Source: a virus (Duplodnaviria > Caudoviricetes). Taken from it: 64,000 nucleotides of DNA. Below the pieces are notes generated by a model, which was not told the DNA's origin, did not search any database, and worked only from the letters and a program-made list of their open reading frames with translations. Of the stretch, positions 1 through 64,000 are shown one piece after another. Both the position numbers and the translations under genes were made by a program. Location: the IMG/VR virus record IMGVR_UViG_3300027805_000006, one strand, 5' to 3'. How positions within the stretch are numbered: position 1 is the stretch's first letter; every line of letters begins with the position of its first letter.

Positions 1-1
1 T

Positions 2-694
2 GCAGGCAGCGCAACTACTGCAGGCAGCGCAACTACTGCGGGTTCTCTTAACCCAGGTGCTCAGATTAATGGAATAGCCTTTACAGGTGCATCAGATATA
101 ACAATTACTGCTAATACGCCAAATTCAGTCACATTTAACAATGGTGGCGCTGGCGATGCATCTGCTACAACGTTTAATGGAAGTACTGCACGCACAATTT
201 CATACAATACATTAGGAGCGGCGCCCACAGCAAATCCTACTTTTACTGGTGTAGTACAGTTTGCTGATGGGACAGTAGGTGCACCATCTATTGCCTTCAC
301 AAATGAACCATCTCTGGGTCTTTACAGATCAACGACAAATTCAATTGGCATTACTGGAAATGTTCTTGTTGACAACGATATTGTTGCAACCGGAAATATT
401 ACTGCATTCTCAGATAGGCGCCTAAAGGAAAATATTTCCACAATTGAAAATGCGCTTTCAAAAGTTTCACAACTTACAGGCGTTACCTATACTCGTAAGG
501 GCACAACTCAAGTCGGCGTTGGTCTAATTGCTCAGGACGTTGAGAAAGCGATGCCCCAGGCAGTTGTGACAAATGAAGAAGGCTACCTATCAGTTGCGTA
601 TGGAAACTTAGTAGGTCTTCTAGTAGAAGCCATCAAAGAGCAGCAAGTACAGATTGCCGCGCTTCAGAGAAGGATTGACCAACTAACTGAATAA
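2..694 (+). CDS. Tail fibre protein, C-terminal part only (5' truncated), with Peptidase S74 intramolecular chaperone domain
   Basis: Frame 2 is open from base 2 to TAA at 692-694. Translation ends ...GNITAFSDRRLKENISTIENALSKVSQLTGVTY...GVGLIAQDVEKAMPQAV...SVAYGNLVGLLVEAIKE, which is the S74 signature. Missed by the ORF track because it has no start codon. Confidence 0.9.
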   Translation, partial: AGSATTAGSATTAGSLNPGAQINGIAFTGASDITITANTPNSVTFNNGGAGDASATTFNGSTARTISYNTLGAAPTANPTFTGVVQFADGTVGAPSIAFTNEPSLGLYRSTTNSIGITGNVLVDNDIVATGNITAFSDRRLKENISTIENALSKVSQLTGVTYTRKGTTQVGVGLIAQDVEKAMPQAVVTNEEGYLSVAYGNLVGLLVEAIKEQQVQIAALQRRIDQLTE

Positions 695-697
695 CAG

Positions 698-1591
698 TTA
701 GGCAAACTTCTTAATCTCTGGCGGGATAGGGAGGTCGTTTTTCTTTAGGTCCTCTATCGCATCTTTGAAGATTACAGCGTGGTCTGGCTTCTTCATAATC
801 TGTGACACTACCTGCTCAGCAGAAAGAAGGTCCTTTGCCTTTACACCTTTTCCAAACATAAATGCGGCAGCTTCATCAGGCTTTAGAATTGGGTCAGCAT
901 CTTTTGAAAATGCCTGCTTTATTCCTAGTTTCTTGAGTTCGGCTTCTACCTGCTCAGGAGTTGCTGGCTTTAAACCCAATCTTCCCTTTCCGTCCTTTCG
1001 CATTGGTGCAACGCGATATAGACGTTCAAGTCCTGCATCCATCTTGAAGCCACGCCGAACTCGAATAAGTTCCTCGCCAGTCTTTTCATCCTTGATTGCG
1101 ATGTCTTTTCCTTGCTCAAAGATATGCTTCATCAAATTCACAAGAAGAAAGTTTCTGACAACTCCCTTGTATTGGCTGTCTAGTGCTGAATGATACCCAA
1201 ACTTTGCCCATTCTATAGAAGGCACAAACATTAAATCGACCTGCACGCGCTTTTCACCAACCGTCTTTACTGGAAAAGAAAACACGTTTCCACCAGTCAT
1301 CTTTGGCTTATCAACTCCCGTGGCTACCTTCATCTTTTCTACTAAGACATCTCTATCATATGCACCATCTTCTATGGCTAAATCGACATCTCCGCTGTCC
1401 TTTCTCTTTCCCTTCAGAGTATGCTCAGTGGAGCCAAGCAGGCTCTGCTCAAGAGTAGAGTACGGAATTCCAATTGTTTTTTCAACAAACTGCAGAGCCA
1501 GTTTTACGTCCTGCTGATTTGCGCGGCTTGTTTCAAAACTGGCGGTGGCTGCGCCACCCTCAAGAAGAAACTGTTTGAATGTTACAGTCAT
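698..1591 (-). CDS. Pol-beta-superfamily nucleotidyltransferase-like protein with a capsid-targeting-like N-terminus
   Basis: GS-x(11)-GDVDLAI motif and a later VQVDLMF (third Asp). N-terminus is MTVTFKQFLLE. Confidence 0.7.
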   Translation of the reverse strand: MTVTFKQFLLEGGAATASFETSRANQQDVKLALQFVEKTIGIPYSTLEQSLLGSTEHTLKGKRKDSGDVDLAIEDGAYDRDVLVEKMKVATGVDKPKMTGGNVFSFPVKTVGEKRVQVDLMFVPSIEWAKFGYHSALDSQYKGVVRNFLLVNLMKHIFEQGKDIAIKDEKTGEELIRVRRGFKMDAGLERLYRVAPMRKDGKGRLGLKPATPEQVEAELKKLGIKQAFSKDADPILKPDEAAAFMFGKGVKAKDLLSAEQVVSQIMKKPDHAVIFKDAIEDLKKNDLPIPPEIKKFA

Positions 1592-1896
1592 GGCATTCCT
1601 ATAAGTTCTCTTGTATCCAACTTGTACTTTTTGCGGATGTCAGCAGACAGTTCATCTACCGCAAAATCAGAATATGCCATTCCTGGGTGCCAATTTTTTC
1701 GTAGCGGTTCCCACTTTTTGAAGAAGAGTTCCATCGTATCTCTGTCCATAACAGCCCAATCTACCTCATCCTTGAATAGTCGCATCACTTCTTTTGCCTG
1801 GTCCTTGGTTGCACCAAGTTCCTTCATAAAGGCAAGCAAAAATGGTAGTTCTTCTAAACTGCTTTCCATAAACTGCTTAAAGGTAATTTTGCTCAT
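1588..1896 (-). CDS. Hypothetical protein, possible internal head protein
   Basis: ORF overlaps the next gene by ATGA. N-terminus MSKITFKQFMES resembles that of the neighbouring gene. Confidence 0.7.
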   Translation of the reverse strand: MSKITFKQFMESSLEELPFLLAFMKELGATKDQAKEVMRLFKDEVDWAVMDRDTMELFFKKWEPLRKNWHPGMAYSDFAVDELSADIRKKYKLDTRELIGMP

Positions 1897-2024
1897 TAGT
1901 CTTTTTCTTTCTCACGGCGACCGATGTTTGCTTTACGAAGCTCTGTTGACAGTTGTCCGAGCATCCAACGTTCTGAATTGCGCGTAAAACCCGTAGCAAC
2001 TGCATTTGGCATCTTCTCTGTCAT
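1896..2024 (-). CDS. Small hypothetical protein (42 aa, MTEKMPNAVATGFTRNSERWMLGQLSTELRKANIGRREKEKD)
   Basis: Read by hand. Lies downstream of a TAAATA motif, and its stop overlaps the next start (TAATG). Confidence 0.55.
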   Translation of the reverse strand: MTEKMPNAVATGFTRNSERWMLGQLSTELRKANIGRREKEKD

Positions 2025-2035
2025 TTCATCAACTA

Positions 2036-2069
2036 TATTTATGTCACCAGACTTCTAATTAAATAAATA
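2036..2069. promoter_or_regulatory. Back-to-back T4-type late promoters (TAAATA on minus at 2036-2041 and on plus at 2064-2069)
   Basis: Core of the T4 late consensus TATAAATA, placed between divergent genes. Confidence 0.65.
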
Positions 2070-2095
2070 CTATCTAAGATTGTTGGAGAAAATCC

Positions 2096-4573
2096 TTGAA
2101 ATTTCACGGTATTACCCTAGAACAAGGAAGCGCCATCTCAAATATGACGCTTGATTCTGGGAATAGTTTCCCAGCACTGCCAGATGAAGGTGAATTGTTT
2201 TTTCGTTCTGATGCAGACCAGACAGTAAAGGGTCTCTATCTTTATATTGCCGGCAGTTGGCTAAAAATTGCCAATCCTTATGCCGTCACTATTCCAAAGG
2301 GAGAAACTCTACCTGTCGCTGGCATAGAAGGTGATCTTTTCTATCTAAACTCAAACACTGCAACAGAAGGACTTTATCTTTTTAAAGATAGCGGTTGGGT
2401 TAATATCACATCTGGATCTGCGCCGTCATTCATCGTCACCGGTGATGTAAGTGGTACTATAGATGGTGGTACAGATGCACTTACACTTGCAACAGTTAAT
2501 TCAAATGTGGGTTCATTTGGATCTACTACCCAGGCTGGAACATTCACTGTAAATGCAAAGGGTCTTATAACTGCGGCAGGAAGTACTACGATAACGCCTG
2601 CTTGGTCATCTATAACCAGTAAACCAACTACATTATCTGGTTTTGGAATTACAGACGCACAGCCACAAGATGCAGATCTGACGTCAATTGCTGGTTTAGC
2701 AGGAACATCTGGCTTCCTAAAGAAAACTGCTGCTGATACCTGGTCACTTGATACAAACACCTATCTAACTGCAAACCAAACAATTACGGTTTCTGGAGAT
2801 GCAACAGGTTCTGGTACTACGGCAATTGCTCTTACACTAGCAAGTAGTGGAGTAACGGCAGATACCTATAGATCAGTAACTGTTGATGTGAAGGGACGGG
2901 TAACAGCAGGAACAAACCCAACAACGTTATCAGGATATGGGATTACTGACGCGCAGCCACTAGATGCAGATCTGACGTCAATTGCTGGTTTGGTAGGCAC
3001 CTCCGGCTTCCTAAAGAAAACTGCCGCTGATACCTGGTTACTTGATACAAACACCTATCTAACTGCAAACCAAACAATTACGCTGTCAGGTGATATTACT
3101 GGAAGTGGTACTACTGCAATAACGGCAACCCTGGCAAATAGCGGAGTAACGGCTGGTACATACAGGTCAGTAACTGTTGATGTGAAGGGACGGGTAACAG
3201 CAGGAACAAACCCAACAACTCTTGCTGGTTATGGAATTACCGATGCTGTAGCCAAGGCTGGTGATTTAATGACTGGTGCTCTTGGAATTATAGCGGGAAG
3301 TGCGGCGGCGCCTGGGCTCTACTTTAGTGGTGATGTTAATACGGGATTATTTTCACCTACAGCAGAAACAGTGGCAATTACCACAAATAGTGCAGAAATT
3401 GCCAGATTTACAACAAGTGCGCTATTAGTAGGTCTAACATCAACAGTTACCGGTACTTCAGCAGGCACAGCAAAGATTCAGGCAACAGGTGTATCAAATT
3501 ACCTCGCGCACTATGCTGCTGACAGTGCTAATCCAGCAATTTTCACATTTGCGAAGGCAAGGTCTGGGGGTGTTGCGGTAGATACTGCAAATGGTGGAAT
3601 TGGTGAAATAAGATTTGACGCGTGGGACGGTTCTGCCTGGATAAGATCTGCGATGATTGCAGGTGCTGTTGATGGCACTGTTTCAACTGGAAATATTCCA
3701 TCGCTCATTAGATTTGCCACAATGCCTGCGGGAGGAACGCTCACTGAACGCTTTAGAATTGCAAGCACAGGTGCCTGGGGCGTAAATGGTGCTAGTTATG
3801 GAAGTTCTGGTCAGGTACTAACATCTAATGGTTCAACTTCTTCACCAACTTGGCAAACACCTGTCGCAGGAACAGTAACATCAGTTGCGGCTACAGCACC
3901 AGCAGCCGGATTTACTATTTCAGGCTCCCCAATTACTTCAAGTGGCACACTTACTTTTGCATTAGCAAATGACCTTTCGGGTGTTGAAAGTTTGTCAGGT
4001 ACAGGGCTTGCAGCACGTACAGCAGTAGATACCTGGACAACACGGTCAATTACTGTATCAGGCACAGGGTTATCAATAACTGATGGAAATGCTGTAGCCG
4101 GCAACCCAACAATTACAAGTAATGCAACAAGTGCAAACACTGTATCTACTATCGTTGCACGTGATGCTTCAGGAAACTTCTCTGCTGGCACAATTACTGC
4201 AGCGCTCAGTGGAAATGCGACAACTGCTACAAGCATTTCAGACGCTCCGCAACTTTCGCAGGCAACAACGGTAACTGCTGTAAATGGTTTAACTCAGACA
4301 GCAGTATCTACTGTTGCAACTTCTGCTGCAAGAACTATAAAGTACCTTGCACAAATTCACGATACAACGAACAGTCACTATCACGCCGTGGAAATTTTGG
4401 TTATCCACAACGGCACGACTGTTTGGAAAACAGAATATGCTGAAGTAGTCTCAAACGCTACTTTAGGAACTTTTGATGCTGACATTTCAGGCGCAAATGT
4501 TAGGCTATTATTCACTGCAACTGCTACAACAAACAAAAATGTGACAGTATATCGCACAGTAATCACTCCTTAA
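2096..4573 (+). CDS. Virion structural / tail fibre-related protein (TTG start)
   Basis: Thr/Gly/Ser/Ala-rich with fibre repeats (VTVDVKGRVTAG). The C-terminal KYLAQI...EILVIHNGTT...TEYA domain is typical of T4-like virion proteins. Confidence 0.8.
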   Translation: MKFHGITLEQGSAISNMTLDSGNSFPALPDEGELFFRSDADQTVKGLYLYIAGSWLKIANPYAVTIPKGETLPVAGIEGDLFYLNSNTATEGLYLFKDSGWVNITSGSAPSFIVTGDVSGTIDGGTDALTLATVNSNVGSFGSTTQAGTFTVNAKGLITAAGSTTITPAWSSITSKPTTLSGFGITDAQPQDADLTSIAGLAGTSGFLKKTAADTWSLDTNTYLTANQTITVSGDATGSGTTAIALTLASSGVTADTYRSVTVDVKGRVTAGTNPTTLSGYGITDAQPLDADLTSIAGLVGTSGFLKKTAADTWLLDTNTYLTANQTITLSGDITGSGTTAITATLANSGVTAGTYRSVTVDVKGRVTAGTNPTTLAGYGITDAVAKAGDLMTGALGIIAGSAAAPGLYFSGDVNTGLFSPTAETVAITTNSAEIARFTTSALLVGLTSTVTGTSAGTAKIQATGVSNYLAHYAADSANPAIFTFAKARSGGVAVDTANGGIGEIRFDAWDGSAWIRSAMIAGAVDGTVSTGNIPSLIRFATMPAGGTLTERFRIASTGAWGVNGASYGSSGQVLTSNGSTSSPTWQTPVAGTVTSVAATAPAAGFTISGSPITSSGTLTFALANDLSGVESLSGTGLAARTAVDTWTTRSITVSGTGLSITDGNAVAGNPTITSNATSANTVSTIVARDASGNFSAGTITAALSGNATTATSISDAPQLSQATTVTAVNGLTQTAVSTVATSAARTIKYLAQIHDTTNSHYHAVEILVIHNGTTVWKTEYAEVVSNATLGTFDADISGANVRLLFTATATTNKNVTVYRTVITP
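2654..3241 (+). repeat. Tandem 294-bp (98-aa) intragenic duplication; homologous units also at about 4803-5390 in the next gene
   Basis: GACGC(A/G)CAGCCAC..GATGCAGATCTGACGTCAATTGCTGG starts at 2654 and 2948. The same peptide DAQPLDADLTSIAGLAGTSGFLKKTAA..W.LDTNTYLT occurs at 4803 and 5097. Confidence 0.9.
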
Positions 4574-4607
4574 TATAAAGCCAATCTGACGGAAAGGGAA
4601 GTCAATT

Positions 4608-7600
4608 ATGGCAGTCAATCGTAAGTTTGTCGTCAAGCACGGCTTAGATGCAAACGCAATATCAATAGATAATCTTGGCGCATTAGGCTCAACGTTTGGT
4701 TTAGCCGGTGGTCATACATTAACACTTAGTACTACTAACACAACTTCTGTTACACTGCCAACTTCTGGGACACTAGCAACAACTGCTGATCTTGGTGGGT
4801 ATCAACCACTTGATGCTGACCTAACGTCAATTGCAGGTCTTGCCGGAACGTCAGGATTTCTAAAGAAAACGGCAGCAAATTCCTGGTCTCTTGATACAAA
4901 TACATATCTCACAGGCAATCAGACAATAACTTTTTCTGGCGATGCAACAGGTTCTGGCACTACAGCAGTTGCACTTACGTTAGCCAACAGCGGTGTGACT
5001 GCTAGTACATACAAATCGGTGACGGTTGATGTGAAGGGACGGGTAACGGCAGGAACAAACCCAACAACTCTTGCTGGTTATGGAATTTCCGATGCACAGC
5101 CACTAGATGCAGACCTTACAGCGATTGCTGGTCTTGCAGGCACATCTGGATTTCTAAAGAAAACGGCAGCAGATGCCTGGGTGCTTGACACAAACACATA
5201 TCTAACTGCAAACCAAAGCATCACTATTTCGGGTGATGTAAGTGGAACAGGAACTACCGCCATAACGACAACACTGGCAAATAGCGGAGTATCTGCTGCT
5301 TCATATGGTTCTGCTTCTCAGGTTGCAACATTCACCGTAGATGCAAAGGGCAGGCTAACAACTGCTGCTAGTACCTCTATTGCAATTACAACTTCACAAG
5401 TAACCTCTGGAACATTTGCAGATGCACGAATTGCTGCTTCAAATGTAACTCAGCACCAAGCGTCACTTTCAATTGCAGAAACGCAGATCACAGATGGAAC
5501 ACTTCTTGCACGATTAGGTTCAAATGAAACTGTGACAGGAACTTGGTCATTCAGTAATCCAGTTTCTGGTGCTACACCTACAACAGACAGTCACTTAGCA
5601 ACCAAGCAGTATGTAGATAATCTATCAACTGGCTTGGATATGAAGCAGTCAGTTCGTGCTGCTACTACTGGTCCAATTACACTCAGCGGAACACAGACTA
5701 TCGATGGAGTTGCAGTTGTTGCTGGTGATAGAGTACTTGTAAAGGACCAAGGCACTGCTTCTCAGAATGGTATTTATGTTGTTGCTGCAGGCGCTTGGTC
5801 ACGTTCAACTGATACAGATGGAAATCCAGCAGCAGAGGTAACTTCTGGGCTTTATACATTTGTTACTGAAGGCACAGTAAATGCAGACACTGGCTGGGTT
5901 CTTGCAACAAATGACCCAATAACGCTGAACACAACTGGCCTAACATTTGTTCAATTCACTGGTCTTGGTCAAATAACTGCAGGCGACGGTCTAACAAAAA
6001 CTGGATCTACTCTAAATGTTGTAACGGCATCTGCAGCAAGAATTGTTGTCAATCCTGACAGCATTGATCTTGCAACTGCTGGAACTGCTGGAACATATCG
6101 TTCAGTAACAACAGATGCATATGGGCGTGTGACTGCTGGTACTAACCCAACAACTCTATCCGGTTATGCAATTTCTGATGCCCAGCCTCTCGATGCTGAC
6201 TTAACAGCACTTGCTGCTCTATCTGGCACAGGCTTTGCTGTAAGAACTGCTGCAAATACTTGGGCACAAAGAGATATTGCAGTTTCGGGTAACGGTCTTT
6301 CTATCACGAATGGCACAGGCATTTCTGGAAATCCAACAGTTACCAGCAATGCAACGAACGCAAACACCGCATCAACTATTGTTTTTAGAGATGCTTCTGG
6401 CAATTTTTCTGCTGGTACGATCACCGCGTCTTTAAGTGGTAATGCTACAACAGCAACAACGGCAACTGTAGCAAACTCAATTTCTGTTCCTGATACAAGA
6501 AACGTCACAACAACCCCAGAAACAATAAATCAAAGTGTTGTTTTTGATTTTAAGGCAAACACCAGCAATGCGCTGTCTGATGGTGGAACATACCACGGGC
6601 TAATGACATTTAGACAGTGGGGTAGCACTACTGACTGGTCTGGAGGTAGAAGTCACCAGTTAGGATTTACTGACAATGATAATGTGTGGCATCGAAGTGG
6701 CACTTCAACTACCTGGGGAACTTGGTATAAACTATGGCACTCTGGAAATGATGGAAGTGGTAGTGGTCTTGATGCTGACCTACTTGATGGGCTTGAACTT
6801 CATACTGGAAGAAATAATGAAGTCAATAAAGTTGTAAGAACAGATGCAAGCGGTTATCTCCAAACAGGTTGGATTAACACCACCAGCGGTGATAATGGCA
6901 CAACAGCAATTGACCGTGTTTATGCCTCAAGTGATGGCTACATTAGGTACTATACTCCAACAAACTTTAGAACTGTTCTAGATGTTCCAACGCGCACGGG
7001 CGGAAGTGCTTCTGGTACTTGGTCAATCAGTGTTACTGGGAATGCAGGCACAGCAACAACTCTGCAAACAGCAAGAACCATTAATGGCATTTCATTCAAT
7101 GGTTCCGCAGATGTTGTAGTACCTTCAGACTGGCTGCACAGCGGAAGAGACTTTCCACTTGGCACTTTAGTTCAAACAACAATTGACTATTCTGTAACAA
7201 ATGGCGATCCTTGGGTTCTTGAGATCCGTGGTAACGCGTATGGTTCAATTGTACCATTTGAAATTCAGTACCAGGGGTACATCTACTCAGATACGATCAT
7301 AAATCACGGTGGATATTCAGTCGGTACCACGCTAACAGGACTAGTTGTCTTCAACTATGGTGGAAAACTGTGCTTCTGGTGGCCAAATCAGTCATACTGG
7401 CACGGGTACAATGTTCGTGTTTATACGACATACAGCGGGTATAAACCAAATACTGTTACGACCATAACGAATGAAGCGAAGCCTGTAAGCATAACAAAGG
7501 AAGTTGCTCTTTCATCTGGAATTAGACAGGTACTGCGCTCTGACAACTACAACTCGTATGCACCTACTCTAACTGGTACAGGCGCATCAGGAACGTGGGG

Positions 7601-10600
7601 CATCAGTATTTCTGGAAATGCTGCGACTGCAACAACGTTACAGACAGCAAGAACCATCAATGGAACATCATTCAACGGTTCAGCCAATATTACGATTACG
7701 GCAAATACACCCAACTCGCTGACCTTCAATAATGGTGGTGCTGGTGGTGCATCTGGATCTACCTTCAACGGTGGCTCAGCACTTACCGTTTCCTACAATA
7801 CAGTCGGTGCTCCATCTACAACAGGCACTAATGCATCTGGTACGTGGGGAATTAACATTACTGGAAATGCTGCGACAGCATCTGCATCTTCTACATCAAA
7901 CACTATGCGTGTTGCAGATGGAACAGGATGGTTAGGTGCTGGTTCAAGCATTTCTACATCTGGCGGTAGAGCAGTTGATCTTGCGCCAAATACATTTTCA
8001 AATGGCATATTCTTTGAATTTAAAAACAGCGGCTCTTTTTCAGGTCTCGGAAACTATGCTGGTCTAATCACGATAGCGCCTTGGTTAGGAACTACTGCAT
8101 CGACTGGAGATCCAAACTATCAACTTATATTTTCGCCTGCTGCTGTTAATAGTACCTCTGCACCCACAGTTCGAGTTCGTGCTGGTATTGATACTGCCTG
8201 GGGTTCTTGGTCAACTCTACTTCATAGTTCAAACTACAACTCATATGCACCCACTCTAACTGGTGGAGGTGCTTCAGGTACGTGGGGTATCAACATTACT
8301 GGTGATGCAGGCACTGTAGATGGCTTTAGTGCACAAATAGCGCAGGCTGCGGGTACAATCCCAGTGCGTGATGGTTCTGGATATACCTACTTCAACTACA
8401 TTAACTCAAATACTGGTAATGCTGAAAATCCAACAGTTAGCCAGGTAATTGTCACAAATGGTTCAGACGGCTTCTATAGAAAAGCGTCAATTGCCCATCT
8501 TACATCATCACTGTCTGGAACTGCCTCAAGTTTAACGGCTGGTGCTGTTACAGGCATAACTAATGGCACATACACTGGCGACTTAAATGCGCTCACAACA
8601 TCAGGTTTTTACCGTATTAACAATGGGCAGGCAAATTCTCCAAGTGATTATGCTCAGGTACTGGTAATTCACGGTTCCTCTGATACAATCACACAAATTG
8701 CTGGAGCATATTCAACTGGTACGCTTTTAACACGGTCTGGAAATCCATCAAACGTTGGTGGCGGTGGAGCGTGGTCTGCATGGCGAACTGTTCTCGCTGA
8801 CCATAACTACAATACATATGCACCTACTCTAACCGGTACAGGTGCTTCTGGTACCTGGTCAATCAACGTAACTGGTAATGCAGGTACAGCAACAACGTTG
8901 CAAACTGCACGCACAATAAATGGTGTTTCATTTAACGGTTCTGCCAATATTACGATTACCGCAAATACACCAAGTTCGTTGACCTTCAATAATGGTGGAT
9001 CTGGTGGCGCATCTGGATCTACCTTCAACGGAGGCTCAGCCCTTACTGTTTCATATAACACAGTCGGTGCTCCATCTACAACTGGCACGAATGCATCTGG
9101 TACTTGGGGCATCAATATTACTGGTGATGCAGGCACAGTAGATGGGTTCTCAGCATCGCAATCGATAACCGCGAACCACATTGTCGTTCGCGATGTAAAC
9201 GGGTATATCTTCGGTAACTACATCAATATGACCGATGAAGGTACGTCTGGTACAGCAGGTACGATCACTGGCATCATTGCAAAGCGTGGCGACAACTACT
9301 ATCGGAACACAAACGCTGCTTCAGTTGCAGCGTTCATCTCTGGACAAAACTTTAACACTACAGGAAATGCTGCGACAGCAACTAATGCAACGAATGCAAC
9401 GAATGCAACGAATGCAACGAATGCAACTGTCGGGCTAGCAACAAGCCGCTCAGGGAACTGGAATACTGACTTCTCTGCAACTACTTCAAATACACAGAAC
9501 TGGGGTGAAACGAGTAGTGGTGGACCATCGGGTTCATGGTACTTCCAAGAGAATATGCGTCACTCAAACAGCTCTAACGTTTGGGGTCGTCAAAACGCTT
9601 GGGGCTGGGAAGATAACGCAAACGAACTGTACTCTCGGAATGTCTCGGGTGGCACGTGGAGTAGTTGGGTTCGGTTCTTGAACTCTGCGAACTACAACTC
9701 ATATGCACCCACTCTAACAGGAACTGGTGCTTCTGGTACATGGGGTATCAGCATTACAGGTAGGGCATATCCACGCCGCTCTGATGGTGGTGATCTAAAC
9801 TTCTTCTGGAGTGGTCAGAGCGGACAACCAACTTGGCTGTGGGGTGGTACAGATGGTACTAATATGTACGTCTATAACCCATCAAACTTTAGTGTAAATT
9901 ATGCAACATCGGCAGGGTCAGTTGGCAGCAGCATTACCTTCAACAACGGTGGAGGTGGAGGTGGATCAGGTTCTACCTACAACGGTGGCTCAGCACTTAC
10001 CGTTTCCTACAATACAGTTGGTGCACCATCTACAACTGGCACGAATGCATCTGGTACTTGGGGCATCAATATTACTGGAAATGCTGCTACTTCAAGCAAT
10101 ACTTCTAGCATCTCAAGCGCTGTAGGTGGCGGATATACCTGGACAGGGCTTCAGCAGTTTAGAAGTAGTGCTGCAGTAGGAACTGCAGGGAGGTCAGGTG
10201 CATTTGAAGCGTTTACGCCAGGTAATGCAAGTGATGCTGCAACTATGTCATTCCACCGTGCTGGTTATTACGCCATAAATATGGGTCTTGACAGCGATAA
10301 CGTATTCAGGCTAGGTGGTTGGTCTGATGGTGGTAGTACCTACCGCCTTGCTGTCTCTTCTACTACTCTATCAGCACACAGATACGGTGGATTGTCAGTT
10401 TCTGGATCTTCCTACGGATCAATAAGAGTCGATGGTACTACAAACAGTTACGCGGGCACCTACTACGCAGATGCTTCCGGTTCTGTTGGTGGTATGTTTG
10501 ATACCTCCGGAAACGGTGGTGACTATGATTCTACAACTGGGTGGCACTTCTACTGGAACCGTAGTACTACCTGTCTAGGTATCGGAGGTTCATCTACTGC

Positions 10601-10973
10601 TTCTGGTTATAAGGCGTACATCAATGGAGCCCTGTATGCAACTGGGGATATTACTGCTTTCTCTGATCAAAGAATTAAGACAGATATTTCTGTAATTCCA
10701 AATGCCCTTGAAAAAGTCGAAGCTCTGCGTGGTGTTACCTATACAAGAACTGACAATGGTGATCTAGAAAGTGGAAAGCGATCCACTGGTGTTATTGCTC
10801 AGGAGGTGGAAAAGGTGCTTCCAGAAGCCGTCGTTCGGGATAAGGAAGACCCAGAAAATGGAATAATGGGTGTAAATTATGGAAATATGGTAGGTCTTCT
10901 CATTGAAGCCGTAAAGGAACTAAGCGCTAAGGTAAAGCACCTGGAGCAAAAATTAGAGAAATATGAGGGCTAA
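4608..10973 (+). CDS. Long tail fibre protein (2121 aa), modular, with C-terminal Peptidase S74 chaperone
   Basis: Repeated linkers NYNSYAPTLTGTGASGTW and TLQTARTING alternate with unique domains. C-terminus contains SDQRIKTDI...GVIAQEVEKVLPEAV...VNYGNMVGLLIEAVKEL. Confidence 0.9.
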   Translation: MAVNRKFVVKHGLDANAISIDNLGALGSTFGLAGGHTLTLSTTNTTSVTLPTSGTLATTADLGGYQPLDADLTSIAGLAGTSGFLKKTAANSWSLDTNTYLTGNQTITFSGDATGSGTTAVALTLANSGVTASTYKSVTVDVKGRVTAGTNPTTLAGYGISDAQPLDADLTAIAGLAGTSGFLKKTAADAWVLDTNTYLTANQSITISGDVSGTGTTAITTTLANSGVSAASYGSASQVATFTVDAKGRLTTAASTSIAITTSQVTSGTFADARIAASNVTQHQASLSIAETQITDGTLLARLGSNETVTGTWSFSNPVSGATPTTDSHLATKQYVDNLSTGLDMKQSVRAATTGPITLSGTQTIDGVAVVAGDRVLVKDQGTASQNGIYVVAAGAWSRSTDTDGNPAAEVTSGLYTFVTEGTVNADTGWVLATNDPITLNTTGLTFVQFTGLGQITAGDGLTKTGSTLNVVTASAARIVVNPDSIDLATAGTAGTYRSVTTDAYGRVTAGTNPTTLSGYAISDAQPLDADLTALAALSGTGFAVRTAANTWAQRDIAVSGNGLSITNGTGISGNPTVTSNATNANTASTIVFRDASGNFSAGTITASLSGNATTATTATVANSISVPDTRNVTTTPETINQSVVFDFKANTSNALSDGGTYHGLMTFRQWGSTTDWSGGRSHQLGFTDNDNVWHRSGTSTTWGTWYKLWHSGNDGSGSGLDADLLDGLELHTGRNNEVNKVVRTDASGYLQTGWINTTSGDNGTTAIDRVYASSDGYIRYYTPTNFRTVLDVPTRTGGSASGTWSISVTGNAGTATTLQTARTINGISFNGSADVVVPSDWLHSGRDFPLGTLVQTTIDYSVTNGDPWVLEIRGNAYGSIVPFEIQYQGYIYSDTIINHGGYSVGTTLTGLVVFNYGGKLCFWWPNQSYWHGYNVRVYTTYSGYKPNTVTTITNEAKPVSITKEVALSSGIRQVLRSDNYNSYAPTLTGTGASGTWGISISGNAATATTLQTARTINGTSFNGSANITITANTPNSLTFNNGGAGGASGSTFNGGSALTVSYNTVGAPSTTGTNASGTWGINITGNAATASASSTSNTMRVADGTGWLGAGSSISTSGGRAVDLAPNTFSNGIFFEFKNSGSFSGLGNYAGLITIAPWLGTTASTGDPNYQLIFSPAAVNSTSAPTVRVRAGIDTAWGSWSTLLHSSNYNSYAPTLTGGGASGTWGINITGDAGTVDGFSAQIAQAAGTIPVRDGSGYTYFNYINSNTGNAENPTVSQVIVTNGSDGFYRKASIAHLTSSLSGTASSLTAGAVTGITNGTYTGDLNALTTSGFYRINNGQANSPSDYAQVLVIHGSSDTITQIAGAYSTGTLLTRSGNPSNVGGGGAWSAWRTVLADHNYNTYAPTLTGTGASGTWSINVTGNAGTATTLQTARTINGVSFNGSANITITANTPSSLTFNNGGSGGASGSTFNGGSALTVSYNTVGAPSTTGTNASGTWGINITGDAGTVDGFSASQSITANHIVVRDVNGYIFGNYINMTDEGTSGTAGTITGIIAKRGDNYYRNTNAASVAAFISGQNFNTTGNAATATNATNATNATNATNATVGLATSRSGNWNTDFSATTSNTQNWGETSSGGPSGSWYFQENMRHSNSSNVWGRQNAWGWEDNANELYSRNVSGGTWSSWVRFLNSANYNSYAPTLTGTGASGTWGISITGRAYPRRSDGGDLNFFWSGQSGQPTWLWGGTDGTNMYVYNPSNFSVNYATSAGSVGSSITFNNGGGGGGSGSTYNGGSALTVSYNTVGAPSTTGTNASGTWGINITGNAATSSNTSSISSAVGGGYTWTGLQQFRSSAAVGTAGRSGAFEAFTPGNASDAATMSFHRAGYYAINMGLDSDNVFRLGGWSDGGSTYRLAVSSTTLSAHRYGGLSVSGSSYGSIRVDGTTNSYAGTYYADASGSVGGMFDTSGNGGDYDSTTGWHFYWNRSTTCLGIGGSSTASGYKAYINGALYATGDITAFSDQRIKTDISVIPNALEKVEALRGVTYTRTDNGDLESGKRSTGVIAQEVEKVLPEAVVRDKEDPENGIMGVNYGNMVGLLIEAVKELSAKVKHLEQKLEKYEG
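9384..9428 (+). repeat. 9-bp tandem repeat AATGCAACG x5 (encodes NAT repeats)
   Basis: Seen directly; the last copy is AATGCAACT. Confidence 0.95.
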
Positions 10974-10990
10974 ACAATAGGGCGCTTGAA

Positions 10991-10996
10991 TAAATA
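10991..10996 (+). promoter_or_regulatory. T4-type late promoter core TAAATA
   Basis: In the intergenic gap, 27 nt before the ATG at 11023. Confidence 0.6.
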
Positions 10997-11022
10997 CATA
11001 TGTCACTCTTTAGAGACCTACT

Positions 11023-14000
11023 ATGCTAATTGATCGTCCACAGATAACTGAAACGTCATTCATTGAGAATGCTGTTGTTGCAAGCGGTGCAACAAATCCA
11101 GCAAACCCAGATATAGGTGAATTATTTTATAACACTACAGATCAGAAACTAATGGTCTATAGCGGTACTAGTTGGGTTGAAGCAGGCTCAACTGGAATTG
11201 CAGCACACGAGGCAAACGCGGCACTTCACCTGACATCTTCTCAAAATACGCTGCTAGATAATTTAACAGCATCTGCTGCTGAGTTAAATTATATGGTTGG
11301 GGTAACCAGCAGCGTTCAAACTCAAATTGATACAACAAACATAAATTTAGCCAATGAAGTAACGCGCGCAACTACTGCTGAAAATAGTCTTCAACTTCAG
11401 ATTACAAATAATGGAAGCAGTTTTACAACACATATTGGAGATGCATCTCTTCACCTGACATCTTCTCAAAATACGCTGCTAGATAATTTAACAGCATCTG
11501 CTACTGAGTTAAATTATATGGTTGGTGTAACCAGCAGCGTTCAAACTCAGATCAATTCAGCAAATACAAATCTAACAAACCACGCTGGCGATGCTTCTCT
11601 TCACCTAACATCTGGGCAAAACACCCTCTTAGATGGAATTACCGTAAGTTCTGGAGAAGTAAATCAACTTGCAGGAATTTCACAGACAACAACCATTCAA
11701 AATCAACTAAATGCTCGCCTGAAGTTGGATGGTACTACCACAATGACAGGCAACCTTGCAATGGGGTCAAACCGGATTACCGGGCTTGGTGCTCCAGTGG
11801 ATGCTACTGATGCGGTCAATAAGGACTATGTCGATAACACCGTACAAGGTCTATCTTGGAAACAAGCAGTTGTTGTTGCAACTGTTGCCGATATAACACT
11901 AAGTGGGCTACAGACAATTGAAGGAGTTACTCTTGCAACAAATGACCGTGTTCTAGTAAAGGGTCAAACTAATCTATCAGAAAACGGAATTTGGCTTGCA
12001 TCATCTGGGGCATGGACAAGGGCAAGTGATGCAAATACTTCTGCTGAACTTGATGGTGCTGCAGTATTTGTGCAAAGAGGCGCTACTGTTGCAGATAGCG
12101 CTTGGGTGCAGGTAAATGAGATTGCAACTCTTGGAATTAGTTCAATTGTGTGGTCAAGGTTTGCTGCTTCAGGTGGTCTAAATGCAGGAAACGGTATTGA
12201 TGTTACTGGTGCAGTCATATCAGTAAAAAATGGAAATGGACTAGCATTCTCTGGGTCAAGCCTTGTTGTCAATACAACTTCTGACTTGACATTTAGCGGT
12301 ACGCAATTAGCACTTCCAAATACTGGTGTTACTGCTGGAACATACGGTTCATCAACAAGTATACCATCATTTACTGTAGATGCAAAAGGACGAATTACAA
12401 GTGCATCTACAACATCTGCAGTTGGTACATTCCAAGCCGCAGATGCTGACCTAGATGCGCTGGCTGCACTTTCAACAACTGGCATCATTGTTAAAACGGG
12501 GGCTGGTACAGCAGCAACACGCACTCTTGAGGTTGATACAAACACTGGTCTGTCTATACTTTATGCAGATGGAACTGCAGGAAATCCAAAGATTGCAACA
12601 AATGCCACGTCAAGTAACGTGTCAAGTACTATTGTTGCAAGAGATGCAGCAGGCAATTTTTCTGCAGGAACAATTACTGCAAGTTTATCTGGAACTGCAA
12701 CTAATGCAACATATGCAACATCGGCTGGAAGTGCAGCAACTGCAACGGATGCAACTAATGCATCATACGCAACAACGGCTGGAACTGCAACTAATGCAAC
12801 ATATGCAACATCGGCTGGAAGTGCAGCAACTGCAACGGATGCAACTAATGCAGCAAATGTTCCATGGACTGGAGTATCAGGTAAGCCAACAACGATTGCT
12901 GGATATGGCTTAACAGACGCGGCGTCAATTTCACTGATGAATTCATCAGATTATCTTAACTTACCACCACTTGCCGGTGTATTGCGCGATAATAATGTAC
13001 CACTGTACTCAGATTTTAAATTCTCACAGGGCAGTTGGAATACATCAACTTTCACGTGGGTAGATAGCGAAGGTAAACAAGTTAAGTACTACAGTACTAC
13101 ATCGCCGCTCAGTTACAGCAACATGTTCCGTGCATATAGGTATTCTGATTCTGATTCTTGGATATTTGACAATGAACCTGTGACAGTTGGATTTGCACTA
13201 GGCACGGAAAAAGTAGGTCGCATTCTGAACATGGGCACAAACTATGCTGTTGTTCAGTTGTTTACTGTTGCACTACCAGAAGCATTAACTCGAACTGTGA
13301 TTGTAACAACCGGCGGCTCATCTGATTCTGCGGACTGGACAATACTTGCTGATGTATCATCTATTAACTCATCTCGCAACAGAGCCAATTATCTAGTAGT
13401 ACCAACTGCATCTGGCACACGCATCCTAGTTGTTTATACTGTATCTGAAGATGTTTATCTTACAGTGTATGATACGTCATTGAATGTTCTTAGAACACAG
13501 TTGCTTTACGAAGCACTTGTGATGATGAATACAACAGATACACTAGGCCAAGGTCGAGTTGCTCCAGCAGCAAATGCTGTTAGTCTGTTTAATTATTCTG
13601 GTGCAGGGTGTACATATCCAAGTACATGGGATCCGTTCAATCAAAAATTCCATATGCACTGCTCATCATATTACGTATGGACTAGTGCAACAGGTACAGC
13701 GAATGGTCAGGGCTTTGGGGTATCTATATCATGGTCAATTCCAAAAACTTGGATTGAATCTGGAGTTGGAACACCAACAAATTTAATACCAATTAAATCA
13801 GGATCATACAGATATAATCTTTTACCAGATAGCACGTGGGGCACGCAGACCGGCGGTATGTCAAATTCTTGGACTGGCGGTCAAAACGTTTCACTTATAA
13901 CCGATGAATATTCTGGTCAGATAATTGCTACATCAAAGGGGTCATTTGACTCATCAAGCACTGGGTCAACGTACAGATTAGTTTCAAATTTTGCATACCA

Positions 14001-16752
14001 AACATTTGATACAAGTCTGCTATCTCCTCAGATTGTTTCATCACATTCGCTTCAGATACCAGACGGTTCTGCCTGGTCAAAGTTGCTGTATTCATACTGG
14101 GGTCAAGTTATTGGCAACCAGATTCTAATGCTTTCACAATCAACGCGCTATGGTTCACGATTTGTTTTAGCGCAGTTTAGCACTACAGAATTCAAGTCTG
14201 CAGCAATAACCAATGATACGCTCAAGCTTGATAGCCCATCTGCTGTTCTTGACCCACAAAATGCTGTTGGTGTTCCAGCATCTGTTGCAGCAAACTGGGC
14301 TCCTGGAAACTTTGGCGTAACTGTTGCCAGCGGAGTTCCAACCTATTATCACTGCGCGCCTGGCCAGACAGTTTATACGATTACTGCATCAGGAGTTTCG
14401 CGTCTTTATACGTCTGCTGGTATTTCAATGCCAGCAATTCCTTCTACTATTTCAGGAATTTCAGGAATTGTTAATCAAAACGTAATTTCCTGGAACTTAA
14501 GCGTTGGTGCTCCTATATTTTGGGCAGTAGTTCGTTCTTCTACTGGTCAAGCATACGTTGCAAAGTGCACTTCAGGCTCTTGGACAATTCCTGGCGCAAA
14601 TATAGCACAGGCTGAAATAGATGCTGGTAAAAGTAATCGAGGCGATACGTCAAACTCGATATATTTTGATACCGGTGGGTCTGCACTGTTAACACAAAAC
14701 GGGCGTTTTATGTTTGGTGGTGCCGTACCTTTTACCGGTGGCACTTATTGGATCTATACTAGCTACAACGTAAATACGAATGTCAGCACTTCAGGTGTTC
14801 CAAGCAGCGCGTTCGCTAATATAGCAACAGCACCAGCAACGTATAAGTCTGCTGGTGGTTATCCAGGCGGAACATTTGGATATAGCACTACTTTGGGATA
14901 TTATTGGTATCTTGCAACTGGTGTTTATGATGCTGCATATTTCTGCTCTTCTCGTGATATTCGTACTGGGGCGTCAGTTACTGAAGATGAATGGGCAACA
15001 GCATCATCTACGCGTTTCCAGACATATATTACAACTGAGTCAGCGACTGGACTGGTAGCGTATATTTCTTCATATCCTCTTTTCATTGGTGGATATTATT
15101 GTGTTACACCCACGCAATCTATTGCACTTACTGCTTCAGCAGTAAATTACGTGTATGCAACAAAGGATAGCGCAGATAGATCAACCGTTCTTATATCTGC
15201 TTCAACAACGCTATTACCATCATCATTCTCTCGTGTGCTATTGGCAACAATTACGACTAATGCAACAAACATTACATCACAGATCACATATCCAATAATT
15301 CAAAAGGATGCTGTCGAAGATTTATCCAACGTATCTATATCTGGAAAAGCAATTGGTGATGCACTAACTTGGAACGGTACTACTTGGACTAATTCTGTAG
15401 TTAGTTCTTTAGTATCTGGAACACCCAATAATACTCCCAATACCATAGTTTCAAGAGATGGGACAGGCAACTTTAGCGCAGGGACTATCACTGCAAATCT
15501 AACTGGCACAGCTTCAAATGCAACTGGCTTAAGTGGAATCACTTCTGCACTGGGGCAACCAGTGCAGCCTGCAACAATAAGTTCTATTTTGGGTCAAGAC
15601 ACTAACGGTTCGCTATATCGATATAACCTCACTGCCCTGGGTGCATTTGGAATTCTAACAACTTCCAACTACAACTCATATGCACCTACTCTAACTGGCA
15701 CTGGTGCTTCAGGCACCTGGTCAATCAACGTAACAGGTAATGCAGACACAGCAACAACGTTGCAAACAGCAAGAACCATAAATGGTACATCATTCAATGG
15801 TTCCGCCAATATTACAATTACTGCTAATACGCCAAATTCAGTCACATTTAACAATGGTGGCGCTGGCGATACATCTGGATCTACTTTCAATGGCAGTGTT
15901 GCTAGAACTATTTCATACAATACATTAGGCGCCCCATCAACAACTGGCACTAACGCATCTGGTACCTGGGGCATCAGCATTCTGGGAAGCGCTGCTACGC
16001 TAACTACGTCAAGATTTATTAATGGTACATTATTTAACGGGGGTGCAAGCATCAATTTCTTTGATGCTTTTGATTCAGGGGTGGCATCACCTAGTCCAAC
16101 ATCACTTACCGCAAATACTATCAGGGGGTTTGATGCTTACAGCAGCACAGATTTCCCAGGAGCCTACTATACGGGTCTTACAATTAATGGTGCAGCAGGA
16201 GTACGTTCTGCGCAACTTGCCTTCAACTGGAATTCAGAAGAGGCTGCACCAACACTAGTATATTTTAGAACAAATGATGATACCAGCGACGCACCTACCT
16301 GGAGTGCGTGGAGAAGAATTCTTGTAGATGGTACTACAGCAACATTTGCAAATGGTTCTTTAGCCGCACCGTCAATTGCATTTGCCGATGAAACAACTCT
16401 TGGCTTCTATCGCACAACTGGAACAATCAACGCAACTGGCAACTTCATTGCAACTGGAAACGTTGGCGCTTTCTCTGATGAACGTATTAAGAAGAACATT
16501 CAACCAATTGAGAGCGCACTTTCAAAGGTTCAGCAGATCAATGGTGTAAGTTTCGAGCGTGTTGATGATACATCAGGAAAGAGATATGTTGGTGTAATTG
16601 CTCAGCAGGTCGAAAGAGTTCTTCCTGAGGTAGTTGAACAAAACAATGATGGAATGAAGTCAGTTGCCTACGGAAATATGGTTGGTCTTCTTGTTGAAGC
16701 AATTAAGGAACTCAAGGCTGAAATTGAGGAACTGAAGAAGAATAGGGGTTAA
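11023..16752 (+). CDS. Long tail fibre protein (1909 aa) with large unique central domain and C-terminal Peptidase S74 chaperone
   Basis: N-terminal 75-aa repeats (HLTSSQNTLLDNLTASA), a WKQAVVVAT module shared with the 4608 gene, and a C-terminal SDERIKKNI...GVIAQQVE...VAYGNMVGLLVEAIKEL. Confidence 0.9.
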   Translation: MLIDRPQITETSFIENAVVASGATNPANPDIGELFYNTTDQKLMVYSGTSWVEAGSTGIAAHEANAALHLTSSQNTLLDNLTASAAELNYMVGVTSSVQTQIDTTNINLANEVTRATTAENSLQLQITNNGSSFTTHIGDASLHLTSSQNTLLDNLTASATELNYMVGVTSSVQTQINSANTNLTNHAGDASLHLTSGQNTLLDGITVSSGEVNQLAGISQTTTIQNQLNARLKLDGTTTMTGNLAMGSNRITGLGAPVDATDAVNKDYVDNTVQGLSWKQAVVVATVADITLSGLQTIEGVTLATNDRVLVKGQTNLSENGIWLASSGAWTRASDANTSAELDGAAVFVQRGATVADSAWVQVNEIATLGISSIVWSRFAASGGLNAGNGIDVTGAVISVKNGNGLAFSGSSLVVNTTSDLTFSGTQLALPNTGVTAGTYGSSTSIPSFTVDAKGRITSASTTSAVGTFQAADADLDALAALSTTGIIVKTGAGTAATRTLEVDTNTGLSILYADGTAGNPKIATNATSSNVSSTIVARDAAGNFSAGTITASLSGTATNATYATSAGSAATATDATNASYATTAGTATNATYATSAGSAATATDATNAANVPWTGVSGKPTTIAGYGLTDAASISLMNSSDYLNLPPLAGVLRDNNVPLYSDFKFSQGSWNTSTFTWVDSEGKQVKYYSTTSPLSYSNMFRAYRYSDSDSWIFDNEPVTVGFALGTEKVGRILNMGTNYAVVQLFTVALPEALTRTVIVTTGGSSDSADWTILADVSSINSSRNRANYLVVPTASGTRILVVYTVSEDVYLTVYDTSLNVLRTQLLYEALVMMNTTDTLGQGRVAPAANAVSLFNYSGAGCTYPSTWDPFNQKFHMHCSSYYVWTSATGTANGQGFGVSISWSIPKTWIESGVGTPTNLIPIKSGSYRYNLLPDSTWGTQTGGMSNSWTGGQNVSLITDEYSGQIIATSKGSFDSSSTGSTYRLVSNFAYQTFDTSLLSPQIVSSHSLQIPDGSAWSKLLYSYWGQVIGNQILMLSQSTRYGSRFVLAQFSTTEFKSAAITNDTLKLDSPSAVLDPQNAVGVPASVAANWAPGNFGVTVASGVPTYYHCAPGQTVYTITASGVSRLYTSAGISMPAIPSTISGISGIVNQNVISWNLSVGAPIFWAVVRSSTGQAYVAKCTSGSWTIPGANIAQAEIDAGKSNRGDTSNSIYFDTGGSALLTQNGRFMFGGAVPFTGGTYWIYTSYNVNTNVSTSGVPSSAFANIATAPATYKSAGGYPGGTFGYSTTLGYYWYLATGVYDAAYFCSSRDIRTGASVTEDEWATASSTRFQTYITTESATGLVAYISSYPLFIGGYYCVTPTQSIALTASAVNYVYATKDSADRSTVLISASTTLLPSSFSRVLLATITTNATNITSQITYPIIQKDAVEDLSNVSISGKAIGDALTWNGTTWTNSVVSSLVSGTPNNTPNTIVSRDGTGNFSAGTITANLTGTASNATGLSGITSALGQPVQPATISSILGQDTNGSLYRYNLTALGAFGILTTSNYNSYAPTLTGTGASGTWSINVTGNADTATTLQTARTINGTSFNGSANITITANTPNSVTFNNGGAGDTSGSTFNGSVARTISYNTLGAPSTTGTNASGTWGISILGSAATLTTSRFINGTLFNGGASINFFDAFDSGVASPSPTSLTANTIRGFDAYSSTDFPGAYYTGLTINGAAGVRSAQLAFNWNSEEAAPTLVYFRTNDDTSDAPTWSAWRRILVDGTTATFANGSLAAPSIAFADETTLGFYRTTGTINATGNFIATGNVGAFSDERIKKNIQPIESALSKVQQINGVSFERVDDTSGKRYVGVIAQQVERVLPEVVEQNNDGMKSVAYGNMVGLLVEAIKELKAEIEELKKNRG
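12691..12852 (+). repeat. Exact 72-bp direct repeat with 90-bp period (GTATNATYATSAGSAATATDATNA)
   Basis: GGAACTGCAACTAATGCAACATATGCAACATCGGCTGG... starts at 12691 and 12781. Confidence 0.9.
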
Positions 16753-16757
16753 GCACT

Positions 16758-17729
16758 ATGCCTGTTCCTTCAGGTCCGCTAAGTCTTGGTAATATTCAGA
16801 CAGAGTACGGTGGCTCAAATCCGGCGTCGTTGTCTGAGTACTACAGAGGTGCTTCATCCAGTTCTACGGTACCAAATCAAACATCTGCTGGGACTTATGG
16901 TACAATTCCCACGTCTGGTGCAATTTCAATGGGTACTTTTAGGAGCAAGGGCAAGTTCGTATTTAATGCCACAATTTCCACAAACACAACTGACTATAAT
17001 ATTTCAAGTGCTGCAACCTCAGCGGGTTGGGATGGCAGTGAAACACTTATTGCTTCAGTAACAATCAATGCTGGCGTATATGTTTATGCCACAACGACTT
17101 CTGCATATGCATTAGATACTGGAAGCAGTTTTCCAGGTGGTCACTATATTGCAATTACAAACAATGGGTTAATAGTTGGAAGGGGCGGGGCTGGCGGAAC
17201 AGGTGGTGGTTCCAATGCGTCATCTGCACTTGCCGCTGTTGCTGGAAGTGCTGGTGGTCCTGCGCTAAGAGCACAGGTTGCTGTCGAAGTTACCAACAAT
17301 GGCACCATTGGTGGTGGAGGTGGTGGTGGTGGAGGTGGTGCATCTGTATGGTTGGCAGATGGTGACAAGTCAGGCACTACTACATACAGCGCCTCTGGTG
17401 GAGGGGGCGGGGGAGGGCGTGCAAATGGCACGGCAGGTGTCAGAGGAACAGCGGCGGGTACTGATATTATAGCAAATAATGGTGCTAATGGAACTGCTGG
17501 TGCTCTTACAACCGTTGGGGCTGGTGGTGCAGGCTCAACGGGCTTTGGATGGGCAGGAGGGAATGGTGGTGCTGGTGGTGCTCTAGGCACTGCAGGCTCT
17601 TCTGGTCTTGCATCGACTGGTGGAACAAGCGGTGGTGTGGGGGCTGGAGGTGGTGGAGGTGCTGCAGTTGTTGGAAATGCAAATATTACGTGGGTGGTAA
17701 CTGGCACTAGGCTGGGCGCCCTTACATAA
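16758..17729 (+). CDS. Glycine-rich receptor-binding adhesin, T-even gp38-like (copy 1)
   Basis: Pattern ...TINAGV...NNG.I.GRGG...NNGTIGGGGGGG...GGGGGGGR...GAAVVGNANITW..GT.LG matches the glycine-rich-motif layout and C-terminus of T2/S16 gp38. Confidence 0.7.
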   Translation: MPVPSGPLSLGNIQTEYGGSNPASLSEYYRGASSSSTVPNQTSAGTYGTIPTSGAISMGTFRSKGKFVFNATISTNTTDYNISSAATSAGWDGSETLIASVTINAGVYVYATTTSAYALDTGSSFPGGHYIAITNNGLIVGRGGAGGTGGGSNASSALAAVAGSAGGPALRAQVAVEVTNNGTIGGGGGGGGGGASVWLADGDKSGTTTYSASGGGGGGGRANGTAGVRGTAAGTDIIANNGANGTAGALTTVGAGGAGSTGFGWAGGNGGAGGALGTAGSSGLASTGGTSGGVGAGGGGGAAVVGNANITWVVTGTRLGALT

Positions 17730-17737
17730 TATTCAGA

Positions 17738-17743
17738 TAAATA
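17738..17743 (+). promoter_or_regulatory. T4-type late promoter core TAAATA
   Basis: Intergenic, 26 nt before the ATG at 17769. Confidence 0.6.
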
Positions 17744-17768
17744 TTACACTTCCAGAATAAAGTCAAAA

Positions 17769-19541
17769 ATGACCTTACCAACCTCAGGACCTATAACATT
17801 ATTAGATATTCAAACTGAGTTTGGTGGCTCTAATCCTATCTACCTCAATGAATACTACCGTGGTGGCACCTATGTTCCTGCAGGCACATCTGCAGGAACT
17901 GGTTCATTTCAAGACGCGCCTTTGACATACGCTGCTCCTGCACAAATTGCAGCCAGCAGTACCATTCAAATGTCTATGTTCAGGGGAACAAGTGCAGTAG
18001 TGCCATTTGTATTGAACGTTGTTGTATCTACAAATACCACCAATTTCACAATGAGAAACCGAGCCATATCTGCTGGCTGGGACCAGACAAGCCCGCTCAT
18101 TATGACGGTCACCATAAATGCTGGGGTTACGGTAGGTGCATCTGACACAATAAATTCAGCATTTAGAACAAAATTACTTGGCAACCCTGCTTTTCCTGTA
18201 GGCTCTAGCCTTACGCTAATAAACAACGGCACGATTGCTGGAGCGGGTGGTATTGGTGGAGGTGGCGCTGTAGTAGCGTCTGAGGCATCTGTAGGAACAG
18301 GAATATCAGGCAACAGTGGTGGAAGAGCCCTGCAGGCACTAGACCCCCTCTTTGTTACCAATAATGGGACTATTGGTGGTGGTGGTGGAGGAGGTGGAGG
18401 TGGTGGCGCTCTTGTAGTAATTACAGATGGGAAACTTGGCATAAGCGCTGGCTACGGTGGTGGTGGCGGTGGTGGCGGTCAAGCAGTTTTGTTGATTGCT
18501 AATAATTTTGGTCCTGGTGGAACCGTTGCCGGCTGTGATTCGAACACACCAGGTGATGCAGGCACTAATGGAACAGTATCTACTGCTGGTTTAGGTGGCG
18601 CTGGTGCAACTGCTGGTGGAAGCAAAACTGCTGGATCTGGAGGTGCGGGTGGTACTCTTGGCCAGCCTGGCCAGCCGGGCAGATCAGTAACTGGTGGTTC
18701 TTTGGGCGGAGCAGGTGGTGCTGCTGGACCAGCAATTGAAGGAAATGCAAATATTACTTGGGGCAACTTTGGAACAATTCTAGGTTCTGGCTGGACATCT
18801 CCATATTCTCTTTCAGCCAACGTAAATCCGGTGAATGAAGGGTCAAGCGTAACTATATCATTGATTGGAACTGGAATTAGTGGCACAAATGTTCCATACA
18901 CAATTACTGGGGTGTCCTCAGCAGATATCAGCGGGGCTGCACTGTCAGGAAATTTTGTAGTAGGAACAACACCAACTCAGGTCATTACTCTTGCTGCAGA
19001 TGGTATAACAGAAGGAACTGAAACAATGACAGTTGCACTAACTCCTCCATCCGGACAGACTTCTTCACCATTAGTGGCAGTAACTGTAAATGATACATCA
19101 TTTGGGGCTGGACAGGTATTACCTAGCGCGTCAAGCACTTGGCAAATTGAAAATACTACAGTTTATCCAGCAACTGCACAGACAAATATTCATTTTAGAT
19201 CTTATGGCGATACTGAATATCCAAACGGAGGAGTTTTATCTGGAAGCAATTGGTTCACCGTTACTACTCCAGGAATAGGATCATCTTACTGGATTAGATT
19301 TACCGTAAATTCTGGCACTGTACCGCAGGGTTCTCCAGTAAATACTTGGATATCACTGAGTATAGCGCCAAGTTGGTACATCCAGTCTACTATGACGATA
19401 GCACAGAATAACGGTGGAATGACTTTAACAAAACAAACAGAATTTACTATAGACATAGCATCAAATTCAACAGGAACAAATATAGTAGCAACTCACACTG
19501 GTAATACCTTCTATGCAGAACAGGTATCGTCGTTGCTATAA
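17769..19541 (+). CDS. Glycine-rich gp38-like adhesin (copy 2) with C-terminal extension (Ig/Calx-beta-like plus beta domain)
   Basis: Shares the N-terminus LP.SGPI...IQ.EFGGSNPI.L.EYYRGG and the poly-Gly motifs. About 245 extra aa follow GNANITWG. Confidence 0.7.
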   Translation: MTLPTSGPITLLDIQTEFGGSNPIYLNEYYRGGTYVPAGTSAGTGSFQDAPLTYAAPAQIAASSTIQMSMFRGTSAVVPFVLNVVVSTNTTNFTMRNRAISAGWDQTSPLIMTVTINAGVTVGASDTINSAFRTKLLGNPAFPVGSSLTLINNGTIAGAGGIGGGGAVVASEASVGTGISGNSGGRALQALDPLFVTNNGTIGGGGGGGGGGGALVVITDGKLGISAGYGGGGGGGGQAVLLIANNFGPGGTVAGCDSNTPGDAGTNGTVSTAGLGGAGATAGGSKTAGSGGAGGTLGQPGQPGRSVTGGSLGGAGGAAGPAIEGNANITWGNFGTILGSGWTSPYSLSANVNPVNEGSSVTISLIGTGISGTNVPYTITGVSSADISGAALSGNFVVGTTPTQVITLAADGITEGTETMTVALTPPSGQTSSPLVAVTVNDTSFGAGQVLPSASSTWQIENTTVYPATAQTNIHFRSYGDTEYPNGGVLSGSNWFTVTTPGIGSSYWIRFTVNSGTVPQGSPVNTWISLSIAPSWYIQSTMTIAQNNGGMTLTKQTEFTIDIASNSTGTNIVATHTGNTFYAEQVSSLL

Positions 19542-19555
19542 TTAGGAGATTTTAA

Positions 19556-21034
19556 ATGACACTACCTTCATCAGGTCCTATTTCATTTCTAGATATTCAG
19601 AATGAATTTGGCGGGTCTAATCCAATTGGATTAGATGAATACTACCGGGGTGGGTCATATGTTCCTGTAGGTACTGCCGCAGGAACCGGGTCATCGCAAA
19701 CTGCACCCCTAACTCCTGTTGCTCCAGTTCAAATTACCACTGGCGGTACTATCCAACTCTCAATGTTCCGTGGAACTACAGCAATAGTTCCATTCGTTCT
19801 AAACGTTGTCATATCTTCACTTACTGAAGACTTCAATATGAGAAGTTATGCTCTTGCAAATGGATGGGATGGAACCTCTCCACTTAATATGAGCGTAACC
19901 ATCAACACCGGAGTTACAGTATCATCTTCATCAACTTCTACTCCAGCATTCACAACTAAAACTGCAGGAGATCCTACATTCCCAGTTGGTTCAAGTTTGA
20001 CGCTGTTGAATAATGGAATAATTGCTGGTCGTGGTGGTGCTGGTGGTGTAGGTGCTAATGTAGTCAATGTGACAACTTTGACTAACGGTGGTGCTGGTGG
20101 TGTAGGTGGACCTGCACTTGAAGCGCTTGATGCAATTTCAATTACACTTAATGGAGTAATTGGTGGTGGCGGGGGTGGTGGAGGTGGTGGAGGTGCTGCA
20201 ATTTATTCCACTGGCGGAAAAGATTCTGTAGATTCTGGTCTATCTGGAGGCGGTGGTGGTGGTGGACGTTCTATACTTTCTGGTGGAAATGGTGGAGCGC
20301 CTGGAACTGTTAATACTTCAACTGGCTCTGGTATTGAAAATGCAATTATTGGAGGCATAGGTGCAAGTGGAACAGTAACTGCCCCTGGATCAGGGGGAGT
20401 TGGTCCTTCTTCAGCAGGTTCTGGTACTACATCAGCAGGTTCTGGTGGATTAGGTGGTGACTTAGGACAACCTGGCGCTGCAGGAAGAACGTTAACTGGA
20501 TCTGTAGGTGGTGCAGGTGGTGCTGCTGGAGCAGCAGTTATTGGAAACTCAAATATTACTTGGGCCTTTGGCAGTTCTGCAGGAATTTATGGCTCTGGCG
20601 GACCTACAGTGGTGGTACCAAGCGGATCAGGAACTTGGCAGGCTTGGAACTTTGCTAGCGGCTTTTCAGCTACAACTGTTTCTTCTATTATAACATTCTA
20701 TCCAGGTGGTACAGTTCTACCACTTTTAAGTTGGTACAATAGTGCTCCTAATTACTGGGTTACACCGACAGGAGCAGGTGTTGGAAATGACTATTGGATA
20801 AAATTTACCTTTATTTCTCTGGATAATGGTGGTGCTACTATTTTAGGAGACGCTTTGAATACATGGATGCCGCTTGATATATCACGATCTATCGGTGTTC
20901 AAGTATCTGGCTCTGATAATGATGCAACTCTTACTGTAACAGTTCAATTTGCAACTGATTCTGCTGGAACAAATATCGTTGCCACACACACTGGTGTTAC
21001 AACAAATGCAATAATCTTCCCAGCAGGCGCTTGA
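19556..21034 (+). CDS. Glycine-rich gp38-like adhesin (copy 3) with C-terminal extension
   Basis: Paralog of 17769. The tail W.T.T..G.G..YWI.FT...GTNIVATHTG is shared with copy 2. Confidence 0.7.
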   Translation: MTLPSSGPISFLDIQNEFGGSNPIGLDEYYRGGSYVPVGTAAGTGSSQTAPLTPVAPVQITTGGTIQLSMFRGTTAIVPFVLNVVISSLTEDFNMRSYALANGWDGTSPLNMSVTINTGVTVSSSSTSTPAFTTKTAGDPTFPVGSSLTLLNNGIIAGRGGAGGVGANVVNVTTLTNGGAGGVGGPALEALDAISITLNGVIGGGGGGGGGGGAAIYSTGGKDSVDSGLSGGGGGGGRSILSGGNGGAPGTVNTSTGSGIENAIIGGIGASGTVTAPGSGGVGPSSAGSGTTSAGSGGLGGDLGQPGAAGRTLTGSVGGAGGAAGAAVIGNSNITWAFGSSAGIYGSGGPTVVVPSGSGTWQAWNFASGFSATTVSSIITFYPGGTVLPLLSWYNSAPNYWVTPTGAGVGNDYWIKFTFISLDNGGATILGDALNTWMPLDISRSIGVQVSGSDNDATLTVTVQFATDSAGTNIVATHTGVTTNAIIFPAGA

Positions 21035-21063
21035 TTTTTATCTTAAAGGCAGACACCAGCGAA

Positions 21064-21071
21064 TATAAATA
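21064..21071 (+). promoter_or_regulatory. Perfect T4 late promoter TATAAATA
   Basis: Exact consensus upstream of GGAG and the ATG at 21099. Confidence 0.75.
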
Positions 21072-21098
21072 AAATCAATCATATGATGGAGATCTAAA

Positions 21099-21449
21099 AT
21101 GAAGCAATTTGAATGGAAAATTAATCACGTTGAACAAGCGCAGGGAACAATGCTTGTTGAATACACCTACAACGGATCTTCAATGGTCTATAACCTACCA
21201 GTGCCTCCTGCCGACCAGGACATTGCAGAATGGGTCAAGATGTACGCTCCTGTGTCAGAGTGGGAAAGATCTGAAGCGCAGTTGGCTGCAGTTGAAGTTG
21301 GAATGACAGGCTCGCACGTTATTATTTCTCCTACTGCAGGTGTTGCTCCAGCAAGCGAGGTACCTTCTCTTTCAGGTAGCCTGAATGAGGAATACATTCG
21401 CGCCGTTGTTTATTCAGTTCTTGAGGAAATGCGGGAAGCACAGGTGTGA
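21099..21449 (+). CDS. Hypothetical protein (tail-module associated)
   Basis: Late promoter, GGAG SD, and GTGA overlap with the next gene. Confidence 0.75.
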   Translation: MKQFEWKINHVEQAQGTMLVEYTYNGSSMVYNLPVPPADQDIAEWVKMYAPVSEWERSEAQLAAVEVGMTGSHVIISPTAGVAPASEVPSLSGSLNEEYIRAVVYSVLEEMREAQV

Positions 21450-22003
21450 AAGAGACCTTGCACAATGCAAGGCGCCTTGATGAAACCAGAGTAAAGCGAG
21501 CATTTGGCTGGGTAGTTACCTTTCGGGATTTTCCTGAAGGCTCCTGGCAGGTAGTAGGCGGCGATAAGATGATGACAGAAGCACTTACCCTTTTTACTAA
21601 AGGGCGTGCTGAATTTTATCTTGACGGCGAAAGGCGCGGAGATAGAGTACCTGGAATCCTTTCCTCTGAGCATGATCTAGTTGGGCTAAACGGAGAATTC
21701 ACACTTAAATACGTTGAGCCTACTACACGTGTTTGCATTTTTTCTGGATTTGCTGGAAACAAAAATCAACTTCCAAATGTGTCAAAAATAGTTCTCCATA
21801 AAGAGCAACAGCAAAATGCTAGTGCGGGGTTTAAAGCACTGGTATGTTTAGGCGAAGTAAAGGTAAATGACAAGATTTTTACAGAGGAAAAAACGTTTTC
21901 AGTTGTATCAAACTCTGCTACTATAGAAGCCCTCTCAGAGCAAGTAATTTTATTGGATTTTTCAAATGCTACAGCGCCATCTAGACAAACTATTCAATCA
22001 TAG
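21446..22003 (+). CDS. Hypothetical protein (beta-rich, possibly cupin-like)
   Basis: Translationally coupled ORF; the fold suggestion is inference only. Confidence 0.65.
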   Translation: MKETLHNARRLDETRVKRAFGWVVTFRDFPEGSWQVVGGDKMMTEALTLFTKGRAEFYLDGERRGDRVPGILSSEHDLVGLNGEFTLKYVEPTTRVCIFSGFAGNKNQLPNVSKIVLHKEQQQNASAGFKALVCLGEVKVNDKIFTEEKTFSVVSNSATIEALSEQVILLDFSNATAPSRQTIQS

Positions 22004-22703
22004 GCTGATTTATACGCCACTCGCGTCATATGCTGGGTTGGGAGCAGTAGGCATAGGGGCATATGGTCTAATTTTCTTAGGTGTTTCTCCACTTTGGCTT
22101 TTAGCAACTTTAGTCTTTACATTCGTTATTCTAATGGGTGTAACTGTAGGAATGCATCGCCTATTTTGTCACATGTCATTTAGGACCAATCATTTTTGGG
22201 AATATTTGTTGGCATACGTAGGAACATTGGCTATGTATGGCTCAACTGTACAGTGGTGTGCTATGCACACTTCTCACCATCGATACGCTGATACTGAAAA
22301 AGACCCACACTATACGGGTTGGAGGTATCTTTTCTGGAAGAAAAATAGAAAGACAGAATTCAACAAAAAAGTTCTAGTCAGACTTTATAGACAACCGCTG
22401 CATCGATTTCTTCACCGGTACTATACATTGGTGATCGCTTTAACGTGTCTTTTTCTCTTTATTATTTCACCTTGGGCATTGGTATTTTGCTATCTCATTC
22501 CACTTTTTTGGCTTCACTTCGTTGGTTCATTTCACCAGGTATTTGCGCATGGAAGCAAAGGACCAAGAAACCTTCCGATAATGGAAGCATTGATGTTTAC
22601 TGGTGGTGAGTGGCTTCATAGACAACATCATGACAGCCCAAAATCTATTCGATTTGGGTCTTTAGATGCTGGATTTTTCTTTATAAGACTTATTTCTGTT
22701 TAG
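21966..22703 (+). CDS. Membrane fatty acid desaturase (delta-9-like), copy 1
   Basis: Three His boxes HRLFCH, HTSHHRY and HRQHH, plus hydrophobic TM segments. Confidence 0.85.
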   Translation: MLQRHLDKLFNHRLIYTPLASYAGLGAVGIGAYGLIFLGVSPLWLLATLVFTFVILMGVTVGMHRLFCHMSFRTNHFWEYLLAYVGTLAMYGSTVQWCAMHTSHHRYADTEKDPHYTGWRYLFWKKNRKTEFNKKVLVRLYRQPLHRFLHRYYTLVIALTCLFLFIISPWALVFCYLIPLFWLHFVGSFHQVFAHGSKGPRNLPIMEALMFTGGEWLHRQHHDSPKSIRFGSLDAGFFFIRLISV

Positions 22704-24184
22704 CACTCTAACTGGACTTCATACCCCCAGAGATAATCTACGTAATCGGTTACAATATCCGCATCAAGTAAATTGAGGTCTCTATCCATATATTGTTCAT
22801 ACTTTAGATGAAGCGTGCGGTCACCTTCAAGGTCGGCACCCACCACCTTTATTTGAGGAACATAGTTAATTCTCTCCATAGTACGAGCCAAGGCAATTCG
22901 AATATTTTTATATCCAATTTCATCATGAATTTCTGTAACTAGTGCATAGTCTTCTTCTTCCTCATCTTCATCAGGAGGAGGATCAACCCTAATGCTAAAC
23001 AGCTTCAAGTCACGAATAACTTTAGGTGATAGATATTGCTGAATAAAACTGTCATCTCGATGCTCAAATACTGCTTCCTTTACCACATCTTGCCATCGCC
23101 TACCAATAAGATGAGGCATCCACTCTTTATCTTCATCAGTTGGGTTTTCACAGATGCGCTTTACGTCCTGCAGGATGGCAAAGCCAAGTGCGTAAGGATT
23201 GATACCACTGTAGTGACGTGAATTATAACTTGGCTGATAAATTACACCTGAGTGAAAATCAAGGAACGCCATGAAGGCATCTGGTGATAGAATCCCCTTT
23301 TCTTCCAAGCGCGTCATAATGTAGTAGTGGCAGAATGAGGCATACCCTTCATTCAGGTTCTTTGTCTGCGCCTGTGGGTAAAAATACTGGTTTACCTTGT
23401 AGACAATTCTTAAAATTTCACGCTTCCACTGTTCTAAAGAAGGAGACTTCTTCATAATGAAGTACAGAAGATTTTCCTCTTCCTCCATTTTATCTTCATC
23501 TTCCCTATCAAGCTCAGGGTCGATGGAACTTGTGCGCTTAAGAATAATGTCTAGTTCTTGCTGCCGCTTCTCTTCACGTTCCATTAGCACCTTAAGCCTA
23601 GCCTCTTCACTTAACTTTGGGCGATGCTTGCGCTTAAACTTATCGATGCCGTGAGGTGCCAGTGCGTGTGCTGCATCTAGCACCATTTCAACTTCATCTT
23701 CACCATAACGTTGCTCGCATTGGCGAATATAGTCACGCGCAAAAATCATGTAGTCAATAATTGAACCAGCATTTGTCCATTGTTTGAAGGTCTCGTTATT
23801 ACGAAAAACTGCATTATGCCCAAACGCGGCGTGCGCAATCACCATTGTCTGCTGCAGCATGCTGTTTTCTTCCATAAGATAAGAGATGCAGGGGTCAGAG
23901 TTAATTACAATTTCATATGCTAAACCCATTCGTCCTGTCTGATATGCCTTTTCATTTTTTAGAAATTCTTTTCCAAATGACCAGTGATTATAGTTAATTG
24001 GAAGACCAATAGAAGCATATGCATCCAGCATTTGCTCCGCACTTATGATTTCAATAGCATTAGGATATAAAAGACCTTTTAATTCTAATTCTTCATGCGC
24101 AATTTTTTCGCATTCCATGTAAATTTGCTCAATTAGCGCAGGTGACCAGTCAGTACGGGATGTGATGTAAAGTGGTGTGCTCAT
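22700..24184 (-). CDS. spoVR: SpoVR/YcgB family protein
   Basis: GLPINYNHWSFGK, GLAYEIVINSDPCISYLMEEN, AHAAFGHN, TKNLNEGYASFCHY, INPYALGF. Confidence 0.95.
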   Translation of the reverse strand: MSTPLYITSRTDWSPALIEQIYMECEKIAHEELELKGLLYPNAIEIISAEQMLDAYASIGLPINYNHWSFGKEFLKNEKAYQTGRMGLAYEIVINSDPCISYLMEENSMLQQTMVIAHAAFGHNAVFRNNETFKQWTNAGSIIDYMIFARDYIRQCEQRYGEDEVEMVLDAAHALAPHGIDKFKRKHRPKLSEEARLKVLMEREEKRQQELDIILKRTSSIDPELDREDEDKMEEEENLLYFIMKKSPSLEQWKREILRIVYKVNQYFYPQAQTKNLNEGYASFCHYYIMTRLEEKGILSPDAFMAFLDFHSGVIYQPSYNSRHYSGINPYALGFAILQDVKRICENPTDEDKEWMPHLIGRRWQDVVKEAVFEHRDDSFIQQYLSPKVIRDLKLFSIRVDPPPDEDEEEEDYALVTEIHDEIGYKNIRIALARTMERINYVPQIKVVGADLEGDRTLHLKYEQYMDRDLNLLDADIVTDYVDYLWGYEVQLEC

Positions 24185-24297
24185 GACTTCCTTTGAATTG
24201 ATGGGAATAGACCTACCCCAACTGCTTCTCTAACCTCTTGTTGCCAGTGAAAATCGATTTTATCAAAAAAGGCTTCTGCTAGATAAGTGACATTCAT
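24181..24297 (-). CDS. Small ORF (38 aa, MNVTYLAEAFFDKIDFHWQQEVREAVGVGLFPSIQRKS) filling the yeaH-spoVR gap
   Basis: Read by hand. It has ATGA overlaps with both yeaH (stop) and spoVR (start). Confidence 0.6.
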   Translation of the reverse strand: MNVTYLAEAFFDKIDFHWQQEVREAVGVGLFPSIQRKS

Positions 24298-25658
24298 GCT
24301 GATGCCTTTGGCTTCTTTGCATATATTGAACGGAAGGCGCTAAAGACTGCGCTATCTTCTCCGATCTTGATAGCATGCATCTTTGGATTTGTACGCGAAA
24401 TTGACGTCATTACATTCCAAAGTGAAACTCCAGAGGCGTAGTTAAAGGTACCAGCAATAGACATACCTACCTGTACATAGACAGCATGACGCAGTTTAGC
24501 AATCAGCCCGTTCTCTTCAAGTTCTGCAATTACCTGTGGATTATCAGAGTCCCAGTTATCGCCATCTCCCGCATATGAAAGATAGATATTTGTTTGCTGA
24601 ATATCATATCGTGTCTTAATGATATCGTGCGCAAGTTTAAATGCTGGGGAAACAATGGTACCACCGCTCTTTCGTGTAGTAAAGAAATCCTCTTCAGTCA
24701 TCTCCTCCGCACCATCAGTGTGAGCGATAAAGATAAGATCGGTGTTTGGATATTTCCTCTTGATGAAGGCATACTGCAGTGAAAAGAATTTTCTGGCAAC
24801 TCGCTTCTTATTCTCATCCATAGAGCCGCTAATGTCCATCACCATCACAAGAACCGCGTCAGCCTGCTTTACCTGAATACGCTCGCTCTTTTTGTAGCGA
24901 AGATCAACTTTTTCAAAGAATGGAATAATTGAAATTTTTGACTTTAGTTCTTCAATGCGCTGGATAACATCTTTTCGACGTGCTTCGTAACTTGCGCTTA
25001 TCGGATTTCCAGAAAGAAATTCTTCAATTTTTTCTAGTTCTTTTTCAAGTGCAGCAAGTTCTTCACGGCTTTCGGCGGCGACGGCACGTCGCCGCCCAAT
25101 TGAATTTCTAAATGAGCGAATTACACTAAGTTGAGCAGCATTGCCTTCCTTCTGAAAACCTGCAGGCTTCCATACTGCTTCAGGCAGGTCCTTTTCATTT
25201 GTTTCAAGAAGATCAGGTAGTTCGCAGTCTTCAAAGAAAACATCAAAGAATTCTGAGCGACTAATATTGACAATAAAATCATCTTCGCCATCTTCGCCAG
25301 GTCCGGAACCATTTCCTCTGCCACCTCTGCCACCACCACTTCGGTCAATAATAAACTTATCACCTCTTTCCCAACGGTCATTTCCAATGAGTATGCTTTC
25401 GTAGTTTCCAGTTGATGAATCGTAGCGGAAGGTAGGCTCATGAAGTGCGTCCTTCGCAATCTTCACCGGATTGATAAACGACTTAGAGGAAGATTGACCT
25501 CCAGCCGCCTTTACTCCTCCAGCATCGATATCTACTGGCTTTGATTGACGAATACTATCTTTAATCCGTGCCAGTAATTTAGAACGATTATTAAGTGACT
25601 TGCCTCTGCTAGTTTTGCGTCTATCAACGAAAATGAAAGTCGTTGACGGTAAAGTCAT
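24294..25658 (-). CDS. yeaH: YeaH/YhbH (DUF444) vWA-domain protein
   Basis: FVDRR..SRGKSL.N, MDISGSM MIDAS motif, FFTTRKSGGTIVS, YAGDGDNW. Confidence 0.92.
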   Translation of the reverse strand: MTLPSTTFIFVDRRKTSRGKSLNNRSKLLARIKDSIRQSKPVDIDAGGVKAAGGQSSSKSFINPVKIAKDALHEPTFRYDSSTGNYESILIGNDRWERGDKFIIDRSGGGRGGRGNGSGPGEDGEDDFIVNISRSEFFDVFFEDCELPDLLETNEKDLPEAVWKPAGFQKEGNAAQLSVIRSFRNSIGRRRAVAAESREELAALEKELEKIEEFLSGNPISASYEARRKDVIQRIEELKSKISIIPFFEKVDLRYKKSERIQVKQADAVLVMVMDISGSMDENKKRVARKFFSLQYAFIKRKYPNTDLIFIAHTDGAEEMTEEDFFTTRKSGGTIVSPAFKLAHDIIKTRYDIQQTNIYLSYAGDGDNWDSDNPQVIAELEENGLIAKLRHAVYVQVGMSIAGTFNYASGVSLWNVMTSISRTNPKMHAIKIGEDSAVFSAFRSIYAKKPKASA

Positions 25659-25659
25659 A

Positions 25660-25863
25660 TTAGCCCCTTAGAAATAGAAGCGTATAGAAAATGCCAGTAG
25701 CGCAAAACCAAGTGTATCCTACTGACCAAATGGCAAGTGAATTTCCAAACATAAAAGGAATCCAACCAAAAGTTGCCAATAGAAAAGCATATGCCTTGCC
25801 TCTGTTGCTCAGACCATCTAGCCAAGAATAAAACTTGCTTGTGATATTAGATAAAATCTTCAT
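25660..25863 (-). CDS. Small membrane protein inserted between prkA and yeaH
   Basis: 67 aa with two hydrophobic segments and a GGAGG SD. Confidence 0.7.
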   Translation of the reverse strand: MKILSNITSKFYSWLDGLSNRGKAYAFLLATFGWIPFMFGNSLAIWSVGYTWFCATGIFYTLLFLRG

Positions 25864-25884
25864 ATTCAGTCCTCCAGAATGTTA

Positions 25885-27843
25885 CTAGGCCGCCTTCCTA
25901 TTGTTAGTAAACCAAGCAACTAGAATCTTTGTCTGATTTTCAGTATACCCCTTTTCAAGCATTCGCTCAACGAAACCGCGGTGTTTTTCTTCTGTGTCCT
26001 TGTCCTGCTTAGGTCCAAATGCAATGACTGGCATAATCTGCTCAGTGGCGCTAAACATGCGCTTTTCAATTACGGTCTTGATTTTTTCGTATTGGTCCCA
26101 AGATGGTGACTTGCCTTCGTTCTTTGCCTTGTAGCGCAGAACGTAATGAACGATTTCATTGCGGAAGTCCTTGGCATTTACAATACCAGCCGCCTTTTCA
26201 ATCTCTTCCAACTTCTTATTGAGATTTTCACGGTCAAGTAAAGTATGGGTCTCAGGGTCACGACATTGTTCGTCAGCCAACCAAGCCTCGGCGAACAAAA
26301 CATAGCGTTCAAACATATTCTGACCAAATGAGCGATAACTTTCAAGGTAGGCTGTGCGCAGTTCCTTTTCAAGGAACTCAAAGTAGCGTGGCTGGAGGTG
26401 TGACTTGATGAAGTCAAGGTACTCATCAGTCGTTTCCTTTGGAAGATTTTCCTTCTTCACGCTCTCCTCAAGCACGTACATTAGATCAATAGGGTTTGCC
26501 TGCTGTTCCTCTGGGCGTAGGTCATAGGTTGCAGAAAGAACCTTGAAGGCGAAGCGGGTAGACATTCCCTTCATTCCCTCGTCATTCCCAGCGGCATCGC
26601 GATACTCTTCGTATGGCTTTGCATTGGGCATGGTGTCCTTTACGTTATCACCGTTATAAACGCGAAGTTTGGCGTAGATGGTACTGTTTTCTGGCTTCTT
26701 TAGGCGGGTAAGAATGCTCCACTGTGCCAGCATCTTAAGTGTTCCAGGTGCACATGGTGCAGTTGCGAGAGAACTTACCTTAAGCATCTTTTCGTAGATA
26801 AGAATTTCTTCAATAGTTCGCAAGCAGTATGGTACATCGACAATGTAAACCCGGTCAAGGAATGCTTCGTTAGTTTTGTTGTTGCGGAAATTGAACCACT
26901 CGCTTTCATTTGAGTGAGCCATAATAATTCCGGTATAAGGCATAGAAGGAATGGCTTCAGTGCCGTTATAGTTGTGTTCCTGTGTAGCCATTAGCAATGG
27001 GTTGAGCGTCTTGATATTTGCCTTAAACATTTCAGCAAAATCCATCAAACCCTGATTAGTGCGGTTGAGACCACCACTGTATGAATACGCGTATGGGTGA
27101 TTCTGAGGAAATTTTTCCAATTTACGAATATCAATCTTTCCAACTAGAACTGAAACGTCCTGGTTGTTTTCATCGCCTGGCTCAACCTTCATCACGCCGA
27201 TTTGGCTGTCCTTATTTGGATAAACCTTAATTACCTTAAAGCGGGTAATATCACCGTCAAATTCCTTCAATTTTTCCTGAGCCCACCCACTCATTACCGT
27301 ATTAAGGTAGCGCTGTGGAATTCCATATTCCTTCTCAAGCATTTCTCCGTGCTCAAACTGGTTGAATAGCCCTAGAGGGCTATCAAGAACAGGAGACATC
27401 CGCTTTTCTACATCATTTTCTTGTGCATCATAAAGAACATAGATTGGAAACTTCTGCATCAAAGCCTTTAGGCGCTCTGCAAGAGATGACTTACCACCAC
27501 CTACTGGTCCCTTTAGATACAGAATTTGCTTGCTCTCTTCTAGTCCTGCTGCACTATTTCGGAAGTATGCTGCAATTCGCTCAATTGCATCTTCTGCTCC
27601 GTAAAAATCAGCAAATGAACGATATAGACGAATTTTCTTGTTTGAGTGAATTCTTGAAAGACGAGCGTCTTCACTCGTATCAATAATTTCAGGCTGGCCG
27701 ATTGCAGCAACCATTCTCTCTGCTGCAGTTGCATAGGTCATTTTATCCTGCTTACACCTGTCTAGAAACTGTTCCAGCGAAATAATTTCTGGCTGGGCAA
27801 ATTTACTAGCAAATGAGGCGGAAAGAGATGAGAGAGCAGTCAT
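25885..27843 (-). CDS. prkA: PrkA/YeaG family serine kinase / AAA+ ATPase
   Basis: ILYLKGPVGGGKSS Walker A, EPGDENNQDVS.LVGK.DIRKLE, YSGGLNR.NQGLM.F.EMFKA, LAHSNESEW-like segment. Confidence 0.95.
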   Translation of the reverse strand: MTALSSLSASFASKFAQPEIISLEQFLDRCKQDKMTYATAAERMVAAIGQPEIIDTSEDARLSRIHSNKKIRLYRSFADFYGAEDAIERIAAYFRNSAAGLEESKQILYLKGPVGGGKSSLAERLKALMQKFPIYVLYDAQENDVEKRMSPVLDSPLGLFNQFEHGEMLEKEYGIPQRYLNTVMSGWAQEKLKEFDGDITRFKVIKVYPNKDSQIGVMKVEPGDENNQDVSVLVGKIDIRKLEKFPQNHPYAYSYSGGLNRTNQGLMDFAEMFKANIKTLNPLLMATQEHNYNGTEAIPSMPYTGIIMAHSNESEWFNFRNNKTNEAFLDRVYIVDVPYCLRTIEEILIYEKMLKVSSLATAPCAPGTLKMLAQWSILTRLKKPENSTIYAKLRVYNGDNVKDTMPNAKPYEEYRDAAGNDEGMKGMSTRFAFKVLSATYDLRPEEQQANPIDLMYVLEESVKKENLPKETTDEYLDFIKSHLQPRYFEFLEKELRTAYLESYRSFGQNMFERYVLFAEAWLADEQCRDPETHTLLDRENLNKKLEEIEKAAGIVNAKDFRNEIVHYVLRYKAKNEGKSPSWDQYEKIKTVIEKRMFSATEQIMPVIAFGPKQDKDTEEKHRGFVERMLEKGYTENQTKILVAWFTNNRKAA

Positions 27844-27877
27844 TTAAATCCCTTCTGAAATATAGATATGTTTAAAG

Positions 27878-27883
27878 TATTTA
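27878..27883 (-). promoter_or_regulatory. T4-type late promoter core TAAATA upstream of prkA
   Basis: Intergenic, about 35 nt before the start at 27843. Confidence 0.55.
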
Positions 27884-27921
27884 CGGCTATTTTGGTGTAT
27901 TTTTTACAATTTTGCAAAAAA

Positions 27922-28281
27922 TTACAGGTGAATCAATTGTCCTTCAATGGAAGCAGAAGGCTCGACCGCAAGTGATTTATAAAATATTTTATCTGCTTTG
28001 AGAACACTTTGCTTCTTGATAATTAGGTTGCCCTCAACTCTAATTTCCTTTGCAGAAATACTTCCAGAAATAGTAAGGTCATCACTCATAACAATATCAA
28101 TGCACGTAACGCTGCCATTTACAAGGAGGTGTGTTTTGCCGGTTTTATCTTCAGCCGTTTTGATATGACCGCCAGAAAATAAACCATCAATCACGCACAC
28201 GCCATTTAAGTTTAGGTTACCAGAAAATTCAGTGCCTTTGCCAATAATGGTATCAAATCCTTGTGCCCCAAATAAACTCAT
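27922..28281 (-). CDS. Bactofilin (polymer-forming cytoskeletal, DUF583) family protein
   Basis: TIIGKGTEFSGNL...IDGLFSG...GSISAKEIRVEGNL...SVL..DKIFYKSLAVEPSASIEGQL is a beta-helix repeat pattern typical of bactofilins. Confidence 0.85.
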   Translation of the reverse strand: MSLFGAQGFDTIIGKGTEFSGNLNLNGVCVIDGLFSGGHIKTAEDKTGKTHLLVNGSVTCIDIVMSDDLTISGSISAKEIRVEGNLIIKKQSVLKADKIFYKSLAVEPSASIEGQLIHL

Positions 28282-28487
28282 TTTGCACCCTTCTTATTTG
28301 AAGTGACTGATTTAATCGCATATTCAAATATTGGAAACATACGACCTGTAAAAAATGCTAAAATGACACCAAAAAATACACCGATGAAATTGTCAGCAAA
28401 TTCAGCAACTAACATAATTATGGGAAAAATAAAAAGCAGGCGGTGTGGGAAAAAAAGGATGACTTTATCCAGATTATTATTTTTCAT
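28278..28487 (-). CDS. Small membrane protein
   Basis: 69 aa, two hydrophobic segments, overlaps the bactofilin start. Confidence 0.65.
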   Translation of the reverse strand: MKNNNLDKVILFFPHRLLFIFPIIMLVAEFADNFIGVFFGVILAFFTGRMFPIFEYAIKSVTSNKKGAK

Positions 28488-28512
28488 TTACTGCTATCCT
28501 TAAAAATTTATT

Positions 28513-28737
28513 TTATCTATCAAATTTTGTCAGGAACAGTTGCCCGACAATCATTTCGCATGCAGACAGTTTCCCATCACGTAGATATTCTTTCACAACT
28601 CCTGCAACTATTTCATCTACAGCCTCAGTTGCAATTTCAGGGTTAATGTTAATTCCGCCTAGGCAGAAATCACAATGTTGAAGAGCGTCTAGGATATGCT
28701 GCCTAAACTCTGGCAAGTTTGATGGTAAAGGCATCAT
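28513..28737 (-). CDS. Hypothetical protein
   Basis: ORF coupled by ATGA overlap. Confidence 0.65.
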   Translation of the reverse strand: MMPLPSNLPEFRQHILDALQHCDFCLGGININPEIATEAVDEIVAGVVKEYLRDGKLSACEMIVGQLFLTKFDR

Positions 28738-28973
28738 TTGTATTTCAACTCCTCATCTACAGAGCGTAAAACGTCAATCATCTGCCCCGCATTTTCAAAA
28801 GTTTCGCCTGGGGTAAGACCAAAAAAGTGCTGAGCACAGTAGGCTAAGATGTTGCCTAAATTACCTTCCCCAGTGCGCTCAAACTCATTGAGCATTGAGG
28901 GAAGTTGCTCACGATATGGCTCCATTTCTGGAATTGAGCCAATCAGGTCGTAATTAAGTTTGATAGTTGCCAT
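28734..28973 (-). CDS. Hypothetical protein
   Basis: First ORF after a sigma70-like promoter. Confidence 0.65.
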   Translation of the reverse strand: MATIKLNYDLIGSIPEMEPYREQLPSMLNEFERTGEGNLGNILAYCAQHFFGLTPGETFENAGQMIDVLRSVDEELKYK

Positions 28974-28999
28974 ACGCTTTAAAGGTTGTTCGTATGACT

Positions 29000-29008
29000 A
29001 TTATACCA
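29000..29008 (-). promoter_or_regulatory. Extended -10 sigma70-type promoter (TGGTATAAT)
   Basis: Consensus TGn-TATAAT, with an inverted repeat AACCTTG-taa-CAAGGTT upstream at 29040-29056. Confidence 0.65.
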
Positions 29009-29054
29009 CAGTTTTGGCAGTTTGTTATTACTTTTTTGTAACCTTGTAACAAGG

Positions 29055-29594
29055 TTATTTGGTGATCTTCCTAAGGGTGATGTATGTTGTCTCTACATCA
29101 CCATCCCATTGCGTAGAATGGGTTTCTACGTCCCAAAGAATTTCTTGCTTTCTTTGAGAGATTATAAATCTTTTCCACTCGTAGATATTTGTCTTGATTT
29201 TAACCTCAGCCTCACTTGATGAGGCTATAAGTGTCATATGAATTTCATCTACTAGATTTTTTTCTAGTGCTTCATCATAGACAGATGCTCCGCCCGCCAC
29301 CCAAATATGTTTCTGCTTTTTCCCAACATATTTTTCAAGAACGTCAATTGAGGAAACATACTTGACGCTTTTATGCAAAACCGGAGTTTTTGATAAGACG
29401 ATATTCTTGCGATTTGGAAGACCATTTGGTCGCTTAAGGCTCCTAAATGTAGTATTTCCCATAAGAACCGTGTCACCTATGGTGAGAGCCCTAAATCTCA
29501 TTAGATCATTTTTCAGGTTTGGATATGCTAACCTACCATCAGACCAACCAATGGTACCTACACCATCTACTGCTAGAATGAGTTTTACGGCCAT
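29055..29594 (-). CDS. folA: Dihydrofolate reductase
   Basis: LILAVD...IG...D..RFRALT.G..VLMG.TTF.SL...LPNRKNIVLS...WVAGGASVY. Confidence 0.9.
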   Translation of the reverse strand: MAVKLILAVDGVGTIGWSDGRLAYPNLKNDLMRFRALTIGDTVLMGNTTFRSLKRPNGLPNRKNIVLSKTPVLHKSVKYVSSIDVLEKYVGKKQKHIWVAGGASVYDEALEKNLVDEIHMTLIASSSEAEVKIKTNIYEWKRFIISQRKQEILWDVETHSTQWDGDVETTYITLRKITK

Positions 29595-31210
29595 TAGAAC
29601 TTCTTGCCAAACTGGGAGATAATCTGTGGCGCAGCGCTGTCAAATCCAGCAATGTCCAACTGTAGAGGATCATTTGGGTCAGAGACCGAAACATCTGTCA
29701 CAGACGTGGCAATAATAACTTGACGTGTCTTGGGTGTGTCCATCTTGCGGCGATACTGCTTGAGCGCATCTGTTGCGTGGATTTGACCTGCCCACGTTTC
29801 ATTGTCGGTGATGCTCACGAAGGTATCCACCTTCATGCGATTTTCAAGCGCGTGGGTTGCTGGTAGAGAAAGATCGGTGCCGCCCCAGTTAAACTTCTGC
29901 ATCTTCTTCAACACGGCATCTAGGCGCATGTTGGGGCTAATGTGCAATTCTGACATTTTGGTGTTGAAGCCACCAATCCAGTAGTTAGAATGATTTTTTA
30001 CCACAGCAAGAGCCATCACAGCCGCTACTTCAGCCGCTGAAAGATTAGGAGAGCCATTTACTTTTACGCCAAACATTGAGGCAGAGCAATCAACGCCTAG
30101 GAGATAGGCTTCATCGCTCTTCTCACCCTGCTCAAAGGCCGCATAAAATGCATCGTCGAGCGCATCAACAATTCGCTGATTTGGCTTCCACTTTGCCTTG
30201 CTCTTTTCACCTTGACCGGCTGAATACTGCCTAATCGCTTGAAGGAGCGTCAGTGGATGCACGCGCTGGTCACGAAGCGCATGTGTATTTGACAGTTTGC
30301 TGATTATCAAGTTGGAGCCTTCAGACAGTGGCGTCAGCACCCCATGAGAGGTCAGAATACCCAACTTGCGAATTACGGCAGTGAGACCCATATTGACAAG
30401 TAGCGCTGAGAGCACGTCCTTATCTGTCATCCACTTAGTGGGCACCATTTCCCAAGTAATATCCTTGTTGTCTGAAATGATGCGAAGCACTTCCTCACGC
30501 GAAGAGGAGGTCTTCAGTGTCTCAAAGTCCTGAACGAGTTTTGGCAGCGCTTCGAGATTTGACTTCTTTCCAACTGCATATCCAAGTAAAGCCTCCTGCT
30601 CGGGAGATGTTGGCTTGGTATGTGAAAGACGTAGCACGTCTCGGTGTGCCCACCCGTTTCGTGACTTGTACTTTAGCAGTTGAACAGCAAGGCGTTGAAT
30701 GTCCTTGTCGTTATACCACTTAGCAATGCCCCTCTTTGCTGCAGCATTCCACTTGCCAAGAGCGTCAAGAATGGAGACAAACAGGAATAGCCAAGTGCCG
30801 GTGCGTGCAACCTTTGGGAGGGCATCATAGGCGGCTTCAATTGTCGCCGCGTTTCCATAAACCGCGGCTAGCGCGATGGCAACAACTGAGGTGTCGTTCT
30901 TGGGAGACCTGCCAGTAAGAGAATACTCCAGCGCATGGCGCACTACTCGCACACCATCTTCGGCAATGCACGCCTTGATGGTATCAAAGCCCTGCTTAGT
31001 AATATCCTGCTGCGATGCATAGTAGGATGATTGCTCGCTGCCAATCAGGAGGAAGCGGTCAAGGACGCTCCACTTATCCAACTTGAAGGCAAAACCCCCA
31101 GCGTTGTTAAGTTTCATTTCACTCTCGCGGCCAGGGATGGGCTCAGCCTGCGTGGGGAGAGTGCTTGAAGGAGATGATGAGCGGGCGTATTGCGAGTAGA
31201 TGCTTGACAT
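29594..31210 (-). CDS. rsr: Ro60 / TROVE-domain RNA-binding protein (Rsr)
   Basis: NNAGGFAF...LDRFLLIGSE..SYY, SRNGWAHRDVLRLSH, MGLTAVIRKLG, vWA DCSASM, NWGGTD, TDNETW, AGFDSAAP. Confidence 0.95.
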   Translation of the reverse strand: MSSIYSQYARSSSPSSTLPTQAEPIPGRESEMKLNNAGGFAFKLDKWSVLDRFLLIGSEQSSYYASQQDITKQGFDTIKACIAEDGVRVVRHALEYSLTGRSPKNDTSVVAIALAAVYGNAATIEAAYDALPKVARTGTWLFLFVSILDALGKWNAAAKRGIAKWYNDKDIQRLAVQLLKYKSRNGWAHRDVLRLSHTKPTSPEQEALLGYAVGKKSNLEALPKLVQDFETLKTSSSREEVLRIISDNKDITWEMVPTKWMTDKDVLSALLVNMGLTAVIRKLGILTSHGVLTPLSEGSNLIISKLSNTHALRDQRVHPLTLLQAIRQYSAGQGEKSKAKWKPNQRIVDALDDAFYAAFEQGEKSDEAYLLGVDCSASMFGVKVNGSPNLSAAEVAAVMALAVVKNHSNYWIGGFNTKMSELHISPNMRLDAVLKKMQKFNWGGTDLSLPATHALENRMKVDTFVSITDNETWAGQIHATDALKQYRRKMDTPKTRQVIIATSVTDVSVSDPNDPLQLDIAGFDSAAPQIISQFGKKF

Positions 31211-31244
31211 ACAATCTCCTTTTTAAAACTATCAAAACGACAAA

Positions 31245-31636
31245 AACTAAGTTGGAAGTTCAGTGAATAAAACAATAAGTCCTAATCACCTACACCCATT
31301 TATTTCGTAATAGGTAACTCACGGATATTACGTTATCCGACCGTCCATTTAATTCTCAGTTAAATGAAAAACCTATCCATTTTTTGGATAATGGCATCCT
31401 CTAATTTCCAGACTTATCTTTCAACTCGCGTGGATTGATTAGAATTTCTATCACCATCATCGTTATGATAACCAACTTTAACGGTCGTTTTGAAATAACT
31501 AGTAATCTGAAACAAAACAGGTATGGGTGTAAGGAATTAGCCAGTCCTTAACTTCTGCTTTCAGACTGCTATGCAGTCAGGCTATCCATTATATGATAAC
31601 CATATCCTCACGGTTTCAGATGTTTTCAACTTTGAT
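31245..31636 (-). ncRNA. Candidate structured non-coding RNA(s) upstream of Ro60, possibly Y-RNA-like
   Basis: About 480 nt with no ORF in the track, with its own promoter. Helices at 31505-13/31613-21 and 31519-26/31600-08 (bulged). An 11-nt direct repeat TGGTTATCATA occurs twice. Y RNA genes are known to flank ro60 genes. Confidence 0.55.
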
Positions 31637-31642
31637 GAAGCA

Positions 31643-31671
31643 ATTCTACTATAGAAACAAACTACTGTAAA
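31643..31671 (-). promoter_or_regulatory. Strong sigma70-type promoter TTTACA-17-TAGAAT
   Basis: -35 at 31671-31666 and -10 at 31648-31643 with exact 17-nt spacing; predicted start near 31636. Confidence 0.8.
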
Positions 31672-31693
31672 ACTGTTTATTCAGGTTGAAGTT

Positions 31694-32317
31694 TTATTCT
31701 TTCTTCTTAGTTAATCTAGCAAGAAGGGCAGCCTTGAATTTTGGTGCCTGCACCTTGTAAATTCCGTCAAAGGCTCTCGTGTAGTTTGACACAAGCCTAT
31801 CAACCGGAGAAAGGTCTGCTCGCGTTTTTGCAGTTGCTGGCTCTGCTGACTTTAATCTTCCGGTGTATGGTGCCTTTCCCCCAGTGCTGTAGGAAGTGAT
31901 GCTTGTAATTCTTCCACTCAGTAAAACACGGCGCCATACTGCTTGACCCTGCTCATCTCCAAGTAGAGAGCCTTTCTTGCCCGTAAAGAGAAATGTGCCA
32001 TTTTTCTCTTCACGCTTAGTTGTTTTCTCAACAAATCCAATCTTCAAGAGTTTGGCATATTCTTCGCTTTCGCGCGCCTTCTTCATCGCAGGTGCAAGAT
32101 CTTCAGTTGTTGCACCAATTTCTTCCAACCAATCTCCAGCGATACCAGTTATAATGCCCTGGCGGTTATAAATTCTATGGCCACCAGTGTCTGTCCATGC
32201 GCTGGCTCTTTGTGAACCATACGATGGTTCAGCATACCCACGCCGATTAGGTATCTTTTTTCCCTGAGCATCTTTTTTAGATGTGTAAAGTTCTAGTAGA
32301 AGTTCAGCAGCTTTCAT
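31694..32317 (-). CDS. Hypothetical basic protein, possible internal head protein
   Basis: 207-aa ORF with N-terminus MKAAELLLE. Confidence 0.7.
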   Translation of the reverse strand: MKAAELLLELYTSKKDAQGKKIPNRRGYAEPSYGSQRASAWTDTGGHRIYNRQGIITGIAGDWLEEIGATTEDLAPAMKKARESEEYAKLLKIGFVEKTTKREEKNGTFLFTGKKGSLLGDEQGQAVWRRVLLSGRITSITSYSTGGKAPYTGRLKSAEPATAKTRADLSPVDRLVSNYTRAFDGIYKVQAPKFKAALLARLTKKKE

Positions 32318-32387
32318 GTTATTTCCGGTCTGACCGGTCTGAATTAATTATAACTGTAGCCTGTCTATCAATTTCAGGTGCCTGACC

Positions 32388-32723
32388 TTACGCCACACGG
32401 GGCTTAGGATCGCGTGGGCTAGGTGCACTGATATATTTTGATTTCCTGTCGAGAGGAACTGCTTTACCTGTAATGTCTCTAGTTGCGTGACCTGCGATTG
32501 CCTTTATTTTTCCTTGTTGAGCTAATTTTGATGCCGTACTTGCTAGTTCGGGGAATGTGATTGTGTCTACAACAAGTATTGCAACACCGTCACCTACCAT
32601 TTCTACTTCGGCACCATCTTCATTTGATAACTCGTCGATTAAGTCTTGCCCTTTAACTCGATATGTATTAAGTCTAGTATGCACACCTTCCGCCACACCT
32701 TGCATTAGTTCAAATATCTTCAT
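32388..32723 (-). CDS. Hypothetical protein (start revised to MKIFELMQGVAE)
   Basis: TAAATA at 32763-68 and AAAGGAAAG SD before the ATG at 32723. Confidence 0.65.
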   Translation of the reverse strand: MKIFELMQGVAEGVHTRLNTYRVKGQDLIDELSNEDGAEVEMVGDGVAILVVDTITFPELASTASKLAQQGKIKAIAGHATRDITGKAVPLDRKSKYISAPSPRDPKPRVA

Positions 32724-32795
32724 TTTGTTTCTTTCCTTTCTCACAAGACAGTTTAGTAAAGATATTTATTGTTTGCTGACTATTTTTGGTGATTT

Positions 32796-33368
32796 TTACT
32801 GCTTCGGGCGTGAATAAACGCACTGATTAAACAGCGTGCAGTACTTTCCTTCAATTTCAGGAACTACAAAATTACCGGCTTTATCCTGCTCAGCAATTTG
32901 TTCAAATAAGTATTTTTCTGGTTTTCCAGAAATCGGGTCGTCAATTTCAATCCATTCAAAAATATCCTTGCCTCTGTAAGCACCTACCTTTTGCTCCGAC
33001 GTTGACAAAATAACTGAAATGTTTAACCCCGCCTTTTCTATGAGAGCATCTAGGTCTTTTCCTGGCACAATATCACCTTCCTCAACTTTCTTGGTAATTT
33101 CTTGAAACGCTGCTAGTCGGTCTTTTGCGCTTTCAAGATTTACTAATTCTTCTGGAACGGTAAGAGCCAAGTAAAATCCGGTAAAAACGAGTATAAGTTG
33201 GTAGGAAAAAATCCAGAAGAATGGCAGTGCAATAATCCAAAAACCACCTAGATATGTGAAAACAAAAACAGAAATAAAAAAGTTTAGCACTAACCACAGC
33301 CACTGTGCCTTAGTTATTGCTCTCTCAACTATTTGTTCAATGTTCATTTGTTTGTTAGATGTTTCCAT
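32796..33368 (-). CDS. Hypothetical membrane protein
   Basis: Two N-terminal hydrophobic segments and an acidic C-terminal domain. Confidence 0.7.
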   Translation of the reverse strand: METSNKQMNIEQIVERAITKAQWLWLVLNFFISVFVFTYLGGFWIIALPFFWIFSYQLILVFTGFYLALTVPEELVNLESAKDRLAAFQEITKKVEEGDIVPGKDLDALIEKAGLNISVILSTSEQKVGAYRGKDIFEWIEIDDPISGKPEKYLFEQIAEQDKAGNFVVPEIEGKYCTLFNQCVYSRPKQ

Positions 33369-33403
33369 CTATAGGTTTCCATTAAGTTAATTTTATCACA
33401 CAT

Positions 33404-33982
33404 TCATTCAAAGTGTTTTAAAACACGTGAATGCTCAGGCAGATATGCCTTTAAGAACTGCATCTGGCAGGTCAAGATATTACGGTTTTCCAAAATTAGG
33501 GCTTCTGCTCTATTAGGGGTATATGGTAGATATAACAGTTCCATATCACAATCTTCAAGAAGATTATCATCCTTCTTTCGATTGCACTTGCCACAGGCAG
33601 TAACCACATTCATCCATTTATCTGCGCCACCTTTTGACCGAGGTATGATGTGGTCTCTCGTCAATTTCAAATCCTTGAAGATTTTTCCACAGTAGGCACA
33701 CATAAAATGATCGCGCCTGAATAATTCTTTATTGGTAAGCGCTGGGACAGAATTCATTCTTCTGATTGCTGCTGCTTCGGTCCTCTTTACTGCTATGATT
33801 GGAGCACTGTAAATTTTAGATTGCAGTCCAGTAATCTTGTTAATGCCGCCTCGATAAACAATCTTTTCTTTATCATCCTCTAGTTGCCAAGCAACTAACT
33901 TCTTAGCGTGATAAACGATTGCATCATCTTTTGAAATCCATCGATGTGGAGTTCCTTGATAATCAAGTGCTAGCACCCTCAT
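33404..33982 (-). CDS. HNH endonuclease family protein
   Basis: LFRRDHFMCAYCG...TRDHIIPRSKGG...W.NVVTACGKCNRKKD. Confidence 0.9.
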   Translation of the reverse strand: MRVLALDYQGTPHRWISKDDAIVYHAKKLVAWQLEDDKEKIVYRGGINKITGLQSKIYSAPIIAVKRTEAAAIRRMNSVPALTNKELFRRDHFMCAYCGKIFKDLKLTRDHIIPRSKGGADKWMNVVTACGKCNRKKDDNLLEDCDMELLYLPYTPNRAEALILENRNILTCQMQFLKAYLPEHSRVLKHFE

Positions 33983-34434
33983 TTCATATCCTTTACAATC
34001 TCTTCAAGTCTCTGAACAAATTTGACGTGGTCCCTCCTTCCATCTTCTTTAAATTGGTCAAGGGTCATCCATACGACATATTCAGTTTCTTCACACCACT
34101 TATCAAAGTCATAGCGATCCTGAATTTCAACACCAAATACTGCTAGGTTATATGCGCAAGAGTAAAGTTCTACTCTGCCGGCAAAGATGTGATGATATTC
34201 ACCCCTTGCATTTCTTTGCTTATATCCTAGTTCTTCTTCGGCTTCTCTAATTGCACATTGCAGTGCATCTTCATTTTCCTCAATCTTTCCCTTTGAAATC
34301 ATTGGACGTGGTCCGCCAAATTTGGGGTCAGATGAAATCATCATCATATACTGTATGATACCGTCTTCATTCCTAAGGAATGGTATCAGCCCAGAACGGG
34401 GACTTTTTTCGTAACCTTCTTCGCTTCTATGCAT
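33979..34434 (-). CDS. NUDIX hydrolase
   Basis: Nudix box KGKIEENEDALQCAIREAEEELG. Confidence 0.85.
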   Translation of the reverse strand: MHRSEEGYEKSPRSGLIPFLRNEDGIIQYMMMISSDPKFGGPRPMISKGKIEENEDALQCAIREAEEELGYKQRNARGEYHHIFAGRVELYSCAYNLAVFGVEIQDRYDFDKWCEETEYVVWMTLDQFKEDGRRDHVKFVQRLEEIVKDMK

Positions 34435-34456
34435 AGTGGGAGTTTGTAAGATATAC

Positions 34457-34480
34457 GAGAAGGGGATTAATCCCCCTCTC
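34457..34480 (-). terminator. GC-rich hairpin GAGAGGGGGA-TTAA-TCCCCTTCTC (terminator or processing site)
   Basis: 10-bp stem with one G-U pair on the minus strand and no U-tract. Confidence 0.4.
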
Positions 34481-34511
34481 TGATTTTAAAAATTATTGTT
34501 AGAAATATGAA

Positions 34512-34655
34512 TTATTTCTCTGGAAATTCAAGTACGAGCCTGTATATTAACAGGTCAATTACTATACAGGAATGTTCTACTCCGTTATCTTCATGTTTCT
34601 GGACATATTCTATTCCAAGCGCTGCGCCTGTTATAAAACACCCAGATATAATCAT
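34512..34655 (-). CDS. Small hypothetical protein (47 aa, MIISGCFITGAALGIEYV...)
   Basis: Read by hand; in the same strand run as its neighbours. Confidence 0.55.
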   Translation of the reverse strand: MIISGCFITGAALGIEYVQKHEDNGVEHSCIVIDLLIYRLVLEFPEK

Positions 34656-34658
34656 AAC

Positions 34659-34763
34659 TTACTTCTTAAACCAAGCCAAAACAATAGGCTTGAACTTATT
34701 GTAAAGCATCATCCAAAATGGAGCGAATGCTGTTCCAATTGCAATTCCGATAATAAAATCCAT
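34659..34763 (-). CDS. Small single-TM protein (34 aa, MDFIIGIAIGTAFAPFWMMLYNKFKPIVLAWFKK)
   Basis: Read by hand; GGAGG SD 4 nt before the ATG. Confidence 0.65.
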   Translation of the reverse strand: MDFIIGIAIGTAFAPFWMMLYNKFKPIVLAWFKK

Positions 34764-34807
34764 ATTTCCTCCGTAAAAAGCAACGACCTTTGCTGCCTTA
34801 GCAATAT

Positions 34808-35896
34808 TTATTGATTACCGCGCGTATTTTTAAAAACAAAAGAGTATGCCGCTGTCTTCTTCAATTCACCATATGGAATATCAGATGGCTTCAAAATTCC
34901 TTTGTTTAGTTTTCCTTCAAGCAGCAACTCAATCACTGCAACTCCAGTACCAGAAGTTGTAAGTTCAAGAGCAGTCAAACCTAGTTCTTCTTCGGGCAGG
35001 AAGTGAATACCTGCAGAAGCCATTTTTCCATTGACATCTTTTGCTACTGCTGCTAGCACCACAGTGTCGTCACGGGTGGTAGGAAATTTTTTCTTTGCGT
35101 CCTCAACTGCTTCTTCAAAAGAAAAGTTTTCGTTATTCAAAAAATTCTTTAGCAGCGGTTTGATGGTATTTTCTAAATGACCTTGATGACGTAGAGTTTT
35201 ATATTCCACATTAGGAATATGTGGATACGCTGCTAGGTCACCTACGCCGCCCGATGTGGTAAAGCCTTCATAGATAATTCCATCAACAAGAAGTTCTTCT
35301 CTCTCGATAAGAGGATCGACTACCTGTAGGGCGCCGTTTCTTTTTCGCTTTGCGGGTTTAATATACTCGTTAATCAGACCTTCTGGCGACCAAGTAATAG
35401 CATAGTAGTCAGGACCAAATGCCACTCTAGGAAGAGCACCTACTCGCAGGTCAAGAGAATGAGGCGTTCCGAGATTTGAGAAGAGGTCTAGACCAATATA
35501 ACTTACCAGCCCAGGTGCTAGGCCTGTCTGAGGGACAAATGTTGAAGAAACGTCAAGTGATGAAATGAATTCAGTTACTTGATTATCCTCGGTAAAATCA
35601 ACGTAATCAACTGCCCTAGACGCAGCAATCTGAGCAACGGTGGTGTTAATGTTGAATGGAGTAGAGCAAACAACTACCTTCGGGCGAACTATGTCAAAGC
35701 ACTGTTCTAGTTCTTCTTTAGAAGAGGCAACAAATGTTTTGATGTCCTTAGAGTACTGCTTGACGCTTTCAATAGCAGCGGGTAGTGTATCTACTACATA
35801 GATTTCACCAATTTTTAGGGTGTTTGCAATTTTTATAAGCGCTAAACCAACTCTACCTGCACCAACTACAAGTATCCGTGCCATAATGGGCTCCAA
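34808..35896 (-). CDS. Saccharopine dehydrogenase / lysine 6-dehydrogenase / polyamine-synthase-like oxidoreductase
   Basis: Rossmann ILVVGAGRVG, TGLAPG, LRVGALP, ITWSPEGLINEY, LEYKTLR-like segment. Confidence 0.8.
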   Translation of the reverse strand: MEPIMARILVVGAGRVGLALIKIANTLKIGEIYVVDTLPAAIESVKQYSKDIKTFVASSKEELEQCFDIVRPKVVVCSTPFNINTTVAQIAASRAVDYVDFTEDNQVTEFISSLDVSSTFVPQTGLAPGLVSYIGLDLFSNLGTPHSLDLRVGALPRVAFGPDYYAITWSPEGLINEYIKPAKRKRNGALQVVDPLIEREELLVDGIIYEGFTTSGGVGDLAAYPHIPNVEYKTLRHQGHLENTIKPLLKNFLNNENFSFEEAVEDAKKKFPTTRDDTVVLAAVAKDVNGKMASAGIHFLPEEELGLTALELTTSGTGVAVIELLLEGKLNKGILKPSDIPYGELKKTAAYSFVFKNTRGNQ

Positions 35897-35947
35897 AAGA
35901 AATTCTACATTCCTTATTTACCCGGCACAAAAATACATTTCAACAGG

Positions 35948-36184
35948 TTAGAATTTCCACGTTGTCCCAATGAAGGAAGTTTCAGCAGATTTTACTGAAA
36001 ATTCAAGCATGCATAAAGCATGCACTTCATTTAAAACTCCTACGCGTTCCTCAAAGGAATATGTTGGCAAGTCAGTTAGGTAAGAATAGCCTGCAAGGTG
36101 ACGAAGCCTATCTTCTGTCGCACCACGAACCTTGATTTTTTCAACCTCTGTCATACGATTGAAAATTTGCTGGGCTTTCTGCAT
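35948..36184 (-). CDS. Hypothetical protein
   Basis: AGGAG SD, which lies in a 7-bp hairpin ACTCCTG/CAGGAGT. Confidence 0.65.
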   Translation of the reverse strand: MQKAQQIFNRMTEVEKIKVRGATEDRLRHLAGYSYLTDLPTYSFEERVGVLNEVHALCMLEFSVKSAETSFIGTTWKF

Positions 36185-36238
36185 TTCTTACTCCTGTAAA
36201 GTTCAGGAGTTATAGTAACACATTTTACGACCTGATTT

Positions 36239-36709
36239 TTACTTTTTTAGACCTTCAAAGTAGCGTGTGCTTCCATCAGGCATTCTCTTTGCCGTTAAGA
36301 CTTGCTGTCTGTTTCCGGCAATATTGTAAGAAATATGAACCCACCCGTCATTTGGTCCCTTTTCGTGGTCGTGAAACTCCAGAATAAGTTGATCAAATTC
36401 AAGTGTTTCTGAAATCCACTGTGCAAGAACGCAGTTATCAACATCATAGATCTCGATATCAGCAGCCTGCCCATTGCAGTGCTGGCTAGTGGCAGATCCA
36501 CCCACTGCCTTATTGAGGGCTGGGCTTCTGTAGCCAGAAGATACCATCACTGGCTTCTGCCAAACGTCCTTAATTTTTTCAAGAACATTTTCACATAGGG
36601 CGATCATATTTTGCAGGTGCTCTTCAGATGGTTGATTTGAAATGCCAAGTCTAGAAGCAGTTTGACTTTTAGTCATCTCTGAAAGGTGAAAATTGCTAGA
36701 AAGCCACAT
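36239..36709 (-). CDS. Peptidase M15A Zn-dependent peptidoglycan peptidase (endolysin candidate)
   Basis: SSGYRSPALNKAVGG...SQH..GQAADI...WVHISY. Late promoter TAAATA at 36736-41. Confidence 0.9.
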   Translation of the reverse strand: MWLSSNFHLSEMTKSQTASRLGISNQPSEEHLQNMIALCENVLEKIKDVWQKPVMVSSGYRSPALNKAVGGSATSQHCNGQAADIEIYDVDNCVLAQWISETLEFDQLILEFHDHEKGPNDGWVHISYNIAGNRQQVLTAKRMPDGSTRYFEGLKK

Positions 36710-36768
36710 AGTATTCTCCTTTAAACTATTCGAGATATTTAGTGTATCTGTAAGTTTTTTAAACTTCT

Positions 36769-37026
36769 CTACTTGTACAGAGATCTAAGTTTTTCCTTTG
36801 CACCCTCAAGGCGCTTAATATCATCAGAGGATAGGTTTATCCCGGCTCGATTGATATAAAAGTTTAGCCTTGACATTGCCTGTTTAAGATCTTTACTTTC
36901 AGCCTTTAGCCCTGTTGCGATTGCAGTAGAAGACTTGGTAAAAAATCCTTCAGGTGGGTGCCATTTTTCCTTGACGGATGCGCTCCATTTTTCCTCATTA
37001 AGCGCCAGTAGTTGCTTAAGCAGCAT
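36769..37026 (-). CDS. DUF3175-like protein
   Basis: KWSASV...AMSRLNFYINRAG.NL...RLEGAKEKLR resembles DUF3175. Late promoter at 37080-85. Confidence 0.65.
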   Translation of the reverse strand: MLLKQLLALNEEKWSASVKEKWHPPEGFFTKSSTAIATGLKAESKDLKQAMSRLNFYINRAGINLSSDDIKRLEGAKEKLRSLYK

Positions 37027-37078
37027 AGTATTCTCCCTTTGTTTTTATTCTTTTAAGAAGAGTGGTTTAACCACAGAT

Positions 37079-37798
37079 CTATTTATCTGGCAACTGTCTC
37101 AGTTTTGCAAGTTTGAAAAATTGAAATACCTTAAACCACGCCCAGCCGGCGTCAAATTCCCACCACTTCCTGCTCAATTTTGGGTTTGCTGGATCTAGGT
37201 GGTGATTGTTATGCAGGCACTCTCCACCAATTAAAATGCCAAGTGGGAAAATATTTTTGCTGCTATCACCTGAACTGCCATTGGTGTATCCCCACTTATG
37301 GCCAATTCCATTGATAACGCCTGCTGCCCAGAATGGTATCCAGATCATTTGAACTGCCCACACAAGAACACCAAGAGTATCAAAAAGAACAACATCGATG
37401 AGCAGCATCAGTAAAATACCAAGGCAGTTGAACCTGGTGTAGATGTGTTGTTCTACCCAGTCATCAGGAGTTCCAACACCAAATGATTGAACAAGTCTCT
37501 TGTCTTCCGTTCCTTTTGCATACAGAAAAGCACCGCCAAACAGAACTTTCCAGATGCCAAAAACAACAGGGCTGTGGGGATCTCCAGGTTTATCGGTTGA
37601 ACTATGGTGCTTTCGGTGAATTGCTACCCATTCCTTTGTTACCATTCCTGTGGTAAGCCAAAGCCAGAAGCGCATAAAGTGAGCAAGAACTGGGTTAAAA
37701 ACAATTCCTTTGTGCGCCTGTGACCGGTGAAGGTAAAGAGTAACGCAGACTATCGTAATATGAGTTGCTATAAGAGTAAAAATAACGGCAGCAAGCAT
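37079..37798 (-). CDS. Membrane fatty acid desaturase (DesA/delta-9 type), copy 2
   Basis: His boxes LHRSQAH, IHRKHH and LHNNHH, plus DPHSP and KWWEFD. Confidence 0.9.
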   Translation of the reverse strand: MLAAVIFTLIATHITIVCVTLYLHRSQAHKGIVFNPVLAHFMRFWLWLTTGMVTKEWVAIHRKHHSSTDKPGDPHSPVVFGIWKVLFGGAFLYAKGTEDKRLVQSFGVGTPDDWVEQHIYTRFNCLGILLMLLIDVVLFDTLGVLVWAVQMIWIPFWAAGVINGIGHKWGYTNGSSGDSSKNIFPLGILIGGECLHNNHHLDPANPKLSRKWWEFDAGWAWFKVFQFFKLAKLRQLPDK

Positions 37799-38467
37799 TT
37801 ACTTTAGTCCTAACCGCACCAGCACTGCCTTGATAAACGGGTGGTGGGCTGAGAACTCTGGATCGTGACTAATGTTGGTAATGTACTCAAGAAACTGCGC
37901 GATGTGCTCCACGCTTTGGAAGCGATGGTACAGGTCGTATGAAGCAGTTGCTGCAGCGCCAATCATCTGAACCTTTTGCAGCGTTTCAGCAGAAAATAAT
38001 TCAGGGTCAAGATTTGAAATTTGATAATCAAATTTTGAGCAACTTTCATTTATACCTCTCAGGGCTCGCTGCATATCACCGAAAAAATGATTTGATAGAG
38101 AACCGCTGGCATCTGATAGAATAGCAACTGCATCTTCTACCTGCTCTTCGTGTTCTTGATTGCCTTCACGTAGATCAAGAGAAAGATGGAGAGGAGAATA
38201 GTCAAAATCATCAAAATTGCCATCGTCCAACTGGTCATTGAGGTACCTAGATATCTTCTTAAGAAGAGCAAGTTTACTTCCTACGCTTTCGCTGACAACA
38301 GTTGAGGTATCACCAGTAGATTGTTCTTGACCAATCTCTATACCAATAACACCTAACTTTAGTTTTGGTTCCTTTGCTGCAGCGACAGTTGCCTTATGTA
38401 CCTGCTTGGTTAATTTCTTTGTTGCCTTCATACCAGAAGGGGTAAGACCTAATTGATTAAGTTTCAT
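37799..38467 (-). CDS. Hypothetical protein (start revised to MKLNQLGL)
   Basis: TAAATA at 38490-95 precedes the ATG at 38467. Confidence 0.65.
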   Translation of the reverse strand: MKLNQLGLTPSGMKATKKLTKQVHKATVAAAKEPKLKLGVIGIEIGQEQSTGDTSTVVSESVGSKLALLKKISRYLNDQLDDGNFDDFDYSPLHLSLDLREGNQEHEEQVEDAVAILSDASGSLSNHFFGDMQRALRGINESCSKFDYQISNLDPELFSAETLQKVQMIGAAATASYDLYHRFQSVEHIAQFLEYITNISHDPEFSAHHPFIKAVLVRLGLK

Positions 38468-38579
38468 TTTATTACTCTTGCGAATAGAATATTTATTGTG
38501 TAAATCTACCGTGGCGCAGTATTTGTGTGAAAACTGCAACATAAATACAATATTCGCCACCCTAGTACCAAAGCGCACA

Positions 38580-39515
38580 ATGTATAATTTCCAAGAACTC
38601 CAGGAATTTTCTCACAAGAATGCCAATACGTTTAGTTATGGTGGCAGGATTTTGGGTGCAAAACAACTAGGAGAAACCATAGAATTTCACTACTCTCCTG
38701 TTTCAAGAATGGTTGGAACTTTCAAAGAAGAGTGTTTTAATGTAGCAAAACTGTGTCAGGAAAAAGCAAATTTAATGAACAGAACGCCTGCTGTTATGCT
38801 TTCTGGAGGAATGGATAGTCATGTAGTACTTTCATCATTTGTAGAACAGGGGTTGGAATGTGTTCCAGTTATGTCACTCATTAAATTGAATGGTCGTAAT
38901 TTGTCAGAACACGAACAGTTCTACGCTGAAAAGATTTGTAATTATTTTGGATTGAAGTTAGAAAAAACAGATGTTAATCTTGAATGGATTTCATCTAATG
39001 AAGCATTTTCAATTTATTCAAATGTCGGCGCTTTTGGGATAATGAGACTCGTGCATAACAAGGCTGATACGTTTGCTTGGAATGAACTGAATGGAATGGC
39101 GGTATATGGAAATGGAGATATAGTTATTGATAATAAACTACAGACTTGGTGCTTAAGACAACTGGGTCAATATCAAGTTCCTTTTAAATGTGGTCTATTA
39201 GAAAATAAAGTAAATGTCAGTATTTTCTTTCAACACACACCAGAGATACTTGCATCTTTTCTAAATGAGGGCATTATCAAAATGGTAACAAAATTAAAGT
39301 CGCCAGAAGAATTTACTGAATTTAGATTTGTAAAATACCAAGTGTATAGAAAACATTGGCCTTTTTTGGAAATGAGGCCTAAATTTTCAGGCATGGAAAA
39401 ATGCAAAATATTTTTTGATAAAGCAAGAGAAGATTTTTGCAGCAGACTGAATGTAATATATGATGACTTTTGGTATAAACCTATTGACCAAATTAACAAA
39501 ATTCTAATACCATAA
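38580..39515 (+). CDS. PP-loop (adenine nucleotide alpha-hydrolase, AsnB C-terminal-like) enzyme, copy 1
   Basis: VMLSGGMDS PP-loop. Start revised to MYNFQE after TAAATA at 38542-47. Paralog of 41445. Confidence 0.75.
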   Translation: MYNFQELQEFSHKNANTFSYGGRILGAKQLGETIEFHYSPVSRMVGTFKEECFNVAKLCQEKANLMNRTPAVMLSGGMDSHVVLSSFVEQGLECVPVMSLIKLNGRNLSEHEQFYAEKICNYFGLKLEKTDVNLEWISSNEAFSIYSNVGAFGIMRLVHNKADTFAWNELNGMAVYGNGDIVIDNKLQTWCLRQLGQYQVPFKCGLLENKVNVSIFFQHTPEILASFLNEGIIKMVTKLKSPEEFTEFRFVKYQVYRKHWPFLEMRPKFSGMEKCKIFFDKAREDFCSRLNVIYDDFWYKPIDQINKILIP

Positions 39516-39519
39516 ACAT

Positions 39520-40911
39520 ATGAGACACCTTATTATTTTAAATGGAATTTGGCCGTGGCCTGGTCAAAATTCTGCTTGGGCAATTAATCGATCGATGGGT
39601 GCATACCAAATCAGACACTGGCTTAAAAAATTTGGATTTAGCGTTCAAGTGATAGACTTTTGTCAAATTTTAACGGTAAGAGAAATTAAAACGCTACTAG
39701 AGCAGTTTATAGGAGATGAAACTTTTGCTGTTGGTTTTTCAACTACCTACTGGCCAAAAATTGGATCAGCACCATCAAATATGACTGAAACAATTAGTTG
39801 GCTACGAAGCAATTATAGTCAAATTAAATTAGTTGGTGGTGGGATGGGGAAAAAGACATTTGACTCTCTTTTTGATGTTGTTTTTGTGGGTCAGTCTGAG
39901 GACGCATTTGTTTCTTGGTGTCAGCAGCAAATTGGAAAATCAAATAAATCATTATTCAATAAAAAATTCAATATCACTGAACTTGATCATAAGTTTCAAC
40001 TAGAAGACTGTATTCTCCCGTTTGAAGTACTGCCAATAGAACTTGGTAGAGGCTGCATTTTTAAATGCAAGTTTTGCGCGCATCCAAATTTAGGAAAACC
40101 TAAATTTACCTATCAAAGGCATTTTGATCTAATTATTGATGAGATGAAGTATAACCATCAGCAGTTTGGCGTAACTCGTTATAACTTTATGGATGATACG
40201 GTAAATGAAGACATTGAAAAGGTAGAAAATCTTTCACGACTTCCTGATAGTTTAGGGTTTGAAATAATGTGGAATGGTTATCTTCGTGCCGATTTAATAT
40301 GGTCACGAAAGGGAACCGATGCTATGTTAAAACGCAGTGGGATGAAAACGTGTTATTTTGGTATTGAGACTTTTAATCCTGCAGCGGGCAAAGCAATTGA
40401 CAAAGGCTGGGGTGCAAAACACGGGAAAGAATACTTGCCTCACCTATATGAGAATGTATGGCAAAAAGACATCAACATTAGAATAAATTTTATAGTCGGG
40501 TTACCCGGTGAGAGTTTAGAAAGCAGCGAAGAAACATTTAACTGGTGTATGCATCAAGACTTTGGTATGTCTCAATTTACTGCTTTAGATATCTATGAGG
40601 CAAATGCGGGAGAAATAACTTCAGAATTTAGTAGAAATTATAAAGAACACGGGTATGTGCTTACTAATCCCGGTTGGAAAAATGAATTTATGACTTCACA
40701 ACAGGCTGCTGATGCCGCCCTAAGATTTAACAAAGAATTGGGAATGGTAAATAAAGTATCAAGTTGGCCGCTATTTAGTGTTATTTCTCTTGGAACAGAC
40801 TATGAAATTGCTAGGCAAATGAAAGTTGAAGAACTTTATAATTTTCCATTTGCTGTTGTACAAAAGTTTAAACAGCAATACATTAGTAAATTAAAGCAAC
40901 TAAAAGAGTAA
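39520..40911 (+). CDS. Cobalamin-binding radical SAM enzyme, copy 1
   Basis: ELGRGCIFKCKFC (CxxxCxxC), FMDDT, FGIET, and an N-terminal B12-binding-like domain with MGAYQI..WL. Confidence 0.85.
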   Translation: MRHLIILNGIWPWPGQNSAWAINRSMGAYQIRHWLKKFGFSVQVIDFCQILTVREIKTLLEQFIGDETFAVGFSTTYWPKIGSAPSNMTETISWLRSNYSQIKLVGGGMGKKTFDSLFDVVFVGQSEDAFVSWCQQQIGKSNKSLFNKKFNITELDHKFQLEDCILPFEVLPIELGRGCIFKCKFCAHPNLGKPKFTYQRHFDLIIDEMKYNHQQFGVTRYNFMDDTVNEDIEKVENLSRLPDSLGFEIMWNGYLRADLIWSRKGTDAMLKRSGMKTCYFGIETFNPAAGKAIDKGWGAKHGKEYLPHLYENVWQKDINIRINFIVGLPGESLESSEETFNWCMHQDFGMSQFTALDIYEANAGEITSEFSRNYKEHGYVLTNPGWKNEFMTSQQAADAALRFNKELGMVNKVSSWPLFSVISLGTDYEIARQMKVEELYNFPFAVVQKFKQQYISKLKQLKE

Positions 40912-40912
40912 T

Positions 40913-41452
40913 ATGGGAAAACATTTCCTGCATCTTAACTTTCCATTTGACATCGATATGTCGGAAATGGTGTATAGGGAAGCCGCTAATCAAAAAGATG
41001 AAATACAATTGTTTCCAATAAATGCAAGAAAAATAAACACCCAATTAATTGATGTTTTAAACAAAGTTGGAATTTTTGTGCCTCACGCAATTATATTTGT
41101 GACACAACCTAAAGCACATCTTTTCCCACACTCAGACCGGGCTGGAGCAAAATTAAATGTCATTTATGGAAAAAAGGGAAGTAGAATGTTTTGGTGGAAT
41201 ACTACAGCCACACCGAATTATCACAAGACAAAAGTTCATACTGATTATTGGCAGGTGCCTTTAGATCAATGTAAACTAATTGAATCAACAGAAATAGGTA
41301 TAACACTTGTTGATTCAGATGCTATACATTCTGTTATGAATAGCACAAATGAGCCAAGATACGCGCTGAGCATAAACTTAAGAGATAAAAATGGAAATAT
41401 GATACCTTTTTTAGATGCCGCAAAGAGACTAAAAGGATTTAAAAATGATTGA
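40913..41452 (+). CDS. Fe(II)/2-oxoglutarate oxygenase-like protein
   Basis: PHSD (HxD) ... IHSV ... R.ALS facial-triad pattern. Confidence 0.6.
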   Translation: MGKHFLHLNFPFDIDMSEMVYREAANQKDEIQLFPINARKINTQLIDVLNKVGIFVPHAIIFVTQPKAHLFPHSDRAGAKLNVIYGKKGSRMFWWNTTATPNYHKTKVHTDYWQVPLDQCKLIESTEIGITLVDSDAIHSVMNSTNEPRYALSINLRDKNGNMIPFLDAAKRLKGFKND

Positions 41453-42359
41453 ATACACGCAAAACAATAAAATAAATTTTGACTATGGCGGAGAAATGTT
41501 TGGAGATAAGACGTTAGGCTCTACACTAAAATTTAATCTGGCACAATGCACACGACGTCCTAAATCTTTTAAAGAGGAATGCTATGACGTTGCCCGTATT
41601 TTAAATGAAAAAGCAAAACACCAAGGAAGGGTTCCAACGATCTTGCTTTCTGGTGGGTTAGACAGCGAGGTTGTGTGCAAGGCATTTATTGAACAGGATA
41701 TACCCTTTGAGGCTGTAACTTTTAGGTTTGAAAATGAACTAAATCGGCACGAAATTCATTTCGTTAATAAATTTTGCGAAAGACACGGAATAAAGACAAG
41801 ATTTTTTGATATGGATGCCGTGTCTTTTATCAACTCAAGTGCTGCTCTTGAATTATACCTAAAGACCCGTTGTGCAAGAACTATTATGCTGCCGCATATG
41901 CTACTAATATCTGAAGTGTGGAATAATGGCGGAATGCCAATAGTTGGTGGTGGAGATATTGTTATTCACAATAGTAATGGGTGGAAATTTTGCAAATATG
42001 AGTATATGCTTTCTTGGTTTATCCACTCATTAAATGAAAGTATAGATGGGGGAGTAGCATTTTTTCAGCATACTCCAGAAATAATACTAGCAATGCTAAA
42101 CGAAAAAGAGATTATGTGGGCAACAGATCCAAAAAACATAAATGCAAGAATACTAAAGGATGTGCGGTTAGAAAAATATAAAACGTATCATCGTATTTGG
42201 CCAGATTTTGAAAAGCGGCCAAAATACTATGGAATTGAACTTGTATTTGATTTGTATATGCGAAAAATGTTTGAGTTTGATAAGCACCGGCAAATTCAGT
42301 ATGATGGAACTTGGGAAATAGATTTAGCAGAAGCCAGAAAAATTGTTGAACCTATCTAA
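41445..42359 (+). CDS. PP-loop AsnB-C-like enzyme, copy 2
   Basis: ILLSGGLDSE. Shares FKEEC..VA, FFQHTPEI and RPK..G.E with copy 1. Confidence 0.75.
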   Translation: MIEYTQNNKINFDYGGEMFGDKTLGSTLKFNLAQCTRRPKSFKEECYDVARILNEKAKHQGRVPTILLSGGLDSEVVCKAFIEQDIPFEAVTFRFENELNRHEIHFVNKFCERHGIKTRFFDMDAVSFINSSAALELYLKTRCARTIMLPHMLLISEVWNNGGMPIVGGGDIVIHNSNGWKFCKYEYMLSWFIHSLNESIDGGVAFFQHTPEIILAMLNEKEIMWATDPKNINARILKDVRLEKYKTYHRIWPDFEKRPKYYGIELVFDLYMRKMFEFDKHRQIQYDGTWEIDLAEARKIVEPI

Positions 42360-43833
42360 CTGTTGTGACTAGACTAATATTGTCCATTAGGTGAGGTAAG
42401 TTAAAGTGTTTAGAGAACTGTGTTATGTACTTCAACTTGAATTTGTTTGTCTCTATTAGATCTACATCTGGCATCTCGCGTTTCTTCGTGCTTAACACTG
42501 TTTGCATATCATAGCCCATATTAATACCATTAGCAACACTCCACGATGAAACTCTACATCTTGGATTTGTTGCAAGCATTGCCGTATCAGAAAGTTGTTT
42601 TGCAATATGTGATGTTGCATATGGTGATTTCCAGTGCCAATATCCATCTTCTGTTTTTTCAGTTAAGAAAAAACCCAGTTCATTTGCATTTTTTGAAATA
42701 TCTGATCGGTGATCTTTTTTCCCATCTGTTGGAGGTGGCATAACAACAAAACTTCTAAAGGTTATTCTTCCCATTGCGTGTTGGTTCCACCAGCGTATGT
42801 TATCATACACGTCGGTAACTGGATCATGTGGAAGTCCAATTATCATACTGACACACAAATTTATTTTTTTGCCCCAAATATCAGAATAAAGTTTGGGTAG
42901 CCAGTCCTTTGCGTGTTTTGCTGACCACCCCTTTCCAATGTATTGCGCCGCCTTTTTATTAAAAGTTTCTATCCCTAAGAATGGTGAAACTAGACCGCTC
43001 TGCTGTAGGTGTTCGGCGCTTTCTGGTTTTGACCAAATTAAATCCGCGCGGCAGTACCCAACCCACTGTATTGGAAATCCAAGATCTTTTTCAAAATTTG
43101 CAAACCTTGCAACCTTATCGTAGTCTTCATTCGCTGTGTCATCCATAAACATATATTTGTCAGTGCCAAACATATCTTTATTGTACTTCATTTCATCAAC
43201 AAGCAACTGATGCTGTCTTAGGTATGAACCTTTTTCCTTGCCAATTAAAGAATAACTACAAAATTTGCACTTAAAAATACATCCTCTTCCAAGTTCGATT
43301 GGCAGCATTTCACCAGAAATAATCACATCATCGGGTATAAATCGATGATTTAAATCTTTAATGTCAAATGACGGATTAAGTAAAGAAACCCCATGCTTCT
43401 TTTCTTGACACCATTTTAAAAATTCATCTTCTCCATATCCAACAAATGATGCGGCAACAGGAACTCTTGGATCTTCTAAACCGGAGTATTGATATTGTCC
43501 TCCTGTCACTATTTTCAATTTTGGAAATTTTTCTTTTAACTTTTGTATTGCTAGAACAATGTTATCTGACCAAAGTGCCGTTGGTCCCAAAAATGTTCTG
43601 CTAAGTCCTAAGCATATTGTTTTTTCTGATATGAAAGGCTCTGTTAGTGCCACAAGTTCATCATCTTCCATAAGGTGGGCGAACTCAATAACCTGAACCT
43701 TGAAGCCATGTTTTCTCAACCAATATGCAAGTTGATATGCTCCCATTGGACGGGAAAGAACTGGGTGTCTGTCCTTGTAACCATACCTAGTTGCTGCTTT
43801 TATTCCAGACCATAAAATGATATCGCGGTGCAA
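42352..43833 (-). CDS. Cobalamin-binding radical SAM enzyme, copy 2 (TTG start proposed)
   Basis: ELGRGCIFKCKFC, FMDDT, LGIETFN..A...I.KGW. GGAG lies 6 nt before the TTG at 43833, and MHRDIILWSG aligns with the paralog's MRHLIILNG. Confidence 0.85.
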   Translation of the reverse strand: MHRDIILWSGIKAATRYGYKDRHPVLSRPMGAYQLAYWLRKHGFKVQVIEFAHLMEDDELVALTEPFISEKTICLGLSRTFLGPTALWSDNIVLAIQKLKEKFPKLKIVTGGQYQYSGLEDPRVPVAASFVGYGEDEFLKWCQEKKHGVSLLNPSFDIKDLNHRFIPDDVIISGEMLPIELGRGCIFKCKFCSYSLIGKEKGSYLRQHQLLVDEMKYNKDMFGTDKYMFMDDTANEDYDKVARFANFEKDLGFPIQWVGYCRADLIWSKPESAEHLQQSGLVSPFLGIETFNKKAAQYIGKGWSAKHAKDWLPKLYSDIWGKKINLCVSMIIGLPHDPVTDVYDNIRWWNQHAMGRITFRSFVVMPPPTDGKKDHRSDISKNANELGFFLTEKTEDGYWHWKSPYATSHIAKQLSDTAMLATNPRCRVSSWSVANGINMGYDMQTVLSTKKREMPDVDLIETNKFKLKYITQFSKHFNLPHLMDNISLVTTVR

Positions 43834-43858
43834 AATTATCTCCACATTATTATGCAGG

Positions 43859-43884
43859 TATTTATCTGCTGTTTTTAGTAAATA
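43859..43884. promoter_or_regulatory. Back-to-back late promoters (TAAATA minus 43859-64; plus 43879-84)
   Basis: Seen between the divergent radical SAM and oxygenase genes. Confidence 0.6.
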
Positions 43885-43905
43885 TTTCGTAAAAGGAAAA
43901 AACAA

Positions 43906-44679
43906 ATGTCCTATAATACAATTTCAAAAAATGAACTGCTTAGTGTTCTGCAGCGAAATAGAAAGAAACTATTTTTAGATAAGTCAGTTTGGTGCAGAAC
44001 TCTTCAATTGCTAAAACTGGAACAGCAACTTGGAAATATACTCTACTTACCTTTAGATATTGAGCCGCTTCTTGATGATAAGGAAGAACAACTTTTCAAA
44101 GAATGGTTTTTTGAAGTATCAAAACCTATTAAAAAGTACAACTCAACTACAGGGCTTCAATGGGGAGAAAACAATAATCCATATGACGCTATTACAACAC
44201 CGGATTTATCTGACAATGTTTATCATCAAAATCCTGTAGAAATTGATAAATTTTTTCCTGGAATAAAAAAGAAACTAAAGCAACTTCCATTTAAAGAAGT
44301 TCCAGAATACAGGATATGGAGTTCTAGAACAGAAATTCCAATTCACCGAGATGCTTGGTATCCGCTTGACGTTCCAAGCAGTTTTAGATTTATGCTCTTT
44401 GATGAAAATCCAGAAAGCACTTTCTGGCTTCAGGAAGATTTTAGGGATGGCAGTAATGAAAGATTTTTTATTCCAAAGCACAAGTGTTTTTCTTGGAATA
44501 ATCTAAGAACTACTCACGGCTCTGTATTCTCACCGCAATACAGGAAAGCACTTCTTATACCTGCACCCGTTGAATTTGATTTAAGGGAGTTTCGAAAGTT
44601 AATTATTAGGAGTGTAAAAAAATATGAAAATCAAATTGTTTATAGCAGTAAAAAAATAAATGATTTTATTGATGCTTAG
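43906..44679 (+). CDS. Fe(II)/2-oxoglutarate oxygenase-like protein
   Basis: IPIHRD (HxD) ... WNN.RTTHGS. Confidence 0.6.
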   Translation: MSYNTISKNELLSVLQRNRKKLFLDKSVWCRTLQLLKLEQQLGNILYLPLDIEPLLDDKEEQLFKEWFFEVSKPIKKYNSTTGLQWGENNNPYDAITTPDLSDNVYHQNPVEIDKFFPGIKKKLKQLPFKEVPEYRIWSSRTEIPIHRDAWYPLDVPSSFRFMLFDENPESTFWLQEDFRDGSNERFFIPKHKCFSWNNLRTTHGSVFSPQYRKALLIPAPVEFDLREFRKLIIRSVKKYENQIVYSSKKINDFIDA

Positions 44680-45221
44680 ATGAACCCATATTTTTCAAAT
44701 TTTTTTGCTACTAAATTAAATGGGATGGAAAACCAACTGAACTGAATAAAAGAACGAGTTTCGCCTTCTGGTATATCAACGCTGTGTATTTTTGAAATGT
44801 TTAAAAGATATGCATCATCTTTTTCAGCGGTAAAACTAGAAATTTCTTCAAGGTCTTTTGGATCATACTGGTTAGGAACTTTATGATGATCAGCAAGATT
44901 TTCAGAATAGTACTTGCTCATTACAGGTTTTGCCTTTGGTTTTATTTTCCAAAATCTAGTTATTCCCTTTCCTGGTCCTATGTAGATATTAAGTTTTGCT
45001 GAAGCATCTACATCAAAATGTGGAACAAAAGAATTATATGCTTCTGACAAACAAATCTGCTCTGGAGAAAGAATTCTCAGTTGCTCTGGAGAAAAGAGTG
45101 TATAAAGCCTTTTTATTTTAAACTTATGAATTGAACTCCCGCGCCAAAGAAATTCGCCTTTATAGGCATCTACACTTTCAGACTGTATTTTAAATTTTGT
45201 TTTTATAAATGAAGGATACAT
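44676..45221 (-). CDS. Fe(II)/2-oxoglutarate oxygenase-like protein
   Basis: FVPHFD..AKLNI...LLNISKIHSV...R.FIQ. Resembles 40913. Confidence 0.6.
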   Translation of the reverse strand: MYPSFIKTKFKIQSESVDAYKGEFLWRGSSIHKFKIKRLYTLFSPEQLRILSPEQICLSEAYNSFVPHFDVDASAKLNIYIGPGKGITRFWKIKPKAKPVMSKYYSENLADHHKVPNQYDPKDLEEISSFTAEKDDAYLLNISKIHSVDIPEGETRSFIQFSWFSIPFNLVAKKFEKYGFI

Positions 45222-45228
45222 CCAATTT

Positions 45229-45738
45229 TCAATCCTTTATTAAGCGCTGCTGCTGTCTTGTAAGTCCTTCAGATAACTCCTTAAGATTTTTTGGTTTTTC
45301 AATAGGTTGCTTACTTAGATCTGGTTTTATATTTACTGGTGCTGGAGGAGGTGGTTTTACCTCTGCTTTAGGAGTAGCCTTTTCACCAACACTTGGCACA
45401 GGTACTACAGGTGCAGGAGTGGGTGCTGGAACCGGAGTTAGTTCTGGAACTGCAGCGACTGGAGGTGACGGCATAATCAGCGCTCTTGGTCTTTCAACTG
45501 GAACAGTCTTCATTCTGTCCTGAAGAATTACAAGCATTGCCTGCTGAAATCCTACCAACTGTGCGAGTTCTTTTTGGAGATCAGCGTTCCTCTGTTCTAA
45601 TTTTTTAATTTCTTCTGTTAGGCGCTCATCCTTTGCGTACCGCTCATCTATTTTGAAAAGAAGGGGTATTGAGACGGTCAAAGATGAAATGACAGCCGCC
45701 AGCGTTGCTGGAATTCCTATTTTTCTTAATAGTTCCAT
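45229..45738 (-). CDS. Membrane-anchored coiled-coil / Pro-rich protein
   Basis: N-terminal TM, heptad segment and PAPTPAP-rich tail. Confidence 0.7.
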   Translation of the reverse strand: MELLRKIGIPATLAAVISSLTVSIPLLFKIDERYAKDERLTEEIKKLEQRNADLQKELAQLVGFQQAMLVILQDRMKTVPVERPRALIMPSPPVAAVPELTPVPAPTPAPVVPVPSVGEKATPKAEVKPPPPAPVNIKPDLSKQPIEKPKNLKELSEGLTRQQQRLIKD

Positions 45739-45747
45739 ATTGTTGTC

Positions 45748-46080
45748 TCACACTGAAAAACTAGAACCACAGCCGCAAGTAGTAGAAGCATTTGGGTTAT
45801 TGATGGTAAAACTACTTCCCAGCAGTTCTTCCTTGTAGTCAATCTCAGCACCTGCAAGGTAGGTTTCGCTCATCGCATCAACTACTACCTTTATTTCCCC
45901 AAGATCGACTTCAAAATCGTCTTCGTGCTGCTCTTCATCAAGGGTAAAGCCAAACTGAAATCCTGCGCAGCCACCACCCTGTACGAATGCCCTTAGTTTT
46001 AGGTTAGGGTTTCCTTCAGATGTGATGATGTCAAAGATTTTTTGCTTTGCTTCAGGGGAAACTGTTAATTGAGACTGCAT
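45748..46080 (-). CDS. erpA: Iron-sulfur cluster insertion protein, A-type carrier (ErpA/IscA/HesB)
   Basis: [21 protein letters not shown]...VVDAMS..YL.GA.IDY...[16 protein letters not shown]. Confidence 0.92.
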
Positions 46081-46115
46081 TTGTTGGTCCTCTAATATGG
46101 TTATGGGTTTAGAAA

Positions 46116-46550
46116 TTACTTATTCAGTGAAAAAACTACATCATATTCATATCGCAATGGCTTAATAATTTGAATTAAATTACAACTGTAGTCAAGTGCA
46201 ACTCTTAGGGTTATATCTCCAACTAGTGGGCCATACGATAATGGTAAAACTTGATCAACTATATCTGGTTTTACTTGATTCATTTTTTGCACTTGGCCTG
46301 CAGTAACATGGACTGCTGGAAGTGTCTCTACCTGCCCTTCATGAATGACTTGGCGATAAATGTCGACGTCGCAGAAGCGGTGACGTTTAAATCCATATGT
46401 TAGCATAATTCGGTTATTATGTATTTTTGCTGTAGCCTCACCAGTATATTCTCCAGGCAGAGATGTATCAAGCAACATGTAGACAATGCTTATCACAAGC
46501 GCAAGGCTTGGTACCCAAATTAATTTGTAGAGATAATCTAAGCGTGACAT
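46116..46550 (-). CDS. Hypothetical protein with N-terminal TM and two Cys (possibly lysis-associated)
   Basis: Hydrophobic N-terminus and RFCD...YSCN. Confidence 0.65.
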
Positions 46551-46552
46551 TG

Positions 46553-46828
46553 TTATTGACCACCAGCCCTAATAACATTCTTTAGTGTATCCCATACCGT
46601 AGTAATGCCGATTAAAATCGCTGCTATCCACGTTACGACTGAAAGTGTTTGCTTTGCTAACCATTTGCGGCGGCCATCCTCTTCAATCATCTTACGAATA
46701 TATTTCATCTCATCGGCAGTTAACATATTTTCGGAATGATCTAGTTGGCGGCGGCGCTCGGGGCCATTATAATTGTCTGAGTCTTTGCGGACTCGGCGTT
46801 CTATAAATTCTTTTTCGTCTCTTGACAT
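46553..46828 (-). CDS. Single-TM protein, holin-like candidate (start revised to MSRDEK)
   Basis: Charged N-terminus (ERRV, PERRR) and a C-terminal TM. Confidence 0.5.
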   Translation of the reverse strand: MSRDEKEFIERRVRKDSDNYNGPERRRQLDHSENMLTADEMKYIRKMIEEDGRRKWLAKQTLSVVTWIAAILIGITTVWDTLKNVIRAGGQ

Positions 46829-46963
46829 TTTAATGCTACCTTTCAGCGTGCGGTTAATTATGGGTTTATTCCATATTTTGAAAGCACCTTTAAAAGGCGG
46901 CTGGTGTCTAGATCGCTTGAATTCTTTTTTCAAGAGTTTTTACGTAGTCGTAAAAGATGCTCT

Positions 46964-47008
46964 TTTAAAGTATTATTTAAAGTATTATTTAAAGTATTAT
47001 TTAAAGTA
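46964..47008. repeat. 12-bp tandem repeat TTTAAAGTATTA x3.75, intergenic
   Basis: Units start at 46964, 46976, 46988 and 47000. Confidence 0.9.
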
Positions 47009-47010
47009 CT

Positions 47011-47829
47011 TCACTTATTTTCATCTAAAACACAAAGATGATTTAGTATATTTATTACTTTGCTATCATTTGCAATGGTATAGCGAGGCTTAAATGTACC
47101 CAGTTGAACTGAAATATGAACAGAAGTTAGTTGATGATCCTCTACTTCTCGGTTTAAAGGATTAATTTTAGATAGTTCAATTGCTACCTTGCGGTATCGT
47201 GAAACGTTTGATGGGCAAAGATAGTTGGCATTGGTATCTACGATTGCGGCTGCAAACTTGCGTGCCAACTGCTTATCAAGTGAAACAATCAGGTGTGAAA
47301 CAATAACACTTGGGGAACTTGACTTGCCAACCTCTGGAGAAACAATTAGACGTATGTTAAGACACATTGTTGTAAGTGCCATACCTGTCACCGGTGTTGA
47401 AATTTTCCAAGATACGCTAAGGTCACGAGAATTTGTTTTCCCGTCCGGGAGTGGGAAAACCGATTGAATTAGTTGCTCAGCAACATTTCCCTTTTCAATA
47501 TGCTTATGTAGAATAATTACTTCTCTGCCTGCGTCAATTAGTTGTTCAAGTTCAGTTGCAACTTCCTTCAAAAACCACTTTGTTCGGGTTTCAAGAGGAA
47601 TAAGTCTATTCTTTTCTAACCGCCCTCCGCCGCGCGGTACTATTTCTCCGCCGTGCCAGATTGCTTTCTTGTTGTTTGGATATGGTTGCATCTGAAAGAA
47701 ATTATCAATGATGACACTTGCCTTAAAGGTCAAGTCATACTTCTTAGCTGCGAGAGTCTTAAAGTACTGAAGAAAGCGATTGCCCTCAAGAAGAGGTGCT
47801 TCTTTGTCAGTGAGTGTTTTTGCTAGCAT
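47011..47829 (-). CDS. Hypothetical protein
   Basis: 272-aa ORF with AGGGTGA SD-like sequence; no recognised motif. Confidence 0.7.
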   Translation of the reverse strand: MLAKTLTDKEAPLLEGNRFLQYFKTLAAKKYDLTFKASVIIDNFFQMQPYPNNKKAIWHGGEIVPRGGGRLEKNRLIPLETRTKWFLKEVATELEQLIDAGREVIILHKHIEKGNVAEQLIQSVFPLPDGKTNSRDLSVSWKISTPVTGMALTTMCLNIRLIVSPEVGKSSSPSVIVSHLIVSLDKQLARKFAAAIVDTNANYLCPSNVSRYRKVAIELSKINPLNREVEDHQLTSVHISVQLGTFKPRYTIANDSKVINILNHLCVLDENK

Positions 47830-47844
47830 ATCACCCTTCTAAGC

Positions 47845-47872
47845 AAGTACTGGGCCATTTGGCCCAGTACTT
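47845..47872. terminator. 12-bp perfect hairpin AAGTACTGGGCC-ATTT-GGCCCAGTACTT
   Basis: Just downstream of the lipoprotein gene; weak U-tract. Confidence 0.55.
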
Positions 47873-47886
47873 TATTCATTTAGTTA

Positions 47887-49401
47887 TTAACCTCCAACCA
47901 CCACCAGTTCGGTAACCTTTCGATCACCCGTCTTGATGGTGCCGTGATCAACAACATTACCAGTATCAAAGTTCAACTCAATGATCTTGGTATCGCTGTT
48001 CGCAGTAGAGACTGCTCCCCAAAGCATTGCCTTGTCCTTGAACATTTCAAACTTGCGGCCAGCACTAAAGAAGTATCCAATGCTGTCAGTATTGAAGTGC
48101 TTCATGGTGTTGGTAGCAACGTTCAGGCGGGAGAAGATGTTGCCAGAACCATTTACACAGAAGGCGTTTTCTCCTTCGAGGCGGGCGTATGTAGCACCTT
48201 CAGCAACTGCAACTGAAGCACTGGCACTTTCGCCGGGTCGGGTAAGAAGATTGTAGGCACCAGTGGTGGTGTTCCAAACCAGGCAACGATCAGACATTAC
48301 CCACTCCCCAAACCGGCCACGAACACCGTAGGAACCAGGAACGCGAAGTTGCGCAGGTGTCCATTCAGTGTAGGAGTTGGTGCTGAGGTTAAGTTGGCGC
48401 ATATACTGCGAGTATTCAAGCCATACAAAATTGCCTGCGGCATCAAGCATAACACCAGAACCGGGGTACTTTGAAGCAGGAATTTCAGGGCTACCCATCG
48501 CGGTGCTGATGATCTTGAATGCCTTCGAGTTTGCGTCGAGTGCCAGCACTACATCTGAACGCTGGGTAGAGGTAGCAACCAACCAATTTCCATTGTAGGC
48601 GAGGAAGCCAACGCCTGTCTTGATTGGGAGGCTTTCCTCAGTTAGCGTCTTGAGAGTAACCTTGCCATCATCAGCCACGGCAAGCGTGCGTACATGGCCA
48701 GACTTGAAGACTAGAACTGCAGTATCAGAACTGTTGAATGCTTGATCGCCTGCTTCAAGCACGTGGGAAATCTGATCCCCATCCACTTGGACTTCTACAG
48801 TTGCGCCGGATGAAGTAATGACATACATAGCATCCTTGTACGTAACCGTGCAGTTAGCATTAATGACAGAAGGAACCGTCAACTTGCCCAGCATGTGGCC
48901 CTTACCAGGATGCACGTCCCACAGACGGTGAATTCGTGCTTCAGCAGTTGAAGTATCACAGTGGGTAATCAAAGCGCCATTTGCATCACGAAGGTCAAGA
49001 TTTAGCGTAACCAACTTGCCGCCTTGAATCTTGTTGGTAAAACCAAAGTTCGAGCCAGGATTGACCTTTACTGAGGTGTTGGCATATGCCGTACCTGCAA
49101 AAGTGCTGGTGGCATCAAACATAAAGCGCTTCAGGAAACTATCCAGGAAGCCGACAACAGTGGATGAAGTAGCAGTCTGGGCAAGAACGTCATTCGTCTT
49201 GATGTCCATACCAACCAGACTGACATTGACTGCAGTAGGAGAAGGGGCGGCGGCGGTAGCAGGAGGAGTGCTAGTGCCACCTGAAGTGCCACCTGAAGAA
49301 GTTGCGGGTGCAGGGGCAGATCCACCACCACCGCCACAGGCAGAAAGGATGGCAACTGACATTGCAGCCAGAGCAAAACGAGCGGTGCGAGAAGTCTTCA
49401 T
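47887..49401 (-). CDS. Large lipoprotein (504 aa), probably outer-membrane anchored and beta-rich
   Basis: Signal MKTSRTARFALAAMSVAILSA|C lipobox, followed by a GGGGGS/PT-rich linker. Confidence 0.85.
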   Translation of the reverse strand: MKTSRTARFALAAMSVAILSACGGGGGSAPAPATSSGGTSGGTSTPPATAAAPSPTAVNVSLVGMDIKTNDVLAQTATSSTVVGFLDSFLKRFMFDATSTFAGTAYANTSVKVNPGSNFGFTNKIQGGKLVTLNLDLRDANGALITHCDTSTAEARIHRLWDVHPGKGHMLGKLTVPSVINANCTVTYKDAMYVITSSGATVEVQVDGDQISHVLEAGDQAFNSSDTAVLVFKSGHVRTLAVADDGKVTLKTLTEESLPIKTGVGFLAYNGNWLVATSTQRSDVVLALDANSKAFKIISTAMGSPEIPASKYPGSGVMLDAAGNFVWLEYSQYMRQLNLSTNSYTEWTPAQLRVPGSYGVRGRFGEWVMSDRCLVWNTTTGAYNLLTRPGESASASVAVAEGATYARLEGENAFCVNGSGNIFSRLNVATNTMKHFNTDSIGYFFSAGRKFEMFKDKAMLWGAVSTANSDTKIIELNFDTGNVVDHGTIKTGDRKVTELVVVGG

Positions 49402-49558
49402 TTGGTATTTCTCCAGTTTTCCAGTTTTTCCTGAGGGATTACCCCTCCTGTGATTGCTGCAGACCCGCTGCAGCGACGGTAAAGATATTATAACCTGAAT
49501 TCAGAAAAAGAACATCATTGAATTGTAACTGTTTCATTGGTGTAACAAGTTTCTTGTA

Positions 49559-49882
49559 TCAGGCGGTGTTAAGGGTGGCACCGATGGTCTTGGTTATTTC
49601 ACGCTCACGGGCGTGGGCTTCAGCCTTTCCACGTACTTTCTCGAGGACCTCAGTCGAGAATGCCTCTGGTCCAAAGGTACGAATGGCTTCACACAGTTTC
49701 CAGCCTTTGTTATGCCGAAGGGCTCGGGTTACGTGCCTTTGCCAGCGACCTTCGACTGCCTTCTTCGGGGTATTCCCGGCACAGACGGTCAAACCAATGT
49801 AGATTTCATCTGTTGGAATGCAGGTAACTTGGTAGATAACGTGCATTCTGTCTGACCGGAGTTTTCTCTTTGTCTGTCGCAT
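49559..49882 (-). CDS. Small GIY-YIG domain protein (start revised to MRQTKRK)
   Basis: VIYQVTC...IYIGLT...RWQRH. The -10 box at 49889-94 lies upstream of the ATG at 49882. Confidence 0.75.
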   Translation of the reverse strand: MRQTKRKLRSDRMHVIYQVTCIPTDEIYIGLTVCAGNTPKKAVEGRWQRHVTRALRHNKGWKLCEAIRTFGPEAFSTEVLEKVRGKAEAHAREREITKTIGATLNTA

Positions 49883-49888
49883 GAATGC

Positions 49889-49949
49889 ATTATACATCAA
49901 CCTGGGGGAAGATGTAAGAAAGATTGTAACAATCCTTAGATTGTTACAA
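49889..49949 (-). promoter_or_regulatory. Sigma70-like promoter (TTACAT-17-TATAAT) with upstream palindrome TTGTAACAAT-N6-ATTGTTACAA
   Basis: -10 at 49894-89, -35 at 49917-12, inverted repeat at 49924-49949. Confidence 0.7.
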
Positions 49950-49971
49950 CCAAAAGTAATAAATTTGTAAT

Positions 49972-50304
49972 TTACTCGGGGGTATCTTGACCTTCAGCAA
50001 CTTGCTTGACCATAATTTCGGCTTCAAGCATGAGTTTATCCATTGCTGATTTGTATTCCTTGGTCATTTTGCCAATCTTGTCAAAGACGGTGAGACCTTC
50101 TTTATCCTTGACAGTATCCAACTTCATTGCACCAGTCTTCTTCGCAAGTTTAGTAAGTGCTTCAACCTTATCTTCAAGGTCTGCAAGGCTGTCATTGACA
50201 ACAGAAAGAATTCCATCAAAATCAGAAGATGCTGACTTTGCTTCAGCAATATCCTGCTGACTGTTAGATGTGATTGCAGTGAGGTCTGCAAGTGCTTGAA
50301 ACAT
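49972..50304 (-). CDS. Hypothetical helical protein
   Basis: Perfect TATAAATA at 50330-37 and AGGAG SD. Confidence 0.75.
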   Translation of the reverse strand: MFQALADLTAITSNSQQDIAEAKSASSDFDGILSVVNDSLADLEDKVEALTKLAKKTGAMKLDTVKDKEGLTVFDKIGKMTKEYKSAMDKLMLEAEIMVKQVAEGQDTPE

Positions 50305-50332
50305 TTTTGTGCTCCTAGTTGCTTAGGGATAT

Positions 50333-51034
50333 TTATAAGGCGCTGTCTGGGCGCTTCAACTTCATGCTAGCGAATTCTGTGGTAAGTTGCTGCTGAGCGT
50401 CTTTTAATTTCCCAGAAACATTCATCAGTAATTGGAAAACTGCTAGAATTGCCTCGCGCTGCTTCATTGCGGGGGTCTTTGAAATTGCAGAAAGAAGATT
50501 TGACAAAGAGACGGGTATGTCAATTTTTGGAAGACCATCGCCACATTTCACCATACCAGTGATGTGCTTTCCATGTGCCTTTGCAAATTCACGTACAGAG
50601 ATGGTGCTAAGGTCGTATAAGTTACCCCTGATTGCGGCTTCAACGTCGCTGTCTGAAAGCACCGCTTCATTCTTTGCTTGTGCTCTTCTTATAAAAGCCC
50701 TTGCTACATGCTCAAGGCTCTTTGACAAATTCAAAAGACCTATCGTAATTGCTACTGCTTCTGCCTTATCAGATGGAATGAAACTCTTGGTGTTTGCTGG
50801 TGATTCTGGAGATGCAAGTAGTTTTTGCAGAAGGACAGACATAAGGCTGCATAGGTCATTTTGCTGCTCTGGACTAAGTTTCTTCCAGCAGCGCTTTGCT
50901 TGCTTTTCTACTGTTTCAAGAGGAGATGCCCATCCTTTTCTTACGCCAGAAACTATTGACTTTACTTCAAGGTCGTCGCCTTGAGATAAGTCTTCACCCA
51001 GCAGCAGTTGAATAGTGCGAAATTGTGTACTCAT
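50333..51034 (-). CDS. Hypothetical protein, paralog of 51031
   Basis: Shared HG....K....KI.I..S.S..S and A.F..LMN.S motifs. Confidence 0.7.
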   Translation of the reverse strand: MSTQFRTIQLLLGEDLSQGDDLEVKSIVSGVRKGWASPLETVEKQAKRCWKKLSPEQQNDLCSLMSVLLQKLLASPESPANTKSFIPSDKAEAVAITIGLLNLSKSLEHVARAFIRRAQAKNEAVLSDSDVEAAIRGNLYDLSTISVREFAKAHGKHITGMVKCGDGLPKIDIPVSLSNLLSAISKTPAMKQREAILAVFQLLMNVSGKLKDAQQQLTTEFASMKLKRPDSAL

Positions 51035-51750
51035 TCTGGTAAGGTCATTTTTAAGAAGCGTTTTTGAAGTCTAATGAACCCATCATGCATATTGACAGAG
51101 AAATTCATAAGAATATAAAATGCAGCAATGATAAATGCGCGCCTTTCAGCCTCAGGGTGTTTACCTGCTGTTGAAATAATGGAAGATACAGTAGAAGATA
51201 TGTTTATCTTAGTTGGTCCAGTAGTATATTTGATGTTCTTAACAACATCAGCACCATGCTTTAAAATAAACTGACTTACTTCTGGGCTAATGCTTAATGA
51301 TAGCAATTTTCCTGCCATTGCTTTTTTTGAAACTGCATTGGCTTGCGATAAATCAGTTGAACTTAGAGCAGTACGAAATTTAGTGCTTGCCTCTTTAATT
51401 ACGTAGGCAGCGGCATGAGATGCTTGCTTTGAAAGAGCCATCGCGTGTCCCAAAACTGCACTTGCTTCTTTTTTGCTAGAAGGTGTAAAAGAAGCAACAT
51501 TGAGATGTGCACTAATGTCTGAAAGAATCTTACGCATGTTCACAAACATTTCACGCTCACTCTCATTGGCTTCCTTAGGCTCCAACTGATTTGCAACTTT
51601 GTCGTATTCTTTAGAAATGGTAGATGTATCTTTACTCCAATTCCAATTGTAGAAGATAGAACTAGCAATTTTTGAAACACCGAAGAACAGGTCGTCCTCT
51701 TCAGGTCCTTCATATAGAAGTTTTTGGATGACTGGAAATTTTTGGTTCAT
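51031..51750 (-). CDS. Hypothetical protein, paralog of 50333
   Basis: Same motifs as 50333; TAAATA at 51829-34 upstream. Confidence 0.7.
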   Translation of the reverse strand: MNQKFPVIQKLLYEGPEEDDLFFGVSKIASSIFYNWNWSKDTSTISKEYDKVANQLEPKEANESEREMFVNMRKILSDISAHLNVASFTPSSKKEASAVLGHAMALSKQASHAAAYVIKEASTKFRTALSSTDLSQANAVSKKAMAGKLLSLSISPEVSQFILKHGADVVKNIKYTTGPTKINISSTVSSIISTAGKHPEAERRAFIIAAFYILMNFSVNMHDGFIRLQKRFLKMTLPE

Positions 51751-51847
51751 TTCTAAAGCCTTTCAAGATTACATCTAACCTGTGTTAATACATAACTAGA
51801 TATGTTTCAACTTATAAATTTCTCTGTATATTTATGTCAAACAAGCA

Positions 51848-51876
51848 AAGAAAAAGGGAACTTAATAAGTTCCCTT
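51848..51876 (-). terminator. Intrinsic terminator AAGGGAACTT-ATT-AAGTTCCCTT followed by TTTCTTT
   Basis: 10-bp stem plus U-tract on the minus strand, after the HD gene. Confidence 0.75.
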
Positions 51877-51919
51877 CTGCGAGCGCTATTTGTGCGCTAA
51901 TGCTATAATTCCGCCGCCT

Positions 51920-52609
51920 CTACTGCTTTAAGCAGTAGAAGTAGTTTAAGAAGTCATCATATACCTTGATTGGTTCTCTTGGTTCTTCAAAAAGTTGAAG
52001 AGTTGTCATATCAAGTTTGATTGTTCGTGACCAGTTTGAGCCTCGACTTTTTATCAGGTGATAGGCTTCGATGGTCAGGGCTACCTGGTCAGCCCACTTT
52101 ATGAAAAGTTCATAGACCGGCTTTTGATCCGGCATATTAAAACTGCTTCTGATGGCTGTCATCATCTTATCTTCAAGTTGAAGATAGACATTCCTGAAGG
52201 CTTCAGCCATCTTAAGAGGTGTTGGAACATCTACAATGTAGGCTTCAGTAGCATCGTGAAGCAGTGTTTCGAGCAGAAGGTCATTTGGGCAGTGCTTCTT
52301 GAGAAGCGAGTATGCTTCTTCCTGAAGGCTATCATTTGCCCGCTGTGTTATGAACTGGTCAAATGAGGTTTTAAGCCCCTGAGGGGAGACCTTTGCTTCT
52401 GTTGTTGGCAGAAATAGTTTTGTAACTAAGTCTGCCGTGTAGATTGAATGCTGACCAATCGTGTAGGGAATGGCTGATACTGTATGACCGACATACCTTG
52501 GCATTCGACTTATTGCCCAGGCAATATCCTCGATGCAAATAGTTTTTGGGTCTGGATTTACCAAATCAACGAAGTACCCAGATACAGTTTCAATTGCGGT
52601 TGCTGACAT
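51920..52609 (-). CDS. HD-domain phosphohydrolase (YfbR-like deoxynucleotidase family)
   Basis: IEDIAWAIS..PRY.GH...YTIGQHS...LLHDATEAYI.D.PTPLK...AD..AL..E. Confidence 0.85.
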   Translation of the reverse strand: MSATAIETVSGYFVDLVNPDPKTICIEDIAWAISRMPRYVGHTVSAIPYTIGQHSIYTADLVTKLFLPTTEAKVSPQGLKTSFDQFITQRANDSLQEEAYSLLKKHCPNDLLLETLLHDATEAYIVDVPTPLKMAEAFRNVYLQLEDKMMTAIRSSFNMPDQKPVYELFIKWADQVALTIEAYHLIKSRGSNWSRTIKLDMTTLQLFEEPREPIKVYDDFLNYFYCLKQ

Positions 52610-53144
52610 TTTTGATTGCTAGAAAACGAATATCTGTTTTGGCACTTTCACGTGAAGAAGACTTTGAATAGATCGGGAGATCACTTTCAATTGCATCTTC
52701 TTCAACGCTATACTCTACTAAACTAACGCTGGAAAGATTTTTAAAGTCTTGTGCCCAAACGTTGAAAAGTTTCTTCTTTAGAAAGTTTTTCCAAAGTGCC
52801 TGTGAATATTGAGTGTGCAGATTTCCAGAGGCAAGCAGGATGCCATCATCATTAATTGCTGCCTTGTAAAGTTGCTTTGCTAGACCTTTTCCACGATGCT
52901 CGGGGAAAGTCCAAATTTGATAGACTTCCCAAGCCTTCCAGTTTGGCTTTCGATAAAGATATAGCCAAGAAATTGGCTCTTTGTTTTCATCAAGAACGAA
53001 ATAGATCTTATAACTCTTTCCCGAGTTTATAAGTTGAACTTTATTCTTTAACTTGATTGATTTTAACCGTTTAATTCGGTTGCAAACATAATGGTACATT
53101 GACGTCCAATGAGGACGAGTAACTGCATTTCTTAATACTAGCAT
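52590..53144 (-). CDS. GNAT-family acetyltransferase-like protein
   Basis: IWTFPEHRGKGLAKQLY acetyl-CoA motif A. Confidence 0.75.
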   Translation of the reverse strand: MLVLRNAVTRPHWTSMYHYVCNRIKRLKSIKLKNKVQLINSGKSYKIYFVLDENKEPISWLYLYRKPNWKAWEVYQIWTFPEHRGKGLAKQLYKAAINDDGILLASGNLHTQYSQALWKNFLKKKLFNVWAQDFKNLSSVSLVEYSVEEDAIESDLPIYSKSSSRESAKTDIRFLAIKNVSNRN

Positions 53145-53152
53145 TTCTCAAT

Positions 53153-53173
53153 GGGAGGGGATTATCCCCTCCC
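53153..53173. terminator. Hairpin GGGAGGGGA-TTA-TCCCCTCCC after hsp20
   Basis: 9-bp perfect stem; no U-tract. Confidence 0.45.
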
Positions 53174-53187
53174 GTGTGTTTAAAGCC

Positions 53188-53634
53188 TTACTTGACTGAA
53201 ATCAGAAGAGGCTTATCCTCTTCACGTTCAACCACCTCAAGCGCAATAGACAAAAGCCCATCTTGCATTTCTGCTGATTTTACCACAACATTGTCTGCTA
53301 CAGTAAAGTTTCGGATGAATGAGCGCTTCGCAATTCCAATTCTTACGAGTTCACGACCATCAGGCTGCGGATAGTCTTCTTGACTACCTTCGGAAGAAAT
53401 TGATAGAACATTATTCTTACGATCATGGGAGATCTTAATGTCTTCCTTTCGATAACCTGCAAGAGCTATTTCGATGGTATATCCATCCTTTTCCTTGAAT
53501 AGGTTAAATGGAGGAAATCCATTTACTTGGTGCGTGGAATGGTTGGTTTCAAGCAGCCTTTCAATATCGCTGAAAAGGCGGTCAAAACCTAGGAAAGAAG
53601 TTTCAAGGGGCTTGTAAAAAGCAACACGGTTCAT
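53188..53634 (-). CDS. Small heat-shock protein Hsp20 (IbpA-like; start revised to MNRVAF)
   Basis: FLGFDRLF, FPPFNL, IEIALAGY, GIAKRSF.R.F, A.M.DGLL.I.L. Confidence 0.92.
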   Translation of the reverse strand: MNRVAFYKPLETSFLGFDRLFSDIERLLETNHSTHQVNGFPPFNLFKEKDGYTIEIALAGYRKEDIKISHDRKNNVLSISSEGSQEDYPQPDGRELVRIGIAKRSFIRNFTVADNVVVKSAEMQDGLLSIALEVVEREEDKPLLISVK

Positions 53635-53717
53635 AGTCATCTCCTTCAATAGAAGCAAGTTGATAAAAAGGGTTCCTAACGGCAACCCACTAAATTGAAG
53701 ACCCGTATGGCATCTTC
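53635..53717 (-). promoter_or_regulatory. ROSE-like RNA thermometer in the hsp20 5' UTR
   Basis: Hairpin I GAAGATGCC-ATAC-GGGTCTTC, hairpin II GGGTTGCC-GTTA-GGAACCC, hairpin III CTTGCTTCTATTGAAGGAG with the UUGCU motif opposite the AGGA SD. Confidence 0.7.
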
Positions 53718-53729
53718 AAATCTTATATA

Positions 53730-53933
53730 TTAATTTTCAGAAAATTCCTGCATCCACTTTTCAGGATATTCACCAGTATCAATAAACTTTACCTCTTCTT
53801 CTGTGAGGTCTGGGGCAAGTTTGGCTAAGTCTGCTCCCATGTTCCATGCAGCGAGTTGCTGCCGAGTCACGGCTATTTCCCGTGCATTTATGCTACCAGT
53901 TTTTAAGCAGCGTCTAATAACTTTCATGAGCAT
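53730..53933 (-). CDS. Conserved-type small phage protein
   Basis: R....TG......VT..QL..W..G.....P.LT.EE..FI.TG...E.W pattern, recalled from phage proteins. Confidence 0.65.
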   Translation of the reverse strand: MLMKVIRRCLKTGSINAREIAVTRQQLAAWNMGADLAKLAPDLTEEEVKFIDTGEYPEKWMQEFSEN

Positions 53934-53939
53934 CTTTCA

Positions 53940-54356
53940 TCAATTTCTACGACGAGTCGCACCGCTTTGGATATCCTTTAACGCTTCTTCAGTAATAAGT
54001 TGCGACCCACCTTTATTATATAGCGGCGCCGATATGAACTTACGATCTCGTGCCCGCAATTCGCGCTCAAGCATCTCAGGATTTTCACGATAGGTATGTT
54101 CAGGTCTAATAACAGACTTTGTACCACCGCCCTTGAATGCATCAAATGATTTCTTGATAAATGCACTTGATACCCCTGCCGAAGATGTTGTCTTTTCAGG
54201 CGCCTTCACTACTTTGGTACGATTCTTGCTGCTAAAATTGGTACTCATGGAGTTTATATTATTAAGCCACTGCTGATATTCTTGTGCCTTCTTTTGCCAA
54301 CCTGGCTTGTTCTTTGTTTTAGAGCGTTGATGTGTGTAAATGATAGCCATATTCAC
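53940..54356 (-). CDS. Hypothetical basic phage protein
   Basis: APLYNKGG motif, GAGGTG SD and an upstream promoter. Confidence 0.7.
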   Translation of the reverse strand: MNMAIIYTHQRSKTKNKPGWQKKAQEYQQWLNNINSMSTNFSSKNRTKVVKAPEKTTSSAGVSSAFIKKSFDAFKGGGTKSVIRPEHTYRENPEMLERELRARDRKFISAPLYNKGGSQLITEEALKDIQSGATRRRN

Positions 54357-54368
54357 CTCGTAGATGAA

Positions 54369-54397
54369 ATAATAACCTTTTTAGGCTCGAGAGTACA
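54369..54397 (-). promoter_or_regulatory. Sigma70-like promoter TGTACT-17-TATTAT
   Basis: Same GTGTAC -35 variant as at 57570 and 59899. Confidence 0.55.
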
Positions 54398-54500
54398 CCG
54401 TCAAATACAGGTTAGATGTATGGATTGTTCTTCTTAACAATCTTCCAGAAGCAAAAAAACACTGCTGGAAGTAAAACTAGAATAAACAGAAAAAATGCAA

Positions 54501-55538
54501 TCATCTAATTATTAGATATGCTATTACAAGAACACACAATACTTCAGCCAGAAAGTAGATAAACTTCTTATTTTTTACGGCAGTATCAAATAATGTATTT
54601 TGCACCGGCTCAGGCTCTTCAGGTGGTGGAGATACGTCATCACTTATCTGTGCGGGAGCAGTGGATGGTGCAGACCATGTTCCAGGCGCAGGTGCTTCTG
54701 TTAGAGTACCTGCGTTAAACCCCCATGGCTTCAAGAATGATTGGTCATATAGTGAAGGATGTCCATCAAGTTGAGGACGCTGTGTAAAACCGTTCGCAGC
54801 CATAAACTTATTCATATATGTTGCAACATCACGATAAGAAGAAAGACCAAGAGATAGGGACTTTAACAGTGAATATGTAGCGGCGCCCTGAAACTGGTTA
54901 TTAATGAATGCATCTGCTGATGTTTGGTGTGACTGGCAACCAGAGATTAGAAGAGCAGAACGATTTACGTCGCGTGATGTCTTAAATTCTCTGACTTGCA
55001 GTTTATTTTCTGTAATTTCAGTTTGGATGTATTCTGGCATTGGAAGAAATCGATTTCCCTGCTTTTGACTAGATTCAACAAGCGGCGCAGTAATTTCACG
55101 CGTTAACTCAAGAGAATCTTCTTGATCTAGTGCATTTCCGGAGTGGCAGCAATCTAGGACAACTGTAACGTTTACTCCATTTGGCACTTTATTAAATACC
55201 TGCTTCATGTAATCGTCTGTCACTACATTATCACGCCAATCTAAGTCAATAGGACAGATAATTTCGTCCAGACCGTCTGGCTCTACTGTTGAGCGCATTT
55301 GGGATCCATGACCAGAGAAGTGGAAAAAAATAACATCTCCCGGAATAGCACCTGTTACGAGCCATTCAAGACCCCTCTTGATTCCAGCAGCAGTTGCATC
55401 CTTTTCTAGGATGACTTTAATTTCATCAAAACCTTCTTTTGATAGAAGATTTTGTACATTATTCACGTCATTTATGCAACCACGCAGATCATTTCCAGTG
55501 CCTGCATAGTTTATTCCAACCAAAAGTGCCTTTTTCAT
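54501..55538 (-). CDS. Metacaspase (Peptidase C14) with C-terminal transmembrane anchor
   Basis: KKALLVGINY...LRGCIND, FHFSGHG (His), LDCCHSG (Cys), SGCQSHQTSAD, PQL. Ends FIYFLAEVLCVLVIAYLIIR. Confidence 0.92.
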   Translation of the reverse strand: MKKALLVGINYAGTGNDLRGCINDVNNVQNLLSKEGFDEIKVILEKDATAAGIKRGLEWLVTGAIPGDVIFFHFSGHGSQMRSTVEPDGLDEIICPIDLDWRDNVVTDDYMKQVFNKVPNGVNVTVVLDCCHSGNALDQEDSLELTREITAPLVESSQKQGNRFLPMPEYIQTEITENKLQVREFKTSRDVNRSALLISGCQSHQTSADAFINNQFQGAATYSLLKSLSLGLSSYRDVATYMNKFMAANGFTQRPQLDGHPSLYDQSFLKPWGFNAGTLTEAPAPGTWSAPSTAPAQISDDVSPPPEEPEPVQNTLFDTAVKNKKFIYFLAEVLCVLVIAYLIIR

Positions 55539-55540
55539 TT

Positions 55541-55596
55541 TCTGTCTCCAGCATATTCAACCTGCTTTATTTACAGGTTGAGTGACCGGAGACAGA
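55541..55596 (-). promoter_or_regulatory. RBS-occluding nested hairpin with late promoter TAAATA in its loop (metacaspase leader)
   Basis: TCTGTCTCC/GGAGACAGA outer stem (9 bp, covers SD GGAG), TCAACCTG/CAGGTTGA inner stem (8 bp), loop TAAATAAAG. Confidence 0.8.
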
Positions 55597-55625
55597 TTAA
55601 ATGTTTGGCACTCTATTGGATTATG

Positions 55626-55820
55626 TTACGTGCCTTCAGCCTCTTTCTGCTTCTTGTTGCCTCGCATAAATGCTCCGTAAGTTGTAAATTTCTGCCACCA
55701 AGCATTCTTCTTTTCATGCTTAGGTGTGGTCTTTGCTGGACCAGCACCTCCGCCTTGACGCATCTTGGACATTTCCTTCCGGCGGGCGATGTTGCGGGCA
55801 TTCTTTGATTGGCGTGACAT
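55626..55820 (-). CDS. Small basic protein
   Basis: MSRQSKNARNIARRK...KKNAWWQKF; AAAGGA SD. Confidence 0.7.
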   Translation of the reverse strand: MSRQSKNARNIARRKEMSKMRQGGGAGPAKTTPKHEKKNAWWQKFTTYGAFMRGNKKQKEAEGT

Positions 55821-55843
55821 ATAGTTCCTTTCTATTACGGGTG

Positions 55844-56956
55844 TTAAACATTAACTTGATTGACTAGAATATGCTTGATTGTGCTCAAGCGATACTTATT
55901 GATTTTCTTTTTTATTTTTTCACCATCATCATTATCAACTAGTTCTCGTGGAACTGATTGAAGCGCAGAATTTATTTGCTTAAGGGTGGTGCTGCTCACA
56001 CACATACTATTACCAGCAAGTTCTTGAATCTTTACCAGCATAATTAATTCACCTAGGTGATAGTTTTTATGCTCAAATGCTCTAGCAGATGAGAGTACAT
56101 TCAGTAGTTTGACAGGAGTAATTTTCTTTGCATCCTTCAGTTTGCAGAAGGCAGAATGAAGATTCTTAGATGCAAATGTGTGCAGACTCTTTGAGTCTTC
56201 TGGACAAATAGACATGGTAAAATAAATTACCTTTGATGATTCCATGTAATATTCACATACTTGATTTACGGCGCTTGCAACATCAACAAGACGAAGAATA
56301 TCACTCTTCTTTTTAATAAGACCAGAGAAAAACTTTGAGTGCGAAAAAACACCAAGATCCTTTAAACACTTGATAAAAATATTGAAATTAGGCTCTTCAA
56401 CAGTTTTTGCAAGTATTAGCCAGAAGCGAACATACTGAAGTTCGTCAAGCATCTTTTGCTTTACCATCTTTTTACACAACTTGAAAGTTTTTGTATGGAT
56501 AGTAAAACCAAATTGGCTAAGTCTAGCATACAGATTCGCCACACGAATTACACGCAGGGCATCTTCTGAAAAAGCACTAGACGTGTGGCGTAGCACTTTG
56601 TCTTCAATGTCTCTCTTACCGCCAAATGGATCAATGACTTCACCTGTAGAGAGGTCTTTAGCCATGCTATTGATAGTTAAATCTCTGCGTCTAAGGTCAT
56701 CAACGAGTGAAATTTTTGAATCAGCATCTACAGTAAATCCAGAATATCCTTTTCCAGATTTTACCTCAGTACGTGCGAGAGCATACTGCTCATATGTTTC
56801 TGGGTGAATAAAAATTGGAAATGAAAGACCTACCTTTTCAAATCCTTGTGCTAGCATTTCTTCTTCTGAAGAACCTACAACTACGTAGTCTCTATCCTTC
56901 GGCTCAATGCCAAGAATTTCGTCTCTTACTGCCCCGCCGACCAAATAAATCTGCAT
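55844..56956 (-). CDS. cca: tRNA nucleotidyltransferase (CCA-adding enzyme, class II, no HD domain)
   Basis: YLVGGAVRD.....PKDRDYVV, ALARTE..SGKGY.GF, DL.RRDLTINSMA, DPFGG..D, FSEDALRVIR. Confidence 0.92.
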   Translation of the reverse strand: MQIYLVGGAVRDEILGIEPKDRDYVVVGSSEEEMLAQGFEKVGLSFPIFIHPETYEQYALARTEVKSGKGYSGFTVDADSKISLVDDLRRRDLTINSMAKDLSTGEVIDPFGGKRDIEDKVLRHTSSAFSEDALRVIRVANLYARLSQFGFTIHTKTFKLCKKMVKQKMLDELQYVRFWLILAKTVEEPNFNIFIKCLKDLGVFSHSKFFSGLIKKKSDILRLVDVASAVNQVCEYYMESSKVIYFTMSICPEDSKSLHTFASKNLHSAFCKLKDAKKITPVKLLNVLSSARAFEHKNYHLGELIMLVKIQELAGNSMCVSSTTLKQINSALQSVPRELVDNDDGEKIKKKINKYRLSTIKHILVNQVNV

Positions 56957-56961
56957 TCAGA

Positions 56962-57360
56962 TTACCATGCCAGCAGTTGTTGTACATCCACATTGAATGA
57001 AATATAGTCCTTACCCTGCAAACTCAATTTTGCATTTGTGAGTGTATCCTTGGCAATTTCTTGTTCCTTTAGCAACTGCTCTATGTTAATCTGCAGGTTC
57101 ATGTCAGTGATGGCATGTCCTGTTACTTCAGAATTATAGTTGTCTAGAAAAATTCTAAAGACCGCTATAATTTCACAAGCATCATCGCTAAAAGCCTCAA
57201 ACTCAAGGTCATAGCACGTGATCCTGCATGTAATGGGATAAACGCACTGACCGTACTTTCCATTGCCATCCTCACCAAAAAAGGTAAGTGACTTGCCATA
57301 AAACGCCCTGTCTAGCAGTACTAGACATTCATCCTTGACGTAATCAGCAGTTCCCTTCAT
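56962..57360 (-). CDS. Hypothetical protein (start revised to MKGTADY)
   Basis: ATGA overlap with the upstream small ORF. Confidence 0.65.
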   Translation of the reverse strand: MKGTADYVKDECLVLLDRAFYGKSLTFFGEDGNGKYGQCVYPITCRITCYDLEFEAFSDDACEIIAVFRIFLDNYNSEVTGHAITDMNLQINIEQLLKEQEIAKDTLTNAKLSLQGKDYISFNVDVQQLLAW

Positions 57361-57512
57361 CGGAACATCTCTTCCCCGGCTTCTTTCCAACGCACCTGAG
57401 CCAACTTGCGCTTTCGCGTATCCCGCTTGTCATGCTCTCCTGCTTTCCTAAGCATAGAAGGAACAACAAAAGGGTTACGCGGCTTACGAGTACGAACAGT
57501 AATCTTTTCCAT
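57357..57512 (-). CDS. Small basic protein (51 aa, MEKITVRTRKPRNPFVVPSMLRKAGEHDKRDTRKRKLAQVRWKEAGEEMFR)
   Basis: Read by hand; first ORF after the 57548-57575 promoter. Confidence 0.65.
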   Translation of the reverse strand: MEKITVRTRKPRNPFVVPSMLRKAGEHDKRDTRKRKLAQVRWKEAGEEMFR

Positions 57513-57547
57513 TTTAGAAAGTCACAGAAAGTTGTTTAGATGATGGT

Positions 57548-57600
57548 ATTATACACTGCGGCTGGTAAATGTACACTAAAAGTGTGTTATAAATGTAACA
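57548..57600 (-). promoter_or_regulatory. Sigma70-like promoter TGTACA-16-TATAAT with upstream TGTTAC-N4-ATAACA site
   Basis: -10 at 57553-48, -35 at 57575-70, motif at 57585-57600. Confidence 0.6.
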
Positions 57601-57808
57601 GTTCAGGAGAAATATCTACATCTATTTCCCACCGTGTATTTTCCATATCAAGGTTAACGCTTTTAATTTTGGCGCCGGGATACTTTTTAGAAACAAAATT
57701 TACTATTCTGCTCTTCTCAGTTGGCACCATTACTAGTTGTTTTTCTAGCAGCAAATGGTCGGCAATAATTTCTTCCTGCTCAATTGAGCATTCCAAAAAC
57801 TGCATCAT
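57587..57808 (-). CDS. Hypothetical protein
   Basis: ORF coupled by ATGA overlap. Confidence 0.6.
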   Translation of the reverse strand: MMQFLECSIEQEEIIADHLLLEKQLVMVPTEKSRIVNFVSKKYPGAKIKSVNLDMENTRWEIDVDISPELLHL

Positions 57809-58038
57809 AGTTTATTTTGGTCCCTCAAAATCTGTATCTTGTCATAGATTGAAAGTAGATCTCTTGATGCCTGATTTACTTGAGAAACTTGTGACACGAC
57901 TGGAATATGACCTAAGTCCCTAAAATCTTCTAGAAGTGAATTCAAGTCAATTATGCTTTTCTGCATTTTGCCTAAGGTCTTTGCAAACTTGTCATCAAGT
58001 TGAATTCCGCGGTGTAGTTTCTTATCTCTTTCATCCAT
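57805..58038 (-). CDS. Hypothetical coiled-coil protein
   Basis: ORF within the operon. Confidence 0.6.
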   Translation of the reverse strand: MDERDKKLHRGIQLDDKFAKTLGKMQKSIIDLNSLLEDFRDLGHIPVVSQVSQVNQASRDLLSIYDKIQILRDQNKL

Positions 58039-58040
58039 TT

Positions 58041-58412
58041 TTATTCTCCGTCTGAAATACTATTTATTTTGCAGGATCGCGTCAGGCACTTTCCGCCACT
58101 TAGAACTACAAAGTTACTCGTATAAATTGGTTCTCCGTCTAACATAAAACAATTATTCTTGTAAGGATTATACTTTACTTCGGTGAGTGGCTGACCAGAA
58201 ATATCAATATCTGCCTTCAATACGTCACGTGCAACTGCAAATGCATGCACATTTTTTACATTTTCAGAAATTACACGTTGCCTTCCCTTTTCATTTACCA
58301 CAAATTTCACACCGAAAAGGACAGCTTCCTGTACTCGGTCAATTACTTTTCCTCGATACCTAACACTAAATCCCTTTGTTCTTAGATTTCTATATATGAA
58401 ATAGTTTGCCAT
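58041..58412 (-). CDS. Conserved-type hypothetical phage protein
   Basis: YRNL....FSVR...KV......KF.V...GRQRV....KNVHAF pattern. Confidence 0.7.
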   Translation of the reverse strand: MANYFIYRNLRTKGFSVRYRGKVIDRVQEAVLFGVKFVVNEKGRQRVISENVKNVHAFAVARDVLKADIDISGQPLTEVKYNPYKNNCFMLDGEPIYTSNFVVLSGGKCLTRSCKINSISDGE

Positions 58413-58475
58413 TTTTATCCCTTTTGATGTATTTTACACATTTTTTGCTTATCTTAATCTAAATAGATTGGTTGA

Positions 58476-59537
58476 ATGGAGACCCATATGTCAAAAAGCA
58501 TCTTTTTGCTCAAAAGAAGAGACGATTACAATCAGGATCCCAGTTATAGCGGATCATATCAGATTGCCACTGGTATGTGGAATTCTGCCAACTTTGTCAG
58601 CGAAATGCTGGTAGAAAATAATCGAGATTCATTTGTGGAGATGGTAATTGACTCTAATGCAATTGATGCATCAGTTACATCATATAACCCAAACTTTGTT
58701 TTTATTGAGGGGCTGTGGGTTACACCAGCAAAGATGCTTGAATTGATTTCAATTCCACGTCACTCTACTCGCACCTGGGTAGTACGAATCCACTCTGAGA
58801 TTCCATTTCTTTCAACAGAAGGAATTGCAATGGAGTGGATTGCAGAATATCTAAGACTTGGGATTGTTGTTGCACCAAATGCTCCTAGGGCTCATCAGCA
58901 GTTGAAGTGGTTTGCGGAAAGACTGGGTCTTTCCTCTTTGCAAGTAGAACAGCAGGTAGTCTACCTACCAAATTCATATCCAACAGATTTTGACCCTATT
59001 TCTGGTCTCAATACCTCTTCAAAGTCACACATCGACGTTGCATGCTTTGGTGCATTTAGACCACTTAAGAATCACCTTCAGCAGGTCTTTATCGCTAGTA
59101 GATTTGCTGATTCCATTGGAAAGCCACTAAGATTCCATGTCAATAATCGACTCGACAGTGGCGGGTCACCTATCTCAAAGAACGTCAAAGAGACAGTTGA
59201 GGAAATGGGTCACATAGTCGTAGAACATCCATGGGAAGATAGAAGTACCTTTCTGCAGAGCCTAAGAGATTGTGACCTTCTACTTCAAGTATCAATGTCA
59301 GAAACGTTTAACATTGTGGCTGCAGATGCTACCTATGTCGGGCGCCCCATACTTGTTTCAAATGAGATTCCTTGGGTACATCCACTATTTGCAGACCCAC
59401 AGAATGTAGATAAGTCTTTGAAGGCACTAGAAGCCATCTGGTCAAACAAGTCATACTATGTGCAAAACAACCGAAGAGGTCTGCAGAAGTACGTAACATC
59501 AAGCAAAGTTGTCTGGACAAACTACATCCCACAGTAA
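58476..59537 (+). CDS. Glycosyltransferase-like protein (GT-B fold, GT4-like)
   Basis: CFGAFRPLKNH...CDLLLQVSMSETFNIVAADA...RPILVS. TAAATA at 58460-65. Confidence 0.7.
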   Translation: METHMSKSIFLLKRRDDYNQDPSYSGSYQIATGMWNSANFVSEMLVENNRDSFVEMVIDSNAIDASVTSYNPNFVFIEGLWVTPAKMLELISIPRHSTRTWVVRIHSEIPFLSTEGIAMEWIAEYLRLGIVVAPNAPRAHQQLKWFAERLGLSSLQVEQQVVYLPNSYPTDFDPISGLNTSSKSHIDVACFGAFRPLKNHLQQVFIASRFADSIGKPLRFHVNNRLDSGGSPISKNVKETVEEMGHIVVEHPWEDRSTFLQSLRDCDLLLQVSMSETFNIVAADATYVGRPILVSNEIPWVHPLFADPQNVDKSLKALEAIWSNKSYYVQNNRRGLQKYVTSSKVVWTNYIPQ

Positions 59538-59541
59538 AAAT

Positions 59542-59564
59542 AAAGGGCTCTTTAAGAGCCCTTT
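59542..59564. terminator. Bidirectional intrinsic terminator AAAGGGCTCT-TTA-AGAGCCCTTT
   Basis: Between convergent genes, with A/T tracts on both sides. Confidence 0.8.
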
Positions 59565-59581
59565 TCGTTATTGTTAAAAGA

Positions 59582-59836
59582 TTAGCGAATAACCTTCAAC
59601 TTTGGATCAAGGTGCGAGAGGGCAAAATTTCCCATTCCAAGCACCAACTGGCGGATGCTGTTGGAGCCCATAATCATTGCCATTGCCTTTCGCACATTTT
59701 CGGGGCGGGCACCTTCAGTTGCATTCACACGGTCAATTGCCATACCCTTGGCAACCATAAGATTGGCGGCCTTTTCAATCTGACCCATAAAAGCAAAATC
59801 AAAGAAACCAGTTCCACGATCAACAGCCATTTTCAC
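59582..59836 (-). CDS. Hypothetical protein
   Basis: AAAGGAG SD; upstream sigma70-like promoter and TAAATA. Confidence 0.7.
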   Translation of the reverse strand: MKMAVDRGTGFFDFAFMGQIEKAANLMVAKGMAIDRVNATEGARPENVRKAMAMIMGSNSIRQLVLGMGNFALSHLDPKLKVIR

Positions 59837-59875
59837 TTCTCCTTTAGCGTGTCTAGTTATTTAGACAACTTTTAT

Positions 59876-59904
59876 ATCTTAACACCATCTAGATTAAATG
59901 TACA
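59876..59904 (-). promoter_or_regulatory. Sigma70-like promoter TGTACA-17-TAAGAT
   Basis: -35 at 59904-899 and -10 at 59881-876. Confidence 0.6.
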
Positions 59905-59949
59905 CCGCCAAATTGTAACAAATTGTATCATTAATGTTACACGGTGTAA

Positions 59950-60024
59950 TACTAAGTAACATTTATGTTACTTTTACTAAGTAACATTTATGTTACTTTT
60001 ACTAAGTAACATTTATGTTACTTT
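59950..60024. repeat. Three exact 25-bp tandem repeats, each holding the palindrome AAGTAACAT-TT-ATGTTACTT
   Basis: Unit TACTAAGTAACATTTATGTTACTTT at 59950, 59975 and 60000. Confidence 0.95.
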
Positions 60025-60776
60025 TTTCTTTGTTTTACTACTTTTGTCACTTTTACTGGCACATAAAAGTTGGTATCTCCCAGCATCTTTCTCAGTTTGA
60101 TTAGGTCATTCCAACGTTCTCTAGTATTCTGAGATCCTAGAATTACTATTGTTACCATATTGTAGTTGACTTCCATCACCGTAACTAGACAGCCACCCGC
60201 CCTTTTAATAAATCCTGTCTTTGAAAGGTAGAACTTCCAGCCCTCTTTGTTTAAGAACGGATTGGTGTTTATTCTTTCGCCTATGGTTGTTTTATCCCGA
60301 ACTGAGATGCTTGCGAGTTCTGTTCGATAAAGTTCTCTTGCGCTTTCAGCAATCTTTCTAGCGGTTGATTGGTTCAATTCATCTAGACCACTTCCTTCAA
60401 CGAGCGTAGCATTTGCAACCGATGAAAGTTCAGTAACACGCCCAAGTGCCTTGGCAGCGGCATTGTCAGAAGAAACTAAAGACAATTCAGTAAGTTCTCT
60501 TCGCGTATAAAACTGACCTGCTTTAAGAGGTGTAAATGTTCTTCCACCATTTCTTATATCTTCTTTAGTGACCTCGATCATTTCATTTTGGTCAAGAGAG
60601 GCGCTCTGCTGCGCAACAAACATCTTGGTGATGCTTGCGATAGGGCGAACATCATCGATATTTTTCTGCAGCAGAATATTTCCCTGCATATCCGTCACAA
60701 TAAACGATGATGCAGAAATTGAAAAAGCAGAACTGGAAAATATTAGGCAGAAGAGCCAGAAGATGGCTTTGAACAC
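60018..60776 (-). CDS. Peptidase S11 D-alanyl-D-alanine endo/carboxypeptidase (PBP7/PbpG-like), secreted
   Basis: Signal peptide, PIASITKM (SxxK), SSDNAA (SxN) and SKTGFI..AG.CL (KTG). Confidence 0.88.
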   Translation of the reverse strand: MFKAIFWLFCLIFSSSAFSISASSFIVTDMQGNILLQKNIDDVRPIASITKMFVAQQSASLDQNEMIEVTKEDIRNGGRTFTPLKAGQFYTRRELTELSLVSSDNAAAKALGRVTELSSVANATLVEGSGLDELNQSTARKIAESARELYRTELASISVRDKTTIGERINTNPFLNKEGWKFYLSKTGFIKRAGGCLVTVMEVNYNMVTIVILGSQNTRERWNDLIKLRKMLGDTNFYVPVKVTKVVKQRKK

Positions 60777-60916
60777 TTTTCTTGTTGTGGTTTAGACTTT
60801 TCAGTAGAAGAAGGTTCCTGCTTCTTTGCAAAAATTCTTTCCCAGCCAGTTCTATATTGGTCTGTGCTCTGTTTTGTTTTTAAAGCATCACCGGTAATGT
60901 CATTTTTTGCAGTCAT
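60743..60916 (-). CDS. Small phage protein (57 aa, MTAKNDITGDALKTKQSTDQYRTGWERIFAKK...)
   Basis: Read by hand; the KNDITGD...Y..GW..IF motif is recalled from large phages. Confidence 0.6.
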   Translation of the reverse strand: MTAKNDITGDALKTKQSTDQYRTGWERIFAKKQEPSSTEKSKPQQEKCSKPSSGSSA

Positions 60917-61673
60917 TCGACTTTACTAGTTTTTCATTGTACTTAAGAAGGGCATTTGTTGCTTCAGGATTTATTCCAACACTTTCTGCCCAAGCACACC
61001 ACGCGTATACATCCTTTGGAATACACTTGCTATTTGCACCTCTTTTATCAGGGTAAACGAATGTCCACCATAAATTCATTCTAGGATCGTCTCCATACAC
61101 TGCGTCGCGTACGGTGTAATAATCAACTCCTGCGGCCTCACACGCGTCATACAGTTCCTGACACTGCATTACTTTGTAGAAAATTGCACGATTTTCACTA
61201 AACTTGATTACTTCTGCTTCAAGTCTAGATACCTGTCTAATTCTAACATTCGCATTATAAACTGTAGCATAGCAATCAATTACTTTACGTCTATCTTCAG
61301 GATCTCCGCCTAAAATCATAAATTGACGGCTGTCCATCTGCAGCATTGGATGTGCAGGGGTTTCTCCCAAATATTCAGGCTGAACAACTATTCTCTTGTT
61401 ATACTTTTTTGCCATCTTGTCTGCAAAGCCAGGTTGAGTTGCAGATCTAATAACAACAAAGTCACAATTACAGTTTGCAATTGCATCTTCTACAGCAGAA
61501 CAATCAAGTTCTGGACCACCAGTCCAGGGCGTAGGAACAGCCAAAAAGCAAATATCACAATTTTCTAGCGGTCTAGAATATTCATCAATAAACTTATCAT
61601 AAATCTGTGCATGTGGAAAAAGCCGTTCTGTTGCTTTACCAATCCATCCATAACCAACAATTCCTACTTTCAT
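60900..61673 (-). CDS. UDP-glucose/GDP-mannose dehydrogenase-family protein (short, lacks C-terminal domain)
   Basis: GIVGYGWIG, FLAVPTP, RSA..PG, PEYLGE, AEVIKFSEN, KCIPKD (catalytic Cys). Confidence 0.85.
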   Translation of the reverse strand: MKVGIVGYGWIGKATERLFPHAQIYDKFIDEYSRPLENCDICFLAVPTPWTGGPELDCSAVEDAIANCNCDFVVIRSATQPGFADKMAKKYNKRIVVQPEYLGETPAHPMLQMDSRQFMILGGDPEDRRKVIDCYATVYNANVRIRQVSRLEAEVIKFSENRAIFYKVMQCQELYDACEAAGVDYYTVRDAVYGDDPRMNLWWTFVYPDKRGANSKCIPKDVYAWCAWAESVGINPEATNALLKYNEKLVKSNDCKK

Positions 61674-61694
61674 AGTGGTAACCTATCTATGTGT

Positions 61695-62999
61695 TTATTT
61701 TTTGGGTGAAAAACCGATTTTTTCTCCAGGAACAAATGGAAAATTATTCTTTTCAAGATATTCATGAAGAACGCTTTTATATTTACTATTCTTAACTGAG
61801 GCTTTCAACCATAAAAATTCCTGTACGAGAGCAGTATCTAAAAATGGATATCGCGTTTCTATTCCATAATGACCCGCAACATATTCCTCTTTGTTTAGAT
61901 ATTGAATTTGCGTTCCATCCCAAAAACTGTGCCAAGGAAAAAAGCCTTCCAAACGCTCTGGAAATAATCCGCCAAATGAACTATGATCATATATTTTTCT
62001 GCCCGCAAAACCATAATCGCTAATAATTTCATCAGCACCTTGTCCAGAAAAATATATTCTCCTCTTTTCATTATTTGCTCTTGTACAAATTGCTGCTAGA
62101 CCAACTGATGCATTGTCCGCTTTTATGTCATAGTCCTTAAACCTATCTTTATACTTAAAGTCTTCACAGTATGACATTAATTCAGAAAGATGAAAATTGT
62201 ATTCTTCCCTACTTATATCAATTAATTCTGTATCCTCTAAAATATGAGTTCTTTGTTCAAGTATATTCATATTTTCTTTATTGATAATAGAATATGCTTT
62301 AAATGGAACTTTTTGTTTATGAAGTTCACAAGATATTGCACCGCTATCATAACCAGAACTTAATCCCAAGAACATAGTGTACGGGGTATTTGCTGTTCTT
62401 TTTCTGATACTTTCTGAAAAAGCAACTAACCAGTCATCACAATTTGACTTGTGCTGATTTAAATCAAAAGAAATATTTTTTATTTCTTGCTTTAACCTAA
62501 GGGTTTTTAAATCATAGATCCTCGTGGTATTAGCGCTTAACTTTTTTGAATTTTCAAATCCAAGTCCAGTTAATTGACTTTGATAAGAAGAAACACCAAA
62601 GTGATCTTGGTCAAAAGCATACCATAATGGTTTACAGGAAAAAGTATCTGTCGCTATCAACACTATATTATTTGTAAAGTCTATTAAACAAAGAGCAAAT
62701 TCACCATCGAGGTGTTTTACGAACGAAATACCCTTATCTTTGTACTGATCAATTATGCAAAATCCATCACTCTTATAATCACCAAATTTTTTATAATTGT
62801 ATATCTCGCCATTAAACACACATACTATATCACCATCAATGAATGGTTGCGGGGTAATTTCTCCGGTAATATGCAGAAGATTGTGCAGAAATTCTACATT
62901 GTTTACAACTTTTACAGAAGTTAAATCTGGCCCCCGCTTTATGCAGAAGCGATTTGTCTTTTCAAGACCGATCTTATTCGTTACTCCAAAACCACACAT
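61695..62999 (-). CDS. Asparagine synthetase B-like glutamine amidotransferase
   Basis: N-terminal MCG (Ntn Cys), FNGEIYNY, LSSGYDS, FSGQGADEI, ETRYPFLD. Confidence 0.88.
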   Translation of the reverse strand: MCGFGVTNKIGLEKTNRFCIKRGPDLTSVKVVNNVEFLHNLLHITGEITPQPFIDGDIVCVFNGEIYNYKKFGDYKSDGFCIIDQYKDKGISFVKHLDGEFALCLIDFTNNIVLIATDTFSCKPLWYAFDQDHFGVSSYQSQLTGLGFENSKKLSANTTRIYDLKTLRLKQEIKNISFDLNQHKSNCDDWLVAFSESIRKRTANTPYTMFLGLSSGYDSGAISCELHKQKVPFKAYSIINKENMNILEQRTHILEDTELIDISREEYNFHLSELMSYCEDFKYKDRFKDYDIKADNASVGLAAICTRANNEKRRIYFSGQGADEIISDYGFAGRKIYDHSSFGGLFPERLEGFFPWHSFWDGTQIQYLNKEEYVAGHYGIETRYPFLDTALVQEFLWLKASVKNSKYKSVLHEYLEKNNFPFVPGEKIGFSPKK

Positions 63000-63006
63000 A
63001 TTTTTC

Positions 63007-63957
63007 CTAATAACAACCTGAATAGATTTTATGTCTACTCAACGTGTTCTCAAGTTCATTAATAACAAAAGGTTTGAAATCATCTGTAGAAAAATCTAAC
63101 ATTTTTCCAGCAATTTTTTGACCTTCACCACTTAAAAAACCGCCTAACGGGAAAAAGGTAAGTTCACCCACAAAAATTCTAGAATGTGTTTGGTACATAT
63201 CAACACGCAAATACTTCCAACCGGCTGAAAGTTTTTCCGCAATATCCTTCATTTCTTCCCACTTGTGTGGAATATTAAATTCATTTGTTCTGCCAAGAAG
63301 TGTATTGAAATGAAAATCCAGATTTTTTCCGTTAATATCTACGTTTATTTCCTTTGATACCGAGTTACCTCTTCCTTCAATATATTGAATCCATTTTATT
63401 TTACCATTCACACAGTGAAATTTAAAATCAGCAGGTGGGATATTTGAAACAGGTCCGATATATTCTTCTGCGAATATCTGTGGTTGAATGTAAGAATACA
63501 TCCATTCTCCATATTTCCAACCATACGCAAGGTTTATTGCCTGTTCAAGTTGACTTTTTATGCTTGATAAATTGAACATACTTCCGTCTTTAATTAAAAA
63601 AACGGTGCCTGAATTATTATTAACTTTTAAAACATAAGACGTTGGTAGGTTACAATTAGCAATTTCACTTGCCCTTTTAAATTTTGCAAAAATTGTTGGG
63701 GTAAAACCTGCACCAATTCTGGTTTCAATATAGTGTCTAACAACAACTTTATCAGATAGACTTACGTGAAGTTTAGACTGATCAAATAATTTTAACCACT
63801 GTATTTTAGAATTAAAATCTTGAGGTTTAACTAAATCGGGAAAGCATTTTAGTTTTGAGAAATAGAAAGTATGAATATTTTCATATATTTCCTGAATTTC
63901 GCCAGTTAATGGTACAATTTTACTATCTTCTTGCCATTTTTCTTTAAGTTTAGTCAT
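63007..63957 (-). CDS. TupA-like ATP-grasp protein (polysaccharide amino-acid ligase family)
   Basis: P.DFNSKIQWLKL, DK..VR.YI, VLK.NNNSG, EEYI...DFKFHC.NGK, LRVDMY...GELTFFP. Confidence 0.85.
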   Translation of the reverse strand: MTKLKEKWQEDSKIVPLTGEIQEIYENIHTFYFSKLKCFPDLVKPQDFNSKIQWLKLFDQSKLHVSLSDKVVVRHYIETRIGAGFTPTIFAKFKRASEIANCNLPTSYVLKVNNNSGTVFLIKDGSMFNLSSIKSQLEQAINLAYGWKYGEWMYSYIQPQIFAEEYIGPVSNIPPADFKFHCVNGKIKWIQYIEGRGNSVSKEINVDINGKNLDFHFNTLLGRTNEFNIPHKWEEMKDIAEKLSAGWKYLRVDMYQTHSRIFVGELTFFPLGGFLSGEGQKIAGKMLDFSTDDFKPFVINELENTLSRHKIYSGCY

Positions 63958-63958
63958 A

Positions 63959-64000
63959 TCAATTCTTTTTCAGAATCATTATGAAATTACCACCCTCATT
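63959..64000 (-). CDS. 3' end of an upstream gene (NEGGNFIMILKKN*), truncated by the window edge
   Basis: Open frame from 64000 to TGA at 63961-59; too short to assign. Confidence 0.3.
   Translation of the reverse strand, partial: NEGGNFIMILKKN

What the first reader, a model, noticed from the sequence alone, without database searches (positions are those of the whole stretch)
31211..31671. Promoter-driven structured non-coding region upstream of phage Ro60, a candidate non-canonical Y RNA set
Seen: TTTACA-17-TAGAAT promoter, then about 420 nt with no ORF before the ro60 SD. The first unit (31621-31505) folds into a 9-bp closing helix, a bulged helix AGG(A)UAUGG/CCAUACCU, and inner hairpins GACUGC-AUA-GCAGUC and UAAGGA-9-UCCUUA. 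An exact 11-mer UGGUUAUCAUA recurs at 31592-602 and 31464-474, each shortly after CCGU, with a degenerate third copy (CCGUGAGUUACC) at 31311-24. Alternative long-range helices also exist (about 31282-300 with 31523-40; 5' AAGUUG with CAACUU near 31250). Known: bacterial and some phage ro60 genes are flanked by Y/Yrl RNAs that bind Ro60 through a bulged helix. Inference: two or three Y-like RNAs, or a Ro60-autoregulated leader, lacking the canonical tRNA-like T-loop.
Basis: partly seen in the sequence, partly recalled or inferred. Interest (0 to 1): 0.8.

Follow-up and report, generated by a model that had tools for sequence, protein, structure and literature searches.

The report
Two phage Y RNAs, one giant
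The 480-base gap in front of this jumbo phage's Ro60 gene encodes two Y-type partner RNAs, and the second is an unusually large, newly structured one that appears in a lake RNA sample as a discrete 268-base molecule with its ends joined.

Summary
Window 31211-31693 (minus strand) is non-coding and lies directly upstream of a Ro60 gene (TROVE + vWA). A promoter-like site precedes it.

The element recurs, co-oriented and upstream of ro60, in 33 related metagenomic loci, many on contigs over 300 kb.

It contains two modules with one architecture:
- a covarying basal helix;
- an ACCG motif with a bulged C;
- a covarying upper helix ending in GG;
- a loop that starts with UUAUC.

This is the Ro60-binding stem design of Y RNAs, nematode sbRNAs and bacterial Yrl RNAs.

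Module 1 (31621-31505) is a minimal Y RNA. Module 2 (31493-31232) encloses about 210 nt of conserved helices with a candidate pseudoknot. No Rfam family, the YrlA and tRNA models included, matches either module, although the YrlA control worked on a mycobacteriophage.

A freshwater metatranscriptome holds a 298-nt contig equal to 31498-31231 plus its first 30 nt repeated. That shows a discrete module-2 RNA with a head-to-tail junction, so it may be circular.

Not supported: the "third copy" and the 31282-300/31523-40 helix.

Verdict: real Y RNAs, a new large variant of a known kind. Circularity is unproven. This scan has met phage Y RNAs before on other DNA.

The parts
31682..31690 (-). Conserved motif TTCAACCTG, about 40 nt upstream of the -10 element. 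Role unknown.
   Evidence: First block of the family profile. The upstream ORFs of the window and L015 are not homologous, so it is not a coding remnant. It is not enriched elsewhere in the window.
31643..31671 (-). Sigma-70-type promoter-like site, TTTACA-17-TAGAAT.
   Evidence: 10 of 12 positions. TATAAT-like -10 boxes, often TGTATAAT, sit at the aligned position in relatives. The start site is inferred, not shown.
31625..31640 (-). Leader hairpin just after the predicted transcription start (CUUCAUC-AAA-GUUGAA).
   Evidence: Relatives have a different hairpin sequence at the same place, e.g. GCAUCGA-GUAA-UCGAUGC. Read by eye, not scored.
31505..31621 (-). Y module 1, a minimal-type Y RNA of 117 nt. 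Basal helix 31621-31613 / 31513-31505; bulged C 31612; upper helix 31608-31600 / 31526-31519; UUAUC 31599-31595; two loop hairpins 31578-31564 and 31550-31530.
   Evidence: Fold. Matches my model R1 at 24.9 bits, E 0.002-0.005. Family covariation.
31232..31493 (-). Y module 2, a giant Y RNA. Basal helix 31493-31484 / 31241-31232; bulged C 31483; upper helix 31478-31472 / 31255-31249; UUAUC 31471-31467; U-rich strand AGUUUUU 31248-31242 opposite the bulged C.
   Evidence: Stems 84.6% paired against 67.7% in shuffles and 25-48% when slid; 11 of 13 pairs change on both sides. The basal stem is 10-29 bp with unrelated sequences in 33 of 35 relatives.
31231..31498 (-). Discrete 268-nt RNA species seen in a metatranscriptome, with its 3' end (31231) joined to its 5' end (31498).
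   Evidence: Run X1, a 298-nt Logan contig at word depth 18.4. It equals 31231-31498 plus 31231-31260 repeated. The junction position is unambiguous. X1 holds all 23 sampled words of this stretch.
31342..31448 (-). Conserved 5' half of the inner domain of module 2. Helix Pa 31443-31438 / 31405-31400; GAAA-loop hairpin 31430-31411; helix Pc 31394-31390 / 31381-31377; hairpin Pd 31366-31346.
   Evidence: Model R2 scores 71 bits here. It hits only module 2 of the close clade: 14 strong hits and none elsewhere in 550 kb. 81.2% paired against 64.3% in shuffles and 35-49% when slid; 16 of 21 pairs covary.
31386..31399 (-). Candidate H-type pseudoknot: GGAU (31399-31396) pairs with AUCC (31389-31386), which lies inside the loop of Pc.
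   Evidence: A complementary stretch is found in all 14 relatives. Summed best length is 63 against 52.5 +/- 2.8 in shuffles, reached by 0 of 1000. Each single case is weak.
31289..31338 (-). 3' half of the inner domain: hairpin GGAUA-ACGUAA-UAUCC (31338-31323, family loop RUCG(A/U)A), then hairpin ACCUAU..AUGGGU followed by the near-invariant GUAGG (31315-31289).
   Evidence: Four of 5 pairs of the ACC..GGU hairpin covary. Covariation of the first hairpin was read by eye in A6.
29594..31222 (-). Shine-Dalgarno AAAGGAG (31222-31216) and the ro60 gene (31210-29594, 538 aa).
   Evidence: Pfam TROVE 7.3e-25 and vWA_Ro60 2.8e-48.

Best explanation
The gap upstream of ro60 is an RNA operon leader. 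A sigma-70-like promoter is predicted to drive one transcript carrying a 5' hairpin, two Y RNAs in tandem and then the ro60 message.

Both RNAs use the same protein-binding handle:
- the 5' and 3' ends pair in a basal helix;
- the 5' strand continues as AC-C-G with the second C bulged, opposite a U-rich bulge;
- a second helix ends in GG/CC;
- the enclosed loop opens with UUAUC.

By analogy with animal Y RNAs, nematode sbRNAs, Deinococcus Yrn1, Salmonella YrlA/B and Thermus phage phiLo Yrl1/2, this handle is most likely the docking site for the phage's own Ro60 ring (inferred).

Module 1 is a minimal Y RNA with a variable loop. It would gate or occupy Ro60.

Module 2 carries, in the position where YrlA has its tRNA-like domain, a conserved domain of about 210 nt with at least six helices and a candidate pseudoknot. 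This is most likely the effector side that tethers Ro60 to a host or phage partner, or acts as a decoy (inferred; partner unknown).

Module 2 is cut out of the transcript as a discrete 268-nt RNA. That leaves ro60 with a 20-nt leader. The ends held together by the basal helix are found joined head to tail, which suggests ligation into a circle.
For: Shown:
- The ro60 identity.
- The element is conserved and co-oriented upstream of ro60 in 33 loci. The CCG...GGTTATC motif occurs twice in nearly all of them.
- Covariation of the module 1-type stems: 85.0% paired against 64.1% in shuffles. On 57 matches: 90.8% against 57.7%, with all 17 pairs covarying.
- Covariation of the module 2 stems. Its basal stems are 10-29 bp with unrelated sequences.
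- Model R1 finds 73 + 22 matches beside ro60 genes of phage contigs and bacterial genomes, every one on the ro60 strand.
- One of these matches (L114) passes Rfam's gathering score for the nematode sbRNA family RF01656 (48.7 bits against 38). It also aligns weakly to Deinococcus_Y_RNA. The sbRNA consensus UCGGUCCGGaG..UGGGUUAUC...CCCA..CACCAACUUGACCG has the same layout as the window's modules.
- The region is non-coding.
- A discrete module-2 RNA with a precise head-to-tail junction in an RNA library, at word depth 18.4 against 3.4-7.9 for neighbouring phage contigs.

From the literature:
- GGUCCGA / GNCGAAN0-1G as the Ro60 contact, YUAY opening the loop, and Y RNA genes within 4 kb of ro60 on the same strand (PMC4201824).
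- The vertebrate site as a helix with a single bulged C and a 3-nt bulge opposite, and UUAUC in sbRNAs and vertebrate Y RNAs (PMC4726728).
- Two Yrl RNAs upstream of a phage Ro60 gene that bind it and PNPase (PMC12135203).
Against: - No binding data exist.
- The window's own two handles deviate from the published motif: AACCGUGAGG and GACCGUUAAAG instead of GNCGAA(N)G.
- Neither module reaches E <= 10 with any Rfam Y-type model.
- R1 and R2 are my own models, and alignments fitted to them lean towards the structure.
- Expression rests on one run and on contigs, which cannot give strand, true ends or relative amounts. Module 1 is not covered in that run.
- The promoter is only a consensus match.
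- The partner of the inner domain is unknown.
Confidence: 0.75

Rival explanations
1. The region acts only in cis. It is a structured 5' leader whose stems bind Ro60, or are cut by RNases, to set ro60 translation and mRNA stability. It releases no free functional RNAs.
For: Both modules lie between the promoter-like site and the ro60 ribosome-binding site. The basal stem of module 2 ends 21 nt before the ATG in the window and mostly 41-67 nt before it in relatives. Its long duplex of 15-29 bp in relatives looks like a processing stem.
Against: A discrete 268-nt species with defined ends exists. R1-type modules in other ro60 loci also lie downstream of ro60 or hundreds of nt away, often in 2-3 copies, so they work as separate genes. 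Autoregulation and free RNAs do not exclude each other.
Confidence: 0.1
2. Module 2 is a strongly diverged YrlA: a permuted tRNA mimic with an expanded 'V' region. It is not a new effector domain.
For: The order of elements matches YrlA: handle, YUAY, V region, GUUG, a hairpin with an RUCGAA loop, a closed hairpin, UAGG, handle. Compare. In more distant ro60 loci the R1-type module is accompanied by tRNA-model matches of 117-129 nt, so module 2 occupies the place of YrlA.
Against: The YrlA and tRNA models and ARAGORN find nothing in the window or in 20-32 relatives, although YrlA scores 37.4 bits in the control. The positions equivalent to U54 and A58 of the T-loop are not kept: loops read GUCGUAA, and ACGUAA in the window. 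No D arm is recognisable.
Confidence: 0.12
3. The head-to-tail junction is not biological. It was made during library preparation (template jumping by reverse transcriptase, or in vitro ligation of an intact small RNA), so the RNA is linear in the cell.
For: Only one run holds it, as an assembled contig. A few chimeric reads are enough to close a de Bruijn cycle on an abundant linear RNA.
Against: The junction is exact, with no extra letters and no ambiguity. It lies at the two ends that the basal helix brings together. Earlier notes of this scan report RNA ligase genes in the same genome (unverified here). Even if the junction is an artefact, it still shows that molecules with exactly these ends exist.
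Confidence: 0.5
4. It is a large structured RNA unrelated to Ro60 binding that merely travels with ro60.
For: No Rfam family matches. The inner domain is restricted to one clade.
Against: The closing stems carry the Y RNA handle in both modules. The handle occurs next to ro60 genes across very distant loci, always co-oriented.
Confidence: 0.05

Closest known systems
Minimal bacterial and phage Y RNAs (S. Typhimurium YrlB type; Thermus phage phiLo Yrl1/Yrl2; PMC4201824, PMC12135203)
   Same: Encoded beside ro60 on the same strand, in tandem upstream of a phage ro60. The ends pair in a stem that carries a CG(A)A-type motif. No tRNA-like domain. Module 1 fits this class.
   Different: The window's motif reads ACCGUG / ACCGUU, not GNCGAA. 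Module 1 in this subclade has a two-hairpin insert in the loop. Binding has not been tested.
Nematode stem-bulge RNAs and vertebrate Y RNAs (Rfam RF01656, RF00019; PMC4726728)
   Same: [quoted passage not shown] A relative of module 1 (L114) passes the RF01656 gathering score.
   Different: The window's own modules do not score with these models. The animal RNAs are polymerase III transcripts of about 100 nt. There is no evidence here for a role in DNA replication.
YrlA (Rfam RF02553), the tRNA-mimicking Y RNA of bacteria and mycobacteriophages
   Same: Module 2 is the second, larger RNA of the locus: a Ro60-type handle plus a structured effector domain that follows YUAY. The order of hairpins is reminiscent of YrlA.
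   Different: No T arm or D arm is detectable (control). Module 2 is 2-3 times longer (244-367 nt from the CCG to the closing G), with a pseudoknotted 5' subdomain found only in this clade.
Deinococcus radiodurans Yrn1 in the Ro60/Y RNA/PNPase machine (RYPER; Rfam RF01053)
   Same: Two-part logic: a handle for Ro60 and a second module for an effector. The model consensus GGgCCgaAGuGGuCaCGGUU has the same 5'-strand layout.
   Different: The effector for module 2 is unknown. No sequence similarity to Yrn1 outside the handle.
Circular intermediates of permuted tRNAs, and the bacterial linear/circular ncRNA DucS (bioRxiv 10.1101/312249 discussion; PMC10504365)
   Same: The ends of a stem-closed RNA are joined head to tail. 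Wang et al. raised the possibility that Y RNAs resembling permuted tRNAs might be processed in this way.
   Different: Here there is only a contig-level junction from one metatranscriptome. No bulge-helix-bulge motif or ribozyme is recognisable at the ends, and the ligase is unidentified.

Membership tests
Y RNA (Ro60-binding stem module) | Gene lies close to ro60 on the same strand (within 4 kb; PMC4201824). | tested here: met
   Both modules lie 21-410 nt upstream of ro60 on its strand. The same holds in 33 relatives. All 95 R1 matches are co-oriented with ro60.
Y RNA (Ro60-binding stem module) | The 5' and 3' ends pair in a long stem that encloses a large loop. | tested here: met
   Covariation in both closing helices of both modules.
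Y RNA (Ro60-binding stem module) | Conserved 5'-strand motif (GGUCCGA in animals, GNCGAAN0-1G in bacteria) with a single bulged C and a bulge on the opposite strand. | tested here: inconclusive
   The family consensus g-c-C-G-(g/a)-A-G fits. CCG with an unpaired second C follows the covarying basal helix in both window modules, opposite UUUU/UUUUU. The flanking letters in the window differ, however (AACCGUGAGG, GACCGUUAAAG).
Y RNA (Ro60-binding stem module) | UUAUC (YUAY) opens the loop directly after the upper helix. | tested here: met
   GGUUAUC is present in both modules, nearly invariant in the family, and present in the RF01656 consensus.
Y RNA (Ro60-binding stem module) | Match to a curated Y-type covariance model (Y_RNA, sbRNA, Deinococcus_Y_RNA, YrlA). 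| tested here: not met
   No match at gathering score or at E <= 10 for the window or for L039. Only a distant relative of module 1 (L114) passes RF01656.
Y RNA (Ro60-binding stem module) | Physical binding to Ro60. | not testable with these tools
   Needs gel shift or co-immunoprecipitation.
YrlA (RF02553) | tRNA-like domain with near-invariant T and D arms. | tested here: not met
   No YrlA or tRNA match and no ARAGORN hit in the window or its relatives. The positive control, mycobacteriophage Sebata, scores 37.4 bits at E 1.4e-5.
Covalently circular RNA | 3' end joined to 5' end in RNA-derived sequence. | tested here: inconclusive
   One RNA-library contig forms a closed k=31 cycle of 268 nt (268 + 30 = 298) with a precise junction. 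Raw reads, RNase R treatment and independent samples were not available.

The most novel reading that the evidence does not exclude
Module 2 is a giant Y RNA that is excised and ligated into a 268-nt circle during infection. That would be a natural circular Y RNA. It would give a concrete substrate for the long-noted but unexplained genetic link between Ro60/Y RNA systems and RNA ligases. Its pseudoknotted inner domain would be a new effector module.
Probability: 0.35. Interest if true: 0.85.

Novelty: new variant of a known kind. Interest (0 to 1): 0.66.

Why it matters
Y RNAs are the regulators of Ro60, an RNA-quality-control ring conserved from bacteria to humans. What their variable "effector" halves do is known in only a few cases: PNPase tethering, and tRNA mimicry of unknown purpose.

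This clade of jumbo-phage-like genomes replaces the tRNA mimic with a different, larger and well-conserved fold. That offers a new handle on what phage Ro60 is recruited to.

The handle sequence in phages and bacteria is nearly the same as in nematode sbRNAs, including UUAUC. The whole stem design, not just CCGA, is therefore ancient.

If the head-to-tail junction reflects a true circle, the link between Y RNAs and RNA ligases becomes directly testable.

Tried and rejected
- **Rfam.** Nothing relevant at gathering score on the whole window, at E <= 10 on the region (only chance-level U3 and 'drum' matches), on L015, or on 20 relatives.
- **ARAGORN.** No tRNA or tmRNA in the window or in 32 relatives.
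- **Cultured phages.** No DNA match. Ro60 proteins there are under 40% identical.
- **Whole genome.** None is held. The window's own Ro60 is not on record for a contig look-up.
- **Third Y module at 31324-31313.** Rejected. It spans the 3' strand of one conserved hairpin and the start of the next, and has no closing helix.
- **Helix 31282-300 / 31523-40.** Rejected. It is complementary in the window, but relatives do not keep it.
- **Small ORF.** Rejected.
- **TTCAACCTG as the coding tail of the upstream gene.** Rejected, because the upstream ORFs are not homologous.
- **Self-splicing or self-cleaving origin of the circle.** Considered from the end sequences (CUAG|UUAUUUC and UUGAU|AGUUUU).
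  - A group I intron would need a U before the 5' cut and a G as the last residue.
  - A group II intron would need GUGYG...AY.
  - A hammerhead would need NUH before the cut.
  - A bulge-helix-bulge would need two 3-nt bulges.
  - None of these fits, and Rfam finds no ribozyme. This is reasoning from the sequence, not a test.
- **Retron.** There is no reverse transcriptase nearby.
- **RNA ligase or RtcB gene in the window.** None among the 24 ORFs scanned with Pfam. The window covers only about a fifth of the genome.
- **ORF 698-1591.** It has no Pfam match.

Full report
**Setting.** The window is phage-like DNA of about 42% G+C with no close relative among cultured phages. Its Ro60 protein is recorded on contigs of up to 330 kb, and relatives lie on contigs of 315-376 kb. 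It is therefore a jumbo-phage-type genome known only from metagenomes. ORF 29594-31210 (minus strand, 538 aa) carries TROVE and the Ro60 vWA domain. A DHFR gene follows, with its start overlapping the ro60 stop (ATGA at 29594). The next gene upstream ends at 31694. That leaves 483 nt without any credible ORF.

**Checking the observation.**
- The promoter-like site is TTTACA-17-TAGAAT.
- The region folds better than 99 of 100 shuffles.
- Substitutions between relatives are spread evenly over the three codon positions, and indels have lengths of 1, 2, 10 or 21. The first 900 nt of ro60 in the same pairs show the usual third-position excess and indels in multiples of three. The region is therefore non-coding.

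**Conservation.**
- Ro60 relatives at 45-67% identity were fetched from assemblies. Most have a gap of 400-600 nt upstream of ro60.
- An iterated nhmmer search seeded with the window's gap found the element in 33 loci, always on the ro60 strand and directly upstream.
- Conserved blocks include the -10 box, AACCG..GGTTATC twice, CTCTTTGT, CGCAAGTTGAAAGACAAGCC, GGTGTAGG, CCGAAATTNCCGA and TTTTTGT.
- The pattern CCG-N(7-14)-GGTTATC occurs twice upstream of ro60 in nearly all loci, including those too diverged for nhmmer.

**Two modules, one architecture.** For each CCG, the bases just upstream pair with bases just downstream of a U-rich run ending in G.
- Module 1: the basal helix is 5-9 bp. Examples are GGAAC/GUUCC, CCAAC/GUUGG, GUGAAC/GUUCAC and GCGAC/GUCGC.
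- Module 2: the basal helix is 10-29 bp in 33 of the 35 loci examined, with wholly different sequences from locus to locus.
- The second C of CCG stays unpaired.
- A second helix follows. Its 5' strand ends in GG immediately before UUAUC, and its 3' strand begins with CC.
- Independent minimum-energy folds of most of the 29 module 1 homologues return this layout: basal helix, one unpaired C, two pairs, a small internal loop, the upper helix, and a 3-nt U bulge on the 3' strand.

Covariation scores are as follows.

| Alignment | Cells paired | Shuffled | Partner slid | Pairs changed on both sides |
|---|---|---|---|---|
| 9 minimal module 1 sequences | 85.0% | 64.1% | 26-43% | 11 of 17 |
| Module 2 stems, 29 sequences | 84.6% | 67.7% | 25-48% | 11 of 13 |

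**Relation to known Y RNAs.** A covariance model of the minimal module (R1) gave these results:
- 73 matches at E <= 1 in 574 kb of ro60 loci.
- 22 more matches in 30 loci from bacterial genome assemblies.
- All 95 lie on the ro60 strand, upstream or downstream of the gene, often in 2-3 copies.
- The window's module 1 scores 24.9 bits.
- On 57 matches, 90.8% of cells pair (57.7% shuffled) and all 17 pairs covary (this alignment is fitted to the model, so it leans towards the structure).
- The consensus is G.gcCG.ag-[9 bp]-GGUUAUC ... cC-[9 bp]-a...auUUGu.c.

This consensus fits the GNCGAAN0-1G motif and the YUAY that Chen et al. describe for YrlA/YrlB (PMC4201824). It also fits the vertebrate description of a helix with one bulged cytidine and a 3-nt bulge opposite, with UUAUC in the loop (PMC4726728).

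One R1 match (L114, a planctomycete assembly) exceeds Rfam's gathering score for the nematode sbRNA family RF01656. The printed consensus is cgcaUCGGUCCGGaGucgaUGGGUUAUC...CCCAucgaCACCAACUUGACCGUugc. The Deinococcus_Y_RNA consensus is GGgCCgaAGuGGuCaCGGUU. Both show the same design.

The window's own modules do not score with any Rfam model. YrlA does score in a mycobacteriophage control. They are therefore Y-type by architecture and context, and not members of any curated family.

**Module 2's inner domain.** About 210 nt lie between UUAUC and the 3' strand of the upper helix, and they are conserved in the close clade.
- A model of the 5' half (R2) hits only this place in 14 relatives and nothing else in 550 kb.
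- Its four helices are 81.2% paired against 64.3% in shuffles and 35-49% when slid. Sixteen of 21 pairs covary.
- A short helix between the segment 5' of Pc and the Pc loop would make an H-type pseudoknot. It recurs in all 14 relatives and is better than shuffles in sum, though each single case is weak.
- The 3' half has a hairpin with an RUCG(A/U)A loop. A second hairpin follows, with 4 of 5 pairs covarying, then the near-invariant GUAGG, a variable hairpin, and CNGAAAU facing UUAUC.
- The order of elements recalls YrlA (handle, YUAY, V, T, closed acceptor stem, D). However, no T or D arm is detectable. I rate "diverged YrlA" at about 0.12.

**RNA evidence.**
- One freshwater metatranscriptome (X1) holds the phage at 100% identity.
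- It has separate short contigs in ro60 (word depth 3.4 and 4.2) and in the upstream genes (7.9).
- One 298-nt contig at depth 18.4 equals 31231-31498 followed by 31231-31260 again. A length of 268 + 30 is what a k=31 assembler prints for a closed cycle.
- On the RNA strand, the 3' end (31231, one base past the basal helix) is joined to the 5' end (31498, five bases before it). There are no extra letters and no positional ambiguity.
- At the least, molecules with exactly these ends exist. Module 2 is therefore a discrete processed RNA.
- Whether it is a covalent circle in the cell, a concatemer or a library artefact cannot be decided from a contig. I put a true circle at about 0.35-0.4.
- The 5' cut lies in a conserved U-rich spacer motif (YUUUCAA). 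It resembles an RNase E-type site (inference).
- The 15-29-bp stems of relatives look like RNase III substrates (inference).
- Earlier notes of this scan report Rnl1-type and DRB0094-type ligases and an HD-Pnk elsewhere in this genome. I could not check them because no genome is held. The window itself holds no ligase among the ORFs scanned, but it does hold a PolyA_pol-head nucleotidyltransferase.
- Wang et al. (bioRxiv 10.1101/312249) noted that YrlA RNAs resemble permuted tRNAs, which mature through circular intermediates. They also noted that rsr/yrlA genes sit next to RNA ligase genes. No paper I could find reports a circular Y RNA.

**Verdict.**
- Module 1 is one more minimal Y RNA, a kind this scan has already met in other phages.
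- Module 2 is a new, large variant with an undescribed effector domain. It is conserved in at least 30 jumbo-phage-like genomes.
- There is first RNA-level evidence for a discrete species with joined ends.

Noticed in passing
window 31682-31690 (-): TTCAACCTG is conserved about 40 nt upstream of the -10 box in most relatives, although the upstream genes are not homologous. A similar UCAACCUC forms the outer part of the module 2 stem in relatives. Its role (regulator site, or part of a longer transcript) is unknown.
   Followed up: partly
L114 4798-4861 (planctomycete genome assembly, just downstream of its ro60): A bacterial ro60-adjacent RNA passes Rfam's gathering threshold for the nematode stem-bulge RNA family RF01656 (48.7 bits against 38). 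The stem sequence is nearly the same across kingdoms.
   Followed up: partly
L102 2688-2807, L103 4719-4843, L104 1990-2106, L105 1995-2119, L114 4995-5118, L121 2747-2875, L123 4725-4847: tRNA-model matches stretched over 117-129 nt lie right beside ro60 in bacterial and phage-like loci. They are probably YrlA-type tRNA mimics or tRNAs with large inserts. Several of these loci also carry long tRNA arrays.
   Followed up: no
L010 6003-6074 and 6304-6394; L068 4184-4257 and 4271-4371; L121 2125-2960 (four matches): Tandem arrays of 2-4 minimal Y-type modules lie downstream or upstream of distant ro60 genes. One locus is on a 405-kb viral contig.
   Followed up: no
window 55844-56956 (-): A 370-aa protein with a PolyA_pol head domain (CCA-adding enzyme or poly(A) polymerase type). 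It is an RNA 3'-end enzyme in the same phage.
   Followed up: no
window 54501-55538 (-): A 345-aa protein with a caspase (Peptidase_C14) domain, E 6.5e-35.
   Followed up: no
window 33404-35896 (-) and L015 1-1789: The gene order saccharopine dehydrogenase, NUDIX, HNH endonuclease upstream of the Y RNA/ro60 block is shared between the window and L015. The ORF directly before the RNA genes differs.
   Followed up: partly
   Followed up: partly
window 31559-31551 (-) and the aligned place in relatives (A3 columns 100-110): The loop of module 1 in this subclade keeps a single-stranded UGAAAAC(A/U)G-like block (UGAAAGCAG in the window) between two variable hairpins.
   Followed up: no
L098 and L099: The two closest Ro60 relatives in the genome collection sit in bins labelled Oscillatoriales (a 2.3-kb contig) and Acinetobacter (a 36.6-kb contig). 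These are probably phage contigs binned with bacteria, so they are weak host hints at best.
   Followed up: no

Follow-up and report, generated by a model that had tools for sequence, protein, structure and literature searches.

ROSE elements are a feature of alpha- and gamma-proteobacterial small heat-shock protein (sHsp) genes (PMC3669281). ROSE-like thermometers lie in the 5′ leader of such a gene, comprise two to four hairpins and, in the 3′-proximal hairpin, pair U(U/C)GCU with the Shine–Dalgarno (SD) sequence; this SD hairpin melts with rising temperature, and translation responds to temperature accordingly (PMC3669281, PMC11182007). The phage RNA thermometers known are only those of lambda cIII and SPbeta blyA (fourU) and a sigma70 fourU element (PMC11182007). 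Like the leader considered here, these are cis-acting phage mRNA structures for which temperature gating of translation has been proposed or shown, but they have other folds and lie on other genes, none being of ROSE type and none on a chaperone gene. The present locus, on a contig of ∼330 kb from a giant freshwater phage, raises the question of whether a phage can carry ROSE-type control on an sHsp gene of its own. In the 64-kb stretch of DNA that was analysed (the window), positions 53717–53635 of the minus strand form the leader of an IbpA-like HSP20 gene. The features of the locus, numbered as in the window, are as follows.

53732–53730, minus strand: stop codon of an upstream 67-aa gene, with TATATAAG directly after it
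53729–53722, minus strand: degenerate late-promoter-like box TATATAAG, directly past the stop of the 67-aa gene
53717–53697, minus strand: hairpin I, GAAGAU-G-CC-AUAC-GG-GUCUUC, bulged G at 53711
53688–53670, minus strand: hairpin II, GGGUU-G-CC-GUUA-GG-AACCC, bulged G at 53683
53659–53641, minus strand: hairpin III, CUU-G-CUUC-UAUU-GAAGGAG, bulged G at 53656; thermosensor candidate
53634–53188, minus strand: sHsp gene (IbpA-like small heat-shock protein), 148 aa, HSP20/alpha-crystallin
53173–53153, minus strand: G+C-rich hairpin GGGAGGGG-loop-CCCCUCCC, 14 nt past the sHsp stop codon

The window contains phage tail-fibre and PHROG-only genes, and two small genes lie 5′ of the sHsp leader. The sHsp itself matches Pfam HSP20 (1.4e-11) and phrog_432 (6.6e-28); IbpA is its top NCBIfam match, under that model's cutoff, and identity to enterobacterial IbpA/B is only ∼37%. 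The C-terminal I-x-V motif is kept in the alignment. The start region reads AUGACUAUG and contains two in-frame ATGs, of which we take the second (53634–53632) to be the start codon, since GGAG abuts the first ATG while the second lies 6 nt past GGAG, and since the first is out of frame in the relative L003. This choice of start codon is the one correction to the preliminary description of this leader, which was otherwise accurate; the span it gave is exact, running from the initial G of hairpin I up to the nucleotide that precedes the conserved AUG. With its last base at 53635, the element directly adjoins the HSP20 gene, which begins at 53634, the location expected of a ROSE-like thermometer.

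Two further features of the window were noted. The G+C-rich hairpin downstream of the gene, which was spotted via a spurious Rfam alignment, has no U-tract on the minus strand; it may end the transcript on its 3′ side or act as a stabiliser. Separate RNA-library contigs represent the sHsp gene and the downstream GNAT gene, only a weak hint as to where the transcript ends. Elsewhere, within 24294–27843 on the minus strand, a PrkA/YeaG-like serine kinase of 652 aa (54–60% identity to Ralstonia jumbo phage RsoM2USA, Enterobacter phage LAU1 and uncultured huge phages) is adjoined by a 454-aa gene that matches a 'sporulation protein' PHROG. Judged by sequence, the pair resembles a stress module of the yeaG-yeaH type, here carried by a phage.

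The three consecutive hairpins of the preliminary description, the last pairing UUGCU with the SD, were recovered both in the single-sequence centroid fold and in the RNAalifold consensus. The GCC-N4-GG core with a bulge that hairpins I and II had been said to share was likewise seen, the bulged Gs being at 53711 and 53683. In hairpin III, CUUGCUUC is paired with GAAGGAG, corresponding to the ROSE signature of U(U/C)GCU against AGGA: UUGCU (53658–53654) is paired with AGGA (53645–53642) of the SD sequence GAAGGAG (53647–53641). The minimum free energy partners of U-U-G-C-U are A, G, none, G and A, leaving G53656 bulged and one U-G wobble, whereas non-canonical geometry in this hairpin (triple or G-G pairs) is invisible from sequence. 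The stem can be extended via UCA/UGA to 53663–53637 (UCA-A-CUU-G-CUUC-UAUU-GAAGGAG-A-UGA). The leader thus has the three hairpins, the imperfect U(U/C)GCU-SD pairing and the predicted bulged G and weak pairs of ROSE-like thermometers. Directly 3′ of hairpin II, the sequence UUUUUAU (53670–53663) is confined to this phage and L002, the relative closest to it. The folding energy of the whole leader as a single sequence was not significant (z = −1.8).

At 25, 37 and 45°C, hairpin III has predicted free energies of −9.5, −6.4 and −4.3 kcal/mol, respectively. The same calculation at 37°C gave −4.6 kcal/mol for E. coli ibpA and −6.1 kcal/mol for ibpB, and the value of −6.4 kcal/mol falls inside the range of the Pseudomonas sensor hairpins (−4.1 to −7.6 kcal/mol; PMC3669281). 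Among the phage leaders sampled, SD hairpins have a predicted free energy at 37°C of about −1.5 to −6.5 kcal/mol. In a nearest-neighbour model, the unpaired fraction of the SD rises from 0.07 to 0.15 between 25 and 42°C, a gradual opening only. The E. coli ibpA and ibpB controls had mostly paired SDs and opened equally gradually in the same model. SD accessibility was consequently rejected as a discriminator, since the thermometers of E. coli are also merely 'closed' in it; in a crude comparison with 18 other genes of the window, the predicted SD occlusion of the sHsp gene is mid-range.

Relatives were gathered by protein search and alignment query, so that retrieval was unbiased by RNA sequence. 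Related sHsps with 42–88% identity were found on metagenomic and viral contigs in synteny, the conserved order being a caspase-like protease, a 136-aa gene, an optional 66-aa gene, the sHsp, GNAT and a YfbR-like gene. These related phage contigs, from different samples, yielded 13 distinct leaders. When the locus was compared with deposited phages by megablast and blastn, no homologous leader emerged, only chance 49-nt matches in Vibrio phages, and exact-pattern and single-protein scans of IMG/VR returned no relatives. A model built from the phage leaders only (R1) found no second copy in the 64-kb window. In two of the relatives, c-di-GMP-I riboswitch aptamers (RF01051) scored well over gathering (L005:544–632, 65.1 bits; L009:523–611, 60.5 bits); they lie upstream of a 235–240 aa gene without known function, and the window has no such match.

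RNAalifold on a plain MAFFT alignment of the 13 leaders again gave hairpins I, II and III, the bulged G being present in all of them. In this alignment 94.1% of cells were paired and seven pairs had changed on both sides, which none of 500 shuffles matched, while registers slid along the alignment gave 43–61%. A covariance-model alignment, which is fitted to the structure and so leans toward it, gave 98.9% of cells paired and two-sided changes in six pairs; slid registers reached no more than 60% pairing. The covariation sits in hairpins I and II (GAAGAU/GUCUUC, GGAGAC/GUCUCC, GACGGC/GCCGUC and GGGCA/UGCCC), with four pairs showing compensatory changes in hairpin I across the 13 leaders. Hairpin III does not vary, except that the second base of U(U/C)GCU is either U or C (U-G to C-G): UUGCU is present in eight leaders and UCGCU in five. 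This switch occurs at exactly the variable position of the ROSE consensus.

We also compared 14 hsp20 loci of cultured phages, which with the 13 family leaders made a set of 27. The cultured phage sHsps are ∼31–39% identical to that of the window. A two-hairpin version of the element was found in 12 of the 14 cultured leaders: those of P-SSM3, P-SSM4, P-TIM40, S-PM2, Sf-FR1, S-CREM1 and S-CAM1, the pelagiphages Mosig, HTVC008M and HTVC115P, the Methylophilales phage Melnitz-3 and the Agrobacterium jumbo phage Atu_ph07. In this version a G-bulged stem, YGC(C/U)-loop-(G/A)G, precedes the hairpin (A)CU(U/C)GCU-loop-AAGGAG; U(U/C)GCU is present in 12 of the 14. The cyanophages S-TIM5 (L162) and S-TIM54 (L155) are without U(U/C)GCU and have another SD hairpin ∼30 nt upstream of hsp20, in which CCAC-G-CUU is paired with AAGGUGG around a bulged G (−6.1 kcal/mol at 37°C); from its modelled fold, this looks like a different anti-SD answer to the same problem. 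Since MAFFT alignments of the wider two-hairpin set were structurally inconsistent, an anchored tabulation with shuffle controls was used instead. A G-bulged YGCC-loop-GGR hairpin of the hairpin II type was present in 24 of the 27 phage hsp20 leaders; shuffles reached the observed hairpin in 0–4 of 200 cases for 23 of these, and in 43 of 200 for L012, which has a 1-bp arm. Each of the stem positions beside the bulge (p1–p4) is occupied by four or five pair types across the 27 leaders. The form in the window, with two tandem G-bulged hairpins and an SD hairpin, is an elaborate variant of this series.

An Rfam search for ROSE elements, which the preliminary description had proposed as a check, bore out the resemblance in part. 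Full-length matches to ROSE (RF00435; 31.4 bits, E = 0.018, model positions 1–94) and ROSE_3 (RF02523; 26.6 bits, E = 0.0053, the best E-value in the window) were obtained; both run up to the start codon and are correctly placed and oriented. However, both are under the gathering thresholds of 45 and 43 bits, respectively. ROSE_2 (RF01832, enterobacterial ibpA; gathering 65 bits) had no match in the window at E-values up to 10, and at gathering thresholds there was no match anywhere in the 64 kb. In the same scan the E. coli ibpA thermometer scored 100.4 bits with ROSE_2, 20.8 bits with ROSE_3 and nothing with ROSE. The three Rfam ROSE models are narrow, and scores of 26–31 bits fit a genuine but divergent ROSE-type element, because ibpA itself cross-scores only 20.8 bits on ROSE_3. 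With the relatives pooled into a 55 kb batch, filtering and E-value scaling removed most ROSE matches; in a smaller batch L001 and L015 matched ROSE_3 at ∼25 bits, and ROSE_3 scores were 34.1 bits for Melnitz and 28 bits for Atu_ph07. Two deposited phage records, Campylobacter phage A11a (L152, MG065691.1) and Pseudomonas phage Y7 (L151, OQ572409.1), contain ibpA-type genes with above-threshold ROSE matches. The former scored 100.4 bits with ROSE_2, identical to E. coli K-12, and the latter 69.2 bits with ROSE_3; both are unverified records that look like host DNA, and they were not counted.

Run against the E. coli K-12 chromosome (4.6 Mb), R1 gave a single match, the ibpB leader, at 25.2 bits, and it also matched ∼40 enterobacterial ibpA/ibpB leaders. 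The ibpB 5′ UTR, which lies in the ibpA-ibpB intergenic region, has been described as an RNA thermometer (PMC10410725). Like the phage leader, that of E. coli ibpB has three hairpins, the first with a CUC-G-CC-loop-GG-GAG core and a bulged G, and its terminal hairpin ACUCGCUUC-UUA-GAAGGAGAAAUGACUAUG corresponds almost base for base to ACU(U/C)GCUUC-loop-GAAGGAGA of the phage family. The terminal hairpins of ibpB (ACUCGCUUCUUAGAAGGAGAAAUGACUAUG) and of L004 (ACUCGCUUCUAUGAAGGAGAAAUUUCUAUG) are nearly identical. On the other hand, the overall score is only ∼25 bits, the middle hairpin differs, and the bacterial element lies within a sigma32-driven operon whereas that of the phage lies behind a late-type phage box. 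The phage sHsp is not a recent transfer from enterobacteria, since the proteins are only ∼37% identical. A scan of bacteria with the hairpin III pattern returned mostly Enterobacteriaceae ibpB leaders plus about the number expected by chance; as a pointer to donor or host it was rejected, since the seed is the hairpin itself and the proteins are so dissimilar.

The other described ROSE types share parts of this architecture. The Pseudomonas ibpA element (ROSE_3, RF02523; Krajewski et al. 2013, PMC3669281) has a G+C-rich GAUGCC-loop-GGGUC hairpin with a short, U(U/C)GCU-containing SD hairpin behind it, and this two-hairpin form is that of most cultured phages; the window differs in having an extra, duplicated G-bulged hairpin, making three in total. 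All three phage hairpins align to model hairpins of the rhizobial element (RF00435; ROSE1, Bradyrhizobium hspA), which also has a GCC-loop-GG first hairpin and UUGCU against GGAGGA, and both lie on class A sHsp genes. In contrast to the rhizobial element, the phage middle hairpin is far shorter and the phage terminal hairpin excludes the AUG.

In ROSE-like thermometers the anti-SD arm belongs to the transcript (PMC3669281, PMC11182007). The T4-type late promoter was taken as a TATAAATA / NATAAATA box ∼6 nt upstream of the transcript start. In 11 of the 13 related leaders, ATAAATA, the T4-type late promoter core, occurs at the position of TATATAAG, 3–5 nt before hairpin I; this phage and L002 have a degenerate late box, which reads TATATAAG. 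Elsewhere in the window there are nine [AT]ATAAATA boxes 20–45 nt upstream of an SD and ATG, which by sequence and position are putative T4-type late promoters. A T4-type late box precedes the leader in the jumbo phage family, Mosig, Melnitz, HTVC008M and S-CREM1, and TATAAT or TTGACA-N17-TATAAT does so in S-PM2, Sf-FR1, S-CAM1 and HTVC115P. The promoter type thus varies between phages, yet its position is always just 5′ of the first hairpin, which is an argument for hairpins that work at the RNA level and for a transcript whose 5′ end lies at the base of the first of them.

A contig from a freshwater metatranscriptome spans 53216–53669 and contains most of the coding sequence as well as hairpin III with its UUGCU arm, although DNA carry-over is possible. 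It stops 28 nt short of the stop codon, and contig ends are not transcript ends. RNA contigs leave 53670–53791, including hairpins I and II, uncovered; such contigs can show neither absence nor 5′ ends. A second sequence set gave no alignment to the locus. A transcript start downstream of the UUGCU arm, which the preliminary description had named as evidence against it, is unsupported by this contig, though again contigs cannot define 5′ ends.

Taken together, these data make it probable that the leader is a three-hairpin ROSE-type translational control element on the mRNA of a phage IbpA-like sHsp, with an SD hairpin that melts on warming. The earlier proposal of a ROSE-like element on a phage sHsp gene is supported by the SD-pairing anatomy, the covariation in relatives, a stability within the published range and the retrieval of ibpB by R1. 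Transcription most likely begins a few bases 5′ of hairpin I. In most relatives a T4-type late promoter would drive it; in this phage the degenerate late box would do so, or the leader would be transcribed by read-through out of the two small genes upstream. As stable stems with a bulged G, hairpins I and II would serve the 5′ end as a scaffold or as protection. Hairpin III would hold the SD sequence GAAGGAG against CUUGCUUC via weak pairs, including the U-G wobble and the bulged G, and at lower temperature would keep the 30S subunit off the SD, thereby repressing translation. On warming, it would melt in a zipper-like manner, allowing sHsp synthesis. We infer temperature-gated translation of the phage sHsp from homology of form, since the folding model cannot tell thermometers from other hairpins; the set-point of such a response would be subject to the same reasoning.

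How much of this could be accounted for in other ways? The leader might mainly bind an sHsp, either host IbpA or the phage protein, with repression lifted by titration onto aggregates, so that the aggregate load late in infection would be sensed instead of, or beside, temperature. E. coli IbpA represses ibpA and ibpB via their structured 5′ UTRs, and this repression is relieved by aggregates and requires an IX(I/V) motif (PMC10410725). The near-identity of phage hairpin III to the hairpin of the ibpB leader, the retrieval of that leader by R1, the I-x-V motif kept in the phage sHsp and a late promoter before the gene in most relatives, that is, at the time of bulk structural protein synthesis, are all in keeping with this mode of control. 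However, no RNA-binding determinant of IbpA has been defined, and the phage sHsp has diverged far from the enterobacterial proteins. We regard sHsp binding as the main function of the leader as unlikely; it is, moreover, compatible with a thermometer and would not exclude one. Alternatively, the leader could be independent of temperature, with its 5′ hairpins shielding the mRNA from 5′-end-dependent decay and a weak SD hairpin setting a low constitutive level of translation. This would fit an SD occlusion that is moderate, changes slowly with temperature and is mid-range among the genes of the window. A plain dampener, though, needs no exact U(U/C)GCU/bulged-G geometry, and this geometry is invariant while the sHsp diverges to 42% identity within the family and to ∼31–39% against the cultured phages; the same geometry is the thermosensing core of tested bacterial elements. 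We therefore consider a temperature-independent leader distinctly improbable.

The stem of hairpin II and the U-run behind it, present in the window and in L002, raise the possibility that 53688–53663 is an intrinsic terminator or attenuator of the two small upstream genes, and that the sHsp mRNA starts or is processed downstream and has a one-hairpin leader. The RNA contig begins exactly at 53669, the first U past the stem, and the late-promoter box is degenerate in this phage. Yet nine of the 13 family leaders lack the U-run and have ACAUC instead, while hairpins I and II covary; since the covariation persists without the U-run, the conserved role of these hairpins is not termination. The 10 nt between hairpins II and III are also too short for a promoter, and a contig that also stops 28 nt before the stop codon does not locate a transcript end at 53669. 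This arrangement would have very little chance of being correct. Finally, the sub-threshold Rfam scores and the unremarkable folding z-score would be expected if the hairpins were a chance resemblance without function. Against this stand the covariation relative to both controls (shuffles and slid registers), a position before sHsp genes that is kept in 25 of the 27 phage leaders, and ibpB as the sole match of R1 in 4.6 Mb of E. coli DNA; nor can assembly duplicates be responsible, given 13 distinct sequences from different samples. Chance resemblance is hardly credible.

A ROSE-type control element with a melting SD hairpin thus being our preferred reading of this leader, what is new here is a ROSE-like, SD-sequestering leader in a phage context, and its three-hairpin form. 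No description of a ROSE-type leader in phages, nor of an experiment on a phage copy, was found in the full-text literature, of which coverage is incomplete; a paper on a moraphage (PMC12619734) mentions a phage HSP20 but not leaders or thermometers. A broader and rather doubtful extension, based on a sample of freshwater jumbo phages, T4-like cyanophages, SAR11 and Methylophilales phages and Atu_ph07, is that a ROSE-type leader is a class-wide property of phage hsp20 genes and is inherited with the gene. Such a leader might act as a sensor of chaperone demand, responding to temperature and to titration of the sHsp onto aggregating virion proteins, and so provide sigma32-independent, post-transcriptional control of late proteostasis. 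It is an equally tentative part of this extension that the leader has spread across hosts without described ROSE elements, the titrated protein being either host IbpA or the phage sHsp.

If the ROSE-type reading is true, very abundant environmental viruses would tune chaperone synthesis post-transcriptionally, without the heat-shock sigma factor of the host. The phage copies would then constitute a natural series of short sensors, which may have low set-points useful to synthetic biology, and a reporter fusion would offer a simple handle on the role of phage sHsps.

Follow-up and report, generated by a model that had tools for sequence, protein, structure and literature searches.

A phage-encoded metacaspase with a predicted C-terminal tail anchor and its virus-specific clade

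The metacaspase gene and its surroundings

The stretch of DNA analysed here (64 kb in all, hereafter the window) carries genes for a CCA-adding enzyme, a phage-type Hsp20 and giant tail fibres that have T4 long-tail-fibre distal domains. These genes, together with its origin from a contig of ~330 kb, identify it as phage DNA. The metacaspase gene, P0001, is the ORF 54501-55538 on the minus strand; it starts with ATG, encodes 345 amino acids followed by a stop codon, and is preceded by GGAG 8 nt upstream of the start codon. It sits among auxiliary genes, not among head genes, and no second C14 gene is present in the 64-kb window. The parts of the gene, its leader and its neighbours are listed in Table 1.

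Table 1. Features of the metacaspase locus (positions in the window)
Feature	Coordinates	Strand	Characteristics
tRNA nucleotidyltransferase (CCA-adding enzyme)	55844..56956	-	Pfam PolyA_pol 5.1e-21, phrog_2244 1.9e-84
Very basic 64-aa ORF, conserved	55626..55820	-	between the CCA-adding enzyme and the metacaspase
RNA hairpin in the 5' leader	55536..55603	-	base-pairs with the Shine-Dalgarno GGAG (55546-55549) and extends to the AUG
TAAATA, candidate promoter core	55568..55573	-	within the hairpin loop, 29 nt upstream of the AUG
p20-like catalytic part, residues 1-139	55122..55538	-	His77, Cys131, S1-pocket and Ca2+-site residues
Variable inter-subunit loop, residues 140-190	54969..55121	-	invariant Arg163, clade-specific invariant Asp190
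p10-like part, residues 191-270	54729..54968	-	SGCQxxQTSAD motif; aligns to the p10 of Yca1, CgMCA-I and AtMC4
Leash, residues 271-325	54564..54728	-	P-x-P-G-T-W patch, disordered spacer, KNKK
C-terminal hydrophobic helix, residues 326-344	54507..54563	-	Kyte-Doolittle profile, AF2, family comparison
Basic 138-aa protein, conserved	53940..54356	-	just downstream of the metacaspase
Hsp20 small heat-shock protein	53188..53685	-	Pfam HSP20 1.9e-11, phrog_432 4.7e-28

Several of the neighbours accompany the metacaspase in related viral genomes. The 64-aa ORF is 54% identical in L001, and a 64-aa gene occupies the same position in L166 and L167. Downstream of the metacaspase, L001, L002 and L022 carry orthologues of the 138-aa protein, 43-48% identical, and L167 has a 136-aa gene in its place, while an Hsp20 gene follows the metacaspase directly or closely in L003-L017, L019, L027, L029 and L167. 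The order of genes in the larger subclade is ClpX, S21, three unannotated genes, metacaspase, Hsp20 and ClpS. The CCA-adding enzyme has matches in 481 phage records. Searches with Pfam and PHROG assigned no family to the ORFs of 64, 67 and 138 aa, nor to a trio of 391-, 149- and 120-aa genes in the relatives, apart from a hint of YkuD, below threshold, for the 120-aa gene, and yielded no clue to the substrate among the neighbours of the metacaspase gene.

The 5' leader folds into a hairpin with a dG of -35.3 kcal/mol (z = -9.3; none of the 200 shuffles was as stable), which is kept in L166 and L167, where substitutions preserve the pairing (one position occurs as U-A, U-G and C-G). Conservation does not extend to the more distant relatives L001 and L003, in which other, weaker structures are found. 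Its core motif occurs only once in the window, which excludes a repeated element, and the lack of a U-run after it excludes a canonical terminator. Translation of the metacaspase thus placed behind a hidden ribosome-binding site appears to be gated by the hairpin, and its synthesis, and with it the timing of expression, is possibly restricted to transcripts starting inside the hairpin. Scans for sigma-70 promoters and terminators gave results at or below the shuffle expectation. As to the TAAATA in the hairpin loop, the 70-nt upstream regions contain 10 copies of this hexamer in sense and 2 in antisense orientation; composition-matched shuffles give 4.05, and 13 of the 2000 shuffles reached 10. 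The hexamer also precedes the fibre genes at 2096, 11023 and 17769. The enrichment is modest, and TAAATA may be regarded only tentatively as a promoter core. A T4-type late promoter in the strict sense was rejected because the exact T4 late consensus TATAAATA is not enriched (2 occurrences against 3.4 expected), the shorter TAAATA core alone being so.

Fold, catalytic residues and the predicted calcium site

P0001 is a genuine metacaspase of clan CD, family C14 (the C14B branch). Its residues 2-259 match Pfam Peptidase_C14 with E = 6.5e-35, and the sequence matches PDB metacaspases with E-values from 1e-35 to 1e-27, Yca1, AtMC4/9 and TbMCA2 being the closest solved structures. The AF2 model, with a core pLDDT above 90, has the alpha-beta-alpha fold of caspases and haemoglobinases characteristic of C14B, and in the Foldseek comparison with PDB the top 29 matches were all metacaspases or GSU0716 (E from 7e-21 to 1e-13). 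The dyad motifs of C14B (SGHG and D-x-C-H-S-G) are represented by FSGHG at residues 73-77 and DCCHSG at residues 129-134. These Pfam and PDB scores, and the same three parts recurring in 115 of the 120 closest relatives, rule out a chance origin of the design. The protein has no signal peptide; its N-terminus is the strand beta-1 itself (MKKALLVGINY, AF2 pLDDT 96), and the GINY motif stands 7-8 residues from the N-terminus in 106 of the 120 relatives.

His77 and Cys131 are each present in all 120 closest relatives, as are D24, S75, D129 and D108, while C21 and D209 are present in 119 each. The best reading of this conservation is that the phage metacaspase is catalytically competent and that the enzyme is under selection; the intact His/Cys dyad that the preliminary description had read from the phage sequence is thereby confirmed at the level of the family. 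The S1 residues were placed by fixed offsets within the universal metacaspase motifs, and the resulting acidic pocket of P0001, C21/D24/S75/D129, corresponds to Cys92, Asp95, Ser156 and Asp211 of TbMCA2 (PMC4357240). These equivalents are best read as predicting specificity for Arg/Lys.

The Ca2+ site was mapped through the alignment with CgMCA-I, the reference residues being those of PMC9622860 and PMC4357240. The site residues of P0001 are G89/D91/D108/D109/D138, and D91, D108, D109 and D138 coincide by sequence with the metacaspase four-Asp site (D173, D189, D190 and D220 in TbMCA2; D198, D214, D215 and D245 in CgMCA-I). In the family, position 91 is D or E in 118 of 120 sequences, D108 is invariant (120/120), D109 is found in 70 and D138 in 104, the variation within the clade at positions 91, 109 and 138 being to E, N and N. 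Position 138, seven residues after the catalytic Cys, is the most telling: in an ungapped alignment it is Asp in these 104 of the 120 phage-clade members and Arg or Lys in 78 of the 79 cellular relatives. Ca2+ independence of AtMC9 has been linked to the loss of one of the four Asp (PMC10235996). As all four acidic site residues are kept in P0001, unlike in its cellular relatives, the phage metacaspase is probably Ca2+-responsive.

The p10-like region follows the p20, as in other C14B enzymes, and contains QTSAD; residues 182-262 align to the p10 of Yca1, the profile aligns end-to-end with Yca1 and CgMCA-I, and Q205, T206 and D209 are nearly invariant across the family. The loop between the two parts is otherwise unalignable, with 17.7% K/R and an AF2 pLDDT below 50 at residues 153-162 and 181-190, and within it R163 is present in 120 of 120 relatives, its position being occupied by R or K in 79 of 79 cellular relatives as well. 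Autoprocessing in the inter-subunit loop probably takes place at or near R163, which is a candidate site; alternatively, the role of R163 may be structural. In CgMCA-I the sites were mapped to K263 and R307, and basic residues there are not strictly required (PMC9622860).

As for its position among the described types, P0001 has neither the N-terminal prodomain of type I (Pro/Gln-rich and often with a zinc finger) nor the long p20-p10 linker of type II (~150 residues), its inter-subunit loop comprising ~50 residues (140-190); and while orthocaspases are defined as having no p10-like part and being Ca2+-independent (PMC7475262), it has a clear p10 and four acidic Ca2+-site residues. With the type I metacaspases Yca1 (4F6O), C. 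glabrata MCA-I (7QP0) and T. brucei MCA2 (4AF8) it shares the fold, the order of p20 and p10 with a short linker between them, the dyad motifs, the S1 residues, QTSAD and the four acidic Ca2+ positions, including the Asp after the catalytic Cys. It differs from them in the absence of the prodomain, in the C-terminal leash and membrane helix and in being encoded by a phage, and is only ~26-30% identical to them over the structure alignment.

The leash, the C-terminal helix and the viral clade

Downstream of the p10-like part the chain becomes Pro-rich and acidic (residues ~271-317). The leash starts with a short conserved P-x-P-G-T-W, continues as a Pro/Ala/Glu-rich spacer and ends in a Lys-rich juxtamembrane KNKK; its AF2 pLDDT is ~46-54. 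In the family the linker has a median length of 42 aa (29-68) and contains 17% Pro, and contains 1.1% K+R, an approximately 7-fold depletion relative to the 7-8% of the domain; in the 8 residues that directly precede the helix, K+R reach 25%. Lysine and arginine are the residues after which metacaspases cut. The shortage is best read as protection of the leash from self-cleavage, but it could also be the ordinary composition of Pro-rich acidic linkers.

The helix at residues 326-344 has a 19-mer Kyte-Doolittle mean of 2.71 and is followed only by Arg345, and AF2 predicts a helix at 315-344 with pLDDT 76-94. In the family the hydrophobic run comprises 17-23 residues with 0-5 residues after it, and K/R occur within 8 residues before the helix in 96 of 105 members, the net charge before the helix being positive in only 58 of 105. 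No N-terminal hydrophobic segment was found in the family, the highest N-terminal Kyte-Doolittle value being below 1. Thus P0001 has the sequence features of a tail-anchored protein, a single hydrophobic helix located within ~30 residues of the C-terminus and no signal peptide, and its insertion into the membrane is predicted. The topology was deduced from the positive-inside rule and the missing signal peptide: the lone helix at the extreme C-terminus, preceded by lysines, in a protein devoid of a signal peptide makes post-translational tail-anchored insertion most likely, with the catalytic domain at the cytoplasmic face of the host membrane. The same destination is suggested by several close relatives without the membrane helix, whose C-termini are amphipathic helices (muH 0.57-0.74, shuffle p 0.001-0.046) or a polybasic tail.

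The Pro-rich linker and the C-terminal tail anchor, noticed earlier in this single sequence, are present in 115 of the 120 closest database relatives, and P0001 is a member of a large monophyletic virus-specific clade that the preliminary description had overlooked. In the phylogeny with cellular metacaspases, which had been proposed there as a check, the tail-anchored copies form one viral clade and the cellular copies lie outside it: all 46 tail-anchored rows of the tree fall into one clade of 48 (SH-aLRT 99), the two remaining members being soluble. The tail was gained once, in this virus-specific clade, and then kept, and its near-universal presence there argues that the tether matters. 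The relatives were found on 138 IMG/VR contigs; the clade comprises more than 100 sequence variants, which form at least 17 clusters when grouped at 50% identity. Many of its viral contigs are of 180-390 kb, close relatives being located on contigs of up to 385-388 kb, and the members with genomic context belong to large or jumbo phage contigs, all uncultured. Megablast of 5 kb around the gene against cultured phages gave no match, and the only tblastn match of P0001 was one uncultured 485-kb phage (37% identity), from which it follows that no cultured phage in that collection has a close copy. In one freshwater metatranscriptome, contigs at least 99% identical over the region show that the phage was present in the sample and that its habitat is freshwater; they do not prove transcription, since DNA carry-over is possible. 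Relatives occur in samples from freshwater or anaerobic digesters.

The closest cellular sequences are soluble prokaryotic metacaspases (Geobacter GSU0716, PDB 3BIJ, and copies from MAGs of Acidobacteriota, Desulfobacterota, Dehalococcoidia and Methanothrix), 36-44% identical to P0001; the best of them, at 44%, was retrieved from a search of 185,579 species genomes. They have in common with it the p20+p10 core of ~270 aa, the dyad, the S1 residues and the basic residue at the position of R163. In contrast to P0001, none of the 79 closest homologues (at most 44% identical) has a leash or tail anchor, and they branch outside the viral clade. Other viral metacaspases have been noted in giant viruses (Medusavirus, HaV01 and gvSAG-566-O17; PMC6450098) and as 'metacaspase-1' annotations on metagenomic vOTUs (bioRxiv 10.64898/2026.01.21.700432). 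Like P0001, they are virus-borne and have an intact dyad, and giant-virus MAG copies, sharing the CHSGxxLD signature, count among the outgroups that lie closest to the phage clade; unlike P0001, they are soluble, end right after the p10 and are ~30% identical. We found neither a functional study nor a description of a membrane tether for them in the literature.

Cyanobacterial orthocaspases with a C-terminal transmembrane helix have been catalogued in silico only (PMC3501461, PMC7475262). In these proteins, as in P0001, the membrane helix is C-terminal to the catalytic domain, which is predicted to face the cytoplasm; on the other hand, they are cellular genes described as having no p10-like part and as Ca2+-independent, and none is among the closest relatives of P0001. 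No experimental study of a membrane-bound orthocaspase was found in the literature, the characterised MaOC1 being a soluble, Arg-specific enzyme which autoprocesses after Arg219. The novelty claimed at the outset should therefore be stated more narrowly. We found no description or characterisation of a tail-anchored phage metacaspase in the literature, so that the phage form appears to be undescribed, but metacaspases bearing a transmembrane helix had already been catalogued in cyanobacteria, and viral metacaspases, too, had been noted in silico.

Possible roles in infection

We consider it fairly probable that P0001 is an Arg/Lys-specific and probably Ca2+-responsive protease, tail-anchored at the cytoplasmic face of the membrane and cleaving membrane-proximal proteins. 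According to this scheme, the jumbo phage would make a catalytically competent metacaspase inside the infected cell, and the enzyme would be inserted after translation via its C-terminal helix, the catalytic domain staying in the cytoplasm. The flexible Pro-rich leash, devoid of the residues after which the enzyme cuts, should hold the domain ~40-60 residues from the inner face of the membrane; maturation would probably occur by a cut at or near R163, the activity would respond to Ca2+, and the targets would be proteins at or near the inner membrane face.

Other roles were weighed against this one. The enzyme might lie latent at the membrane and act at the end of infection, when a breach of the membrane by a holin or an abortive-infection pore of the host would admit Ca2+ and trigger the dismantling of host proteins, thus helping or timing lysis. 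In plants, damage to the membrane lets in the Ca2+ that activates AtMC4, and such a role would agree with the full acidic Ca2+ site, kept in the phage clade but not in the closest cellular relatives, with the membrane-proximal position of the enzyme and with the possible late-type promoter and the RBS-occluding hairpin. We hold it to be unlikely, as the scanned ORFs around the gene include no holin, endolysin or spanin, Ca2+ dependence is itself a prediction, and a cytoplasmic protease has no obvious role in wall breakage. Somewhat less likely still is participation in proteostasis, the metacaspase together with the phage Hsp20, ClpX and ClpS managing misfolded or aggregated proteins during virion production, and the tether placing it where aggregates or nascent membrane proteins accumulate. 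The Hsp20 gene directly or closely downstream in both subclades and the ClpX-ClpS block of the larger one speak for it, and yeast Yca1 helps to clear aggregates, a metacaspase role noted in PMC12914765 and PMC10399456. However, the genomes with this gene order are related, so that it may reflect synteny alone, the metacaspase of L001 has no Hsp20 nearby, and nothing links the membrane tether to the handling of aggregates. A further scheme, speculative and to be given little credence, makes the protein a Ca2+-gated sentinel, silent as long as the host membrane is intact: puncture of the membrane, for instance by a gasdermin or another abortive-infection pore of the host or by the phage's own holin, would let Ca2+ in locally, and the protease would then cut host defence effectors associated with the membrane or start the phage end-game.

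The cytoplasmic face of the membrane is also the place where incoming DNA and ejection proteins arrive, and a tethered protease could cut proteins injected by competing phages or other invaders on entry; membrane-located superinfection-exclusion proteins are known, and caspase-like proteases are common in conflict systems, the PADLOC 'caspase' model matching P0001 with 6.4e-20. Such a device is very improbable, given that the subclades have no sensor or partner gene in common beside the metacaspase and that the regions seen of the carrier jumbo phages show no sign of lysogeny. The bacterial defence caspases proper (gasdermin-activating, CHAT/Craspase and EACC1-associated) share with P0001 the clan CD fold and the dyad, and to this extent the link with gasdermins and defence drawn in the preliminary description stands. 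It does not extend further: these caspases are encoded by the host, whereas P0001 is encoded by a phage; the PADLOC model covers only the N-terminal half of the protein; the score with NCBIfam NF047832 (EACC1-type caspase) is 37.7 bits against a cut-off of 140; and the neighbours of the gene include no gasdermin, sensor or CRISPR partner. With the score below the cut-off and no adjacent effector or sensor, we reject P0001 as a gasdermin- or EACC1-associated defence protease. Hardly credible, finally, is a catalytic domain exposed in the periplasm or on the surface, or acting as a virion or prohead protease. Only the membrane segment itself would favour it, while the N-terminus forms the first beta-strand of the fold in place of a signal peptide, the hydrophobic helix is the last element and has lysines on its N-terminal side, and the amphipathic helices of the relatives without the membrane segment would attach to membranes from the cytoplasmic side. 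The lack of a signal peptide and the gene context led us to reject the periplasmic and prohead roles; the processing of virion proteins, suggested earlier, is unlikely because the gene lies outside the head genes and a membrane tether is ill-suited to a prohead protease.

Caspase-family proteases run several bacterial anti-phage systems, to our knowledge on the host side only so far. Should the Ca2+-gated sentinel prove true, it would be the first phage-encoded caspase-family protease of counter-defence or death timing and a viral mirror image of the host caspase-gasdermin systems. In general, a large and old virus-specific lineage, an intact enzyme and a tether added once and retained suggest that the infection cycle includes a conserved proteolytic step which depends on location, and the phage metacaspase could reveal a new mechanism of host takeover or counter-defence. 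The protein, a compact metacaspase that lacks a prodomain and has a eukaryote-like Ca2+ site, would also be a tool for studying Ca2+ control, and, even if its function is housekeeping only, its identification provides a useful annotation for a widespread gene now labelled 'hypothetical' in databases.

Catalytic apparatus of the phage metacaspase

The gene that the preliminary description had assigned to a phage-encoded metacaspase was recovered at exactly the same coordinates, with both dyad motifs, FSGHG (His77) and DCCHSG (Cys131), the Pro-rich stretch and the hydrophobic tail in place, and its product (P0001) matches Pfam Peptidase_C14 over residues 2-259 (E = 6.5e-35). Its top solved relatives by sequence are Yca1, AtMC4, CgMCA-I, TbMCA2 and AtMC9 (E from 1e-35 to 1e-27), its p20 and p10 parts each align to solved metacaspases, and a fold search with the AF2 model (mean pLDDT 79, core above 90) retrieved the same metacaspases far ahead of paracaspases and caspases. 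P0001 is almost certainly a metacaspase of the active type and, as judged from its sequence, appears to have all the parts needed for metacaspase activity.

The functional residues were placed by alignment with CgMCA-I and from those listed in PMC9622860 and PMC4357240 (see table). Among the 120 closest database relatives (46-77% identical, 280-358 aa), H77, C131, D24, S75, D129 and D108 are each invariant (120/120), C21 and D209 are each kept in 119, the position of D91 is D or E in 118, and that of D138 is Asp in 104. [quoted passage not shown]

Seven positions after the catalytic Cys, the tail-anchored clade and the giant-virus copies have Asp, and so do the Ca2+-dependent enzymes of yeast and trypanosomes; Arg or Lys stands there in 78 of 79 cellular relatives, in a part of the alignment free of gaps. 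The residues thus suggest a eukaryote-like Ca2+ site in this clade. In AtMC9 the loss of one of the four Asp was connected with Ca2+ independence (PMC10235996); given this precedent and the Asp kept at Cys + 7, the phage clade would be more likely to be Ca2+-controlled than its cellular relatives, while for P0001 itself we consider such control and its absence equally probable. The inter-subunit loop (residues 140-190) is hypervariable and disordered, with 17.7% K/R, and within it Arg163 is present in 120/120 closest relatives, the position being R or K in all 79 cellular ones. This is the pattern expected for the P1 residue of an autoprocessing site, and Arg163 is a candidate maturation site, with a parallel in Arg219, the autoprocessing site of MaOC1; a correspondence with the yeast cleavage sites did not emerge. 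We give autoprocessing at this residue an even chance.

Features of the window and functional residues of the metacaspase
Feature	Position	Strand	Remarks
Metacaspase ORF	54501-55538	-	345 aa; ATG start, GGAG 8 nt upstream
Catalytic dyad	His77, Cys131 of P0001		CgMCA-I alignment, published residue lists
Acidic S1 pocket	C21, D24, S75, D129 of P0001		CgMCA-I alignment, published residue lists
Ca2+ site	G89, D91, D108, D109, D138 of P0001		CgMCA-I alignment, published residue lists
Very basic 64-aa protein	55626-55820	-	Flanks metacaspase; no family
Very basic 138-aa protein	53940-54356	-	Flanks metacaspase; no family
Leader hairpin	55536-55603		-35.3 kcal/mol, z = -9.3
TAAATA 10-34 nt before start codon	Genes at 2096, 11023, 17769, 25885, 34808, 36239, 43906, 54501, 58476		
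Fibre-like genes	2096-21034	+	Six in a run
PrkA/YeaG-like, YeaH-like, SpoVR-like	22700-27843	-	652 aa (phrog_22605, 4.5e-198), 454 aa and 494 aa, in a row
538-aa protein	29594-31210	-	phrog_850 'RNA-binding protein', 1.9e-60
Three tandem CTTTAAATA	46974-47006	-	12-nt spacing; intergenic, upstream of 272-aa gene 47011-47829
504-aa ORF	47887-49401	-	No Pfam or PHROG family; local GC peak 0.49 vs about 0.40 around
Low-GC island	58476-63957		GC 0.32-0.39; envelope / sugar-modification genes

The tail anchor and its origin

Past residue 270, P0001 becomes Pro/Ala/Glu-rich and then continues with KNKK, a hydrophobic run of 19 residues and one terminal Arg; in the AF2 model residues 283-313 are disordered and 315-344 form a confident helix. 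The linker and tail anchor pointed out in the preliminary description proved to be recurrent, a C-terminal hydrophobic helix being present in 115 of the 120 best database relatives. In the 105 scorable family members the Pro-rich disordered spacer between catalytic domain and helix (the leash, residues 271-325 in P0001) has a median length of 42 aa (29-68) and contains 17% Pro vs 4% in the domain; the hydrophobic run spans 17-23 residues with 0-5 residues C-terminal to it, and K/R occurs at most 8 residues before it in 96 members. No N-terminal hydrophobic segment was found in any family member checked. The few close relatives devoid of the TM run have other C-terminal ends, namely amphipathic helices in three cases (muH 0.57-0.74, shuffle p 0.001-0.046) and a polybasic tail in one. 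Such helices and tails bind membranes from the cytoplasmic side. The terminal position of the helix, the lack of an N-terminal hydrophobic segment and these substitutes together indicate that P0001 is probably tail-anchored, with its catalytic domain facing the cytoplasm.

Across the family, K+R make up 1.1% of the leash, 7-8% of the domain and 25% of the juxtamembrane patch. The leash would thus avoid the residues at which the metacaspase itself cleaves, which is consistent with selection against the tether being cut by the enzyme itself, though its low K/R content may also be the ordinary composition of Pro-rich acidic linkers.

A profile scan revealed metacaspase relatives on 138 IMG/VR viral contigs; the copies at least 43% identical to P0001 are nearly all tailed, and the more distant ones, giant-virus MAGs included, end directly after p10. 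The close copies reside on contigs of 184-388 kb. In 185,579 prokaryotic species, represented by one genome each, at least 564 relatives were found. Their identity does not exceed 44%, and the 79 closest all lack a C-terminal hydrophobic helix. In an exhaustive search 19 of the 150 best cluster representatives (50% identity) end in such a helix, about 17 of them belonging to the tail-anchored phage family. A phylogeny with viral and cellular copies was reconstructed by maximum likelihood from 170 rows: all 46 tail-anchored rows fall into one virus clade of 48 (SH-aLRT 99), with P0001 in a purely tail-anchored subclade of 41 (SH-aLRT 99), soluble viral copies nearest outside and cellular ones farther out. 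The only soluble members of the clade, the viral loci L023 and L025, appear to have lost the tail secondarily. The tree thus points to a single origin of the tail-anchored metacaspase, in viruses, and it is the tail that is both new and conserved in the phage enzyme.

Genomic context and expression

The metacaspase is a phage gene. The protein database places P0001 on a 329,993-bp contig, and the window also encodes an HD phosphohydrolase, an Hsp20 of phage type, a CCA-adding enzyme (phrog_2244, 1.9e-84) and the run of fibre-like genes, which could be a multi-fibre host-range module. Two products of this run are giants of 2121 and 1909 aa that carry distal-tip domains of the T4 long-tail-fibre type, and three others, of 323, 590 and 492 aa, are paralogues with phrog_10745 in common. 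DNA and translated searches of the cultured-phage collection gave no close copy of the metacaspase. One freshwater metatranscriptome contains contigs at least 99% identical across the metacaspase region, which gives a habitat and weak support for expression.

In the subclade of the window and its closest relatives (L001, L022, L166 and L167) the common gene order is CCA enzyme, 64-aa basic ORF, metacaspase, small ORF and ~138-aa basic protein, followed by varying combinations of Hsp20, GNAT and HD. Possible roles for the two basic proteins, conserved in position, are those of partner, substrate or nucleic-acid binder. In the larger subclade the block is fixed and consists of a 596-aa protein, ClpX, S21 (ribosomal protein), 391/149/120-aa unknowns, metacaspase, Hsp20, ClpS and SufBD. 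The recurrence of this Hsp20/Clp neighbourhood prompts a rival, rather unlikely reading, a role of the phage metacaspase in proteostasis, but it is possibly plain synteny. Neither lysis genes nor a gasdermin nor partners of defence type turned up in the neighbouring ORFs scanned.

In L003, L005 and relatives (e.g. L003:4325-10937) ClpX, ribosomal protein S21, ClpS and a SufB/D-like protein surround the metacaspase; these jumbo phages also encode nearby Fe-superoxide dismutase, GTP cyclohydrolase I/PTPS and DNA and RNA ligases, and a sub-threshold match to YkuD (L,D-transpeptidase; E = 0.004) was obtained for the 120-aa gene that immediately precedes the metacaspase. In the window, the phrog_850 protein may belong, with the CCA enzyme, to an RNA repair / quality-control set. 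The PrkA/YeaG-YeaH-SpoVR-like trio, a phage-borne version of a bacterial stress/sporulation trio, has its best matches (54-60% identity) in an Enterobacter phage record, 630-640-kb uncultured phages and Ralstonia phage RsoM2USA (344 kb). The low-GC island encodes a GT4 'conflict-system' glycosyltransferase (sub-threshold match), a D-Ala-D-Ala carboxypeptidase (Peptidase_S11, 6e-25), a UDP-glucose-dehydrogenase-like protein, an asparagine-synthase-like amidotransferase and a TupA-like ATP-grasp enzyme.

The 5' leader of the metacaspase gene folds into a highly stable hairpin that pairs the Shine-Dalgarno sequence and extends to the AUG. It is kept upstream of the two closest orthologues, in L166 and L167 (proteins 73-77% identical), with pair-preserving changes (U-A, U-G, C-G) at a stem position; it is absent in more distant relatives, and the window holds no second copy of the motif. 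The hairpin loop contains TAAATA, 29 nt 5' of the AUG. This hexamer lies directly upstream of genes, three fibre genes among them, 10 times vs 4.05 in composition-matched shuffles (13 of 2000 shuffles reach 10), with 10 sense vs 2 antisense occurrences, and may be the core of a (possibly late) promoter of this phage, a relaxed version of T4 TATAAATA; the T4 late consensus in its exact form shows no enrichment in the window. In a T4-style switch the RBS would be hidden in read-through RNA and exposed in transcripts begun inside the hairpin. The hairpin part of this scheme is strongly supported and the promoter part weakly, and late, hairpin-gated expression of the metacaspase is a tentative proposal, somewhat less probable than its contrary.

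Relation to known metacaspases

Virus-encoded metacaspases were already noted in giant viruses (PMC6450098), 'metacaspase-1' has been annotated on metagenomic viral contigs (bioRxiv 10.64898/2026.01.21.700432), and in cyanobacteria the architecture of metacaspase plus C-terminal TM helix has been catalogued, though not characterised (PMC3501461, PMC7475262), so the novelty is limited to the variant. Caspases are absent from the text of a comparative review of jumbo phages (PMC7824862), and the literature on phages or huge phages and caspases or metacaspases yielded no description of a tail-anchored phage family, in agreement with the initial impression that none had been characterised. Taken as a whole, the proposed tail-anchored, cytoplasm-facing phage metacaspase is the reading that we moderately favour. 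What is new here is a virus-specific, monophyletic, tail-anchored and prodomain-free metacaspase with a eukaryote-like Ca2+ site.
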